From positions 1 through 48,466 of the forward strand of contig JBBSJZ010000001.1 of NCBI GenBank assembly GCA_038256795.1: DNA of 48,466 nt, in the 5' to 3' direction. Below the pieces are notes generated by a model. That model was not told where the DNA came from. It searched no databases and worked only from the letters and a program-made list of their open reading frames with translations. Made by a program: the position numbers and the translations under genes. Positions 1 through 48,466 of this stretch are shown piece by piece; position 1 is the stretch's first letter, and the number at the start of each line of letters is the position of its first letter. Source of the stretch: Pirellulales bacterium (GTDB lineage: Bacteria; Planctomycetota; Planctomycetia; Pirellulales; Pirellulaceae).

Positions 1-138
1 TCCTGCAACGCGAAATTGCGGCTTGGTCAGCCGATGTCAACAACAATCAGCGCGGCGTCGACTGGCAAATGAAAATCGACGACGCTCGGAACAAACTAAA
101 ATCCGTCTACCCTAAAATTCAATGCTGACAAAGCACTA
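1..138 (+). mobile_element. Right end of an IS630/Tc1-mariner-family insertion sequence, truncated by the window edge; carries the last 41 codons of its transposase (3..128)
   Basis: The frame starting at nt 3 reads LQREIAAWSADVNNNQRGVDWQMKIDDARNKLKSVYPKIQC* (stop 126-128). The W-x-(F/M)-x3-DAR-x-KL-x3-YP tail is typical of IS630-family DDE transposase C-termini (recognised from memory). GCAC|TA at 133-138 matches the GCAC|TA terminus of the second IS630-like copy at 16283-16288. Confidence 0.5.
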
Positions 139-592
139 GTAGTCTTTCAGTCTTGAATTTTAGGGTGAGCCGTTATGGCCTAGCCACGGGCCGCCAAAAA
201 GTTGGGCTTGTGGGGAATGTGGCTTGCGCAGTTTTCATCCCCAGAGGGATCGCAGAAATTAGCCGGTGGCTGAGCGAAGTGACACCACCGGATTGCAGCG
301 GCGAATCCATTCCTGATCCTGAACGGATCAAAGACCCAGCACCGAATCTGCGACCGCTTCGCGGTCGGCAGGTCCATTTGCTTTTCATCCGGATAGAAAG
401 CGGAAGGAAATTGCGACCCGCAAGAACCCATTGAGGAGACTTGAGTCGATCATCGATATTTCAACACAATTTTGTCGTTTCGAGTGATGCAATCGGCATC
501 TCTTGCCGATCTAACCAAAGTCGCTTGTGGGGGGATACTCAAACGACGTCCGCTCGACGCGTTTCACGACGCCGTGGTTCGACGTCACCATC

Positions 593-1033
593 ATGCCCAC
601 GATGAATGCACCCTCAGCTCGCAATCGCAACACGACGCATCGTCGGCTCCCCGCCGTCGTGTCTGGTCGGCTGTTGTCTTGTTTTGCCGTGGCAAGCTTG
701 CTGCAAGTCGGGTGTGTCGCACTCAACATTCCTAGCGAGCGCCATCAGGATCCCAGTGATCGCGGTGGTGTCTTTGGCGATTGGGCAAATCCCGCGCGTC
801 CCGGCCGAGTGCTCAAGGAGATCGTCATCGGTCCCGATGCTGAGCCGGGCATGGGCTGCTGTGACAGCCAACATCTAGGCGATGTTCCGTTGCTCGACGA
901 CGGTTCTTTCCACGATGGTTTCGAAGGTGATTTCGGCGGTGAGGTCGCTCCACCACCGCCGGAGGTACCGTGGCCGAAGTACCATCCACTGCCGACTCGC
1001 CCCGTCTTTGGTGGCACGGCACCCCGCCAGTAA
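593..1033 (+). CDS. Small secreted lipoprotein-like hypothetical protein
   Basis: ORF 527..1033 trimmed to ATG 593 (alternative ATG 602). Basic N-region then hydrophobic stretch ending LQVGC (lipobox-like). Pro-rich C-terminus PPPPEVPWPKYHPLPTRPVF. No recognised domain. Confidence 0.45.
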   Translation: MPTMNAPSARNRNTTHRRLPAVVSGRLLSCFAVASLLQVGCVALNIPSERHQDPSDRGGVFGDWANPARPGRVLKEIVIGPDAEPGMGCCDSQHLGDVPLLDDGSFHDGFEGDFGGEVAPPPPEVPWPKYHPLPTRPVFGGTAPRQ

Positions 1034-1274
1034 CGCTTGCGGCACGCTCATCGTCACGAGCGAAGCGGCGTTCCCTGTCAAGCCTGGTAAACCTTGCGGC
1101 GCTTCCTCTTGAGCGTCATGCCAACAGGTCGATTGTTCCGATGCAAACATCCGTGCCGGATACTCCGGTACTTGGATCACCGAGTCGTTTTCGGCTCTGG
1201 TGCGGAAAAGAAGTTGAGCTGCCGTGGCTTAACGACTCAGGTGGTTCCGAATTGCTTCGGTGGTGCGGGGATCT

Positions 1275-2678
1275 ATGCGACCGACCAACATGTTTATCCC
1301 GAGCTTGGGCCGATATCTCGCGGCTGGCCTGATCGCCAGTTCGTTGCTTCACGGCTCCAGTGTCTCGGCACAGACGTCCAGCCGCAGCGTTTCGGCTAGC
1401 CGTGAAACCGCGACCGTGAAGGCGATCCGCCGCGCCGGTCCCGCCGTGATTAACATCCACGGCCAGAAAACGGTCCGAGCGTCCGCAGCCGGTATGGCTG
1501 GTGCGGGCGGTCCCGATTCGTTTCGCCAAGTCAATGGTATGGGCACGGGCGTCGTCATTGACCCTCGTGGTTACGTGATTACGAACTATCACGTGGTCGA
1601 AGACGTCGAAGACATTCGCGTCACGCTGCAAAACGGCGAGACCACGAGCGCAAAACTCATTGCCGCTCGCATGCGAAACGATTTGGCACTCGTCAAAGTG
1701 GATGTGACAGATCCGCTACCGACGATCCCGCGGGGCACGAGCAGCGACTTGATGGTCGGTGAAAGCGTGATCGCGATCGGCAATGCCTACGGCTATGTCC
1801 ATACCAGCACCGAAGGCATCATCAGTGCCCTGCATCGTGACGTGCCCGTCAACGAACAGCAGGAGTACCAAGATCTCATCCAGATCAGTGCCGGTATCAA
1901 TCCCGGCAACTCCGGCGGTCCCCTGCTCAACATTGATGGCGAGATCATCGGCATCAACGTGGCGGTTCGTGTCGGTGCCCAGCAAATCGCGTTTGCGATT
2001 CCGATTGACCAAGTCGTCGAGATCGTGACCGAGATGATTGAGGAACACAACGAAGAACGTTTCGTCACCGGTTTGCAAACTGACGGCGGACCGCGTGACG
2101 GAGACGGCGTCGTCGTTGCCAATGTTGCCGCTAGCAGCCTCGCCGCACGGGATGGGTTGAAGCCGGGTGACCGCGTCGTCCGCGTCGGTTCGCAACCGAT
2201 CGACGATCGACTCGACTTTGCTTTGGCGGTACTGAACTCGCGAGTTGGCGATCCACTGAACATCGAAATCCAGCGTGACGGAGAGCGTTTCAGTGTCGCA
2301 ATGCAAACTGAAAACGCGCGTCCGTCTTCATCGGGCAATGAACTCGCTTGGAAGGTGATCGGCATTCAAGCCAAGCCGGTACCCGACGCTTCGATTCGGC
2401 GAATGAATGCACGCATGAAAACGGAGCACGCCGGCGGTTTGATCATTACCGCCGTCCGCCCAGGTTCTGCTGCGAGCTACCAAGGGATCCAACCCGGAGA
2501 CGTGTTGCTGGGCATCCATGGCTGGCAAACTTCATCGATGAACGATCTTGTCGGCATCCTCGAGCACCCGGAAATCAAGAGCGGTCCAAAGACGCGTTTT
2601 TACATCGTGCGTCAAGAACAAACGTTGTCGGGCCAGTTGCAACTCGCCGCCCAGTCCGGTAATTCGGACCGTCGCTAG
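1275..2678 (+). CDS. HtrA/DegP-family periplasmic serine protease with two PDZ-like domains
   Basis: ORF 1260..2678 trimmed to ATG 1275. Signal peptide ...LLHGSSVSAQ. Trypsin-like triad context NYHVVED / NDLALVKV / GNSGGPLLN. C-terminal PDZ-like segments (GLKPGDRVVRVG..., IQPGDVLLGIHG...). Confidence 0.9.
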   Translation: MRPTNMFIPSLGRYLAAGLIASSLLHGSSVSAQTSSRSVSASRETATVKAIRRAGPAVINIHGQKTVRASAAGMAGAGGPDSFRQVNGMGTGVVIDPRGYVITNYHVVEDVEDIRVTLQNGETTSAKLIAARMRNDLALVKVDVTDPLPTIPRGTSSDLMVGESVIAIGNAYGYVHTSTEGIISALHRDVPVNEQQEYQDLIQISAGINPGNSGGPLLNIDGEIIGINVAVRVGAQQIAFAIPIDQVVEIVTEMIEEHNEERFVTGLQTDGGPRDGDGVVVANVAASSLAARDGLKPGDRVVRVGSQPIDDRLDFALAVLNSRVGDPLNIEIQRDGERFSVAMQTENARPSSSGNELAWKVIGIQAKPVPDASIRRMNARMKTEHAGGLIITAVRPGSAASYQGIQPGDVLLGIHGWQTSSMNDLVGILEHPEIKSGPKTRFYIVRQEQTLSGQLQLAAQSGNSDRR

Positions 2679-2702
2679 CGGCACACGAGTTCACTCAAAC
2701 AA

Positions 2703-2783
2703 GCGAACGTCCCGGGGCAAGCTCGCCCATGCTTACCGCAGCATCCGAGCTTGCCGACCCAGCCGGGACGTTCGCCCTTTTTT
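2703..2783. terminator. Long three-tier palindrome followed by T6; candidate bidirectional intrinsic terminator between convergent genes
   Basis: Outer stem GCGAACGTCCCGG (2703-2715) pairs with CCGGGACGTTCGC (2763-2775). Middle stem GGCAAGCTCG (2716-2725) pairs with CGAGCTTGCC (2746-2755). Inner stem ATGCT/AGCAT (2729-2733/2740-2744). Followed by CC-TTTTTT (2778-2783). Lies between the HtrA stop (2678) and the DUF1592 stop (2782). Confidence 0.55.
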
Positions 2784-5247
2784 ACTTCGTCCGAAACGGC
2801 TCGCTGAGCACGATACTCTCGACTATATCTCGCAGACCGATCGCGCTCGCGGCCTCGTCAATGCAAGGACGATCGCTGGACACGACTTGGCGGCCCATCG
2901 CATAGGCAAGCATCTTCTGAGCCAGTGCTCGCGAAAATTGTGGTTGTCGCTCGACCAAGATTGCTTTGAGCTCGATGATATCGCGAAATTGCTTTCCATC
3001 GGGCAATTCGCCTGACGCATCAATCTTGATCTGACGGGCATAAGTGCTGCGCCAGCGTCCGATGGCGTCGTAATTCTCCAATGCGAAACCGAGCGGATCA
3101 ATTTTGCGATGGCACTCGTAGCACGTCGGCGATTCACGGTGCTTGGCCAATTGATCGCGAATCGATTTCGCGCCACGCGTGTCGGGATCGAGCGGTTGGA
3201 CATCCGGCGGCGGCGGTGACGGCGGTGAGCCCAAAAAGTTTTCGAGCATCCACACGCCGCGCACGACGGGCGATGTATCAATCCCGTTGGCTGAAACGGT
3301 CAACACACTCGCTTGACCGAGCAATCCGCCGCGCCGCGGATCCGTGAGGGCGACGCGATGAAATCCCGGAGATGACGGCGACGCAATTCCATAAAGCTTC
3401 GCGAGCGGCTTATTGACCAGCGCGAAATCGGCATCGATGAAGTGCTTCAACTCGAGATTCTTGTCGAGCACTTCGCGAAAGAACGACTCCGTTTCCGTTC
3501 GCATTGCCGAACCGAGATCATGGCGATAGAAGTCGACGAACCGACCACGGTCCGGCGGTGCCGAGCCGAGGTCCCGCAGCGACAACCAACTATCGAGAAA
3601 GCCGCTGACCCATGCGTCGCTGCGCGGATCGGCAATCATCCGCCGCACTTGGGTGGTCAGTGTTTCGTCGTGATCCAGTTCGCCGTCGTCCGCGAGTTGC
3701 CGGAGTTCAGCGTCGGGCATCGATGACCAAAGGAAGTAGGACAATCGCGATGCTAACGCGTGCTGAGAAAGCGTTTCGGTCCCGGACACGGTGGGTTCGT
3801 CCAACAGCAAGAAGCTGGGTGAACAAAGAATCGTCTTGAACCCGTCGACGAGTGCTGCGAGCGATGAGCGACCGCTTGCCTGGCGCGACTCGACCACTCG
3901 CATCACTTGATCGATTTCCGAAGCCGTCGCTTGGCGGCGATAGGCTAGCGACGCGAACTTTGCGATGTGCCCACGTTGTCGATCGTGATCGGCAAATTCG
4001 CCGGCGGCGAGGGAGTGAAAATCGTCGCCCAGCAGTACGCGTTGGCTCGCATGCGGCCAAGCGTCGATGACCGGGCCCTTGATCTCGATTTCGTGGATGC
4101 GGATCTGCGGTAGTTTGCCGTGCATGATGGCGGCCTGGCGGACCTCCACAATGCCTTGGGGGTTACCGGGGAATTGATCGGGGTAAGCCTTGATCAGTTT
4201 GGTCCACAGATTTCTCGCGTCCATCAGCCCATTGCGAAACGTGAACCGAGGCGTCAGTCCGCGATCCAACCAGACATTCACGGTGTACCAAGTCGGCTCG
4301 TCCACCAATTCGACTTCCGCGAGCAGCGGTTCGACAGCTTGGGGCAAATGCAGCTCGCCGGCCGCGACGTCACCTGGGACGATGCCCAACCGAAAGGGTT
4401 CATCACGGTCGGTCCCGACCAATGCTTCATCATAGGGATGAAGTCGATTGACGGCTTCGGCGCGAATCCGAATCTGGTACACGCCGTCGTGCGGGACACC
4501 TTCGGAAAACGCCAGGATCGGACCATAGGCACCTTCGGGCTTATCCGCACCGACGACATCATAGAGTGTCATGTGCTGGAAACGGTTCGACTGTTTGTGA
4601 ACGCCGTCGATCTCCGGTTGCTGGCGAAAGTTGCCTCGAAAGGTCCACGTTTGAACGTCGGGTTTCTCGAGTGGAAACAAGGCTCGGTCAATGACCTGTT
4701 CCGCCGCGTCAAGATACTTCGCGAGTAAGTGCGACGACGTCACCAGGGTATCGCCGATATTGTCGAGATGCTCCACCGTTTGGTCACGCGGGAAACGGAG
4801 CGTCGGATCGAAGATCGTGGTGTCGATTTGAAGCAGATCACGGACCGTGCTGCGGTACTCACGCGAGTTCAGTCGTCTCAGCACCGTGCGCCCCTGCGTA
4901 TCGACATTCGACGCGTGGTAGTCACGAATCACGCGGGTCAAAGTCTCGATGACTTTCGATCGTTCGTCATCCGAGGGTTGATCCGCATCGGGCGGTGGCA
5001 TCTCGGCCACGTTGATTTGGTCGAGGATGTCCTGGTAATCAACCAAGGTCGCTTCATCGCGAATGATGCTTGGCAACGCGTCGAAATCTCGACCACCTTT
5101 GGCATCGTCGCCGCTGTGACATCCGACACAGTAACTCGCAATGAACGGCGCCGCAATGTTTTGGATGCTGTCGTCATCCGCTCGCGTGGAACACGCCAGC
5201 CATCCCCAAAAAACCGGCGTCAAGCAAAGGATCAAGAATCGGTTCAT
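2782..5247 (-). CDS. DUF1592/DUF1585/DUF1587/DUF1588 (PSD/PSCyt) family protein with planctomycete cytochrome-c-like CxxCH motif
   Basis: 821-aa ORF. Signal peptide MNRFLILCLTPVFWGWLAC. Heme-type motif CVGCHSGDDAKGGRDFD. C-terminal CYECHRKIDPLGFALENYDAIGRWR typical of DUF1585. ATGA start/stop overlap with the upstream DUF1552 gene (5244-5247). Confidence 0.9.
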   Translation of the reverse strand: MNRFLILCLTPVFWGWLACSTRADDDSIQNIAAPFIASYCVGCHSGDDAKGGRDFDALPSIIRDEATLVDYQDILDQINVAEMPPPDADQPSDDERSKVIETLTRVIRDYHASNVDTQGRTVLRRLNSREYRSTVRDLLQIDTTIFDPTLRFPRDQTVEHLDNIGDTLVTSSHLLAKYLDAAEQVIDRALFPLEKPDVQTWTFRGNFRQQPEIDGVHKQSNRFQHMTLYDVVGADKPEGAYGPILAFSEGVPHDGVYQIRIRAEAVNRLHPYDEALVGTDRDEPFRLGIVPGDVAAGELHLPQAVEPLLAEVELVDEPTWYTVNVWLDRGLTPRFTFRNGLMDARNLWTKLIKAYPDQFPGNPQGIVEVRQAAIMHGKLPQIRIHEIEIKGPVIDAWPHASQRVLLGDDFHSLAAGEFADHDRQRGHIAKFASLAYRRQATASEIDQVMRVVESRQASGRSSLAALVDGFKTILCSPSFLLLDEPTVSGTETLSQHALASRLSYFLWSSMPDAELRQLADDGELDHDETLTTQVRRMIADPRSDAWVSGFLDSWLSLRDLGSAPPDRGRFVDFYRHDLGSAMRTETESFFREVLDKNLELKHFIDADFALVNKPLAKLYGIASPSSPGFHRVALTDPRRGGLLGQASVLTVSANGIDTSPVVRGVWMLENFLGSPPSPPPPDVQPLDPDTRGAKSIRDQLAKHRESPTCYECHRKIDPLGFALENYDAIGRWRSTYARQIKIDASGELPDGKQFRDIIELKAILVERQPQFSRALAQKMLAYAMGRQVVSSDRPCIDEAASAIGLRDIVESIVLSEPFRTK

Positions 5248-6533
5248 ACCGCCACGAGACCTCGCAGGGTACCGGTGCCGTGGGCGAACGAGTCGGTTTC
5301 GACACCAAATCGCTGCAGCATCGAGACGAACAAATTCGCGAGCGGAATTCGGCTTCCGCGATCCTCGGGCGAGCGCAACAAATTTCCGTGACGGAAACCA
5401 CCGCCCGCTAACACGATCGGCAAGTCGTCATTGGTGTGCGAATTTGCGTTACCCATGCCGCTTCCGAATAGCACCATGGTGCGATCCAACAGACTGCCGT
5501 CCGCATCGGGCTCCGTGATCGACGCGAGTCGATCCAAAAAGCGAGCGTATTGTTCCACTTGATAGCGTTCAATTTGCACGAGCAAGTCGATGTTGGCTTG
5601 GACCTGACCGTGGTGCGAAAGGCCATGGTAGCCTTGTTTGATGCCGAGATCCGAAGCCGCGAAGCTGCCTCCCACTTCAATGGTGGCGACGCGTGTCGAA
5701 TCGGTTTGCAATGCCAGCGCCACCAGATCATAGATTTTTGGCAGATCGCGTGTGAGACCGAGGTCCGTCGGCTCATCGAGGGACGCTTTCGGCTTGGGGA
5801 TGTCTTGCCATTGTCGATCGAGCGCCAACTTCTTTTCGACATCACGAACCGATCCGAGGTACTCGTCAAGTTTGAGTTGGTCGTTCTTATTGAGGCGTCG
5901 CGACAACCGGTTCGCGTCCGCGAGTACGGCGTCGAGAATCGAACCTTGCAAATCGATTCGATCGAACGCTTGCCGTTTGGCGCTATCGCTGCTATCGACG
6001 AACAACATCCGAAATAATTCTCGAGGCCCGGCGATGGGTGGCACGCGTGTTCCGGTTCGCGTCCAACTCATGCGGCAACCCCCATGCAGACCGCTTTCGC
6101 TACCAATGGTCAGCGAAGGAAATCGTGTCTGGGAACCGACATGCTCCGCGGCGCGTTGATCCAGGCTGATCCCGCCATCAACCATCGACTTCGCAGCCGT
6201 CGCCTTAACGCCCGTGAGAAACGTGTGGACCGCGAAGTGGCCGCCGTTCAAACCGTGATCCAAATGCGAAAAAACCGTGAAGTCGTCGCGATGATTGCGC
6301 AGCGGCTCGAGGAGCGGTGACAGCTCAAATCCTCGCTCGGCCGCCGCGTCACCCTTGACGGTAGGCCAAAACGCTCCCGGATACATCCCAAACTCGTTAC
6401 CGACGCAAACCATCCGCTGCGGCGTTTTCGCCATCGGTCGTGGCGACTCGCCACGTGATTCGAGGGTCGGCAGCGCGATCGAGATACCGGCAGCCTTCAA
6501 GAAGGAGCGGCGAGCGGTTTGCATTGCGGGCAT
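5244..6533 (-). CDS. DUF1552 (HXXSHH) family protein with Tat-type signal
   Basis: 429-aa ORF. N-terminus MQTARRSFLKAAGISIALP (twin-arginine-like). Signature YHGLSHHG. This family is the classical partner of DUF1592 proteins in Planctomycetes. Confidence 0.9.
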   Translation of the reverse strand: MPAMQTARRSFLKAAGISIALPTLESRGESPRPMAKTPQRMVCVGNEFGMYPGAFWPTVKGDAAAERGFELSPLLEPLRNHRDDFTVFSHLDHGLNGGHFAVHTFLTGVKATAAKSMVDGGISLDQRAAEHVGSQTRFPSLTIGSESGLHGGCRMSWTRTGTRVPPIAGPRELFRMLFVDSSDSAKRQAFDRIDLQGSILDAVLADANRLSRRLNKNDQLKLDEYLGSVRDVEKKLALDRQWQDIPKPKASLDEPTDLGLTRDLPKIYDLVALALQTDSTRVATIEVGGSFAASDLGIKQGYHGLSHHGQVQANIDLLVQIERYQVEQYARFLDRLASITEPDADGSLLDRTMVLFGSGMGNANSHTNDDLPIVLAGGGFRHGNLLRSPEDRGSRIPLANLFVSMLQRFGVETDSFAHGTGTLRGLVAV

Positions 6534-6714
6534 GAGTCGAAACCTAGCGAGGAGGGGCGAACACCGATTGTAGTCGAATCACACCCGCTTGCACCGCCAG
6601 CGAAGCGTCGCTCGCACCGACTCGCCAACCTATTTTTTCACTTGCGACCCAGCCGTGGAACCGGCTATAGCCTGGGTTGCCCAGTTTCGCACCGCTCGAT
6701 CACGGAAGAATTCG

Positions 6715-7875
6715 ATGCGTCCGCTCCGACACCTGCTTATCGTTGCTCTCGTCACGCCGGCGTGGTTGAGCGGATTGACATCTCCGTCACTGGGCCAGGG
6801 TTTTCAACTACCCGGCGGCGCACCGCCGCAGCCGAATTCCGGCGAGCAGCAGCAGCAGCAGCCGAGCGGTACGCCACCGAGCTACCAACAACAGCCCACC
6901 GGATCGCCCTCGTCCGGCGGTCGGCTCGTACCGGGAAACGAATTGCCAAGAACGGCGGGGCAGGAACGCCGCGATTATGATTTGCGTCCCTACACGGGGT
7001 ACCTCAGCAAACACAATCGTCCGGAACAGGCGATCATCGATTGGATTTTGCGTGAAACGGGGCCCGAAGTTTGGTTCACGGAGCCGTTCGGTTACATGAG
7101 CGCCGATCGCGATACGTTGACCGTTTACCACACTCCGGAAATGCACCAAGTTGTCAACGGTATCGTGGACCGATTCGTCGCGGGTGAGCGTGATCCGCAA
7201 GTCATGAACTTGCGCGTGATGACGGTCGGAAATCCGAATTGGCGTAGCCGAGCACACATGTTGATGCAGCATGTCAACGTCGACTCGGCGGGTGTCCAGG
7301 CTTGGCTACTCACCAAGGAAAACGCGGCTCTCGTGCTGAACATGCTTCGCCAACGAACCGACACTCGCGAAGTTCAATCGCTGGACATCATCACGCACAA
7401 TGGCCAAACCGAAAAGCTCGCCAGCATCCGGGGCCGCAACTACGTTCGCAACATTCGCCCCGCCCCCACGGGCTGGCCACCGTATGAACCGGAAACCGGT
7501 GAAGTCCAAGAGGGGTATCAACTCGAGATGAGTCCATTGCTCAGCACCGATGGTCGCAAATTGGATTGCATGATCAAAGCCAGCATTGACCAAGTCGATA
7601 AACTGGTGCACGTGGATTTAGATCTACCGCTGCCGAGTGGGCAAGCGCATCGAGCGAGGATCGACGTGCCGCAGGTGGTGAGCTGGAGGTTGCACGAACG
7701 GTTCCGGTGGCCCTCGGACATGGTGCTACTGCTCTCGTGTGGGGTCGTAGCCAGCCCCGAACGGCCCCAATCGTCGATTCCGTTGCTCAACATTGGTTCG
7801 CTCACGGGCACGACGGCAGGTCGCGCAGATGCCCTTTTGTTCATCGAATTCGCGGCCGAGCCTCGAATAATCTGA
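6715..7875 (+). CDS. Secreted protein with secretin-like (GspD/PilQ-type) motifs; functional assignment tentative
   Basis: ORF 6589..7875 trimmed to ATG 6715 (GGAAGAA 6-12 nt upstream). Signal peptide MRPLRHLLIVALVTPAWLSG, then a Q/P/S-rich linker. By-eye matches to secretin N-domain (ADRDTLTVYHTPEMHQVVNGIVDRF...QVMNLRVMTV) and secretin C-domain patterns (EVQSLDIITHNGQTEKLASIRGRNYV; GYQLEMSPLLSTDGRKLDCMIKASIDQV; DMVLLLSCGVVA). Confidence 0.6.
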   Translation: MRPLRHLLIVALVTPAWLSGLTSPSLGQGFQLPGGAPPQPNSGEQQQQQPSGTPPSYQQQPTGSPSSGGRLVPGNELPRTAGQERRDYDLRPYTGYLSKHNRPEQAIIDWILRETGPEVWFTEPFGYMSADRDTLTVYHTPEMHQVVNGIVDRFVAGERDPQVMNLRVMTVGNPNWRSRAHMLMQHVNVDSAGVQAWLLTKENAALVLNMLRQRTDTREVQSLDIITHNGQTEKLASIRGRNYVRNIRPAPTGWPPYEPETGEVQEGYQLEMSPLLSTDGRKLDCMIKASIDQVDKLVHVDLDLPLPSGQAHRARIDVPQVVSWRLHERFRWPSDMVLLLSCGVVASPERPQSSIPLLNIGSLTGTTAGRADALLFIEFAAEPRII

Positions 7876-8031
7876 GCACAACACCGCTCGTGCCCCAGGT
7901 CGCCAACGGTGACACCGGGTCCAGTCGCGGCCGGTATTAGCGGCACCCTTTCCTTTTCGCGACGGACCCTTCAAACTTGCGAGCCGCCGTTCTTGCAAAG
8001 CAACCTTTTGACTCCCCCCTTCAAATCGTCC

Positions 8032-9345
8032 ATGGATACAGCTTCCCCACGCCGAGTCGTCATCACGGGTGCGGGCGTCGTGAGCCCGCTCGGGAACGAT
8101 CCGCAATTACTGGCGTCGTCACTTCGCAATCGAGTCAGCGGGATCCGCCCGTTGACCCAGGTTCCGCACGGCGTGTTCGGCGTCGATCACGGTGCCGAGG
8201 CGACCGAGTTCAGCGGTGATATCGAGAACTACGGCCCCCTCGAAAAAACGTTGCAGCGAACGATTCGCAAGGGCACCAAATTGATGTGCCGCGAGATCGA
8301 GATGGGCGTCGCGGTGGCACAACTGGCGATGACCCAGGCCGCGTTGACTCCGGAAAATCGTGATCGCGATCGTACCGGCGTCATTTACGGGTGCGATTAC
8401 ATCATGTCGCTGCCCGAGGAATTCGCTGAGGGCATTCGTCGCTGTTTGGATGCCGACGGCGTGTTCAGCTTCGCCAAGTGGGCCGAACTGGGACTGCCTC
8501 AAGTCAATCCGCTGTGGCTACTGAAGTACTTGCCCAACATGCCGGCCAGCCACATTGCCATCTACAACGATCTTCGTGGGCCGAATAATTCGATCACCGT
8601 TCGCGAAGCGTCCAGCGGCGCTGCGCTCGCTGAAGCGTTCTCGACAATCAATCGTGGGCACGCGGATGTCTTGGTCGTCGGCAGTACCGGATCACGCATC
8701 CATCCGCTGCGGACCCTGCACGCTTCGATGCAAGAGAACCTGGCGTCGGATCGCAGCGATTTCGACAAGATGAGTCGACCGTTCGATGTCTCTCGTGATG
8801 GCAGTGTGCTCGGCGAAGGCGCCGGTGCGATCGTTTGCGAAACACTCGAGCACGCTCAAAATCGCGGTGCCACCATTCTCGGCGAAGTCGTCGGCTATGG
8901 CAGCAGTAATGTCGGGGAAGCCGCTGGCAAGGATCACCTGCAACGAGCCTTCATCAACGTCATGCGTGCGGCACTGGGTGGTGCCGATCCCAAATCCGTC
9001 GGACACATCAACGCCCATGGTTTGGGCACGCCCGAATCGGATCGTCAAGAAGCACTCGCCATCCAAACTCTCTTTGGTGATGCCATCGACCAGCCACCCG
9101 TGACGACCGTAAAAGGCCACATCGGCAATCTGGGTGCTGGCTCAGGCATGGTCGAAATCATTGCCAGTCTCACATCGCTCGGTGGCCAGCTCTTCCCGAT
9201 TCTCAACTGCGATGAACTCGATGCGGCTTGCCCCATCAACGCTTGCGTCACCGACAACGTGCCCGCGGGCGACTCGTTCCTGAGCGTCAACATCACGCCC
9301 CAAGGCCAAGCCGCCGCGGTCCGTATCCAGCGCTGCGCCGGTTAG
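8032..9345 (+). CDS. Beta-ketoacyl-ACP synthase I/II-like protein lacking the catalytic cysteine
   Basis: ORF 7909..9345 trimmed to ATG 8032. N-terminus RRVVITGAGVVSPLGN. Both catalytic His contexts are present (INAHGLGTPESD, VKGHIGNLGAGSG). The nucleophile motif T-A-C-x-S-G is REASSG here. Confidence 0.85.
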   Translation: MDTASPRRVVITGAGVVSPLGNDPQLLASSLRNRVSGIRPLTQVPHGVFGVDHGAEATEFSGDIENYGPLEKTLQRTIRKGTKLMCREIEMGVAVAQLAMTQAALTPENRDRDRTGVIYGCDYIMSLPEEFAEGIRRCLDADGVFSFAKWAELGLPQVNPLWLLKYLPNMPASHIAIYNDLRGPNNSITVREASSGAALAEAFSTINRGHADVLVVGSTGSRIHPLRTLHASMQENLASDRSDFDKMSRPFDVSRDGSVLGEGAGAIVCETLEHAQNRGATILGEVVGYGSSNVGEAAGKDHLQRAFINVMRAALGGADPKSVGHINAHGLGTPESDRQEALAIQTLFGDAIDQPPVTTVKGHIGNLGAGSGMVEIIASLTSLGGQLFPILNCDELDAACPINACVTDNVPAGDSFLSVNITPQGQAAAVRIQRCAG

Positions 9346-9380
9346 GCTTCGTGGACGAGCGTCGTTTTCGGTAAAACCCG

Positions 9381-9926
9381 TTAACCCAGTAGCAGTCCGT
9401 CGCCAGGCTCGGATTCTTCCCACTCGCGGCGAATCTCGCGCAGTCCATAGGCGCACAGCTCGAACTGGTCACTCAACCGATGCAGTAGGTCACATGACGG
9501 GCGATCGTCGCCGGCTTGGATCTCCGCAGCGATGGCGTAAGCCCGCTTGCCCTGGCGGCAATAATCGATGAAGCCGTCGACCGTGTCACTCGGCCGCACC
9601 CGCCGCAGACTCTCAGGATACATGCCGGACCAAAACAGGGTGAAGTCGCCAATGTGTCGATGTGTCTCTCGCTTCGCTAAGCCGATTCTTTGTTCAGCTT
9701 CGCACAGCATTTGAAACACTTCCGTCGCCGGTCGACCGTCACCGCGTCGAACGCGATGCATCGAATCGACTCGCACGAATCGCAACAACATGTCGCTGAG
9801 ATAGTCAATCAACTGGGTGTCGGCGACACCCAGCTTGGACTCGAAAATACATTCACTGAGTCCGCAAAAGAAACGCTCGATCGTCGTGCGTTTTGGCGAA
9901 GCATCATCGGCACCCTCAGGCATCAT
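9381..9926 (-). CDS. Hypothetical cytoplasmic protein
   Basis: ORF 9381..10028 trimmed to ATG 9926, which is preceded by a strong GGAGGAG Shine-Dalgarno (about 9931-9937). No recognised domain. Convergent with the KAS-like gene. Confidence 0.6.
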   Translation of the reverse strand: MMPEGADDASPKRTTIERFFCGLSECIFESKLGVADTQLIDYLSDMLLRFVRVDSMHRVRRGDGRPATEVFQMLCEAEQRIGLAKRETHRHIGDFTLFWSGMYPESLRRVRPSDTVDGFIDYCRQGKRAYAIAAEIQAGDDRPSCDLLHRLSDQFELCAYGLREIRREWEESEPGDGLLLG

Positions 9927-10232
9927 CGTTCTCCTCCACTCTCCGCAAGTTAAGCTGGCTCGCACGCATTCAATACGGCCAGCCAAACCACGTGGTTCGT
10001 TAAGGGTCGTTCGACCTGAATTCCACAATTAGTACGCGTCCCGCGCCGCGTCAAGAGAAAAACCATCAAAGCTTCATCGGATCTTCGCAACATGTGTTTT
10101 CTACCGATCGAGGCAGGGAAGTCCGGTTGAGCCGAAATCTTCCCCGAGTGTCTCCAGCAACACCTTGCTGCCACGACGCGGGCCGATTTTGAAAACGGTA
10201 AACAGGTACGCAGATTCAGGATCGGCGTGAGT

Positions 10233-12551
10233 TCATTTCCCGCTCTTGGAAAGACCAATGGCATCATCCACCAGGAACTCGACCCTACCCGAGGTGACGT
10301 CGTAGATGGCGCCAACGACTGCAAGACGTCCATCGTCGGCTAAGTTGCGAATCGTTTGGCTTGTTGCGACGATATTATTGACCGATTGAATCACATTGCG
10401 ACGGGCCACGTCTTCAATGAACTGATTGCGTTCCATGTCAGCCGACTCGGCAATCAGTTTTAGCTTGGGCAAATCGATCGATGGATGAATGTCTTCCAAT
10501 ATCGAATCCAGATGCTGGCAGCCTGTCGCTTCCGCGCCCGTCTGGCCCGCGTCAGCAAGATTTACGGCTGCATGTACTGCGCCGCACTTAGTGTGCCCCA
10601 ATACAACGATCAACTTTGAACCCACAACAGTCGTTGCATACTCTAAGCTCCCCAAAATTTTTCGGCTGACGACGTTGCCTGCGACTCTCGCGGTAAAGAC
10701 ATCGCCTAATCCCAAGTCAAGAATTGTTTCGACCGGCGCTCGAGAATCGATGCAACTGAGAATTGCTGCAAAGGGATGCTGGCCCTCCGAAGTCGCTTGA
10801 ACCTGGCGGCCCAGGTCACGCGAGAGCCGCTTGTCCGAGCAGAATCGCTCGTTCCCGTCCCGCAAAATATTGAGGGCCTCGGCTGGCGTCATTTTTTCTT
10901 GCACGTCTCGACTTGTGAAGTCGACAAACTGAATGACGTTGTCGATGGCGTACTTTTGACGAAATCCTCGCAAGCTGACGGTTACGTTGTGAATCGACGA
11001 TTTTTTTACGAAATCGCGGATCATCGCTAGGATGTCGGGATCGATGTAGTCGGAGTTGCTCGCATCCAAGAGAATCTGAGTTCCGGGCGCGGCGCCACGC
11101 AGCGCACGTTCAATCACGGGCCTATTTAGAAAACTGACTTGCTCCGCTAGTTCGATCCGCAAGATGTTTCCGCTTACATGCTTTTCGACAAGCTGTCGCA
11201 ATGGACGTCGCAAGTTGCTGTTTAAGATAAAGCCCACCCCGAAAACCATTCCAACGACGACTCCAATCAACAAGTCGGAGAGCAGGATCGCAACGATCGT
11301 GACGAAAAAGGGAACCAACTGATATCTGCCGCCTTGCCAAATACGAACGAAAACCGATGAATGGGCAAGCCACGCACCGGTCACGACCAAAACTGCCGCG
11401 AGTACGGATAGCGGAATCACGGCAAATACAAAGGGAAGAAACAACGCCCCAATCAGTAGTACCGCACCGTGCAAAATGGAGCAGAGCTTCGTCCGCGAGC
11501 CTGCTTGTAAGCAGACCGCGCTGCGTTCGATCGCGGCGCTCATGGGAATCCCGCCGATCAAACCGCACAGTGCATTACCAACGCCAACAGCGATGAGTTC
11601 CCGATTGGGTGGACTTGGGCGGTCCGATCGATCGACGCGATCAGTTGCCGATAAATTGACGAGGGTCTCCAGCGATGAAACGACTGCGATCGCGAAAGCC
11701 GTGATATACACGTAGGGATTGGTCCATTCGCTCCATGTTGGAAACCGAAGCATCGAGCTCCAGCCCTGCATATCATTCCATTGTGGCATTGCAATCAAGT
11801 GCTTGCCATCAATAAGCCATGTGTCACCGAAACGATTGACCACAAGGCTAGCGAGTGTCCCTGTCACGACGCCTATTAACATCGCGGGTAATTGAAAATT
11901 CTTGGAGCGGTTCCACTGTTGCAAGCCGACAATCACGGCGAGAGTCAGCAGCCCCACGGCGGCAGCACCGGCATGCACATCGCCTTCGAAAAGTGCGAAC
12001 AGTTCGCTGAATGTGGTTCGGCGATCAGGCTGTAAGAATGCCATATCGCCTTCCGTGTCCGTATCGTGCCCGAGTAGGTGAGGAATCTGTTTGAGGATGA
12101 GAATGATGCCGATCGCTGCGAGCAGAGCGTCCAAGACACTCGACGGAAAAAAACTAGCTAGCCACCCTAGCCGTGCAATACCAAAAGCGATCTGTATCAA
12201 GCCCGCAATGGTAACCGCCAACAAAAATGTTTCGAAAGAATTCAACGAGCCAATTAGTGAGGCAATCGCCAACGTCAAACCCGCTGACGGCCCGGTAATG
12301 CTGGTCGGTGAACCGCTAATCAAGCCTACGATCAATCCACCGATAATCCCTGCAACGATTCCGGCTACGGGTGGAGCCCCGGAAATGGATGCGATCCCCA
12401 TTCCCATAGGAATGGCCACACAGGTCACGACGATTGCTGCTCCAAACTCGGTGAGCACACCGGTGGTCAGAGGTAGTTCCGAATCGGCCCTTAACGCATT
12501 TTTGAATGCAGCTTGGTCGTCGATCAGTTGTATTCGATTTTCGGATTTCAT
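10233..12551 (-). CDS. SulP-family anion transporter fused to STAS and an apparently active beta-carbonic anhydrase domain
   Basis: ORF 10233..12563 (TTG); ATG 12551 preferred. SulP membrane domain (PMGMGIASISGAPPVAGI, SPPNRELIAVGVGN). STAS (ILRIELAEQVSFLNRP...LLDASNSDYIDPDILAMIRDF). Beta-CA signatures intact: CIDSR (Cys codon 10752-10754), GDVFTARVAGN, GHTKCGAV. Confidence 0.9.
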   Translation of the reverse strand: MKSENRIQLIDDQAAFKNALRADSELPLTTGVLTEFGAAIVVTCVAIPMGMGIASISGAPPVAGIVAGIIGGLIVGLISGSPTSITGPSAGLTLAIASLIGSLNSFETFLLAVTIAGLIQIAFGIARLGWLASFFPSSVLDALLAAIGIILILKQIPHLLGHDTDTEGDMAFLQPDRRTTFSELFALFEGDVHAGAAAVGLLTLAVIVGLQQWNRSKNFQLPAMLIGVVTGTLASLVVNRFGDTWLIDGKHLIAMPQWNDMQGWSSMLRFPTWSEWTNPYVYITAFAIAVVSSLETLVNLSATDRVDRSDRPSPPNRELIAVGVGNALCGLIGGIPMSAAIERSAVCLQAGSRTKLCSILHGAVLLIGALFLPFVFAVIPLSVLAAVLVVTGAWLAHSSVFVRIWQGGRYQLVPFFVTIVAILLSDLLIGVVVGMVFGVGFILNSNLRRPLRQLVEKHVSGNILRIELAEQVSFLNRPVIERALRGAAPGTQILLDASNSDYIDPDILAMIRDFVKKSSIHNVTVSLRGFRQKYAIDNVIQFVDFTSRDVQEKMTPAEALNILRDGNERFCSDKRLSRDLGRQVQATSEGQHPFAAILSCIDSRAPVETILDLGLGDVFTARVAGNVVSRKILGSLEYATTVVGSKLIVVLGHTKCGAVHAAVNLADAGQTGAEATGCQHLDSILEDIHPSIDLPKLKLIAESADMERNQFIEDVARRNVIQSVNNIVATSQTIRNLADDGRLAVVGAIYDVTSGRVEFLVDDAIGLSKSGK

Positions 12552-12559
12552 GAGAGCAT

Positions 12560-14884
12560 TCAACTTATCGAAGGAGTGTGTGACTCGTTCAGGAACTCTA
12601 CGGAACCGCTCGACGGATCGAACATCGCAGTCACGACCTGAATCTGTCCAGAGTCAGCCAGGCGACTGAGGGCGGGACTTTCTTCGATCAATTGTTGAGC
12701 CATTCTGGCAGTGTGAAGTCGAGCAATTTGTTCCATCGTTTGCTGTTGAGCCGCAGCCGTCATGTTCGGAAATGCGAGCGCAGCTCGGTGGTCGATCGAA
12801 GCGGCGATTTGTTCGAGGACGTCCTGCAGATGAGCACAACCGGCCAGTTCCGCTTTGTTGTCGGACGACGTCGCGGTTTGAATTGCCAGCCTAAGCAACA
12901 AGCTATCGGCATGCCCCAGCACTACCACTAGCCTGGCTCCCCCCAACGAAACAGCGTACTCCACCCCACCAATTGCCCGTGGCCCAACTACGGCGCCTGG
13001 CGTACGGACCGTAAACGCCTGTCCCAGTCCGAGATCAAAGATCATTTCCACAGGCGTCTGGGAATCGATGCCGCTGATGATGGCGGCGATCGCGACTGGA
13101 TCTGTGCCGACGGACACAGCACTTCGCATGAGTGCTCGATCCAGTGGATGGCCTTCCACGAAGCGCTTGTTCCCAGCCTTCAAAATCTCTACGACCTGGT
13201 CAGCAGTGAGTTTATCGCGAGCTTCTTGAATCGAGAAATCAATCGAATCTTCCCTGTCAAATAGTTTGTATTTCTCGCGAAAACCAACCAATTGCATTTT
13301 GATATCATAAGCAGGAGCGGTCTTGTCCTTGAACTCTCTAATCAAACTGAGCACGTCAGGATCGATATAGTCGGTTCGCCTCGCGTCGAGCAACAAACGA
13401 CTGCCGCGCGGCGCTTCTCGCAACGCTGTCTCGAGAGATGCTTTGTTCAGAAAACTTATTTGATCGCCAAGTTCAATGTGCAACAATTCACCGTCGATGT
13501 GTTTTTCGTGGATCTTTCGCACTGGGCGTCGCAGGTTGCTATTGAGGATAAACAGTAGGCTGAGGACCAAGCCGATGCAGATACCAACCAATAAGTCGGT
13601 CAATACGATTGCGACTAGAGTAAAGATAAACGGCAGGAATTGGTAACGCCCGTCATGAGCCATTTGCTTAAAGAGCTGGGGACTGGCGAGTTTGAACCCA
13701 GTCATCAACAGGATCGCAGCGAGACAGGACAACGGTATCATCCGCAGCAACTGCGGAATCAACACGACACAGGCCAACAGCAACACACCATGAAAGATGG
13801 CGGAGAGTTTCGTTTCGGCACCCGCATTGACGTTCACTGATCCGCGAATAACCACACTCGTCACCGGAATGCCTCCTAGCATACCAGCCGTCATGTTGCC
13901 AATCCCCTGGGCGAGCAGTTCGCGATTGGGTGGCGAGATGCGCTGCCGTCGATCGAGCTTGTCGACCGCATCTAGATTCAGCAACGTCTCCAATGATGCG
14001 ACCACGGCGATTGTAATCGCACCAATGTAAACGGAAGCGTTGTTCAATTGCGTAAAGTCTGGCATGCGTAGCAATCCTACAAAACCAAGTAGGCTGCCAG
14101 CACTGGGGACATCGACCATCTGCTGCGACGTAATCAGCCAGTTGCCGCCCAACTGAGACAGCCCCGAGCCAATCAGCGCACCCAAGATCACTACCAGTAG
14201 AGGAGCCGGTACCAGAGACTTTTTCAACCTGGGAATCTTGTCCCACGTGTAAAGGAACAATAGCGAAAAAACGCCGACGGTAATCGCCCCGAACTGCAAG
14301 CCGTCCTCAAAAAAAAGAATGTCCTGCATGGCTCGGAAAAAACTGAAAACGATGTCGCCTATGGCATGCGAATGCTCGACCGCCTTGGGCGAGTTTTGCT
14401 CGAAGTCTTCGATGGCCGCAGCTTGAACGAATGGCAAGCCCATGTCTTTGGAGTAACCGAACAACAGCGGCAACTGTTTGAATATCAGGATCACTCCGAT
14501 CGCAGCAAGCAGTCCTTTAATTACACTGGTTGGAAAGAAAGCCGAAAGCGCTCCGGCCTTGAGCAGACCAAAACCGACTTGCACAACACCACCCAAGAAG
14601 ACCGCTAACAAAAACGTTTCAAAGCTCGGCAGATTGGCGATTTGAGCCGCCACGATTGCCGTCAGCCCTGCAGCCGGTCCTGATACACTTGTGTGGGAAC
14701 CGCTGAGCAGCCCGATAACAATTCCACCGACGATGCCTGAAATCAGCCCTGCCATAGGGTCCGCGCCAGAGGCAATGGCGATCCCCAAGCACAACGGCAA
14801 GGCAACCAGAAAGACAATGATTCCACCCAAGAAATCTTTGGCAATCGTTCGCGGGGTTAGTTTGAAGTTGTCGATCATATTCAT
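12560..14884 (-). CDS. SulP-STAS transporter paralog fused to a degenerate (probably inactive) beta-carbonic-anhydrase-like domain
   Basis: 774-aa ORF with the same architecture as its downstream neighbour. The CA signatures are altered: CIDSR -> GIDSQ (Gly codon 13070-13072), GDVF -> GQAF, GHTKCG -> GHADSL. Stop lies 8 nt before (or 4 nt overlapping) the next SulP start. Confidence 0.9.
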   Translation of the reverse strand: MNMIDNFKLTPRTIAKDFLGGIIVFLVALPLCLGIAIASGADPMAGLISGIVGGIVIGLLSGSHTSVSGPAAGLTAIVAAQIANLPSFETFLLAVFLGGVVQVGFGLLKAGALSAFFPTSVIKGLLAAIGVILIFKQLPLLFGYSKDMGLPFVQAAAIEDFEQNSPKAVEHSHAIGDIVFSFFRAMQDILFFEDGLQFGAITVGVFSLLFLYTWDKIPRLKKSLVPAPLLVVILGALIGSGLSQLGGNWLITSQQMVDVPSAGSLLGFVGLLRMPDFTQLNNASVYIGAITIAVVASLETLLNLDAVDKLDRRQRISPPNRELLAQGIGNMTAGMLGGIPVTSVVIRGSVNVNAGAETKLSAIFHGVLLLACVVLIPQLLRMIPLSCLAAILLMTGFKLASPQLFKQMAHDGRYQFLPFIFTLVAIVLTDLLVGICIGLVLSLLFILNSNLRRPVRKIHEKHIDGELLHIELGDQISFLNKASLETALREAPRGSRLLLDARRTDYIDPDVLSLIREFKDKTAPAYDIKMQLVGFREKYKLFDREDSIDFSIQEARDKLTADQVVEILKAGNKRFVEGHPLDRALMRSAVSVGTDPVAIAAIISGIDSQTPVEMIFDLGLGQAFTVRTPGAVVGPRAIGGVEYAVSLGGARLVVVLGHADSLLLRLAIQTATSSDNKAELAGCAHLQDVLEQIAASIDHRAALAFPNMTAAAQQQTMEQIARLHTARMAQQLIEESPALSRLADSGQIQVVTAMFDPSSGSVEFLNESHTPSIS

Positions 14885-14943
14885 TTCGCCTAGAAAACTA
14901 GTCAGCTACTTGTAGATGTCCATAAATTTGCTTGTGCCCCAAC

Positions 14944-16288
14944 TAGTGCCGGGATCTTGAATCAGCCTTGATTGAAAACGCGAGTTGGCGTTACTCTTCG
15001 CCAATTCACCAGATTCACGTTTGCGTTGGAGCACAATCATGCCAGGGAAGGCAGCTAAGATCCAGGTCACCTAGCGCCAGCTTGAGATCCTCGAAGAGAT
15101 TGTTGCGAGTCGGACTGCCGCTGTCCGACTGGTGCAGCGTGCCAAGATTGTCTTGCTCGCCTTCGCCAAGCACAACGAAGAAGTTGGTGAAGTCGTAGGG
15201 CGCAATCCCCAGCAGGCCAGCGTCTGGCGTAAACGCTGGAGAGATGACTGGCAGCGGTTGATTTCAATCGAATGCAACTGACCGCGATCCGTTTTGAAGA
15301 GTGCAATTGAATCGTTGTTCGCTGACCAACCCCGGAAGGGTCGAGCCTCAAAGTTCACACCGGAGCAACAAGCTGCCATCGTCGCAATCGCGTGCGAGAA
15401 CCCCGATGAAGACTCGCAGCGTCCCATCTCCCAGTTCACCGCCAGAGAGATCGCCGACGAAGCCATCAAACGAGAAGTTGTCCCGACGATCTCAGCCACA
15501 ACGGTCTGGTCTTTTTTAAAATCGAGCCGATGTTCAGCAACATCGAAACAAGTATTGGTTGCTTCCAAAAATCGATGATCCTGAGGCTTGGAACGCCCAG
15601 GTCGTTGAAGTTTGCGCGACCTATCGTCATGCGATCGACCTCTATCGTACCCAGAGGCTTCACACCGTTTCGAGCGATGAACAAACCGGAATTCAAGCAC
15701 TCCAACGCATCGCCGCTGACCTGCTTCCGCAAAGTGGCCTGATTGCACGTCGTGAGTACGAATACATTCGCCACGGCACGCTTGGACTATTTGGAAATCT
15801 CCACGTTGCGACGGGCGAAATTCTCTCTCCGCTGATTCGCGAGACTCGAACGGAAGAAGATTTCTTGAAAAAAATCGATGGTTTGATTTGCACCCATCCC
15901 AATGATCCATGGTGCTTCGTGACGGACAACCTGAACACTCGAATCGAAATCAACCTCGGCGTGAAAGGGCGTGATGGAATCTTCAAGTCATTGCAAACAC
16001 GACGCGACTTCCCCACAGACAAGAGCCATCGAATACGCTTCGTCTACACACCGAAACACTGCAGTTGGCTCAACCAAATCGAGATCTGGTTCGGAACACT
16101 GCGACGAAAGTTGACACGCTACGGCTCTTTCTGCTCACTCGAAGACCTCGAAGAACGCATCCATCAGTTCATCAACTACTGTAATGAAACGATGGCCAAA
16201 CCTTACCGCTGGACCTGTGACGGATCGCTGCTGTGCAAGTAGGCAAGCCAACGCTCTCATTAAACCTCAACTCAAGATCTCCGCACTA
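14944..16288 (+). mobile_element. Decayed IS630-family insertion sequence with imperfect terminal inverted repeats and TA flanks
   Basis: Left TIR GTGCCGGGATCTTGA (14946-14960). Reverse complement of the right end is GTGCGGAGATCTTGA (16272-16286), 13/15 identical. TA at 14944-14945 and 16287-16288. Encloses the disrupted transposase reading frames. Confidence 0.7.
15039..16242 (+). pseudogene. IS630-family DDE transposase pseudogene (two in-frame stops plus one frameshift)
   Basis: From ATG 15039 the HTH-like N-terminus (RQLEILEEIVASRTAAVRLVQRAKIVLL...) is interrupted by TAG 15072-15074 and TGA 15279-15281. The frame shifts by +1 in the T6A4 tract 15512-15521. The downstream frame (15559..16242) carries ...HRNKYWLLPKIDDPEAW... 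and the DDE-region motif FVYTPKHCSWLNQIEIWF. Confidence 0.75.
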
Positions 16289-16308
16289 GGTCAAGAGAAA
16301 TATCCAAA

Positions 16309-17259
16309 CTAGTCGATGCCTTCGACAATTTCGACGGGCGGTCCGTGAAGAAACTGCCAAGCCGAATGGCTGGCATAACACAGCACTGCGACGGTAAGCA
16401 CGACCACCCCTAAGACCCTAATCCGGTCGGGATCCGCGAGGCTGTGCAGACCAAACGTGAAACGAGAAGTTCGTCGGGAGGGGGTTTCTGATCGGCGAGC
16501 GGCGGCCCGTGTTTGCGAAGGGCTGCTGGATGTGGCTTGGACGGCTCGCCCGGCCGCTTGGCTTGCGGTTACCGCTCGGGGATCGATCTCGGCCAGTGTG
16601 CCTTCGTCGGTTTCGACAGGCGTATCTTCGAAGATGCCGTCTTCCTCATCGTTGTCTTCCGCTCGTCGGGCCGCATCCGATTGACGAATCAACTCGTAGC
16701 GTTGTTCTCGCGCGAGATCATCGGAAATCTGCAAAAAGCTGGCGACATCAAATTCTTGCCAAGCTTCGCCAGTGACGATCGACGTTGCCGGCTTAGCTAG
16801 CGCCGCTTCAGCATGCACCGCGTTGACGACGGCTTGCCGCGTCGGCACGATTGACTCGACGGCCCCCTTCGACACAGCGGACGGCCTTTTGGCCGAACAA
16901 GCCACGTCCTCATCACTTGCTTCGCAATGATCGGGCACGTTGTCGATCGAGACTGTAAAACTGGCTCTGCCCAAACGAAGTTCATCGCCATCGTCGAGAG
17001 CATACCATCGTTTAGATTCAATTTTTTCTTCGTTGATTCGCGTTCCACTGGTGCTGTCCAGATCAATGACCCGAAACCCCGATTCGTCGTGATGCAGCAA
17101 GCAGTGACGACGACTGACCGAACGCGTCTTCGGACGTATTTGGCACTCCGGGTGCCTGCCGATCAAGTAGTAACCCGGTTGGATCGGTGCCACCAGTCCT
17201 GCATTGCTGCCAGAGGACAAGACGAGGTGAACGATCGTCGCGTGGGCTGACCGGTGCAT
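16309..17259 (-). CDS. FHA-domain protein with acidic linker and C-terminal transmembrane anchor
   Basis: ORF 16309..17277 trimmed to ATG 17259, 1 nt after the kinase stop (TAA-C-ATG). FHA signature YLIGRHPECQIRPKTRSVSRRHCLLHHDESGFRVIDLDSTSGTRINEEKI. C-terminal hydrophobic helix IRVLGVVVLTVAVLCYA. Confidence 0.85.
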   Translation of the reverse strand: MHRSAHATIVHLVLSSGSNAGLVAPIQPGYYLIGRHPECQIRPKTRSVSRRHCLLHHDESGFRVIDLDSTSGTRINEEKIESKRWYALDDGDELRLGRASFTVSIDNVPDHCEASDEDVACSAKRPSAVSKGAVESIVPTRQAVVNAVHAEAALAKPATSIVTGEAWQEFDVASFLQISDDLAREQRYELIRQSDAARRAEDNDEEDGIFEDTPVETDEGTLAEIDPRAVTASQAAGRAVQATSSSPSQTRAAARRSETPSRRTSRFTFGLHSLADPDRIRVLGVVVLTVAVLCYASHSAWQFLHGPPVEIVEGID

Positions 17260-17260
17260 G

Positions 17261-18781
<1,521 letters not shown>

Positions 18782-19587
18782 AGCGACGATCGTTGAACGG
18801 GGGTGGGCTGGAGAATTGATTTCGTTCCGCAAAACAGGCAGAGCAGCGATTGTATCAATCGGCCGCCGCGACTGCGAATGCGCAGTGCGGGCATTGGCGC
18901 CGTTAAACCAGTACGACCGCAACAGGCCCGTGAAGGTTGTGTGAGTATTTCGTGTGCATTGCGTGAGACCGCTTTCCTGGTCGACTCAAAATACCCCCGA
19001 GGCAGGCGGATTAGCCACGACCGCACATCCCAATTTCTCGATTAGAAGCAACAAGACGAAATTACTGATGAGGGAACCGTGAATAATTGGCGAACAAACC
19101 CTGAAGCGGTTTGCGCGACTGGACAGCACTTAGCCAGATGCTGTAGGCTCGACTACCTTTTTAGCGGACAAACTGGATCGCGCTACCCGATTAAAATTTT
19201 CGGATCGAGTCCTGTCGCCATGAACGTGAAAGTATCGGATCGTTTGAATCGTCGATTGACGGATTTGGCCATGCTTCTGATTTGTGGCCGACTGACTGGA
19301 AATCACCTGTGGCGGTCAATAGGCGATACGCCGATGATGAAACCTTTCGTGGGCGGGCACTTTCGCAACGAAATGCTGGATGCGTGCGAACAAAGTGTCC
19401 TGAACAAGGAATCATACCTATTCCCAACTTGGCTATGGGGACTGTGAATTCTCCGTGAAGGTTGATCTTGATGGGCTTCTCATCAACTCGCTCCTCAAAG
19501 AAACTCCTTGTCTCCGATCGTCGCAGCGGCACATTCGATCACGAAGTTCGTTGAGGCAAAGGCGTTTCGAAATTTCTCATTCGCTTC

Positions 19588-20466
19588 ATGTGGCGGGTAC
19601 AGAGAGCGATGGTGACAGAACTAATGAATCGCGAATTGACCGTCCGCTGTGCAAATTGTGCAGTTCAAATGAGCGTCAAAGCGGCACAGACCCGCGTGGT
19701 GATCACGTGCCCAATTTGTGCTCACAAAACGACGCTTGATTGGTCGAACGGCCAATATGTGTGCGGTGCGTTAAGAGACGATGATTTTAGTCGGCTTCCG
19801 GATCCAATCGTCGTACAAAAACCCGTCGCGGGTCCCGCCCGAAGCGAGCGAACCCTTCGCCGTGCGGCGAGGCTCGCGTACATGAAAGAGAATCGAGATT
19901 CGATTCAGGCAGCCCGCATCGAGATGCTGAAAATGGTCGCCGTTGCATTGGTTTGCTTGGGAATCACCGTTGCCATTGTCACTTTGTCTTACCAAAAACT
20001 GAACAAGGTCCCGGCGCATTATTGGGCGGAAGTCATTCCCGGAATGGAGTCACCGGATAAGTTACTGAAGCAGTACGCAGGCATCTGTGCCAACTGCACC
20101 GCGACTTGCAATTCGATTGATGATGCAAGCTCTCGCGATCAAGCCGCTCCGAAAATACGCGCGATGGCTGCGATCTTGAGTGAGTTCCCTCAACGCGTTG
20201 AGAATATGGCGCAGCTTGCGGCGACCCAGATTCAGTCGCTGGACCCGTCGTTTCGCGAAACTGTCGAGCTAGGTCAGAAGCAAGCACGGGAGAGCGTCGA
20301 GCGTGTACAGTCAAAAAAGTCAGCATACTCCGCCGAGCTCTTTCAGGCATTGATTAAGTTTTTGCAAGCCAACGACGCGGCCGCAGAAGCGATTTTGTCG
20401 AAGTGGACGCCTAGCACTAACTCGGCTTCCTCCGACGACGAATTGTTGGCAAGCGAGCGGAATTGA
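19588..20466 (+). CDS. Zinc-ribbon / single-pass membrane protein, first gene of the GspF/GspE locus
   Basis: 292-aa ORF (start uncertain: ATG 19588, 19609 or 19624). N-terminal CxxC-x17-CxxC (CANCAVQMSVKAAQTRVVITCPICAHK). TM helix MVAVALVCLGITVAIVTLSY. Helical C-terminal domain. No recognised family. Confidence 0.6.
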   Translation: MWRVQRAMVTELMNRELTVRCANCAVQMSVKAAQTRVVITCPICAHKTTLDWSNGQYVCGALRDDDFSRLPDPIVVQKPVAGPARSERTLRRAARLAYMKENRDSIQAARIEMLKMVAVALVCLGITVAIVTLSYQKLNKVPAHYWAEVIPGMESPDKLLKQYAGICANCTATCNSIDDASSRDQAAPKIRAMAAILSEFPQRVENMAQLAATQIQSLDPSFRETVELGQKQARESVERVQSKKSAYSAELFQALIKFLQANDAAAEAILSKWTPSTNSASSDDELLASERN

Positions 20467-20595
20467 GAGTGATCGAGTTTCGATATTCGTGCAGTCTGCG
20501 CGTTGCCTACGCCAAGCGACAACAACGCCGGCAACGTTCCACACTACACTTTTGCCCGATGTACAAACCATCGTTGTCGTTGAATATGAGGATCG

Positions 20596-21654
20596 TTGAT
20601 TGTGCTTTCAAATCGCATCGGGAATCAAGCTCTCAGTACCCTCTGTGAGCGAGTGGGCGTGGCATTTGAAGTCGGGCTAGACCCATATCGAGTTTTCGAT
20701 CGTGAAGCCAGCGGCACTCACACGCAGTACGGTCGGCGAATGCGATCGGTCGCGGATCATGTTCGTGAAGGATCGTCGCTTTCAGACGCGGTGAAGGCCC
20801 AGGGGAACTACTTCCCGGCTCACTTCGCTGAGATGCTCGAAGGTGGCGAGAAATCAGGAAGTCTCGATCGGGTGCTGGAACGGCTTGCGGAGTATTACCA
20901 GCAGCTTGCTGAGTTCAAGTCCGTGTTCTTCTCGTCGATCTTATGGCCAATCGTGCAGCTCATCATGGCGGTCGTCGTGGTGGGGCTGATGATTTACTTG
21001 CCAAGCGTGTTGTTGCCAGGCGAGTCGAAAGAGAAGCAAGATCTGATTGGCATCGGTTTGGTGGGCGAGAGTGGCCTGCTCACGTATGGATTGATCGTCG
21101 GTGCCGTGTCGCTCATCATCGGGGCTTTCTATGTTCTGATCCGAAACGGCTATTTGTCGTTCGTGCCGGATTGGATCGCCCGCATCCCAGTAATCGGTCG
21201 CAATCTCCGCGTTTTCGCTGAAGCACGCTTCGTACAGACGCTCGCTATCACCATCGACGCTGGGGTCGATGCCGCTTCGGCGATCGATTTATCGTTTCGG
21301 AGTGCGGGTACAGGGCAGTACGCAAGCAAGGCGGAATCGGCCAGAGACGCGATTCTTCAAGGTTGCGATATGCACACCGTGCTGGCCGACACTCACCTGT
21401 TCCAAGAAGATACGATCGAAGTCGTTGAGCTCGGTGAAGCTTCGGGAAGGCTTGCAGAATCCCTCGACAAGCATTTCCATCAACTGAAGCGTCAGGTCAA
21501 AAGTTCGATGGTGAAGGTCACTTACTTCGCTTCGGCGTTGATATGGATTTTGATCGCCGCTCTCTTGATCATCATTATCTTTCGTGTTTTTTCGACGTAC
21601 GTTACCGGATTAGAAGGTCGAGCGACGGATGCGATCATTCATAAGCCCCTTTGA
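20596..21654 (+). CDS. GspF/PilC-family type II secretion / type IV pilus platform protein
   Basis: 352-aa ORF (TTG 20596, or GTG 20602 with GAGGA 9 nt upstream). Two T2SS-F-type repeats (ALSTLCERVGVAFEVGLD..., FVQTLAITIDAGVDAASAIDLSF...). Three hydrophobic helices in the typical positions. Confidence 0.85.
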   Translation: MIVLSNRIGNQALSTLCERVGVAFEVGLDPYRVFDREASGTHTQYGRRMRSVADHVREGSSLSDAVKAQGNYFPAHFAEMLEGGEKSGSLDRVLERLAEYYQQLAEFKSVFFSSILWPIVQLIMAVVVVGLMIYLPSVLLPGESKEKQDLIGIGLVGESGLLTYGLIVGAVSLIIGAFYVLIRNGYLSFVPDWIARIPVIGRNLRVFAEARFVQTLAITIDAGVDAASAIDLSFRSAGTGQYASKAESARDAILQGCDMHTVLADTHLFQEDTIEVVELGEASGRLAESLDKHFHQLKRQVKSSMVKVTYFASALIWILIAALLIIIIFRVFSTYVTGLEGRATDAIIHKPL

Positions 21655-21741
21655 TGTGTCAATCCTTCGTCAAACAAGCACTTTTGTCCGTTGTCCGAGC
21701 TCAATTTTTCGTCATTTTGATCTACTTCTGAGGAACGTCCA

Positions 21742-23007
21742 GTGATCCAGTCTGCAACAGTCCCGCGAAACGGAGTCGCATCGGATACCGACCATTCGCT
21801 CAACGCGCAGCTCGACAGGCTCAGCGTGCGTCTTAGCCAATTGAGCTCCAATTCCGCGAACTATGCGACTCAGTTTGTTGCGCAGTTACTCGAATTCGCT
21901 GATGCTATCGGGACGAGCGACGTGCATTTGCAACCGACGCTCGGTGAGTTGGAGGTGAAGTTCCGTTTCGATGGTGTGCTGCAGCACCTTGGCGAGTTTC
22001 CCACAGGGGTGACGTCATCGATCGTTTCTCGCTTGAAAGTTCTCTCCAACTTACTGACGTATCGCAATGACATTCCCCAAGAAGGTCGCATTGCGTTGCC
22101 GGGCGAGGCGGCAGAAGTACGAGTGAGCACGTTTCCGACCCTGTATGGCGAACGTGCGGTACTGAGGTTCTTCGGGCGCGGCAAGAATCTTAAGCGTCTC
22201 GAGGATCTTGGGCACAGTTCAAACGTTACGCAATCTCTTTACGAGACGCTCGCAGAAACCAGCGGTGCGATGTTGGTGACGGGACCTGCTGGCAGTGGCA
22301 AATCGACGACGCTGTTCGCTTGCCTGCGTGAACTGGCTCATTCGTCCGGCGGAAACCGTAGCCTTCTGACAATCGAAGACCCGATTGAGGTGCCCTTAAT
22401 CGGTGTTTCCCAAAGCCAGGTCAACGTACCCGCCGGGTTTGATCTGCACACGGGCTTGCGATCGCTGCTGCGGCAGGATCCCGAGGTGATCATGATTGGT
22501 GAAATTCGTGATCCATTGACCGCCGAAATCGCGATTCAAGCCTGTTTGACCGGACAGTTGATGTTGACCACTTACCACGCCGACAGCACGGCGACGGCCA
22601 TCACTCGGTTGCTGGACATGGGCATCGAACCCTATTTGCTGCGTAGTGGTGTCATCGGCATCCTGAGCCAACGACTCCTTCGTAAGGTTTGTCAATGTGC
22701 AACGATGTCGACCAACGAAAAAGATTTCTTTGGGCTGCCCCTGAATTCATGCCTGAACCCGCAAGGTTGCGTTACCTGCAACATGACGGGCTATATCGGA
22801 CGCGTGGTCGCGAGTGAGTTCCTTTCGTTGAAAGATTCCAGCCTTGCCGACCAAGTTCTTGACACGCGAGACAGTCGTTCAATTTACCGAATTGCGACAG
22901 CCAACGGCATGAAGTCGATTTGGGAAAACGCCACGGACCTCGTTCGCAATGGAACCACCAGCCCAGCGGAAGTCCGCCGAGTCCTCGGATTGTCAATGCG
23001 AATTTGA
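21742..23007 (+). CDS. GspE/PilB-family secretion ATPase (short form, no long N-terminal domain)
   Basis: 421-aa ORF. GTG start with GAGGAA 6 nt upstream. Walker A GPAGSGKSTT, Asp box LLTIEDPIE, Walker B DPEVIMIGEIRD, His box LMLTTYHAD, tetracysteine CQC...CVTC. Confidence 0.9.
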   Translation: MIQSATVPRNGVASDTDHSLNAQLDRLSVRLSQLSSNSANYATQFVAQLLEFADAIGTSDVHLQPTLGELEVKFRFDGVLQHLGEFPTGVTSSIVSRLKVLSNLLTYRNDIPQEGRIALPGEAAEVRVSTFPTLYGERAVLRFFGRGKNLKRLEDLGHSSNVTQSLYETLAETSGAMLVTGPAGSGKSTTLFACLRELAHSSGGNRSLLTIEDPIEVPLIGVSQSQVNVPAGFDLHTGLRSLLRQDPEVIMIGEIRDPLTAEIAIQACLTGQLMLTTYHADSTATAITRLLDMGIEPYLLRSGVIGILSQRLLRKVCQCATMSTNEKDFFGLPLNSCLNPQGCVTCNMTGYIGRVVASEFLSLKDSSLADQVLDTRDSRSIYRIATANGMKSIWENATDLVRNGTTSPAEVRRVLGLSMRI

Positions 23008-23321
23008 GGGCCGACTTCCGTAAAGAAACGATGAAGTATTGGTGAGTTCGCCGATTTGATCTTGAATCGCGGCCAGCAACGCGTGAAATAGCCACAAAAA
23101 GTGAGGCTATTCCGAGTGAGCTTCGGCGTCATCGTCCGAACGGCGAACCAAAATCACAGGGCTAGCCGCCCAGCAAACAAGAATCTCGGGACTTCATCCA
23201 ATACTAACAACGACTGCACATCGGCTTCGCGATCCCTCGGTTTAATACGCTCCACACAGCCGAACGGTTTGCCGACGGCGACAAATAAAACGACTCAACC
23301 ATGATGCTAATCCTACCCTCC

Positions 23322-24485
23322 ATGAACGTCACCCGCAAAACATCGGTAGCCCGCCGCGGCTTCACGTTGATCGAGTTGCTGGTCGTGATTTCGATCATTG
23401 GCATTCTTGCTGCCTTGCTGTTGCCAGCGATCGGCAAAGCCCGAGAGGCTGCTCGGGGTGCGCAGTGTCAGAACAATTTGAAGCAATTCGGAATCGCGAT
23501 GATGGCCCGAGCCGTCGGTGCTCCCGAAGGGTCCCTTTGTACCGGCGCTTTCGATTTTGAACGCGACGGTGTGCCCACCGAAGTCGGCTGGGTCGCCGAC
23601 CTCGTGACTCGCGGTGTCATGCCCAGTGAGATGCGATGCACCAGTAACGGTGGTTTGCTGGCGAAGGCGATTGAGCAAGTGTTGACAATGCCCACTGCGG
23701 ACTTCAAGGACGACGAGTGCATCAAGCGACTCGGCAAACCCGAATTCACCAGTGAGACCGGCGACGTGATCAAGAATATCGCTCGCAAGATCAAAGATGG
23801 CAACTTCGCACCGTCGATGACGGATCGGCAAGAGCTCGTGCAAAAATACATGATCGAAAATGGCTACAACACTAATTATGCCGCGTCATGGTTCTTGGTT
23901 CGTAGTGAATTCAAGTTGAGCACCAACGGTAATCCAGATCCCTCGCCGTCGACTTGTGACACCGAGGGTCGTGGTCGCTACGTGACGCGAGGCCCGCTCA
24001 CCACCCGGTTGCTCGATGTCGGCCGCGCACCGGCCAACACCGTGCCGTTGCTCGCCGATGCGTCACCCGTGGGTCAATTGTCGGCGACGGTGGGCGAGTT
24101 CCAAGCGGGAACACCCTACGTCACTCCCATCATCGGTATGCCCGTTCACAACGTACTCACGCCATCCGCACCATCGACCACGAATTTCCTCGATGTCCCC
24201 GCGTTCCCAGCGACGACTCTCCGCGAAGGATTGGCGGGTTGGTTGCGAACGTGGGGCCACGAAGTCCGGCAAGATTACCGAGGCATGGCCGCCATTCACT
24301 CCGGAGTCGTCAACGTGTTGATGGCCGACGGTAGTGTTCGCGGCATCATCGACGATAACAACGACGGGTTCATCAACAATGGTTTTCCGGCAAGCAGTCC
24401 GTTTTGGGAAAGCGATGAAATCGAAGCGAAGGATTTGGTCCTGGCCAGTTACTACAACCTGAACTCGAAAGGAGCGGAGAACTAG
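23322..24485 (+). CDS. DUF1559 / H-X9-DG prepilin-like protein (type IV pilin N-terminal methylation motif)
   Basis: ORF 23301..24485 trimmed to ATG 23322 to give the leader [13 protein letters not shown]|[27 protein letters not shown]1559 core [12 protein letters not shown]-terminal [12 protein letters not shown] (H-X9-DG). Confidence 0.85.
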
Positions 24486-24953
24486 AGTCAACGTGGTGTT
24501 CGATCGTGGCAACTCGGTGGGCCGCGACCTTACAGAATTCTTAACCCAAAACTCATGCGGTATTCGGAGTTGAATCCGCGTGTTTGAATAGTCGAGTTTC
24601 TTCGGAGACTCGCACTCCATCACTGAGAGAGTAGCGGCAGCGACGGTTGCCCGATGTCAACGCGAGACGCTTGAGCAAGAACGCTCGAGCCGGCGAGTTT
24701 AAGAGAAACGGCCGAGTTCGATGATCGCTTTCGAGCTCGGCAAAAGTCTGGGATTTTGCCAGACGAGCAAGCGTTACGTGGCGACCGCTAACGGTTAGCG
24801 GAAGTCAAAAAAAGAGGCGGGTGACCCGCGAGAACGATTCAGACTCGGAAAAGACGAGTCGTTCTTCAAACGGGCCACCACGCCAAAACACCCCTCGATT
24901 GTGGGCAAGGCACATCGCCATGTCTAGTACAAACTGTTTTAGGAGAATTTGGA

Positions 24954-26204
24954 ATGAAATTGCGAAAGCAAGCTGAGGGTTTCACCCTCATCGAACTGTT
25001 GGTGGTCATTGCGATCATCGCTCTGTTGGCAGCCCTGCTGTTGCCAGCCATCACGAAGGCCCGTGAAGCCGCCCGCTCGGCCCAGTGCCAAGCCAACCTC
25101 AAGAACATCGGCATCGGCATGTTCAAGTACAGCTCGCGTACTCCAAGTGGTGCTTACTGCTCGGGTGCGTCGGACCAGTTCCGTGACGGTTGCATGGACA
25201 CGTTCGGCTGGGTAGCTGACATTGTCAACGTCGGCGACGGTAACATGAACGAGTCGCTTGACCCATCCAACCCGCTCAAGGGCTCGGAGAAGTTGAATGA
25301 ATTGCTCAAGTTGGTTCCATCGACGGGTGATCTGGCGAAGGACGGTGCAATCGTCAGTCGTAAGTACGTTGGTAAGTGTGGTACCTCCACCAACTACATG
25401 TTTGGGTCGAACACTGATGATCTTCGTCGCGAGTACATCTCGAAGAACTTCATGACCAATGGTTACAACACGAACTATGCCGCTAGCTGGCACTTGATCC
25501 GTGGTGGCTTGAAGACCACTGTCACTGGCGGTTTACTCTTCACCGGGCCAGACGATTTTTTCAAGGGCGTCGGTGGCACCACCGGTCCTTTGAGTGCTCA
25601 AGTGATGGACACCTCGCGTATCTCCAGCAGCAATGTCGCCTTCATCGGCTGTGCAGCACCTGGCGACTTGAAGGACGGCATACTTTCACAGACTCTCGAG
25701 CACGCTGACAACGGTCAAATTGTCAAATACATCGAAAGCGGCAGCCTGTTGACCGAAGCGTTCAACGACGGTCCTGCTCATGCGAACGACACCGCTGCGA
25801 TCGCGTTGATCGACCCGAGTCGTTCATTGTCGAGCCAACTGGTTTGCGAACGTGACGAGCCTTCGACCGTCAATTGTGCAGCACCAACTGGTGATAGCGC
25901 TGGTGTGGACGCTCTCGGTACTACAGCAGGAAACGGAATCTACTTGCAAGACACTCGCGACTGGTTCGCTATTCACCAAGGCAGCGCTAACATCCTCATG
26001 GGTGATGGCAGCGTCAAGCAGTTCTACGACGTCAACAGCGATGGTTACTTGAACCCAGGCTTCGGCGTTGCTCCGGACGCGACTCAGATCGACAACGTTG
26101 GCTATGCTGACGCAACCGTCGAAATGACTCGTGACCAATTCTTCGGTGGTGTGTTCATCAGCGACAATTTCTTCAAGGGCAACTTTGAAGAATCTAACCA
26201 GTAA
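24954..26204 (+). CDS. DUF1559 / H-X9-DG prepilin-like protein, candidate major subunit
   Basis: 416-aa ORF. AGGAGA 7 nt upstream of the ATG. Leader MKLRKQAEG|[35 protein letters not shown] core. [12 protein letters not shown] (H-X9-DG). Followed by a strong hairpin terminator. Confidence 0.9.
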
Positions 26205-26233
26205 GCTCTTGACTTGCTGAGTTGACGATGATG

Positions 26234-26268
26234 GCTCCCTCGGCGAAAGCCGGGGGAGCTTTCTATTT
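26234..26268 (+). terminator. Intrinsic terminator downstream of the second prepilin gene
   Basis: 11-bp stem GCTCCCTCGGC / GCCGGGGGAGC (26234-26244 / 26249-26259, one G-U pair) closed by a GAAA tetraloop. Followed by TTTCTATTT. Confidence 0.6.
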
Positions 26269-26301
26269 GAATTCAATTTATTCCCGTTGCTATTGATTAA
26301 T

Positions 26302-27480
26302 ATGAAGTCTTTGCCAAAACGAATGAGTATCGCGTTCGCGACGGGAGTTTGCTTCCTACTTGCCGGCGTCGGTCTAGCGAGCATCGTGGTCTACAAACCG
26401 TATGGCGTCCGTGATAGCCAGCGTGCGGAGTACGAAAACATATTGTCGGACATTCGGCTCAAGGCCGAGCTATCACGGTCCAAAGTGACAAGCGAGTTGC
26501 CAACCGCCTTTGTACCCGAAGCGGTTCATGTCTTCGGGAATATGGCGCCGCACAGCAGCGATACGCACCAGTTTCGAATTCAAAACACGGGCTCTGGACC
26601 CTTAACGTTGGATGTGGTCGGTACATCGTGCAAGTGCGCGACGGGTCGGTTGACGAAGGGGATCGTGCCCCCGGGCGAGTCCACGGAACTTGAGGTGACA
26701 TGGAATACGGGTCAACCAGGAGAGGAATACGATCAAACGGTCTTGCTGAAAACCAACGACCCCGAACACCCACAGATAGAATTGACGATCCAAGGCGAGG
26801 TTTATGCCGAGCTGGTCGCACCGGAGCAAGTTGGCTTCGCCAAAGCTGACTTAAGCGATGTCGTCAAATCTGGTTTCGTCATTTACAGCCAACTTTATAA
26901 GGAACTCTCCGTCGTTTCGTGCGATTGTGACTTACCGGGATTCGAGTGGTCGGTCGAGCCCGCGTCGATTGAAAAGATGGACTTACTCCACGCTGAGACG
27001 AAGTCGGCGTTGAATCTGAGCATCCAGTGCAAGCCAGCCAAGCGAGGTGAGTTTACCGGTACGGCGAAGCTCACGTTAATAAACGAATTGGGCAGTATGC
27101 TCGAGCGATCGATCACGCTGTCCGGCAAGGTCCGCGCGTCAATCAATTTTTACGACTCGGAGATTTACATGAAGTCGGGGCTCGACATGGGAACGTTCAC
27201 CTCGGGCAAACGTCACGAGTTTGCGATTGTCGTTCGCGCCGATGAGAAGGATCGGGATTTGGAAGTTCTGCGAGTCGAACCACCCGAAGTCAAAGCGACC
27301 ATCAAGCGACTCGGAAAGAACGGCGCGCATCGACTACTGATCTACATCCCCAAAGACTGTCCCACTGTCGTATTTAACCTAAACTCAAAGCGAGGTTACG
27401 TCGAAGTCGGTGATCCTAACGACAAGTCCTATTCGAACTGGTTGCCGATTTACGGAGCTGTCGCCAAAGCCGAACTCTAA
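26302..27480 (+). CDS. Membrane-anchored DUF1573 domain protein (Ig-like/PapD-like repeats)
   Basis: ORF 26287..27480 trimmed to ATG 26302. N-terminal anchor MSIAFATGVCFLLAGVGLASIVVY. DUF1573 signature HQFRIQNTGSGPLTLDVVGTSCKCATGRL...PGESTELEVTWNT. Further beta-rich repeats follow. Confidence 0.8.
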   Translation: MKSLPKRMSIAFATGVCFLLAGVGLASIVVYKPYGVRDSQRAEYENILSDIRLKAELSRSKVTSELPTAFVPEAVHVFGNMAPHSSDTHQFRIQNTGSGPLTLDVVGTSCKCATGRLTKGIVPPGESTELEVTWNTGQPGEEYDQTVLLKTNDPEHPQIELTIQGEVYAELVAPEQVGFAKADLSDVVKSGFVIYSQLYKELSVVSCDCDLPGFEWSVEPASIEKMDLLHAETKSALNLSIQCKPAKRGEFTGTAKLTLINELGSMLERSITLSGKVRASINFYDSEIYMKSGLDMGTFTSGKRHEFAIVVRADEKDRDLEVLRVEPPEVKATIKRLGKNGAHRLLIYIPKDCPTVVFNLNSKRGYVEVGDPNDKSYSNWLPIYGAVAKAEL

Positions 27481-27606
27481 GGGACTGTTTCGATATAATT
27501 TCCTCATGTCACTCTCCCGCTCGCGGGAGAGTCGGGCTCTCAGGCCCGGAGAGGGCAGGTGAAAAACGGGATTTTTTTTCGGAACGTTTACTAGGTTAGT
27601 GTCGAT

Positions 27607-27645
27607 GTAGGCCGGATCAAGGAGCGTCAGTGACGCCGATCCGGC
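27607..27645. repeat. REP-like palindromic element, copy 1 (GTAGGCCGGATC ... GATCCGGC)
   Basis: GTAGGCCGGATC at 27607-27618 pairs with GATCCGGC at 27638-27645. Nested palindrome GCGTCA-G-TGACGC inside. The same 12-mer recurs at 31427. Confidence 0.5.
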
Positions 27646-27730
27646 AGGATGTGGGGGGTGACATGAGTGTCGGTGGAAGATGCCGAATCTCCCCGAGCCT
27701 CGAACCGGCCTATGAGAGTATCTTCGCGTG

Positions 27731-29905
27731 ATGAACAAGCGACACGAATTTCACCAAACGTGGGTGTTTGTTTGTTCGGCGATCGTTTTGTTGGTTGCTG
27801 CGACGCTGGCTCATTCGTCTGGATTGACCGGTGCGTTCGTCTTTGACGATGTCCCGGAGATCGTCGAGAGCGAGCGACTACGCGAGCCGATTCAAGTACG
27901 TGAACTGTTTCAATCACGCGGACTCGGTTACATCACGCTGAAGCTGAATTATCTGGCGTCCGAACTCGAGCCTCGGGGCTATCACCTGTTCAATCTGGCG
28001 GTCCATCTTGCCGCCTCTCTAGTGTTCTGGGCGGTTCTGGTTGAGCTGCTGGTGATTCGCCGCCATCATTGGCATCCGGCGATCGCTCGGCACGCGGAGT
28101 TGATTGCCTGGAGCTCAGCACTGTTGTGGTCCGTTCATCCGATCACGACGCAGGCGGTGGTTTACACGATCCAGCGATTGGAATCACTGTGGAGTCTCGC
28201 ATTCTTGGTGGGACTGGCAAGCTACTTGGCCGCGATCCGGCAAACTTCACCGCGTCGGCGATGGATCGGGTTGACGATCGCCGTCGTGGTTTTTTGGATG
28301 GGCATGCTCTGCAAAGAACCGCTCGCGGTGGCGCTGGTGGTGCTGCCGATTTGCGATCGACTCTTCGGTGCTTGTTCACCTCGTCAATGGTTTCGAGAAC
28401 GAGGCGTGTTCTATGCGGTGCTCGCAATACCGGTCTTGATGGCGATCCCCGTGGTCGTGCTACCGAGCATACTCTCGTCGGACAAAACCGCCTCGGGTGG
28501 CCTTTATACGCAAGTCGTCACGCCGATGGAGTACTGGCGAACGCAACCGGAAGTGCTGCTGCTGTACGTGTCGAAGATCCTGGTTCCGATTCGACAATGC
28601 TTCGACTATGGCTGGCCGCCACAGGACAACGTCGTACGATGGCTGGCGTCGACAGTGTTCGTCATCAACGTGCTTGCCGTGTCGCTGCGAGCATGTTGGC
28701 GAGGGCGAGCGTGGAGTTGTTTTTCGCTGTTCTTTTTCGCATGCACAGCGACAACGTGCCTAGTTCCACTGATTGACTTAGCGGTCGAGCACCGTGTTTA
28801 TGTGGCGAGTAGCTGGCTGATCGCGGGAGGTCTCGCTGGCGTGACCGTCATTGGGTCACGCTTTTGCGAATCGCTTCGCATCGATCAATTGCACGCGGTT
28901 TACCTGGCCCGGTTCTTAATCGGGTTGTTAACGGTCACTCTTGCTTGGTTGACGCACGAGCGTTCGTCGATGTATGAGTCACCGCTCTCGCTTTGGCAGG
29001 ACACGGCGATGACGGCGCCGTGGAACTTCCGCGCCCACGTGAACGTCGCTTCGGAACAGTTGAAGCGTGACGAGCCGAAGGCGGCGATCGCCAACTGTCA
29101 GCTCGCTCTCGGTTTGCCGAGCTTCGATCGACAACCGGATCACCAGCAGGCGAAAGTCCACGACTTGCTCGCGTCGGCGCTTTCCAACAGCGGCGATATC
29201 GATGCCGCGGTAATCGCCGCGGAGAAGGCAGTGGCGCTAACTCCTGGCGGCAGCGATCATTGGATGCGGCTGGCCAGTGTCTACACACAGCATTCGATGT
29301 GGACATCGGCTGAAGCGGCGCTGAGACGCGCGATTGCCAACCGGCCCAAACGCGCGGTCCTGTACGAGCACTTGGCGACCGTTCAAATGAAAACCGCCCA
29401 GTGGCGATCAGCCAAAGAGTCGCTCGAGCGTGCCAAAACGCTGGGCGCCAGCGATTCGTCGGACATTCATCGGCGGATCTCCGAACTCGAGACCCGATTG
29501 GACCGTGCCGCAAGTTCCGCCGACGTGCGGATTGAAGAAGGGTCAGGCGATGCAGCGGCCTGGGTTTCGGCCGGCAACACCTACCGCGTCGCCGGTGACG
29601 ATGCGCAAGCAGCCCGCAGCTACGCACGAGCGGTCGAATTGGACGGTCGCAACAGTGCCGCGCTCAACAATCTCGGCGCAATGATCTCCGCGAGCGATCC
29701 GGCTCGTGCGGAATCCATTCTCCGCCGCGCCGTCGAAGTCGACCCCGCGAACGTCCAAGGCTGGCATAGCCTCGGCAACGCACTCGTGCGACTGGAGCGT
29801 TTAGACGAGGCGGTTGAATGTTACCGCCAGGCACTCGTCATCAATCCATCCTTTGAGCCGTCACGCCAAACGCTCGAGAAAATTTCGAGGGCCGTCGCGC
29901 GGTAG
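27731..29905 (+). CDS. Polytopic membrane protein with C-terminal TPR repeats, TMTC/GT-C glycosyltransferase-like
   Basis: 725-aa ORF (ATG 27731). About 10 hydrophobic segments over the first ~430 aa, with FVFDDVPEIVES after helix 1 (resembles the TMTC/DUF1736-type motif, from memory). C-terminal TPR repeats (e.g. WHSLGNALVRLERLDEAVECYRQALVINP). Confidence 0.8.
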   Translation: MNKRHEFHQTWVFVCSAIVLLVAATLAHSSGLTGAFVFDDVPEIVESERLREPIQVRELFQSRGLGYITLKLNYLASELEPRGYHLFNLAVHLAASLVFWAVLVELLVIRRHHWHPAIARHAELIAWSSALLWSVHPITTQAVVYTIQRLESLWSLAFLVGLASYLAAIRQTSPRRRWIGLTIAVVVFWMGMLCKEPLAVALVVLPICDRLFGACSPRQWFRERGVFYAVLAIPVLMAIPVVVLPSILSSDKTASGGLYTQVVTPMEYWRTQPEVLLLYVSKILVPIRQCFDYGWPPQDNVVRWLASTVFVINVLAVSLRACWRGRAWSCFSLFFFACTATTCLVPLIDLAVEHRVYVASSWLIAGGLAGVTVIGSRFCESLRIDQLHAVYLARFLIGLLTVTLAWLTHERSSMYESPLSLWQDTAMTAPWNFRAHVNVASEQLKRDEPKAAIANCQLALGLPSFDRQPDHQQAKVHDLLASALSNSGDIDAAVIAAEKAVALTPGGSDHWMRLASVYTQHSMWTSAEAALRRAIANRPKRAVLYEHLATVQMKTAQWRSAKESLERAKTLGASDSSDIHRRISELETRLDRAASSADVRIEEGSGDAAAWVSAGNTYRVAGDDAQAARSYARAVELDGRNSAALNNLGAMISASDPARAESILRRAVEVDPANVQGWHSLGNALVRLERLDEAVECYRQALVINPSFEPSRQTLEKISRAVAR

Positions 29906-30029
29906 GACGCTGTCGTTGACGAGGAGTTGCCCTTCTGGCTGCTGAAATCTCGGTTGCTGTACCGCCTTGAGGCGGGTTTTGCGGTGCAGAAGCCGGCTGA
30001 AGCCGGTACACCAACAAGCGGAACGACCC

Positions 30030-31385
30030 TCAGTTCCCTAAATCGAAAGCGGCGAGTCGTTTTTCATCCTTGATGAACAACCGCTTGCCGGAAACGGCAG
30101 GAGTTCCGAAACAAGGTTCACTCATGACGGGTTCTTGGGTGAACGACAGTACGCGCGGTTCGTCCTCACCGCAAAGCACCGATGCCAAGTGGCCACGTTC
30201 GCCCAGTAGAATCATCGCATTGCCGGCGATCAGTCCCTGGCCACGACGGAGGATGCTGTGATACCGCCAGCGTAACTTGCCGGTGGCGAAGTCAACGCAG
30301 CGGAGTTCGGCGCCGCCTTGGCCCGCCGACGTGAAGGCGTACACGAGTCCATCGCGAAGCATCAACGTGTTGTACTGGCAATCGATGATGCGTCGGTCTT
30401 TCCAAACTTGTTCATGGCCGCGATCGGGCAAGATCCGGAGGCAAATCGCGCCGGGGCCCGGCCCCGTCACCGCGAGCACTTTGTCGTCATGCACGATGGG
30501 TGAAACGGAGTTGTAGGACATCGGCGCCTTGCTAAACAGCTCGACAAACCAGTCGAATTCGCCGGTGTCGGGATTGAGCGAGATGAGCCCCTTGTCGGTC
30601 ATGAGCAAGACGAATCGCTTGCCATGAACGCTGGTGACCACTGGCATTGCGTAGGCGACACCGTGGTCCATCGCGGTCCAGCGAGTTTCCCCCGTCGCGG
30701 CATCCATCGCGATCACACCGGCGTTTTGTGAACCAGCTCCCAGGTTCAAAATGAGTTGGTCGCCGTCCAGCAGCGGGCTGGTGCCGACGGGAAAGATCGC
30801 TGGCTCGACGTCGTACTCCGCATGCAGCTCACGATGCCAAACGACGTGGCCATCGTCGAGATCGAGGCAATCGAATTGGCCTTGGCCACCGATGTGAAAG
30901 ACACGTCGCGACTTGGCGTCGATCACCGGTGTGCTGTAGGGGCCGTTGCTGTACTCAAACTCACACTGGGCGGTGGTCGAATAACGGTGTTGCCAAAGCA
31001 GTATTCCATCTTCGGCTCGATGGCACTGGACGATTTCTTCATCACCGACGCGATGGCTGACGACGACGCGCCCGTCCGCGACCACGGGTGAGCCGTAGCC
31101 TGTGCCCATCTCCGCTTCCCAAAGCAGTGGCGGGCCAGTGTCCGGCCAGATAACATTGGCCGACACATCACCTCGCGATGTTCGGTGGGGACCGAGTAGT
31201 GCGGGCCAATCATCGCGAGACTGGAAATCAGTGGGCGTGGTCGCATACTGGGCACGCGCCGCTTGATCCGGTGCATCCGCAACTTTCGGTTCCACTAGCG
31301 GCAATTCGTAGTCGCGCTGCGGCGCGGGGCGATTGCAACCCAGAACGAGAGCGACGAGCAGCAGCGGATAAGTGATTGAGTGCAT
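30030..31385 (-). CDS. PQQ-like/BamB-like beta-propeller lipoprotein
   Basis: 451-aa ORF. Lipoprotein signal MHSITYPLLLVALVLGC. Repeated blade motifs EDGILLWQH, DDGHVVWHRE, ATGETRWTA, DTGEFDWFV, ATGKLRWRY. Confidence 0.85.
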   Translation of the reverse strand: MHSITYPLLLVALVLGCNRPAPQRDYELPLVEPKVADAPDQAARAQYATTPTDFQSRDDWPALLGPHRTSRGDVSANVIWPDTGPPLLWEAEMGTGYGSPVVADGRVVVSHRVGDEEIVQCHRAEDGILLWQHRYSTTAQCEFEYSNGPYSTPVIDAKSRRVFHIGGQGQFDCLDLDDGHVVWHRELHAEYDVEPAIFPVGTSPLLDGDQLILNLGAGSQNAGVIAMDAATGETRWTAMDHGVAYAMPVVTSVHGKRFVLLMTDKGLISLNPDTGEFDWFVELFSKAPMSYNSVSPIVHDDKVLAVTGPGPGAICLRILPDRGHEQVWKDRRIIDCQYNTLMLRDGLVYAFTSAGQGGAELRCVDFATGKLRWRYHSILRRGQGLIAGNAMILLGERGHLASVLCGEDEPRVLSFTQEPVMSEPCFGTPAVSGKRLFIKDEKRLAAFDLGN

Positions 31386-31426
31386 GAGTTCCTTGATGGT
31401 TCGTTCGTCACTGAATGGTTAGCCTC

Positions 31427-31462
31427 GTAGGCCGGATCGAGGCTTGGGGAGATCCGGCCTAC
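31427..31462. repeat. REP-like palindromic element, copy 2 (perfect 12-bp stem GTAGGCCGGATC / GATCCGGCCTAC)
   Basis: Stem 31427-31438 / 31451-31462 with a 12-nt loop. Sits in the 86-nt gap between the pseudokinase stop and the BamB-like start. No T-tract on either side. Confidence 0.55.
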
Positions 31463-31471
31463 GTCAATACA

Positions 31472-32608
31472 CTAAGGAACTCGAAATTCTTCGAGCGATT
31501 CGATGACAACGGGGGCTTCATTGGTTTCGACGTTCACGACGGATGAATCACCGTTCCCAAGACTCGCCAACCACGCGAATCCACCGAGCATCACGATAAA
31601 ACTGGCAAGGACGCCGGCGAGCTTGGGATAGCTTGCCAGTCGAATCCGAGGTCGATCGACAAACGTGCTTGGCGGACGCGAGGGCAACAGCTCGATCGGC
31701 TCGGCCACCCGTTCTTGGATCGCCGTTTGCAATTGCACATTCGCAGCTTTGAGTGAGTCGATCCGCTCGGAGGGATCTGCCGCCGTGAACCGCTGAATCA
31801 CCGGCAACAGGTCTCTCCAGGGCGTATCCACGTCGAGGCCATTGCCCGCCGTCGATCGCCAATCACCTGAAACGGCGAAGAGCAACACTCGTCCGATACT
31901 GTAGATCAGTCGCCGGCAACCGGTGCTCTGCGATCCGGAAATCGTTTCGGGCGGCATGCAAGCTCGATCGTCACTGGCGAAGACCAACGCGTCAGTGCTG
32001 GTGATGCGGCGTTTGCGAAGGAACACCAGCACATCGGTTTCGTCCAGATCGACCAATCGTACTCGGCCATCCGTGGTGAAGATGACTTGCCGAGGACGAA
32101 GACCCTGAAGCGAATCCACTTTCGCTTCACGAAAACACTCGATAACGCGGGCGATCATGCGAACCGCGTCATCGCGATGCAGCGGCCCATGCCGATCGAC
32201 AAGATCTTGAAGGCTCTCACCAATCACATGCTCGCGGATGACATACAATCGATCGTCGTGATCGAAAATTCGATCAGGCAGTGTCAGTCTCGGTGATGAT
32301 ACAGACAGAGACGTTTTCGCGATCGAGCGATACGAATCGGTATCGAGGGAAAGCTCCTTCGCAAATCTTCGCATCCGCAGCATCCGTCCGCTCGGTAGCT
32401 CACGGACGAGGTACGTCTCCGCGTGTGGCTTGGATTCGAGCAAGTCAACGATGAGATACCGATCAACCAACAGGTCGCCCAACCGGTTTTGGGCAACAAG
32501 ACGCGATTGCAAAGGGGTCGGTCCCGCCGCGCGGTCGGAGCCAGGAGCATTACAGGCCGCATGATACAGGGATCGATTCGATCTCCACCACCATGCTGGA
32601 TTCGCCAT
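31472..32608 (-). CDS. Membrane-anchored protein-kinase-like protein with degenerate catalytic motifs (pseudokinase)
   Basis: ORF 31472..33136 trimmed to ATG 32608, 5 nt after the giant gene's stop; the longer ORF overlaps that gene out of frame. Kinase-like fold signals are YVIREHVIGESLQDLV (hinge) and MPPE (APE-like). There is no G-loop, the VAIK Lys is LRMRRF, HRDLKPxN is LQGLRPRQV, and DFG is DLD. C-terminal TM LAGVLASFIVMLGGFAWLASL. Confidence 0.7.
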   Translation of the reverse strand: MANPAWWWRSNRSLYHAACNAPGSDRAAGPTPLQSRLVAQNRLGDLLVDRYLIVDLLESKPHAETYLVRELPSGRMLRMRRFAKELSLDTDSYRSIAKTSLSVSSPRLTLPDRIFDHDDRLYVIREHVIGESLQDLVDRHGPLHRDDAVRMIARVIECFREAKVDSLQGLRPRQVIFTTDGRVRLVDLDETDVLVFLRKRRITSTDALVFASDDRACMPPETISGSQSTGCRRLIYSIGRVLLFAVSGDWRSTAGNGLDVDTPWRDLLPVIQRFTAADPSERIDSLKAANVQLQTAIQERVAEPIELLPSRPPSTFVDRPRIRLASYPKLAGVLASFIVMLGGFAWLASLGNGDSSVVNVETNEAPVVIESLEEFRVP

Positions 32609-32613
32609 GGCAA

Positions 32614-35600
32614 TCACTGCCGCAACCGGCTGAGCGTGTCCCACACCTTGAGCCGATTCTCCTCGCCGACGGTGACCGCGTACTCGGGCACTTGTAGAGC
32701 GGCATCCGTATCGGAGATTGCCACGCCGACGACCGGACCGCTGTGTGCCGGGCGGCCGTCGGCAGTCAAGTCGATGACTTTGCCAGTCCCCAAGTTTCCG
32801 ATTTGAACGTTTCCTCGATCGTCGGCGGTGATCAGCCATTGACCATCCTGGGTTACCGAATACCGCGGTCGACCACTGGAAGTCAGCAGCGGTATCGATC
32901 GTAGGGTGGAGCCGACAACGCAGCTGACGACTTGCATTTGGTTGCCCCGTCGAAAGGCGATCAACGTCGAGCCAGCGAAACTGGTGCCGCGTTCGGCTCG
33001 CTCCTTGGGCGTCAAACGACGCGTTACAAAGAACAGCGGTCGGTTCGCGCTCTCGTCCAAGAATGGGCCTTCGCGTTCGACCGGCCCTACGAATCGGTGG
33101 ATGCCTGCAGCCGAAGGCAGACCGCTTGCGGGCCATTCGATGCGATAGACGCTGTACGCGTACCGCTCCTCCGAAATTTTAGAATGCACCACTAACATGC
33201 GGTCGTCGGGCGAGAAGCAGAGCGTTGACGGTCCCGGCGATCCTTTCTCTTGATTCTCACCCTCGCTGTTGGGTTGAATGATCCAAGGATTGCTCATGCT
33301 CCCTTCTTCCACCAAAGTAATTTGTCGCGGATCGAGGGTCGATGGATCGGCGATGAGCAAGCGGTATCCATTACGTTCTCGCACATTGAATGCGATCGCG
33401 CGATGGGTGTTCGCGAAGGCCATCGCCGTGATCTCGCTCTCAAACCCGCGCAGGGTCGCGACCGGCGCCGCCGACTGACGCATCAGGTCTTCGTTGCGGA
33501 ACACCTGCAGCGCGACGCTTTCCTGGTTGGGCAAACCGCGATTGGCGATCGCGAAGAGTCGCTCTTCGCCGTAGGGCGGATCGTCCGACGACGTCGCGTA
33601 ACGAAGCGCTTCTAAAATTGACCTTGAAGTTCCGTCCTGAGAAAACACCTGCAAGTCGGGCATCGTCAGCACGCCACGGCCATCGGGCAATCCGAACAAC
33701 TCGCGCACTTCCAATTGCAAATCATCCCAGGCGTGCGTCTGGACGCCGGTAACGCCGAAGTCCCAAACGTAAAGCGAACCGGGTTGTTGGGCGCTGCGAG
33801 GCATGGCGGCATAAACGAATCGCCCGTCGTTCAACTGTGGCTCTACCGTTCTGACGCCGCCGCTGAAGTCGAATTTTGTTTCAGCGCTGAATAACAGATT
33901 CGATTGATTGTCGGCGAAGGTTTTTGATCCGGCGGCACGTTTTAAACTCGTCAGGCTACGTCGTTGCTCGTGAAAGTCCCGACGAGCATTGACGAGGCGA
34001 GCGACGACAGCGTCCGTCGACTCCGTGGACGCTTCGATCCGTTTTAGTTCACGATATTTCGACGCCACTTCACTGGTTTGGCGAGAGTCGTCCTCAAACA
34101 AACTGAACACCTCTCCTTCGGCCGAAATTCCCGACCCGGTCAACAGCGCCGCGCGCACATCCGCGAATGCGTCTTCTTCCGCGGATACTTCTTCAAAGGC
34201 TGCATCAATCTCTGGTAGGTTTTGTAGATCTGTCGACGCGACGGCCTCGGCTTGAGGAATCGCGTCATCGCGTCCCTCCAGCGACCCGGCCGGTATCGAC
34301 CAGCGGCGGACGGACCGGTCTGCCGAACAACTGACAAGCTGGTTGCCGCCCTCCGCGATCGCCAACGAAGCGATAGGAGATTCGTGCCCGATAAACTGGA
34401 ACGCCGATTTCTGGTTGCTCAAGTCGATCACTTCGATCAAGCCTGAACGTTCGCCCACGATCAGCTTGCTGTCACTGACGAACTGAATCGCATCCGCTGG
34501 CGAACGAAGTGCGACGCTGACCGACGGCTCAAGTTCACCGCCCCAGGCCATGTCGCGACCGAGCTTCCACACTTTGACATGCGGCGTCGCACCCCCAAAG
34601 CTGACCGCGATGGCGTTTCCGTCGGCGCGAATGATCGCGGCCAGCGGCAACGGCTCACCCTGGGCGAGCGTCACGATATCGGGTTTCGCCGTTGATGACG
34701 ATGTCAACGATTCGATCGTGACACTCTTGTCCGTCGCCGCGAGCACGTACTTCCCCTGACTGGCGTTCAACAGCCGCACCGCTCCGTCACACCGCTGCAG
34801 CCGTGATGACAACCGTCGAGGCGCCCGCACCGCGATCCCCGCATCGCCCCCAATCCAAACCGCATCATGATCCGCGATGCTCAAGGTTCTCGGAATTTCC
34901 GCCAATTCATTGCGTTCCAACTCAACGGCGTCCAGCGAATCGAAACTGCGCACCGATCGATCGTCCAAGGCGACATGCACTCGAGCCGAGTCCGCAGAAA
35001 ACGCGATCGCCGTGATCGCACCGGGAACGCTCCATTGAAGTGGTTGGCTCTCGGGATCTTTCAAATTCCAAATGACCACCGTGGACCCACTTCCCAGTCG
35101 TCCCGAGCCGGACGCCGACGCGGCCAACTTCGTGCCGGCAAGATCGACGGCCAATCGATCGAAAGAAACATTTTCACTCGCAACGAGAGCCTTCGTCTGA
35201 CTTTTCGCAACATCAAATACCGAGACCGATGACGTGCCATCGGCGATCGCGATGGCACCCAGCTGCGGTAACTCGATCAAGTCTTTCACGGTCTTGAACT
35301 GTAACCCAATGCCTCTTCCGTTCTCGTCGATAGGCACGACTTGCATCGATGCCTTGCCTTGGGACCGAATGGCCAGAGAGGAGGCGTCAATGAACATGGC
35401 TCGTTCGACGTCGCCATCCACTTTGATCTCAAGCGGCGCGGTATCGCCGCCGGCCAGTTGATGAACGAGCAAACGACCGTCGGTTGCCAGCGTCGCGATT
35501 CGAGTTTGCCGTGCTCGCGTTAAGATCTGTTTCGTTGGCGGCAACCCCTCTCGCCACGTTCGCGGCGAAGCCGGATCCGTGCAATCCAGAATCCGCCCAC

Positions 35601-38139
35601 TCTTTTGTTCGAGCGCCAGCACCAATCCTCCCTCGAACGTTTCTATTTGCGAGATGGCTGCGTCACTGACTTGGTGAGACGTCTCGATTGAACCCGTCGC
35701 CGCGTCCATCAACCAGAGTTGGCCGGTCTCGGTGACCGCTATCAATTGCGAATCGGTATCGCGATAGGCGAAGTCGTTGATGCGGACCGGGTCATCGTCC
35801 GACCAGACGATGCTCGCCAGTAACCGTGGCCGAATCGCACCCTTGCTGTCCACCACCAAGCAACCGCCATCGGCACGTGGAAACAGTTGCTCGATTCCCG
35901 TCGGCTCATCGTGCTCAGCGACCAAGAAGCCCGTCGACGCTTCGATGGTGACGATGCGGCGATTGTCGCTCGCGATGATGGTCTTGCCCGTCGAATCCCA
36001 GGTCGCCTGGCGACAAACAAACTCCGACGGCAACTTGATCGCTGGGCCCAACTCAGTTGTCGTGCTCAGCCATAAATCACCCTGATCATTCGCGACCACA
36101 AACTCCGCTGAGCGTGGCGAGGCGGCGAGCGCCGTGACGGTGCCGCGTGGTAACTTGACACGAGTTGCTTCTGCCACTCCTTTGGACACAATTTCTAACT
36201 CGTTGCCGGATCCGAACACGGCGACCGAGTCACCCAGTGATGCTTGAGTGAACGACGTGCTGATTTTGACCGTGGGTGCCGCCGCGATCGCTTCCGACGA
36301 GACATCGGCAACGTTCAGCGTCCTCAACACACCGCCATCGTCGACGACGCGGACGATCCCAGCGTCACCGACATGAATCGCTCGAATGGCTTTCGCATCA
36401 GGTAATTTCAATAACGGTACCGGACGACTTCGCTGTTGATCCGACTGCCAAACCCACAATTCGCCTTGATCGTTGCCGAACACGCTGACGCCTCCATGAA
36501 ACGCGATCGACGTCAGCTCACCCGGCATCGATGCGAGCGAGGTCGAGCCCGCAATGCGTCCGTCACTTGCATCATAGAGTCGCGCCAAGCGATTTTCTTT
36601 GGCGACCAACACCACACGATCGGAGCCGCTATCCGACGCGATCGTCAATTGGTCGCCCGATTGTGGCAACGCGAATGACTGCGACGGCGCAATGATTTTT
36701 CCGTAACGCCCCACCGATGTCGCGAACATCACGGCTCGCTGCCCCGGTATCGGCGTCAATACCGTGACCTGGTCCCGCAAATTCAAGCGGCCAATCGATG
36801 TCGCGGTCGCCGCCTCAAAGAACTCGATGGTAGCCTGATCCGTGGTCGCCGCAATTAATCTCACGGGGGACGCGTCGAGCGAACACGCGTCCGTCACCAC
36901 ACTGCCGCCGGGGACACGGTAGCGCTGCCGAACTTTCGCGTCGACAACGCCCAAAACCAGGGCGGACGAATCAGCAGCAAACAACACACCCTCACCATCC
37001 TCGGTCGTTCGCAGCATCCGTACGTTGACGGTCGGCAAATCGAGATTTCGCCGCTGAACAATCGGCAACTCGAAACGACGAACGTTCCCTTGTTGGTCAG
37101 CCGCGATAACGCCCTTCGCACCATCGACAAACGCGAGCCCTGTCACGGGCGCACTCGACGTGGTCAATACGCTCTGCCGGATCTTTCCGTCCTGCGGCGC
37201 CCACACTCGGACTTGGCCCGTCGTATCCCCCACCGCCAAACCGCCGCCAGAGCTACTCTGAATCATGCGAGTCGGCGACCCTGCCAATTCGACATAATCA
37301 CGAAGCGACTCAGCATCGGGCTGACCGTTTTCGAGCCGCCAATAGACCACTTTGCCCTTGCTGCTCGACGCTTTCCCAGCCGTCGGTGCCACCGCCGCAA
37401 ACAAGAATTTCCCATCGCCATACGACTGCATACCAACGACACTATCGTTGCCCACGCTCAAACTCGATGCGGCGTCGGACGCCTCCAGCCACAACCGCAC
37501 GTCGCCTTCACGATCACCCGTCACATAAGCCCCCGCATAGCCGACCGGCGCAATCGCGGTGATCGCGTGAGCATGCGCGAACTGTCCTTGGGAAGCGACT
37601 TGCCCGCGACGACGTTGACGCTCGAACGCGTCCAATCCCGAAACCTCGTCGACCGAGAAAACCTGGACGTTTCCGACCGTGTCGCCCGCAAACAAACGAC
37701 GTCCGCCTGGATCGAGAGAAAATGCAGCGGGCGTGAACGATGGCCCACCAATGGCCCGGATCAGCTTCTTATTCTCCATGTCGAACAATCCGACCGTGGA
37801 GTCACCACGATCAAACGCAAGCAAACGACCGCCGTTATCTAGATCGATTGCAGGCGGTGGTGGGATATCGACGCCCGTGACCACAAGCGGTGCCGCCAGC
37901 TCTGGAACCGTCGCTGCGGTCTCACTCGGCGGAGCTGCCGCCGCCACAGCCACCGCGGCAACTGCCTCGAGCGGTGCGGGCGCTGGTGGTGGTGCAGCTG
38001 CGGCTGCGGCCTCCACCTCTTCGGTTTCCGCTCGCGCCGTCCGTTGACGCGCTCGCGCCATCATCCGGTCCTCCATGCTCTCACTGCATCCGACCACCCC
38101 AGCCAAGAGCGAGACTAGCGACAACGATCGAACGATCAT
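32614..38139 (-). CDS. Giant (~1840 aa) multi-beta-propeller (WD40-like) lipoprotein
   Basis: ORF 32614..38421 trimmed to ATG 38139, giving MIVRSLSLVSLLAGVVGC (lipobox-like); ATG 38205 is an alternative. Ala/Pro-rich linker, then many WD40-like blades (e.g. GHESPIASLAIAEGGNQLVSCSADRSVRRWSI; AHSGPVVGVAIS...GEENRLKVWD). One ~120-aa acidic/helical linker. Confidence 0.85.
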   Translation of the reverse strand: MIVRSLSLVSLLAGVVGCSESMEDRMMARARQRTARAETEEVEAAAAAAPPPAPAPLEAVAAVAVAAAAPPSETAATVPELAAPLVVTGVDIPPPPAIDLDNGGRLLAFDRGDSTVGLFDMENKKLIRAIGGPSFTPAAFSLDPGGRRLFAGDTVGNVQVFSVDEVSGLDAFERQRRRGQVASQGQFAHAHAITAIAPVGYAGAYVTGDREGDVRLWLEASDAASSLSVGNDSVVGMQSYGDGKFLFAAVAPTAGKASSSKGKVVYWRLENGQPDAESLRDYVELAGSPTRMIQSSSGGGLAVGDTTGQVRVWAPQDGKIRQSVLTTSSAPVTGLAFVDGAKGVIAADQQGNVRRFELPIVQRRNLDLPTVNVRMLRTTEDGEGVLFAADSSALVLGVVDAKVRQRYRVPGGSVVTDACSLDASPVRLIAATTDQATIEFFEAATATSIGRLNLRDQVTVLTPIPGQRAVMFATSVGRYGKIIAPSQSFALPQSGDQLTIASDSGSDRVVLVAKENRLARLYDASDGRIAGSTSLASMPGELTSIAFHGGVSVFGNDQGELWVWQSDQQRSRPVPLLKLPDAKAIRAIHVGDAGIVRVVDDGGVLRTLNVADVSSEAIAAAPTVKISTSFTQASLGDSVAVFGSGNELEIVSKGVAEATRVKLPRGTVTALAASPRSAEFVVANDQGDLWLSTTTELGPAIKLPSEFVCRQATWDSTGKTIIASDNRRIVTIEASTGFLVAEHDEPTGIEQLFPRADGGCLVVDSKGAIRPRLLASIVWSDDDPVRINDFAYRDTDSQLIAVTETGQLWLMDAATGSIETSHQVSDAAISQIETFEGGLVLALEQKSGRILDCTDPASPRTWREGLPPTKQILTRARQTRIATLATDGRLLVHQLAGGDTAPLEIKVDGDVERAMFIDASSLAIRSQGKASMQVVPIDENGRGIGLQFKTVKDLIELPQLGAIAIADGTSSVSVFDVAKSQTKALVASENVSFDRLAVDLAGTKLAASASGSGRLGSGSTVVIWNLKDPESQPLQWSVPGAITAIAFSADSARVHVALDDRSVRSFDSLDAVELERNELAEIPRTLSIADHDAVWIGGDAGIAVRAPRRLSSRLQRCDGAVRLLNASQGKYVLAATDKSVTIESLTSSSTAKPDIVTLAQGEPLPLAAIIRADGNAIAVSFGGATPHVKVWKLGRDMAWGGELEPSVSVALRSPADAIQFVSDSKLIVGERSGLIEVIDLSNQKSAFQFIGHESPIASLAIAEGGNQLVSCSADRSVRRWSIPAGSLEGRDDAIPQAEAVASTDLQNLPEIDAAFEEVSAEEDAFADVRAALLTGSGISAEGEVFSLFEDDSRQTSEVASKYRELKRIEASTESTDAVVARLVNARRDFHEQRRSLTSLKRAAGSKTFADNQSNLLFSAETKFDFSGGVRTVEPQLNDGRFVYAAMPRSAQQPGSLYVWDFGVTGVQTHAWDDLQLEVRELFGLPDGRGVLTMPDLQVFSQDGTSRSILEALRYATSSDDPPYGEERLFAIANRGLPNQESVALQVFRNEDLMRQSAAPVATLRGFESEITAMAFANTHRAIAFNVRERNGYRLLIADPSTLDPRQITLVEEGSMSNPWIIQPNSEGENQEKGSPGPSTLCFSPDDRMLVVHSKISEERYAYSVYRIEWPASGLPSAAGIHRFVGPVEREGPFLDESANRPLFFVTRRLTPKERAERGTSFAGSTLIAFRRGNQMQVVSCVVGSTLRSIPLLTSSGRPRYSVTQDGQWLITADDRGNVQIGNLGTGKVIDLTADGRPAHSGPVVGVAISDTDAALQVPEYAVTVGEENRLKVWDTLSRLRQ

Positions 38140-38686
38140 GGCGGCAATCACCAGCGCTGGCTCAAGACGGTTCGTTGAGATCCAGATTCCAGGTCTTCGA
38201 GTCATAACGGTTAGGTATCTGCGGTCGATGGAGCAAAAAACGCCGCGAACTCCGGCCATCAGGGTCAAACCCCAAGCACCAAACGCTCGCACCCAAATTG
38301 TCGCACAAATGATCGATTGATTGCACCCAATCGAGATGAGAATACCACGAGCGAATTTCGTGAATTTCCGATGAAGAACAGCTCTTGGCTGAAAATTTTT
38401 GTTCCCATTCGCTGCAATCAATACATGGCTGAAGAACGATCTGAGATCTCACTCCGTGCGACTATCGCGATAGCCGAGATTGTCCATCGGTTTCGCTCGT
38501 TGCGTCCCAAACGAAAACATTTTTCTTGCAACATGCTCAGCGACTCATGCCAAAGTCACTGCTAAGTCAAAACATGAAGATTGCGTCTGCATGTGTTGTT
38601 GCGTCGACCGGGCTTCGATAAGCTCGCGTCAAGACGGTCCGCACACTTACTTTCCACTCGTTGCTCAACCAGGAAATCACCATCAA

Positions 38687-39160
38687 ATGAATCTGCCGTT
38701 ATTCGTCCAGTGGTGTGGAGTGGTATTTTTCGTGGTGGTGATTTTGACTGCGACGGTACTCTCAATCGCCGCTTGCGTCCTCGCATTTGTCACGAAGAAA
38801 GCAGATCTGCTTACGGCGTTCTTACCGCTCACCCTCACACCCTTCGCCATCGCCGCAAGCACGACCCTGATTGACTTAGCATCGTCAATTGCCACACAAC
38901 TGGACGCTGATTCCGCCGCGATTGATCCTGCTCTCCTGCTACAACTCAATCTCATGCAGCTCTTGGTCGGTGTGGTCGCCACGATCCCTGCCGCGACGAT
39001 CACCATCCTAGGGCGATTGCTATTGCTACTAGGCGCCAGCGGGGTCGTGCTAGTACGCAAGCGAGAGAACGTGAACGAAGGACCCGCTAAATTCACAGCA
39101 GAAGAATGGGTGAATCGGGAGACGAACGATTACCTCGAAAAGCTGGTTCGGCAGCGTTAG
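38687..39160 (+). CDS. Small polytopic membrane protein (hypothetical)
   Basis: ORF 38480..39160 trimmed to ATG 38687. 157 aa with 3-4 hydrophobic helices (VVFFVVVILTATVLSIAACVLAFV, LLTAFLPLTLTPFAIAA, LLVGVVATIPAATITILGRLLLLLGA). No recognised domain. Confidence 0.5.
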   Translation: MNLPLFVQWCGVVFFVVVILTATVLSIAACVLAFVTKKADLLTAFLPLTLTPFAIAASTTLIDLASSIATQLDADSAAIDPALLLQLNLMQLLVGVVATIPAATITILGRLLLLLGASGVVLVRKRENVNEGPAKFTAEEWVNRETNDYLEKLVRQR

Positions 39161-39163
39161 AGA

Positions 39164-39973
39164 TTATCTTCCGCCAAACAACCGCCGCAGCGCCTGCTCC
39201 GCAGCATCTTGTGAATCACGAGGCATTTTGGGTTTCAAGTGAGCAGGAATGCGTTTGAATTTTGAGGTTGTGTCGGCGTTCTGTTCCGATGCGTCCTCAC
39301 TCGATGGAGACCCGTGGTCTGGCTCGGTACCGTCGTCCCCGGCGACAATCAGCTTGGCGACATTGTCGATCGCGTTCGAGGCTGTGTCGAGCTTCACCTC
39401 CGGTGTTGATGCGGATGCTCCGATTGCCGCCTTCCGAGCGACTTTCGAGCGCGTTTCCATGGTCTTTTCATCCACGGCAATCGTGTCCGTCATGGTCTCG
39501 TGATTCCAGCTGGTGCAGGGAATTCCATCGACTTCCATCAATAGTGAATCAAGTTCACGCAGGATGTTTTGTTTACGCATCGCGGCCTGATCGGTCTCAC
39601 ACGGTTCGCCGGATTCCTGGTCACGAATCGAGACGCGAAACTTCCAATCACCGATTTGAATCTTATCGTGATGGGAAACTGCGACTCGCAAGCCTTTCTC
39701 CAATCGATTCCCATTGACCTTGATGCCATTACGACTGCCCAAGTCTTGGATCCACACTTTCTCGGCTGTGCAGATTAAGACTCCATGCTTGCGGCTTACC
39801 GAATCGCCAACCAAGCACAAATCCCCTGCAGGATCGCGTCCGAACGTCGTTTGCCCGGCGGGGATTTCAATCCGCCGACCACGGAGCTGGCTATTTCGGC
39901 AGACAAGAGAAACGGTGAACAAGGTCGAAGAGCCAAGAGGAGATTGGGGCGTGCCGAGGGCACAAACCCCCAC
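39164..39973 (-). CDS. FHA-domain protein with acidic, low-complexity C-terminal region
   Basis: 269-aa ORF (GTG start, uncertain). FHA signature TTFGRDPAGDLCLVGDSVSRKHGVLICTAEKVWIQDLGSRNGIKVNGNRL. Confidence 0.8.
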   Translation of the reverse strand: MGVCALGTPQSPLGSSTLFTVSLVCRNSQLRGRRIEIPAGQTTFGRDPAGDLCLVGDSVSRKHGVLICTAEKVWIQDLGSRNGIKVNGNRLEKGLRVAVSHHDKIQIGDWKFRVSIRDQESGEPCETDQAAMRKQNILRELDSLLMEVDGIPCTSWNHETMTDTIAVDEKTMETRSKVARKAAIGASASTPEVKLDTASNAIDNVAKLIVAGDDGTEPDHGSPSSEDASEQNADTTSKFKRIPAHLKPKMPRDSQDAAEQALRRLFGGR

Positions 39974-40097
39974 TCTACTGAATCACAATGAAGACAGTGT
40001 GAACTCCCCATGTCGATCATGGTGACTCGTGTCTTTCGCTTCGAGCGAAAGTAACGTTTCTACATTCTTTCTCTGGAAGCGAAACGCGACAACGACT

Positions 40098-40865
40098 TCA
40101 GTTAAACGAGTATATAAACTTTCGCAACTGGTTCTCGAGTTTCTTGATTAGCAAGGGCGTCCCCGCAAGCCCATGTCGAGTCGCAATCTCTAGATCTTCG
40201 CGACATTGAAGTGAGACATTCGCTCCGCTCTTGCTGGTCGAGTACCAGCGAAATGCAGCCAGTATTTGGGGGACATACGCGGGTTCGCCAAGCCGGGACA
40301 ATCGCAGCCAATAGTCGTAGTCAAACGCCAGTGGGAGCGATTCGTCCAAATATCCGATCGACTCCATCACATCGTGTCTCCAAAACACGGTCATCTGGCT
40401 GATGAAATTATTCGCTAGCAACCGAGGGCGACTGTATCGCTTCGCTTGAAAACGTTTGTAGGTCGATATCCAGCGGCGAATTTCAAGGTCATCTGAGTCA
40501 ATTACCCGACAATCGCCATGTAGCCAAATGAGCGAAGCGTCCTCGTTGAACCTGGATGCTACCTGCTCTAGCGCACCTGGCATCAGAACGTCGTCACTGT
40601 TGAGCCAACCGACAACGTCACCGGTAGCTACCCTCAGGCCTTCGTTGATGGCCGCCACCTGTCCCTGATCCCGCTCGCTGATCCATTGGAGTTGGTCTTG
40701 GTAACTTCGCAAAATGTCCACGGTTCCATCCGTGCTCGCCCCATCGCGGACGACGTACTCCAGCGAAAAGTTGCCACGCTGTGCAAGGACGCTGTCAATC
40801 GTTCTTGCAATGAACTCGCCATGATTGAATGACGGAGTGACAAGGCTGATTTTAAGCTTTTTAAT
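40098..40865 (-). CDS. Glycosyltransferase family 2 (start codon non-canonical or damaged)
   Basis: The track ORF starts at GTG 40721, but the frame is open upstream and encodes the canonical GT2 N-terminus KISLVTPSFNHGEFIARTIDSVLAQ...VVRDGASTDGT. WLNSDDV motif downstream. Proposed ATT start at 40865. Confidence 0.7.
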   Translation of the reverse strand: MKKLKISLVTPSFNHGEFIARTIDSVLAQRGNFSLEYVVRDGASTDGTVDILRSYQDQLQWISERDQGQVAAINEGLRVATGDVVGWLNSDDVLMPGALEQVASRFNEDASLIWLHGDCRVIDSDDLEIRRWISTYKRFQAKRYSRPRLLANNFISQMTVFWRHDVMESIGYLDESLPLAFDYDYWLRLSRLGEPAYVPQILAAFRWYSTSKSGANVSLQCREDLEIATRHGLAGTPLLIKKLENQLRKFIYSFN

Positions 40866-41943
40866 GTCTGGGGCGGCCGTGTTTAATCCGGCAGTGATCG
40901 ATTACCGCGTGCGCCGACTGGACGATCGCGTCAGCGGTAGCGACGTTTGACTTTGCCGTACTCATCATCGTTGCTCGATAGATCGGCAAGATCCGCAACA
41001 CCCGGCGCTGGATCTCACGCTTGAAGGTCCAACCACCCGCGTCGATTGCTCGATCGATGATTCGTCTCGCCTGCGTGTGAAAGCCGAAAGCCGCGATATT
41101 CCATGCCGATTCGATCGTTCGCCACCGAAATGCCTCGCGAAGCCCTGGTACTTCAAGCATTCCCGGATGCTGATATAGCATCGCCGCGAGGAACTGCAAA
41201 ACCTCCAAATATGCGAGGCTACTATTCTGGGAAAGGTTTGCACCGTGCGAGCGACGTCGATAAAGTCGCTCCGGCAAGTAGCACGATTCACCGATCGTGG
41301 ACAAAGAGACAAGAAAAGAAAAATCCGTAGCGACCTTGTAGCATTCGGCCAACTGCCCAACCTTCTGCCAAGCCGACTTGCGAAACATGATTCCCGGAAA
41401 ACCTGATGGATACATGCTATGAGTGATCGCCATCCGCAACCCAACCTCCGCACTCATCCGCCAGGCACCTTTCGATCGAACGACATTCGGGTTACGCCGA
41501 CAGTCACGCTCAAAATGACGCTGAGCAAGACTAGCAGCACGATGACGCTTTTCGAACCGCCTGCCCCCATGCGTGACAAAACAAAGTTCGGGCCACTGCG
41601 CGAACCGATGCAAGCATTTCTCAATCTTGGTCGGCTCGAAGCAATCATCTTGCTCAAGCACCGAGATCAGGGGAGATGTGGCGCTGGCGATCCCAAGATT
41701 CAGCGGCCGAGCGGGCGATCCAGAATTGACGTCGGTCGCAAGCTGAATGAACACGAAGGGTAACGAATACTCGTTCGACCATTCCTTCGCCACGCGAACG
41801 GAATCGTCCGTCGACCCGTCATCCACCAGAATCAATTCGCGAGGAACCCGAGACTGCAATCGAACCGTGTCTAACGCCTCGCGGAGGAACGAGGCGCCAT
41901 TGTAAACCGGAATAATGACGGAAACGTGAAGACTCGGTGACAA
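40861..41943 (-). CDS. Glycosyltransferase family 2
   Basis: 360-aa ORF (TTG start). VSVIIPVYNGASFLREALDTVRLQS...LILVDDGSTDDS...LEQDD. Confidence 0.85.
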   Translation of the reverse strand: MSPSLHVSVIIPVYNGASFLREALDTVRLQSRVPRELILVDDGSTDDSVRVAKEWSNEYSLPFVFIQLATDVNSGSPARPLNLGIASATSPLISVLEQDDCFEPTKIEKCLHRFAQWPELCFVTHGGRRFEKRHRAASLAQRHFERDCRRNPNVVRSKGAWRMSAEVGLRMAITHSMYPSGFPGIMFRKSAWQKVGQLAECYKVATDFSFLVSLSTIGESCYLPERLYRRRSHGANLSQNSSLAYLEVLQFLAAMLYQHPGMLEVPGLREAFRWRTIESAWNIAAFGFHTQARRIIDRAIDAGGWTFKREIQRRVLRILPIYRATMMSTAKSNVATADAIVQSAHAVIDHCRIKHGRPRH

Positions 41944-42008
41944 GAGGAGTAACTCGCTTAAACATTGGAAAATCGGAGGTCGACGAAGTACTCAGAAACA
42001 TCAACGAG

Positions 42009-42785
42009 TCAGTCGTACGACCGCTGTATCGCGCGGAACCAGCGAAATGAGATTCGGCGCACCAGCGGCCGAAGCAACGCCCGATAGAATGGATACGCCA
42101 GCAGCATCAACCCTGTCATCAACCGACCGCGATTTCCCACAATCAAATCGACTGCGAGTCGCTGATAATATGCCGCTGGTTTCGATGAACGGCCCGTAGC
42201 ATCGCAAATCGCAATAGGTGTATCGCACTTGACCCAACGCAATTCGGCGATTTGGTTGAAGAATACGTAATCACTAATCGTCACGCCACGGCAAACGAGA
42301 TAACTGCCAAAATCATCGTGTATTGACTTTCGATAGATCACACCTTGATGATGAATGTTCCGTTGCTTCAAATCGCAATAGACTCGTTGGGAAGCATGAT
42401 CGCGTTCTAGCATCACATCGCCGTAGACAACATCAACATCATCGTTTGCCATGAGCATCGCCTGCCTCAATGATTCAGATGAACAAAAGCGATCCCCGGC
42501 GTTCATGAACAAGACCCATGGCGTCGTCGTCATCGCCAGACCTTTGTTCATGGCATCATAAATACCGCGATCGGGTTCACTGACAAAGATGGTCGTGCCA
42601 CCATGGCGAATGAGCAATGTAGCAAACTGACCCGTTCCATCATCCGAAGCTCCGTCGATGATCACGTGCGTGAACGACTGAAACGATTGTTCGCGAACAC
42701 TTAGCAACGTCAACTGTAAGCCCGGTGTATCGTTGCGAACGATGGTGACGATCGTCAGCGGTAGGCTGGTTCCAATGTCGCTCAC
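42009..42785 (-). CDS. Glycosyltransferase family 2
   Basis: 258-aa ORF (GTG start). LTIVTIVRNDTPGLQLTLLSVREQS...HVIIDGASDDGT...FMNAGDRF. Confidence 0.85.
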   Translation of the reverse strand: MSDIGTSLPLTIVTIVRNDTPGLQLTLLSVREQSFQSFTHVIIDGASDDGTGQFATLLIRHGGTTIFVSEPDRGIYDAMNKGLAMTTTPWVLFMNAGDRFCSSESLRQAMLMANDDVDVVYGDVMLERDHASQRVYCDLKQRNIHHQGVIYRKSIHDDFGSYLVCRGVTISDYVFFNQIAELRWVKCDTPIAICDATGRSSKPAAYYQRLAVDLIVGNRGRLMTGLMLLAYPFYRALLRPLVRRISFRWFRAIQRSYD

Positions 42786-43196
42786 TGTTCAAGCTTTACC
42801 TCAATGCGATCCATCCATGCCTGACGCTTGAATCCCACAAGATCACGGATCACCAAGGCGAAACCATTCCGTTGAGTCGTCGATAATTCGGATCGCATGG
42901 ATCAGCAATTCCAAAACCTCGACGAGTTCAACAAAGTTCGCGGTGCGACAATCCGAGCAATGCTGATCGACGTTCGCATTTTACGGAGGGGGCTAACAAT
43001 ATCGGCGGGCTCGACCCGCAATCCAAGTCAACGGACAATCACGGTCAAGCAAGTCTTCGACGTGCAGCGCGAAGGCACGCACGTGTTGCTTGGCAATACA
43101 GACGAAACACCGTATCGCCTCGATCGTGTTGTAAAAAAGCTATCAAATTCGACGCAAGCACAGAATCCGTCAACCTGGGCTCCAACCACGATGGAA

Positions 43197-44039
43197 TCAT
43201 GACGCTGCCGACCAAATTGATTTGTGTCTCGCTGCGATGAAGCAGCGGGACGTGGATGCAACATCAAGCATTTCAGCTAAATATCCAAGTGAATGCAAGA
43301 GTGTAAGGCAGTCAAACATCGCCTTCACATGATGAACCTCAAGTAGAATCAATGGACGTTGTTCGGACAACAGTTGGCTCGCACCCTCAAGCACCACGCA
43401 TTCGGCTCCTTCAACATCAATCTTAATGATTGATGGCGCTGGCAGACGTCCAGTTGCCACAAGATTATCAGCTGAGTCAGTCAGCACCTCGATACTTTCG
43501 AAGTTTCCATAAACCCTGGCGCCGAGCGCAGTCTCGGTGCCTTTGATATATCCACCAAAACTCTGGCCGCCATCAACCCCGTTGTGACTCTGAAACTGGA
43601 CGGAGCCTTGTTTGTCTGACAACGCAATGTCAACGGTTATTATTCTTTTGCCAATGTGTGGATTTCGGTCAATGTGCATGTGCAGTCGACGACGATTGGC
43701 TGGGTTTGGCTCAAAAGCGACAACTCGACCATGCTCTCCAACGAGGGATGAAAACAACAGCGCACTGTATCCAATATGGGCACCTACGTCCCAAATTACG
43801 GAACCCTGCAATTCATCCAAGGCTGCAACGGTGTCGAACAGAAAACGATCGTAGTCACCCGTGACCATTTCCCGAAAATTAGAGGATCGCCATGGAACGT
43901 AGAGTTCAATACCCTTGCCAAGCCCTTGCTTGATGCATTGCCATTTCGGATGTTGGCCGCCAACTAGTTTACTCCGGGTCCACCGGTATACAGCCTTGGG
44001 TGAGACACTCATCAAATCGTCTAGTTTTAAACGAATCAT
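43197..44039 (-). CDS. FkbM-family SAM-dependent methyltransferase
   Basis: 280-aa ORF. VIWDVGAHIGYSALLFSSLVGEHGRVVAFEPNPANRRRL and IIKIDVEGAECVVLEG, both typical FkbM motifs. Confidence 0.85.
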   Translation of the reverse strand: MIRLKLDDLMSVSPKAVYRWTRSKLVGGQHPKWQCIKQGLGKGIELYVPWRSSNFREMVTGDYDRFLFDTVAALDELQGSVIWDVGAHIGYSALLFSSLVGEHGRVVAFEPNPANRRRLHMHIDRNPHIGKRIITVDIALSDKQGSVQFQSHNGVDGGQSFGGYIKGTETALGARVYGNFESIEVLTDSADNLVATGRLPAPSIIKIDVEGAECVVLEGASQLLSEQRPLILLEVHHVKAMFDCLTLLHSLGYLAEMLDVASTSRCFIAARHKSIWSAAS

Positions 44040-44077
44040 TCGTTATCTTTCGGCCTGATTGCGCGAAACTGCACAGG

Positions 44078-45172
44078 TCAATGAAAACTTGCTTTATAGA
44101 TATCGATCATCTTCGTTGCTGCGCGATTCCAAGAGAACTTCTGTGCATTTACTGAGCCGCGTTCTATCAGAGATGATCGGTTGTTTGAAGCTTGAATAAC
44201 CGCGTTCGCAAGGCCGTCTGGATCTGTTGGCTTAAAGTAGACAGCACCGTCTCCTGCGACCTCTCGAAAAACGGGTATGTCACTGGCGACAAGTGGACAG
44301 AAATTCAATTGTGCTTCAAGAACTGGTATACCGAAACCCTCCATCAAACTCGGAAATACAAACGCGCTCGCACGGTTATATAGTTCTGCAAGCTTGTCGT
44401 CGCTGACGTATCCAGTCCAATCAATTCTTGCTCGAACGCCGTAAAATGCGGTCAAAAGTCGCTCGTGAATTGTCGCCGGGCGTCCGACGACCAATAATCG
44501 TAGTTCGGGTGGCCAGAATGTGCTAGCTAGAGCTCGGAGGACGACTTCAAAATTTTTGTACGCGTGACGGTGCCCCACAAACAACACATATGGCGCATGA
44601 ACAATCGTGGCAATGGGCTCCCTCGCACGACAAAGATGTTCCCCTCCAAGTGGAACGACTTCTATACGTGTCTGCAAATGAGGATGAATCGCCAACAGCG
44701 CGTCCCGTGTTGCGTGGGAGATACAAACAAGAGTGTCCGCTTGCTCTATGGCAGCGGACTTGCGTTTTGATTCAAGATACCCCCAACGCCCCATAATATC
44801 GGGTAACTGTTCTGGAATCATATCATAAACATACTGGATTTGGTGGATCTCTAACTCCGGACAGGGGATAAAGAAAGCAGATTGGTAAACATCAAATTTT
44901 GAACTTGCCGATGATAACTTCCACGAAACCTTCTTGCGCCGCGTGAACCTACTAAACTCCCCTGCCTGATTCCGATCTCGCATACACGAGTGAAACGAAA
45001 CTCCCGCGATCTCATATAAAAGCGGATTCTCGGTTCCAATTGTGTAGTCAATATCATTGCATGAGCGGGCAACTGTCTCCATGACTACACGCGCGATTCC
45101 TCGTTGCAAGAGGTTCTCCAGCGGATAACCATCGAGGTACACCCGTGGACGAAACTCGTCAGGCAACATCAT
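44078..45172 (-). CDS. Glycosyltransferase family 4 (GT-B, group 1)
   Basis: ORF 44078..45202 trimmed to ATG 45172 (ATGA overlap with the upstream stop). C-terminal FVFPSLMEGFGIPVLEAQLNFCPLVASDIPVFREVAGDGAVYF (E-x7-E motif). Confidence 0.85.
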   Translation of the reverse strand: MMLPDEFRPRVYLDGYPLENLLQRGIARVVMETVARSCNDIDYTIGTENPLLYEIAGVSFHSCMRDRNQAGEFSRFTRRKKVSWKLSSASSKFDVYQSAFFIPCPELEIHQIQYVYDMIPEQLPDIMGRWGYLESKRKSAAIEQADTLVCISHATRDALLAIHPHLQTRIEVVPLGGEHLCRAREPIATIVHAPYVLFVGHRHAYKNFEVVLRALASTFWPPELRLLVVGRPATIHERLLTAFYGVRARIDWTGYVSDDKLAELYNRASAFVFPSLMEGFGIPVLEAQLNFCPLVASDIPVFREVAGDGAVYFKPTDPDGLANAVIQASNNRSSLIERGSVNAQKFSWNRAATKMIDIYKASFH

Positions 45173-46008
45173 GCGTTCGTTGGGCACGTAAGTTCGATAC
45201 ACGCTACGGCGCGAGCTGCGGCCGCACGGTCAGCAGGCAGTCGATAATCTGCAAGGTGGATATCAGCGTATTCAGCATCCTGACACGCTTCAGATGTCGA
45301 TACGTGCCACCCATCTGCTGAGTAGCGATAGAAAACATTGTTATATGCACTAGGACCAAACGCTGAGATGATATTCTCTAGCATTTTTGGAGTGAACTGC
45401 TGAAACCATCTGTGTCTTTGGCTACGTCCGAAGGGCACTGTAATCAAGGTCCTGCCGCCGGGCCGGCTTAATCGTCGAAGTTCGCGCACAACCTTCAGGT
45501 AATCCTCTTCGCGTTGTTCGGAGAATTGCGACTCATCGGTATACAACAAGGTGTTGTCCATGCCTACGTGCTCAAGTGTTGACACGCAAGAAATTGCATC
45601 CATACACCCGTCCCGCAACAGTGTCTCGCGAAGGTCACCATAGATGTAGGACACAGATGCATCTTCATGTACGTACGGCTCAGGCGCAAGCGTTGAAATC
45701 AGTACTCTGCAAGACGAAACTTCCTGTCGAGTCAGTATCCATTTATGATTTAGCGCAGCGCCGGCATCGAAAATGATTCCGCTCTGATTAGCCAATCTCG
45801 ACAGTAGCCAGCCATATTCAATGACGCGTTCGTCAAATCCAACTCCGTAGCCCCGTGGCAACTCTGCCGCTGATGCGAATGCGGCAAGCAAGTGACGCGA
45901 CTGAAGTTGCTTTTGGATATATCTGTCGCGATGATATGCATAGCCCATACTCCAAGGCTTTTTGCCACGGAGAAGGTATGCCGAGGCAAGGACGATGTTC
46001 TTTAACAT
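45169..46008 (-). CDS. Class I SAM-dependent methyltransferase-like protein
   Basis: ORF 45169..46014 (TTG), ATG 46008 preferred. Motifs IIFDAGAALN, DAISCVSTLEHVG and LRRLSRPGGRTLITVPFG resemble Methyltransf_11/23-type motifs. Confidence 0.65.
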   Translation of the reverse strand: MLKNIVLASAYLLRGKKPWSMGYAYHRDRYIQKQLQSRHLLAAFASAAELPRGYGVGFDERVIEYGWLLSRLANQSGIIFDAGAALNHKWILTRQEVSSCRVLISTLAPEPYVHEDASVSYIYGDLRETLLRDGCMDAISCVSTLEHVGMDNTLLYTDESQFSEQREEDYLKVVRELRRLSRPGGRTLITVPFGRSQRHRWFQQFTPKMLENIISAFGPSAYNNVFYRYSADGWHVSTSEACQDAEYADIHLADYRLPADRAAAARAVACIELTCPTNA

Positions 46009-46061
46009 TACCAATCGCTACCGTCATTTGAAAAGTTGTTACGAATGATGCAATTGCCCTG

Positions 46062-47015
46062 TTAAGACTTAAAAGAAAACCTGTCCGCTATCACCCCGAG
46101 TTCCCATCTCATCCGATGTCTGATAGAACGCGGGACATTCATCACATTATTGGCGATGAACTCATCCGCATCAACGTGCTGACACACAGTTTCAGGATGC
46201 ATGTAGGGTGTGGGCAATGACGTTTCTATTGGCAGTTCCCAATCAGACTGCCCAAGTGTATGAGTGCCGGACTTGTCAAATCCAATATTTCTAACCAAAT
46301 TCAATTCAGGTGTTACGGTGAGCAATTGATGCTTCCAGAGGCTGTGTACCCAGCGATAGTCCCACGTATTGATCAGTCCACGTCGAACTTGCTGGAACAA
46401 TCGCGACCAATAGACCAATTCGCCGGAAGCCTTTGCAAATCGATTGACAATGTCAGCATCACTTGTGTGACGCCCGTTGCCCATTTCAAAATTATACAAT
46501 GCCCATGATCGCTTCCAGGTGGCCCAACCCCAGCAGTGTGGGTATTTCGAAAAGTAGTAGCTTGCCTGAGTCCGAATCTTTCCCTGCTGGAAATTGTTCC
46601 CCGTAATCGCGCCAATTCTATGATCTGACTCGTATCGCTTTAGCATCGCTTCGCAAAAATCAAAAAACGACGCAGAAGCGACACAATCATCTTCCAGGAT
46701 AATCCCGGAATCAATGTGGTCAAAGAACCAGGTGATGGCTGCAGTCACAGCGTTTTCGCAACCAACATTTTCAGTCTGGAACAGAGTTCTAACGTCGCAT
46801 TCCCAATCAACCTGATCAGCAAGTAAACGCACATCCCTACAATTCACATGATCGCTGGGAACATGCCGTCTCGGGCCGTCCCCAGCAATGAAAAGCTGAA
46901 GCGGTCGAACCAGACGAATTCGCTCGAATGCCTTGCGTGAGTGCTCAGGCCGGTTGAAAACGAGAAACAGAACTGGTGCAGTTATAGGCTGATGATACGT
47001 CAAGCGAGCATCCAA
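46062..47015 (-). CDS. GT-A fold glycosyltransferase (GNT-I / HlpA-like family, tentative)
   Basis: 317-aa ORF (TTG start). PVLFLVFNRPEHSRKAFERIRLVRPLQLFIAGDGPR...GIILEDDCVASASFF (EDD motif). Family recognised from memory only. Confidence 0.6.
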   Translation of the reverse strand: MDARLTYHQPITAPVLFLVFNRPEHSRKAFERIRLVRPLQLFIAGDGPRRHVPSDHVNCRDVRLLADQVDWECDVRTLFQTENVGCENAVTAAITWFFDHIDSGIILEDDCVASASFFDFCEAMLKRYESDHRIGAITGNNFQQGKIRTQASYYFSKYPHCWGWATWKRSWALYNFEMGNGRHTSDADIVNRFAKASGELVYWSRLFQQVRRGLINTWDYRWVHSLWKHQLLTVTPELNLVRNIGFDKSGTHTLGQSDWELPIETSLPTPYMHPETVCQHVDADEFIANNVMNVPRSIRHRMRWELGVIADRFSFKS

Positions 47016-47237
47016 TGTGGCAATTGCTGCAGGATTGAGAAGGCGGAGTTAACCGGCTCATCCGTCGTAAGTGTGCGCCGGAGGTTTTAGAGGCATTTCT
47101 TCAGTGTCCAATGGCTATTTGTCGGCGAGTATTGCGGCCTGTACACTTTGAGTGCCGGGAGAAAGGGAGTTGAGCTCTGCAGAGGTGCAACTTGACAAGG
47201 GATATCCCGGCCGACGGTGCGCCAAAGGTGTTGCCGG

Positions 47238-47265
47238 TCCCCGACGAACTTGCGTTCGTCGGGGA
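47238..47265. other. Perfect 12-bp hairpin in a 337-nt intergenic break of the glycan operon (possible terminator/attenuator)
   Basis: TCCCCGACGAAC (47238-47249), loop TTGC, GTTCGTCGGGGA (47254-47265). Followed on the + strand by CTCTTTCTC. No clean T-tract on the transcribed (-) strand. Confidence 0.3.
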
Positions 47266-47352
47266 CTCTTTCTCAGGAAATCATTGGACACTGGAGCCAT
47301 ACCTGAAAAAACCTCGGTCCTGGGTTCCGCGCACGCTTCCGTCGGATGACCC

Positions 47353-48087
47353 CTATTTTGCGGGCTTCGTGTCTCGAAAAAGTATATTGGTGTATTGTCG
47401 ATTCTCCCATCTCCGATCCCATAGCAATCCGTTTTTAGCGAGCAGTTCTGTGATCGCGATCTCGTTGGTGGTGCGGCACTCGATGAATATGTTGTGTATC
47501 TGCACTGCATTAAAATCGATCCCATGTAGAACTTCGAGTTCATATCCCTCGACATCGAGCGAAAAAAAATCGATTTCCTTGATGTCGTGTTTCTTGAAAA
47601 GCACATGAAGCGGGTTCGCCGGAACCTTGATTGTAGACACGTCTGTTAGGCGTTGGATTCTTCGTCCTTCTGTGACATGAGATAGCGCCCAGTCTTGATC
47701 GATCTTGTCATCGTCGACAACACTCATAAGACCTGCCTGTCGAAGCGAAATATTCTGTTGAGAGTATGAGCTACTCACCAGGCAGCATTGTTCAACGATC
47801 GATCTCGGTCGGTTGTACCGGCATTGCTTGGCAATATCGGGGTCAGGTTCAACTAACAAGCCTCGCCATCCGAGGTGCCGTTCAAGGTAGTACGTATTGC
47901 TCTGCCGAATCCCATCGAATGCTCCCGCTTCTACAAACAGGCCGTTTCTTTTCCACGCGAGTATATCGCTTAATTGAAGATCGATTTTTTCGAGGCCCAC
48001 TGACGCGGCAAGGCTGAAGCCTCGTAGCTCGATCAGCCTGCGAACGATTCGTTTACTCCATCCTGGCAGAGTTGAGAACCAGGTCAT
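47353..48087 (-). CDS. FkbM-family SAM-dependent methyltransferase
   Basis: 244-aa ORF. LFVEAGAFDGIRQSNTYYLERHLGWRGLLVEPDP and FFSLDVEGYELEVLHGIDF. ATGA overlap with the flippase stop (48084-48087). Confidence 0.85.
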   Translation of the reverse strand: MTWFSTLPGWSKRIVRRLIELRGFSLAASVGLEKIDLQLSDILAWKRNGLFVEAGAFDGIRQSNTYYLERHLGWRGLLVEPDPDIAKQCRYNRPRSIVEQCCLVSSSYSQQNISLRQAGLMSVVDDDKIDQDWALSHVTEGRRIQRLTDVSTIKVPANPLHVLFKKHDIKEIDFFSLDVEGYELEVLHGIDFNAVQIHNIFIECRTTNEIAITELLAKNGLLWDRRWENRQYTNILFRDTKPAK

Positions 48088-48466
48088 TGAGGTTTTAAGT
48101 GTCGGCGAAGCTGCTGAAGTAAAACGATGAATCGAGTAGGGGTGGACAACGTTGACTGCTGTAGGCGTTGCCCAATGGTTCGCGTTTGAGGGAAGAAGAA
48201 TGAGCTTGCGTGTCCCGCGACAAAATACGCCAGCAATGTTGCGATTGCGGCTCCGTGTCCTCCTAGACGAGGTATTAGTACTAGGTTAGCCACCACATTG
48301 ACGACCGCTCCGGAAATAGTCGCAGCCAAACTGATCTTGTGTAACCCTTCGAGAAGTAAGTGTTGACCTCTTGCGACACCAAAGAAAACAAATGGCAACG
48401 AGAAAGCATGGATTTGAAAAATTGAAGAGCTTTCTGCGTAGCCAATACCAAAGAGCATTCGAATCA
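48084..48466 (-). CDS. Wzx/MOP-type polysaccharide flippase, C-terminal part (5' end lies beyond the window)
   Basis: Open to the window edge. Hydrophobic helices with LIPRLGGHGAAIATLLAYFVAG, typical of polysaccharide-biosynthesis C-terminal (MOP flippase) domains. Confidence 0.7.
   Translation of the reverse strand, partial: IRMLFGIGYAESSSIFQIHAFSLPFVFFGVARGQHLLLEGLHKISLAATISGAVVNVVANLVLIPRLGGHGAAIATLLAYFVAGHASSFFFPQTRTIGQRLQQSTLSTPTRFIVLLQQLRRHLKPQ

Follow-up and report, generated by a model that had tools for sequence, protein, structure and literature searches.

A GspF–GspE-type motor pair beside a DUF1559 pilin cassette in a Pirellulales genome, possible parts of a dispersed type IV filament system

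The seven co-directional genes g1–g7, located in the 48-kb stretch of DNA analysed in this study (hereafter the window), could well be three separately inherited units lying side by side: a zinc-ribbon gene (g1), a motor pair (g2–g3) and a pilin cassette (g4–g7). Our best reading, to which we give a probability of about 0.5, is that a rearrangement has united, at this locus, the motor and pilin modules of a dispersed, T2SS-like type IV filament system. An earlier note on this DNA had proposed one compact machine instead. All seven genes lie where it placed them, its domain calls agree with Pfam and NCBIfam, and the profile searches it suggested return matches to T2SSF, T2SSE, N_methyl, DUF1559, TIGR04294 and DUF1573. 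Its one-machine reading survives in the pilin features and in the partnership with DUF1573, but not as a single compact seven-gene unit. With three separate units side by side, the locus is thus a useful lead on the DUF1559 family and not one compact machine. The features discussed below are as follows.

15294–16242, + strand: IS630-like transposase, split over two frames (DDE_3, E = 4.7e-15, 15559–16242)
16309–18922, − strand: FHA protein (16309–17277) and Ser/Thr kinase (17261–18922), assigned by Pfam
19588–20466, + strand: g1, zinc-ribbon, single-TM, helical protein; CxxC at residues 21 and 41, hydrophobic segment at about 106–124
20519–20595, + strand: leader upstream of the gspF-like g2, where blastn homology with the closest relatives begins
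20596–21654, + strand: g2, GspF/PilC-type platform; 352 aa, two T2SSF repeats, 3 hydrophobic segments
21742–23007, + strand: g3, short GspE/PilB-type assembly ATPase; 421 aa, no N1E domain
23301–24485, + strand: g4, pilin A, DUF1559 prepilin; leader ...ARRG then FTLIELLVV; E5, G14, P22; H-X9-DG at 333
24954–26204, + strand: g5, pilin B, DUF1559 prepilin; leader MKLRKQAEG then FTLIELLVV; E5, P22; H-X9-DG at 341
26233–26260, + strand: intrinsic-terminator-like hairpin (12 bp, 9 GC) and U-rich tract, directly 3′ of pilin B
26287–27480, + strand: g6, bitopic DUF1573 protein (PF07610, E = 4.6e-17); one N-terminal TM segment
27728–29905, + strand: g7, polytopic membrane domain (about 8 hydrophobic segments) and C-terminal repeats of TPR families
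30030–31385, − strand: PQQ_2/BamB-like beta-propeller lipoprotein (PF13360, E = 2e-23; lipobox LVLGC), convergent with g7

The motor pair and the gene upstream of it

DNA homology with the four closest relatives (loci L001–L004; blastn) covers window positions 20519–23007, that is, the GspF–GspE pair only; it starts at 20519–20601, past the end of g1, and ends exactly at the g3 stop codon. The platform protein g2 matches T2SSF (PF00482, E = 7e-31) and, as its top NCBIfam model, GspF (134 bits, cut-off 424), and its orthologues, 51–88% identical, stand directly upstream of the ATPase gene in L001–L014 and L090. The ATPase g3 matches T2SSE (PF00437, E = 1.8e-89); its match to GspE, the top NCBIfam model (364.6 bits, cut-off 630), is confined to model positions 109–485, from which we conclude that the N1E domain is missing. 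Walker A (residue 181), Asp box (212), Walker B (249) and His box (277) are all present, cysteines occur at 317, 319, 337, 343 and 346, and among solved structures Thermus PilF and Vibrio GspE come closest (E of about 1e-73 to 1e-74). In the ATPase tree, g3 belongs to a clade of platform–ATPase (F-E) pairs. We read the g2–g3 pair as an ‘orphan’ motor module, of a kind typical of Pirellulaceae, within the type IV filament superfamily, its ATPase without the GspL-binding N1E domain.

Related F-E loci continue, in 11 of 16 cases, with Zn2TM, a zinc-ribbon/acidic/two-TM protein distinct from g1 that has no match anywhere in the window. A prepilin gene adjoins F-E in none of the nine loci whose flanking sequence extends 8 kb or more to each side; in one of the nine, such a gene lies 8.4 kb away on the opposite strand.

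The earlier note had suggested that g1 could stand in for an accessory component. No Pfam or NCBIfam family matches it, it lies outside the DNA block homologous to relatives (blastn), and its three orthologues (41–60% identity; L085, L086 and L088) stand alone beside unrelated genes, away from any pilus genes; these contexts, one of them in a MAG with its F-E pair on another contig, speak against that role. Judged from sequence comparison, g1 appears to be a neighbour, an unrelated zinc-ribbon membrane protein and not a component.

The pilin cassette

Pilin A, pilin B and the DUF1573 protein (g4–g6) form an orthologous cassette whose order is kept in at least ten Pirellulaceae loci (L081, L082, L084, L089–L094, L096 and L097 were used for orthology and order), and the suspected tie between DUF1573 and the prepilins is thereby confirmed. 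Both pilins exceed the cut-offs of N_methyl, DUF1559 (PF07596) and TIGR04294 (H-X9-DG); they share a core of 11 residues, are 34–35% identical to each other and carry the only two prepilin motifs of the whole window. Orthologues of g4, 49–65% identical, occupy the first cassette position in L081, L082, L089, L090, L091, L096 and L097, while g5 has 119 other relatives among the matches listed, each at least 49% identical and nearly all aligned over 97–100% of the query. The hallmarks of polymerizing pilins, E5 and P22, are conserved.

An AlphaFold model of g5 (pLDDT 90, pTM 0.88) combines a 51-residue N-terminal helix (residues 12–62) with a beta-rich globular head; as modelled, g5 has the shape of a filament pilin. 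Its fold is related to none of the solved PDB structures (best E = 2.1, TM ≤0.15), so a pilin-type head is not demonstrated. For the same reason, display of binding proteins by g4 and g5 in the manner of an archaeal bindosome is unsupported: the g5 model matches no periplasmic binding protein.

A hairpin structurally equivalent to that behind g5, differing in sequence, follows pilin B in all eight cassette loci compared (z = −2.0 to −4.6), and g5 is probably the major subunit. The DUF1573 gene holds the third position in every locus extending that far. The g6 model (pLDDT 85.5) comprises a TM helix, one further helix and three tandem Ig-like domains, with Foldseek matches to HYDIN/ASH-type Ig arrays.

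The cassette usually continues with a zinc-ribbon–PilM fusion and a large DUF1559 lipoprotein; a DZR+PilM_2 fusion follows DUF1573 in L081, L082, L091, L093, L094, L096 and L097. In the subclade of the window, the GT-C-like/TPR protein g7 comes next instead. Within the window, the absences listed in the earlier note hold: no secretin, prepilin peptidase, PilM/N/O or GspC/L/M domain occurs among 44 scanned ORFs (all non-nested ORFs of at least 150 aa), and no outer-membrane conduit was seen there. Since orthologous cassettes usually encode a PilM-like protein, however, the system is not generally PilM-less.

An orthologue of g7, 56% identical, follows DUF1573 in L084, and weaker paralogues occur in L089 and L082. 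The label ‘TMTC-like’ had been given to g7 in advance; its TPR part is matched directly, its membrane part by an indirect route only. Residues 1–450 have no direct Pfam or PDB match. At E ≤1e-3, g7 has 18,641 representatives; 11 of 42 homologues match PF13231 PMT_2 (GT-C), and an F-D-D motif varies little or not at all. These two observations indirectly support a GT-C/PMT_2-like membrane domain, as suggested by transitive homology.

Adjacency of the two modules and competing readings

Only two genomes have motor and cassette next to each other: the present one, with a head-to-tail arrangement, and Rhodopirellula halodulae (L090), where they lie tail-to-tail. In the latter, a 53% identical orthologue of the PQQ lipoprotein ends an F-E-Zn2TM-PQQ string that converges on the cassette, so that both adjacencies have this gene in common; in L084 the TPR gene is followed by the 3′ end of the same lipoprotein gene. 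The lipoprotein is a possible associated component. The FHA protein and kinase are likely ancestral left neighbours of the cassette, as pilin A of L097 is directly preceded by a 61% identical kinase and an FHA protein. The IS630-like remnant, whose upstream ORF runs from 15294 to 15578 in another frame, marks a rearrangement-prone neighbourhood. Of seven long cassette loci, six are free of E and F genes within 10 kb, and in the close relative JTS-AC244 motor and cassette are on different contigs. The sister clade of the g3 ATPase belongs to E-F-F-F-pseudopilin-DUF1559 operons with two or three F paralogues. It is plausible that the F-E pair, the best candidate motor, drives the adjoining cassette; support comes from their side-by-side position in two genomes and from the genes that accompany the sister clade, and not from a conserved operon.

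In such a system, both pilins would be inserted in the inner membrane through their N-terminal helix, as sequence and model suggest. A prepilin peptidase whose gene lies elsewhere would cut them behind Gly, and a GspF-type platform powered by a GspE-type ATPase would polymerize them into a pseudopilus or fibre. Pilin B would be the abundant subunit because of the conserved terminator behind it. The DUF1573 protein, bitopic and with three Ig domains, may serve as a periplasmic or inner-membrane accessory, with the zinc-ribbon–PilM fusion as the putative cytoplasmic accessory in other genera. As a GT-C-like glycosyltransferase of the periplasm, g7 could perhaps modify the pilins.

That motor and cassette are unlinked in most genomes would also be expected if they were coincidental neighbours here, the F-E pair serving other substrates or a general pool of some 70–100 DUF1559 paralogues, and the cassette being assembled by a motor elsewhere, such as T4aP PilB/PilC with the cassette's own PilM-like protein. 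The PilM-like gene of cassettes in other genera, a component typical of T4aP, and the unstable surroundings, where flanks differ even among the closest relatives, fit this alternative, which we regard as possible though unlikely: direct adjacency recurs in R. halodulae in another orientation with the orthologous PQQ gene, and ATPases of the sister clade share operons with DUF1559 pilins. The reading of the earlier note, a dedicated, minimal, secretin-less operon of all seven genes that assembles both DUF1559 pseudopilins, with g1 and DUF1573 replacing PilM/N/O or GspC/L/M, draws on the co-directional, close packing of the genes, the lack of further accessory genes in the window and the true link of DUF1573 to the pilin pair. 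We consider it very unlikely, given that the seven-gene order is missing from every related F-E and cassette locus examined, g1 orthologues are unlinked to pilus genes, homology breaks flank the F-E pair on both sides, g3 is followed by a 294-bp gap that contains a weak hairpin and g5 by a conserved terminator. A lack of synteny in related genomes, which the note itself had named as a refutation, is thus largely what the comparison shows. In addition, Zn2TM, the zinc-ribbon–PilM fusion and the large DUF1559 lipoprotein of relatives are missing here.

DUF1559 proteins of T. immobilis were found in detergent-soluble membrane fractions (PMC8567305), a location compatible with both membrane-anchored proteins and filament subunits. 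On that evidence, and with their large heads (about 350 aa) and the Pfam family name SBP_bac_10, g4 and g5 could instead reside in the periplasm, held at the inner membrane by their prepilin helix; they would then require the peptidase alone and form a layer with the Ig-like DUF1573 protein. Against this stand the conserved E5 and P22, the linkage of the cassette to PilM-like or E/F genes and the failure of a confident g5 model to match any solved structure, and we judge it improbable.

Relation to known filament systems

A dispersed T2SS-like system, our preferred reading, resembles the T2SS core in the top-scoring models of g2 and g3, the cysteine cluster in the C-terminal region of g3, and pilin leaders with G then F-x3-E and, as in GspG, P22. 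It departs from that core in motor scores far under the equivalog cut-offs, the missing N1E domain, a window without GspC/L/M/D/O and minor pseudopilins H–K, pilins of about 400 aa whose DUF1559 head has no solved relative, and motor and pilin genes that form separate modules in most genomes. Also comparable are the planctomycete E-F-F′-F″-pseudopilin-DUF1559 operons (L015–L031), which end in an N_methyl+DUF1559 pilin and whose ATPases, the sister clade of g3, are also short (about 400 aa). They place E before two or three F paralogues and include small pseudopilin-like genes, whereas loci of the clade to which g3 belongs have one F gene preceding E, lack pilins and usually include Zn2TM. An essential-gene study of Planctopirus limnophila highlights the ‘type II secretion’ operon Plim_0410–0401 (PMC10632474); the L015–L031 operons are probably of this type, an equation made by inference.

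Like the Firmicutes competence pseudopilus (ComGA/ComGB/ComGC), the locus combines an ATPase that lacks the N1 domain with a platform and pilins, a minimal set that includes no secretin; the ComGA and ComGB models match the motor proteins at 201 and 80.5 bits, under their cut-offs of 300 and 240. Points of contrast are the diderm host, the large pilins and the involvement of other accessory genes. Links to T4aP are the PilM_2-domain protein of seven orthologous cassette loci and the predicted bitopic topology of g6 (TM, helix, globular part), as in PilN/PilO. Unlike T4aP PilM, however, the cassette's PilM domain, absent from the window, has a double zinc ribbon and a long helical stretch as fusion partners; the g6 ectodomain has three Ig-like domains and not a ferredoxin-like fold, and the motor proteins fall short of the PilB and PilC equivalogs.

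With TMTC and PMT-type GT-C protein O-mannosyltransferases, g7 shares a polytopic N-terminal domain, F-D-D in the first loop and C-terminal TPR. Its own sequence matches none of the GT-C models, and no solved structure is related to it. Pilin glycosyltransferases exist, TfpW being one example. GT2 and DUF2304 genes adjoin the cassettes of L082 and L097.

Composition of the gene set and comparison with known filament systems

The DNA of the window is planctomycete in character, with PSCyt/PSD and DUF1552 genes and many Ser/Thr kinases and FHA proteins. At 19588-29905 we recovered seven co-directional open reading frames as an earlier note on this sequence had described them, and HMM scans upheld its domain calls; the window gave no Rfam or tRNA match.

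Genes at 19588-29905
19588-20466, +: g1, zinc-ribbon/transmembrane protein
20596-21654, +: g2, GspF-like platform (F)
21742-23007, +: g3, GspE-like ATPase (E)
23301-24485, +: g4, DUF1559 prepilin (pilin A)
24954-26204, +: g5, DUF1559 prepilin (pilin B)
26287-27480, +: g6, DUF1573 protein
27728-29905, +: g7, polytopic membrane and TPR protein

The two PF00482 (T2SSF) repeats of g2 (E=7e-31) identify a polytopic platform of the GspF/PilC family, and g3 (421 aa) is a GspE/PilB-family hexameric ATPase that matches PF00437 (T2SSE) at 300 bits, with Walker A, Asp box, Walker B and His box all found. Because its alignment to the GspE model begins at model position 109, g3 lacks the N1E domain. Both g4 and g5 combine a prepilin leader (G/FTLIE with E5; TIGR02532, 34.6 and 26.0 against a cut-off of 16.3) with DUF1559 (PF07596, 75.5 and 89 bits, cut-off 23.3) and a C-terminal H-X9-DG motif at residues 333 and 341 (TIGR04294, 27.2 and 24.1, cut-off 19), and so belong to the DUF1559/H-X9-DG family; their mature forms have E5 and P22, joined in g4 by G14. 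These are the only two prepilin motifs in the whole 48 kb, and the g3-g4 and g4-g5 gaps contain no convincing small open reading frame and none that is minor-pilin-like. A DUF1573 domain was found in g6, and in g7 TPR repeats come after about eight hydrophobic segments. In g1 we found two CxxC motifs and one hydrophobic segment and no match to an HMM family.

Among 44 window open reading frames scanned (all non-nested frames of at least 150 aa) there was no secretin, prepilin peptidase, PilM/N/O or GspC/L/M domain, in agreement with the earlier note, and a Peptidase_A24 prepilin peptidase was found neither in the 48-kb window nor in the annotated flanks of L081-L097, loci in related genomes. 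The gene set differs from a canonical T2SS in that g3 scores below the GspE equivalog (364.6 bits against a cut-off of 630.25) and lacks the N1E domain that binds GspL, no scanned frame encodes a GspC/L/M platform or GspD secretin domain, and the GspG/H/I models match just the first 30-50 prepilin residues (31-32 bits against cut-offs of 80-89), leaving the window without a set of major GspG and minor GspH-K pseudopilins. The earlier note had allowed that F and E might instead belong to a canonical T4aP or Tad system, and the scores fall far under the cut-offs for both: PilB at 311.7 versus 675.65 and PilC at 86.7 versus 700 for T4aP, with no PilM/N/O/P/Q or PilT in the window, and 33 bits versus 373 for the TadA-family model, so that the TadA ATPase with its TadB/C platform is not represented. 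A two-lobed solute-binding fold, suggested for DUF1559 by the Pfam name SBP_bac_10, and the analogy with archaeal bindosomes also find no support, because the head of g5, though confidently modelled (pLDDT 90, pTM 0.88; 51-residue N-terminal helix and beta-rich head, with 56 orthologues in the alignment), has no relative in the PDB by Foldseek (best E = 2.1, TM ≤0.15, no binding protein among the matches). A sequence search of the PDB with a DUF1559 prepilin gave matches limited to the N-terminal pilin helix. By proteomics, DUF1559 proteins occur in membrane fractions (PMC8567305), which fits filament subunits and membrane-anchored proteins alike.

Motor module and pilin cassette in related genomes

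Scanning species-representative genomes with g3 left 80 loci, and a neighbour-joining tree places g3 in a clade (L001-L014 and L090, 61-86% identity, mostly Pirellulaceae) in which every member has a single F gene directly upstream of E. The window shares with its four closest relatives (76-78% identical) a block of DNA homology that starts at 20519-20601 and stops precisely at 23007, where g3 has its stop codon, and g1 and g4 therefore both lie outside this common block; no counterpart of the genes flanking F-E in these four relatives was found in the window. Immediately 3' of the short GspE gene, 11 of 16 related loci (L001-L009, L021, L090) carry a gene that we call Zn2TM (for example L002:11317-12108), encoding a zinc ribbon at the N-terminus, then an acidic linker and, at the C-terminus, a two-TM domain (YPTLESMQR...DIQDNTLRIANR). 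Zn2TM matched no Pfam family and nothing anywhere in the window. In all four closest MAGs (L001-L004) the contig ends about 1.5 kb or less downstream of Zn2TM, which may mark a repeat or rearrangement hotspot. Nine clade loci have 8 kb or more of flank at either end, and in none of them does a prepilin gene adjoin F-E; one has a prepilin gene 8.4 kb off on the opposite strand. In the sister clade of g3 (L015-L031), E shares its operons with two or three F paralogues, with small pseudopilin-like genes and with a pilin of N_methyl+DUF1559 type. By description these operons resemble the 'type II secretion' operon Plim_0410-0401 of the P. limnophila essential-gene study (PMC10632474), and they are probably of that type.

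The pilin genes form a cassette of their own. Searches gave 14 relatives of g6 and, among those listed, 119 other relatives of g5, all at least 49% identical to it, and the order pilin A, pilin B, DUF1573 is the same in every locus recovered. Hosts include Crateriforma conspicua, Roseimaritima ulvae, Stieleria marina, Neorhodopirellula lusitana, Rhodopirellula halodulae, several MAGs and metagenome contigs; a metagenome scan with g5 yielded four short loci only, all with the cassette order. In six of the seven loci with long flanks, no E or F gene lies within 10 kb of the cassette.

The gene that follows DUF1573 varies. In seven loci it encodes a fusion of about 720 aa that joins a double zinc ribbon (DZR), a long helical region and a PilM_2 actin-like domain, followed, where the contig reaches, by a lipoprotein gene whose product, about 715-736 aa long, contains DUF1559 segments.

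Examples of the DZR-PilM_2 fusion, 3' of the DUF1573 gene
L081:11188-13332
L082:11244-13373
L091:12561-14732
L096:12677-14839
L097:12715-14892

In the window, in JTS-AC244 (L084) and in N. lusitana, a TPR membrane protein takes this place, the L084 orthologue being 56% identical to g7. The g7 membrane domain has a very large family, of 18,641 representatives; PMT_2 is matched by 11 of 42 g7 homologues, an F-D-D motif is conserved and the TPR repeats are clear. The membrane domain of g7 itself had no direct Pfam or PDB match, and its profile matched only the start of the TPR region in the PDB. On these sequence features, g7 is reasonably a candidate periplasmic GT-C-type glycosyltransferase. 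The g6 model has two helices, one of them a TM helix, and three Ig-like domains of HYDIN/ASH type, for which a fold search returned generic Ig arrays only and no pilus-specific relative. Genes for GT2, DUF2304 and g7-like proteins also adjoin cassettes (L082:1117-5267, L097:17027-19184), and L082 encodes a DUF2304-DUF1559 fusion of 540 aa; such neighbours hint that DUF1559 proteins are connected with glycosylation by a lipid-linked-sugar route.

Directly 3' of pilin B, in the spacer before DUF1573, all eight loci compared (the window at 26233-26260, L081, L082, L084, L089, L090, L096 and L097) have a terminator-like element, a stable GC-rich hairpin with a U-rich tract after it (z = -2.0 to -4.6), whose position and structure are kept and whose sequence is completely turned over between loci. 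This placement would be the pattern expected 3' of a highly expressed major pilin gene, and it argues against one simple g1-g7 operon. The A-B intergenic spacer, aligned across seven loci, contains no strongly conserved element, and a sigma-70 promoter scan gave no excess over shuffled sequence and no matches on the plus strand.

Connection between motor and cassette

Adjacency of the two modules recurs in one other genus. In R. halodulae (L090) an F-E-Zn2TM string ending in a PQQ lipoprotein gene converges tail-to-tail on the cassette, and this PQQ gene is 53% identical to one in the window that is itself convergent on g7; in JTS-AC244 the end of the same PQQ gene follows the TPR gene. Upstream, L097 has a kinase gene (61% identical to the window kinase) and an FHA gene directly before pilin A, and in the window g1-F-E is placed between the kinase and pilin A.

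Features bearing on the junctions
15294-16242, +: IS630-like transposase remnant in two reading frames, beside FHA/kinase genes
15294-15578, +: its putative DNA-binding N-terminal part, read by eye from the sequence
15559-16242, +: its DDE_3 part
30030-31385, −: PQQ_2/BamB-like beta-propeller lipoprotein of the window
L090:15624-17021: the same lipoprotein in R. halodulae; also near E/F genes in L014, L016, L022 and L051

The split transposase could be either a programmed frameshift or a pseudogene. An inversion together with loss of Zn2TM would turn the R. halodulae order into the F-E-cassette-PQQ order of the window. The PQQ lipoprotein and Zn2TM genes of R. halodulae have a 4-bp overlap, and several sister-clade loci have PQQ-like genes upstream of E; the lipoprotein could be an outer-membrane or periplasmic component.

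The order g1-g7 is not conserved in the related loci examined, and the compact, dedicated, secretin-less DUF1559 machine proposed in the earlier note does not withstand this comparison; the arrangement in the window should not be read as a general architecture. Nor does g1 belong to such a machine, as had been suggested. Its relatives number three among 5.8 billion proteins (41-60% identity), all isolated between unrelated genes (DUF58/BatA and PAS kinase, or PSCyt/PSD1 and DUF1583), and it lies away from pilus genes in these genomes and outside the F-E homology block here. We also considered g1 as a diverged copy of Zn2TM and rejected this: similarity is undetectable, the architectures differ, and MAG JTS-AC118 carries a g1 relative as well as an F-E-Zn2TM set on a separate contig (L003). 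Since the two zinc-ribbon families coexist in that genome, g1 is no substitute for Zn2TM; it is an unrelated neighbour and not part of the filament system.

Our preferred reading is that the region unites, in this lineage, two modules of a dispersed, T2SS-like filament system of the type IV kind with an unrelated neighbour. Taken further, it may represent an undescribed Pirellulaceae type IV filament system, split in two loci, whose product would be a fibre or pseudopilus based on DUF1559 proteins, perhaps corresponding to the fibres at crateriform structures; we give this a probability of roughly one in four. In such a split system the motor locus would supply GspF, the short GspE, Zn2TM and the BamB-like lipoprotein, and the cassette locus would supply pilin A, pilin B, the three-Ig DUF1573 protein, the zinc-ribbon-PilM fusion (or the GT-C/TPR protein) and the large DUF1559 lipoprotein. 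Pilins A and B would presumably be cleaved by a peptidase encoded elsewhere, would polymerise and would use this particular F-E motor, with g6, g7 and the PQQ lipoprotein as putative participants.

Significance and other features of the window

Few paralogue families of Planctomycetes are as large as that of the DUF1559 prepilin-like proteins. P. limnophila has 68 of them, two essential (PMC10632474), and T. immobilis has 91 (PMC8567305). The parts of the region all belong to known families, and both the DUF1559 prepilin expansion and a T2SS-like operon in Planctomycetes were already known (PMC8567305, PMC10632474); neither pilins nor T2SS are mentioned in a review of the phylum from 2025. Our literature searches found no description of the A-B-DUF1573 cassette with its PilM fusion, of the F-E-Zn2TM module or of their occasional adjacency. 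The analysis sets apart from the mass of DUF1559 proteins a small core, in which a highly conserved pilin pair comes with a constant set of accessory genes, and the presence of a specific motor module beside this pair in two genera provides a short list of candidate genes. A split system, if true, would give the hugely expanded DUF1559 family its first defined route of assembly and would offer a tractable core subunit pair.

Elsewhere in the window, several further features were observed.

10233-12563 and 12560-14884, −: tandem SulP transporter-beta-carbonic anhydrase fusions (776 and 774 aa), overlapping by 4 bp
31472-33136, −: 554-aa frame with a faint kinase-like match, its start overlapping the giant WD40 frame by about 520 bp as called
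32614-38421, −: giant WD40/beta-propeller frame, 1935 aa
39164-48087, −: second FHA protein, then a glycan-synthesis cluster of three GT2, one GT1 and two FkbM-type methyltransferases

Within this last cluster the GC content falls to 0.49-0.51.
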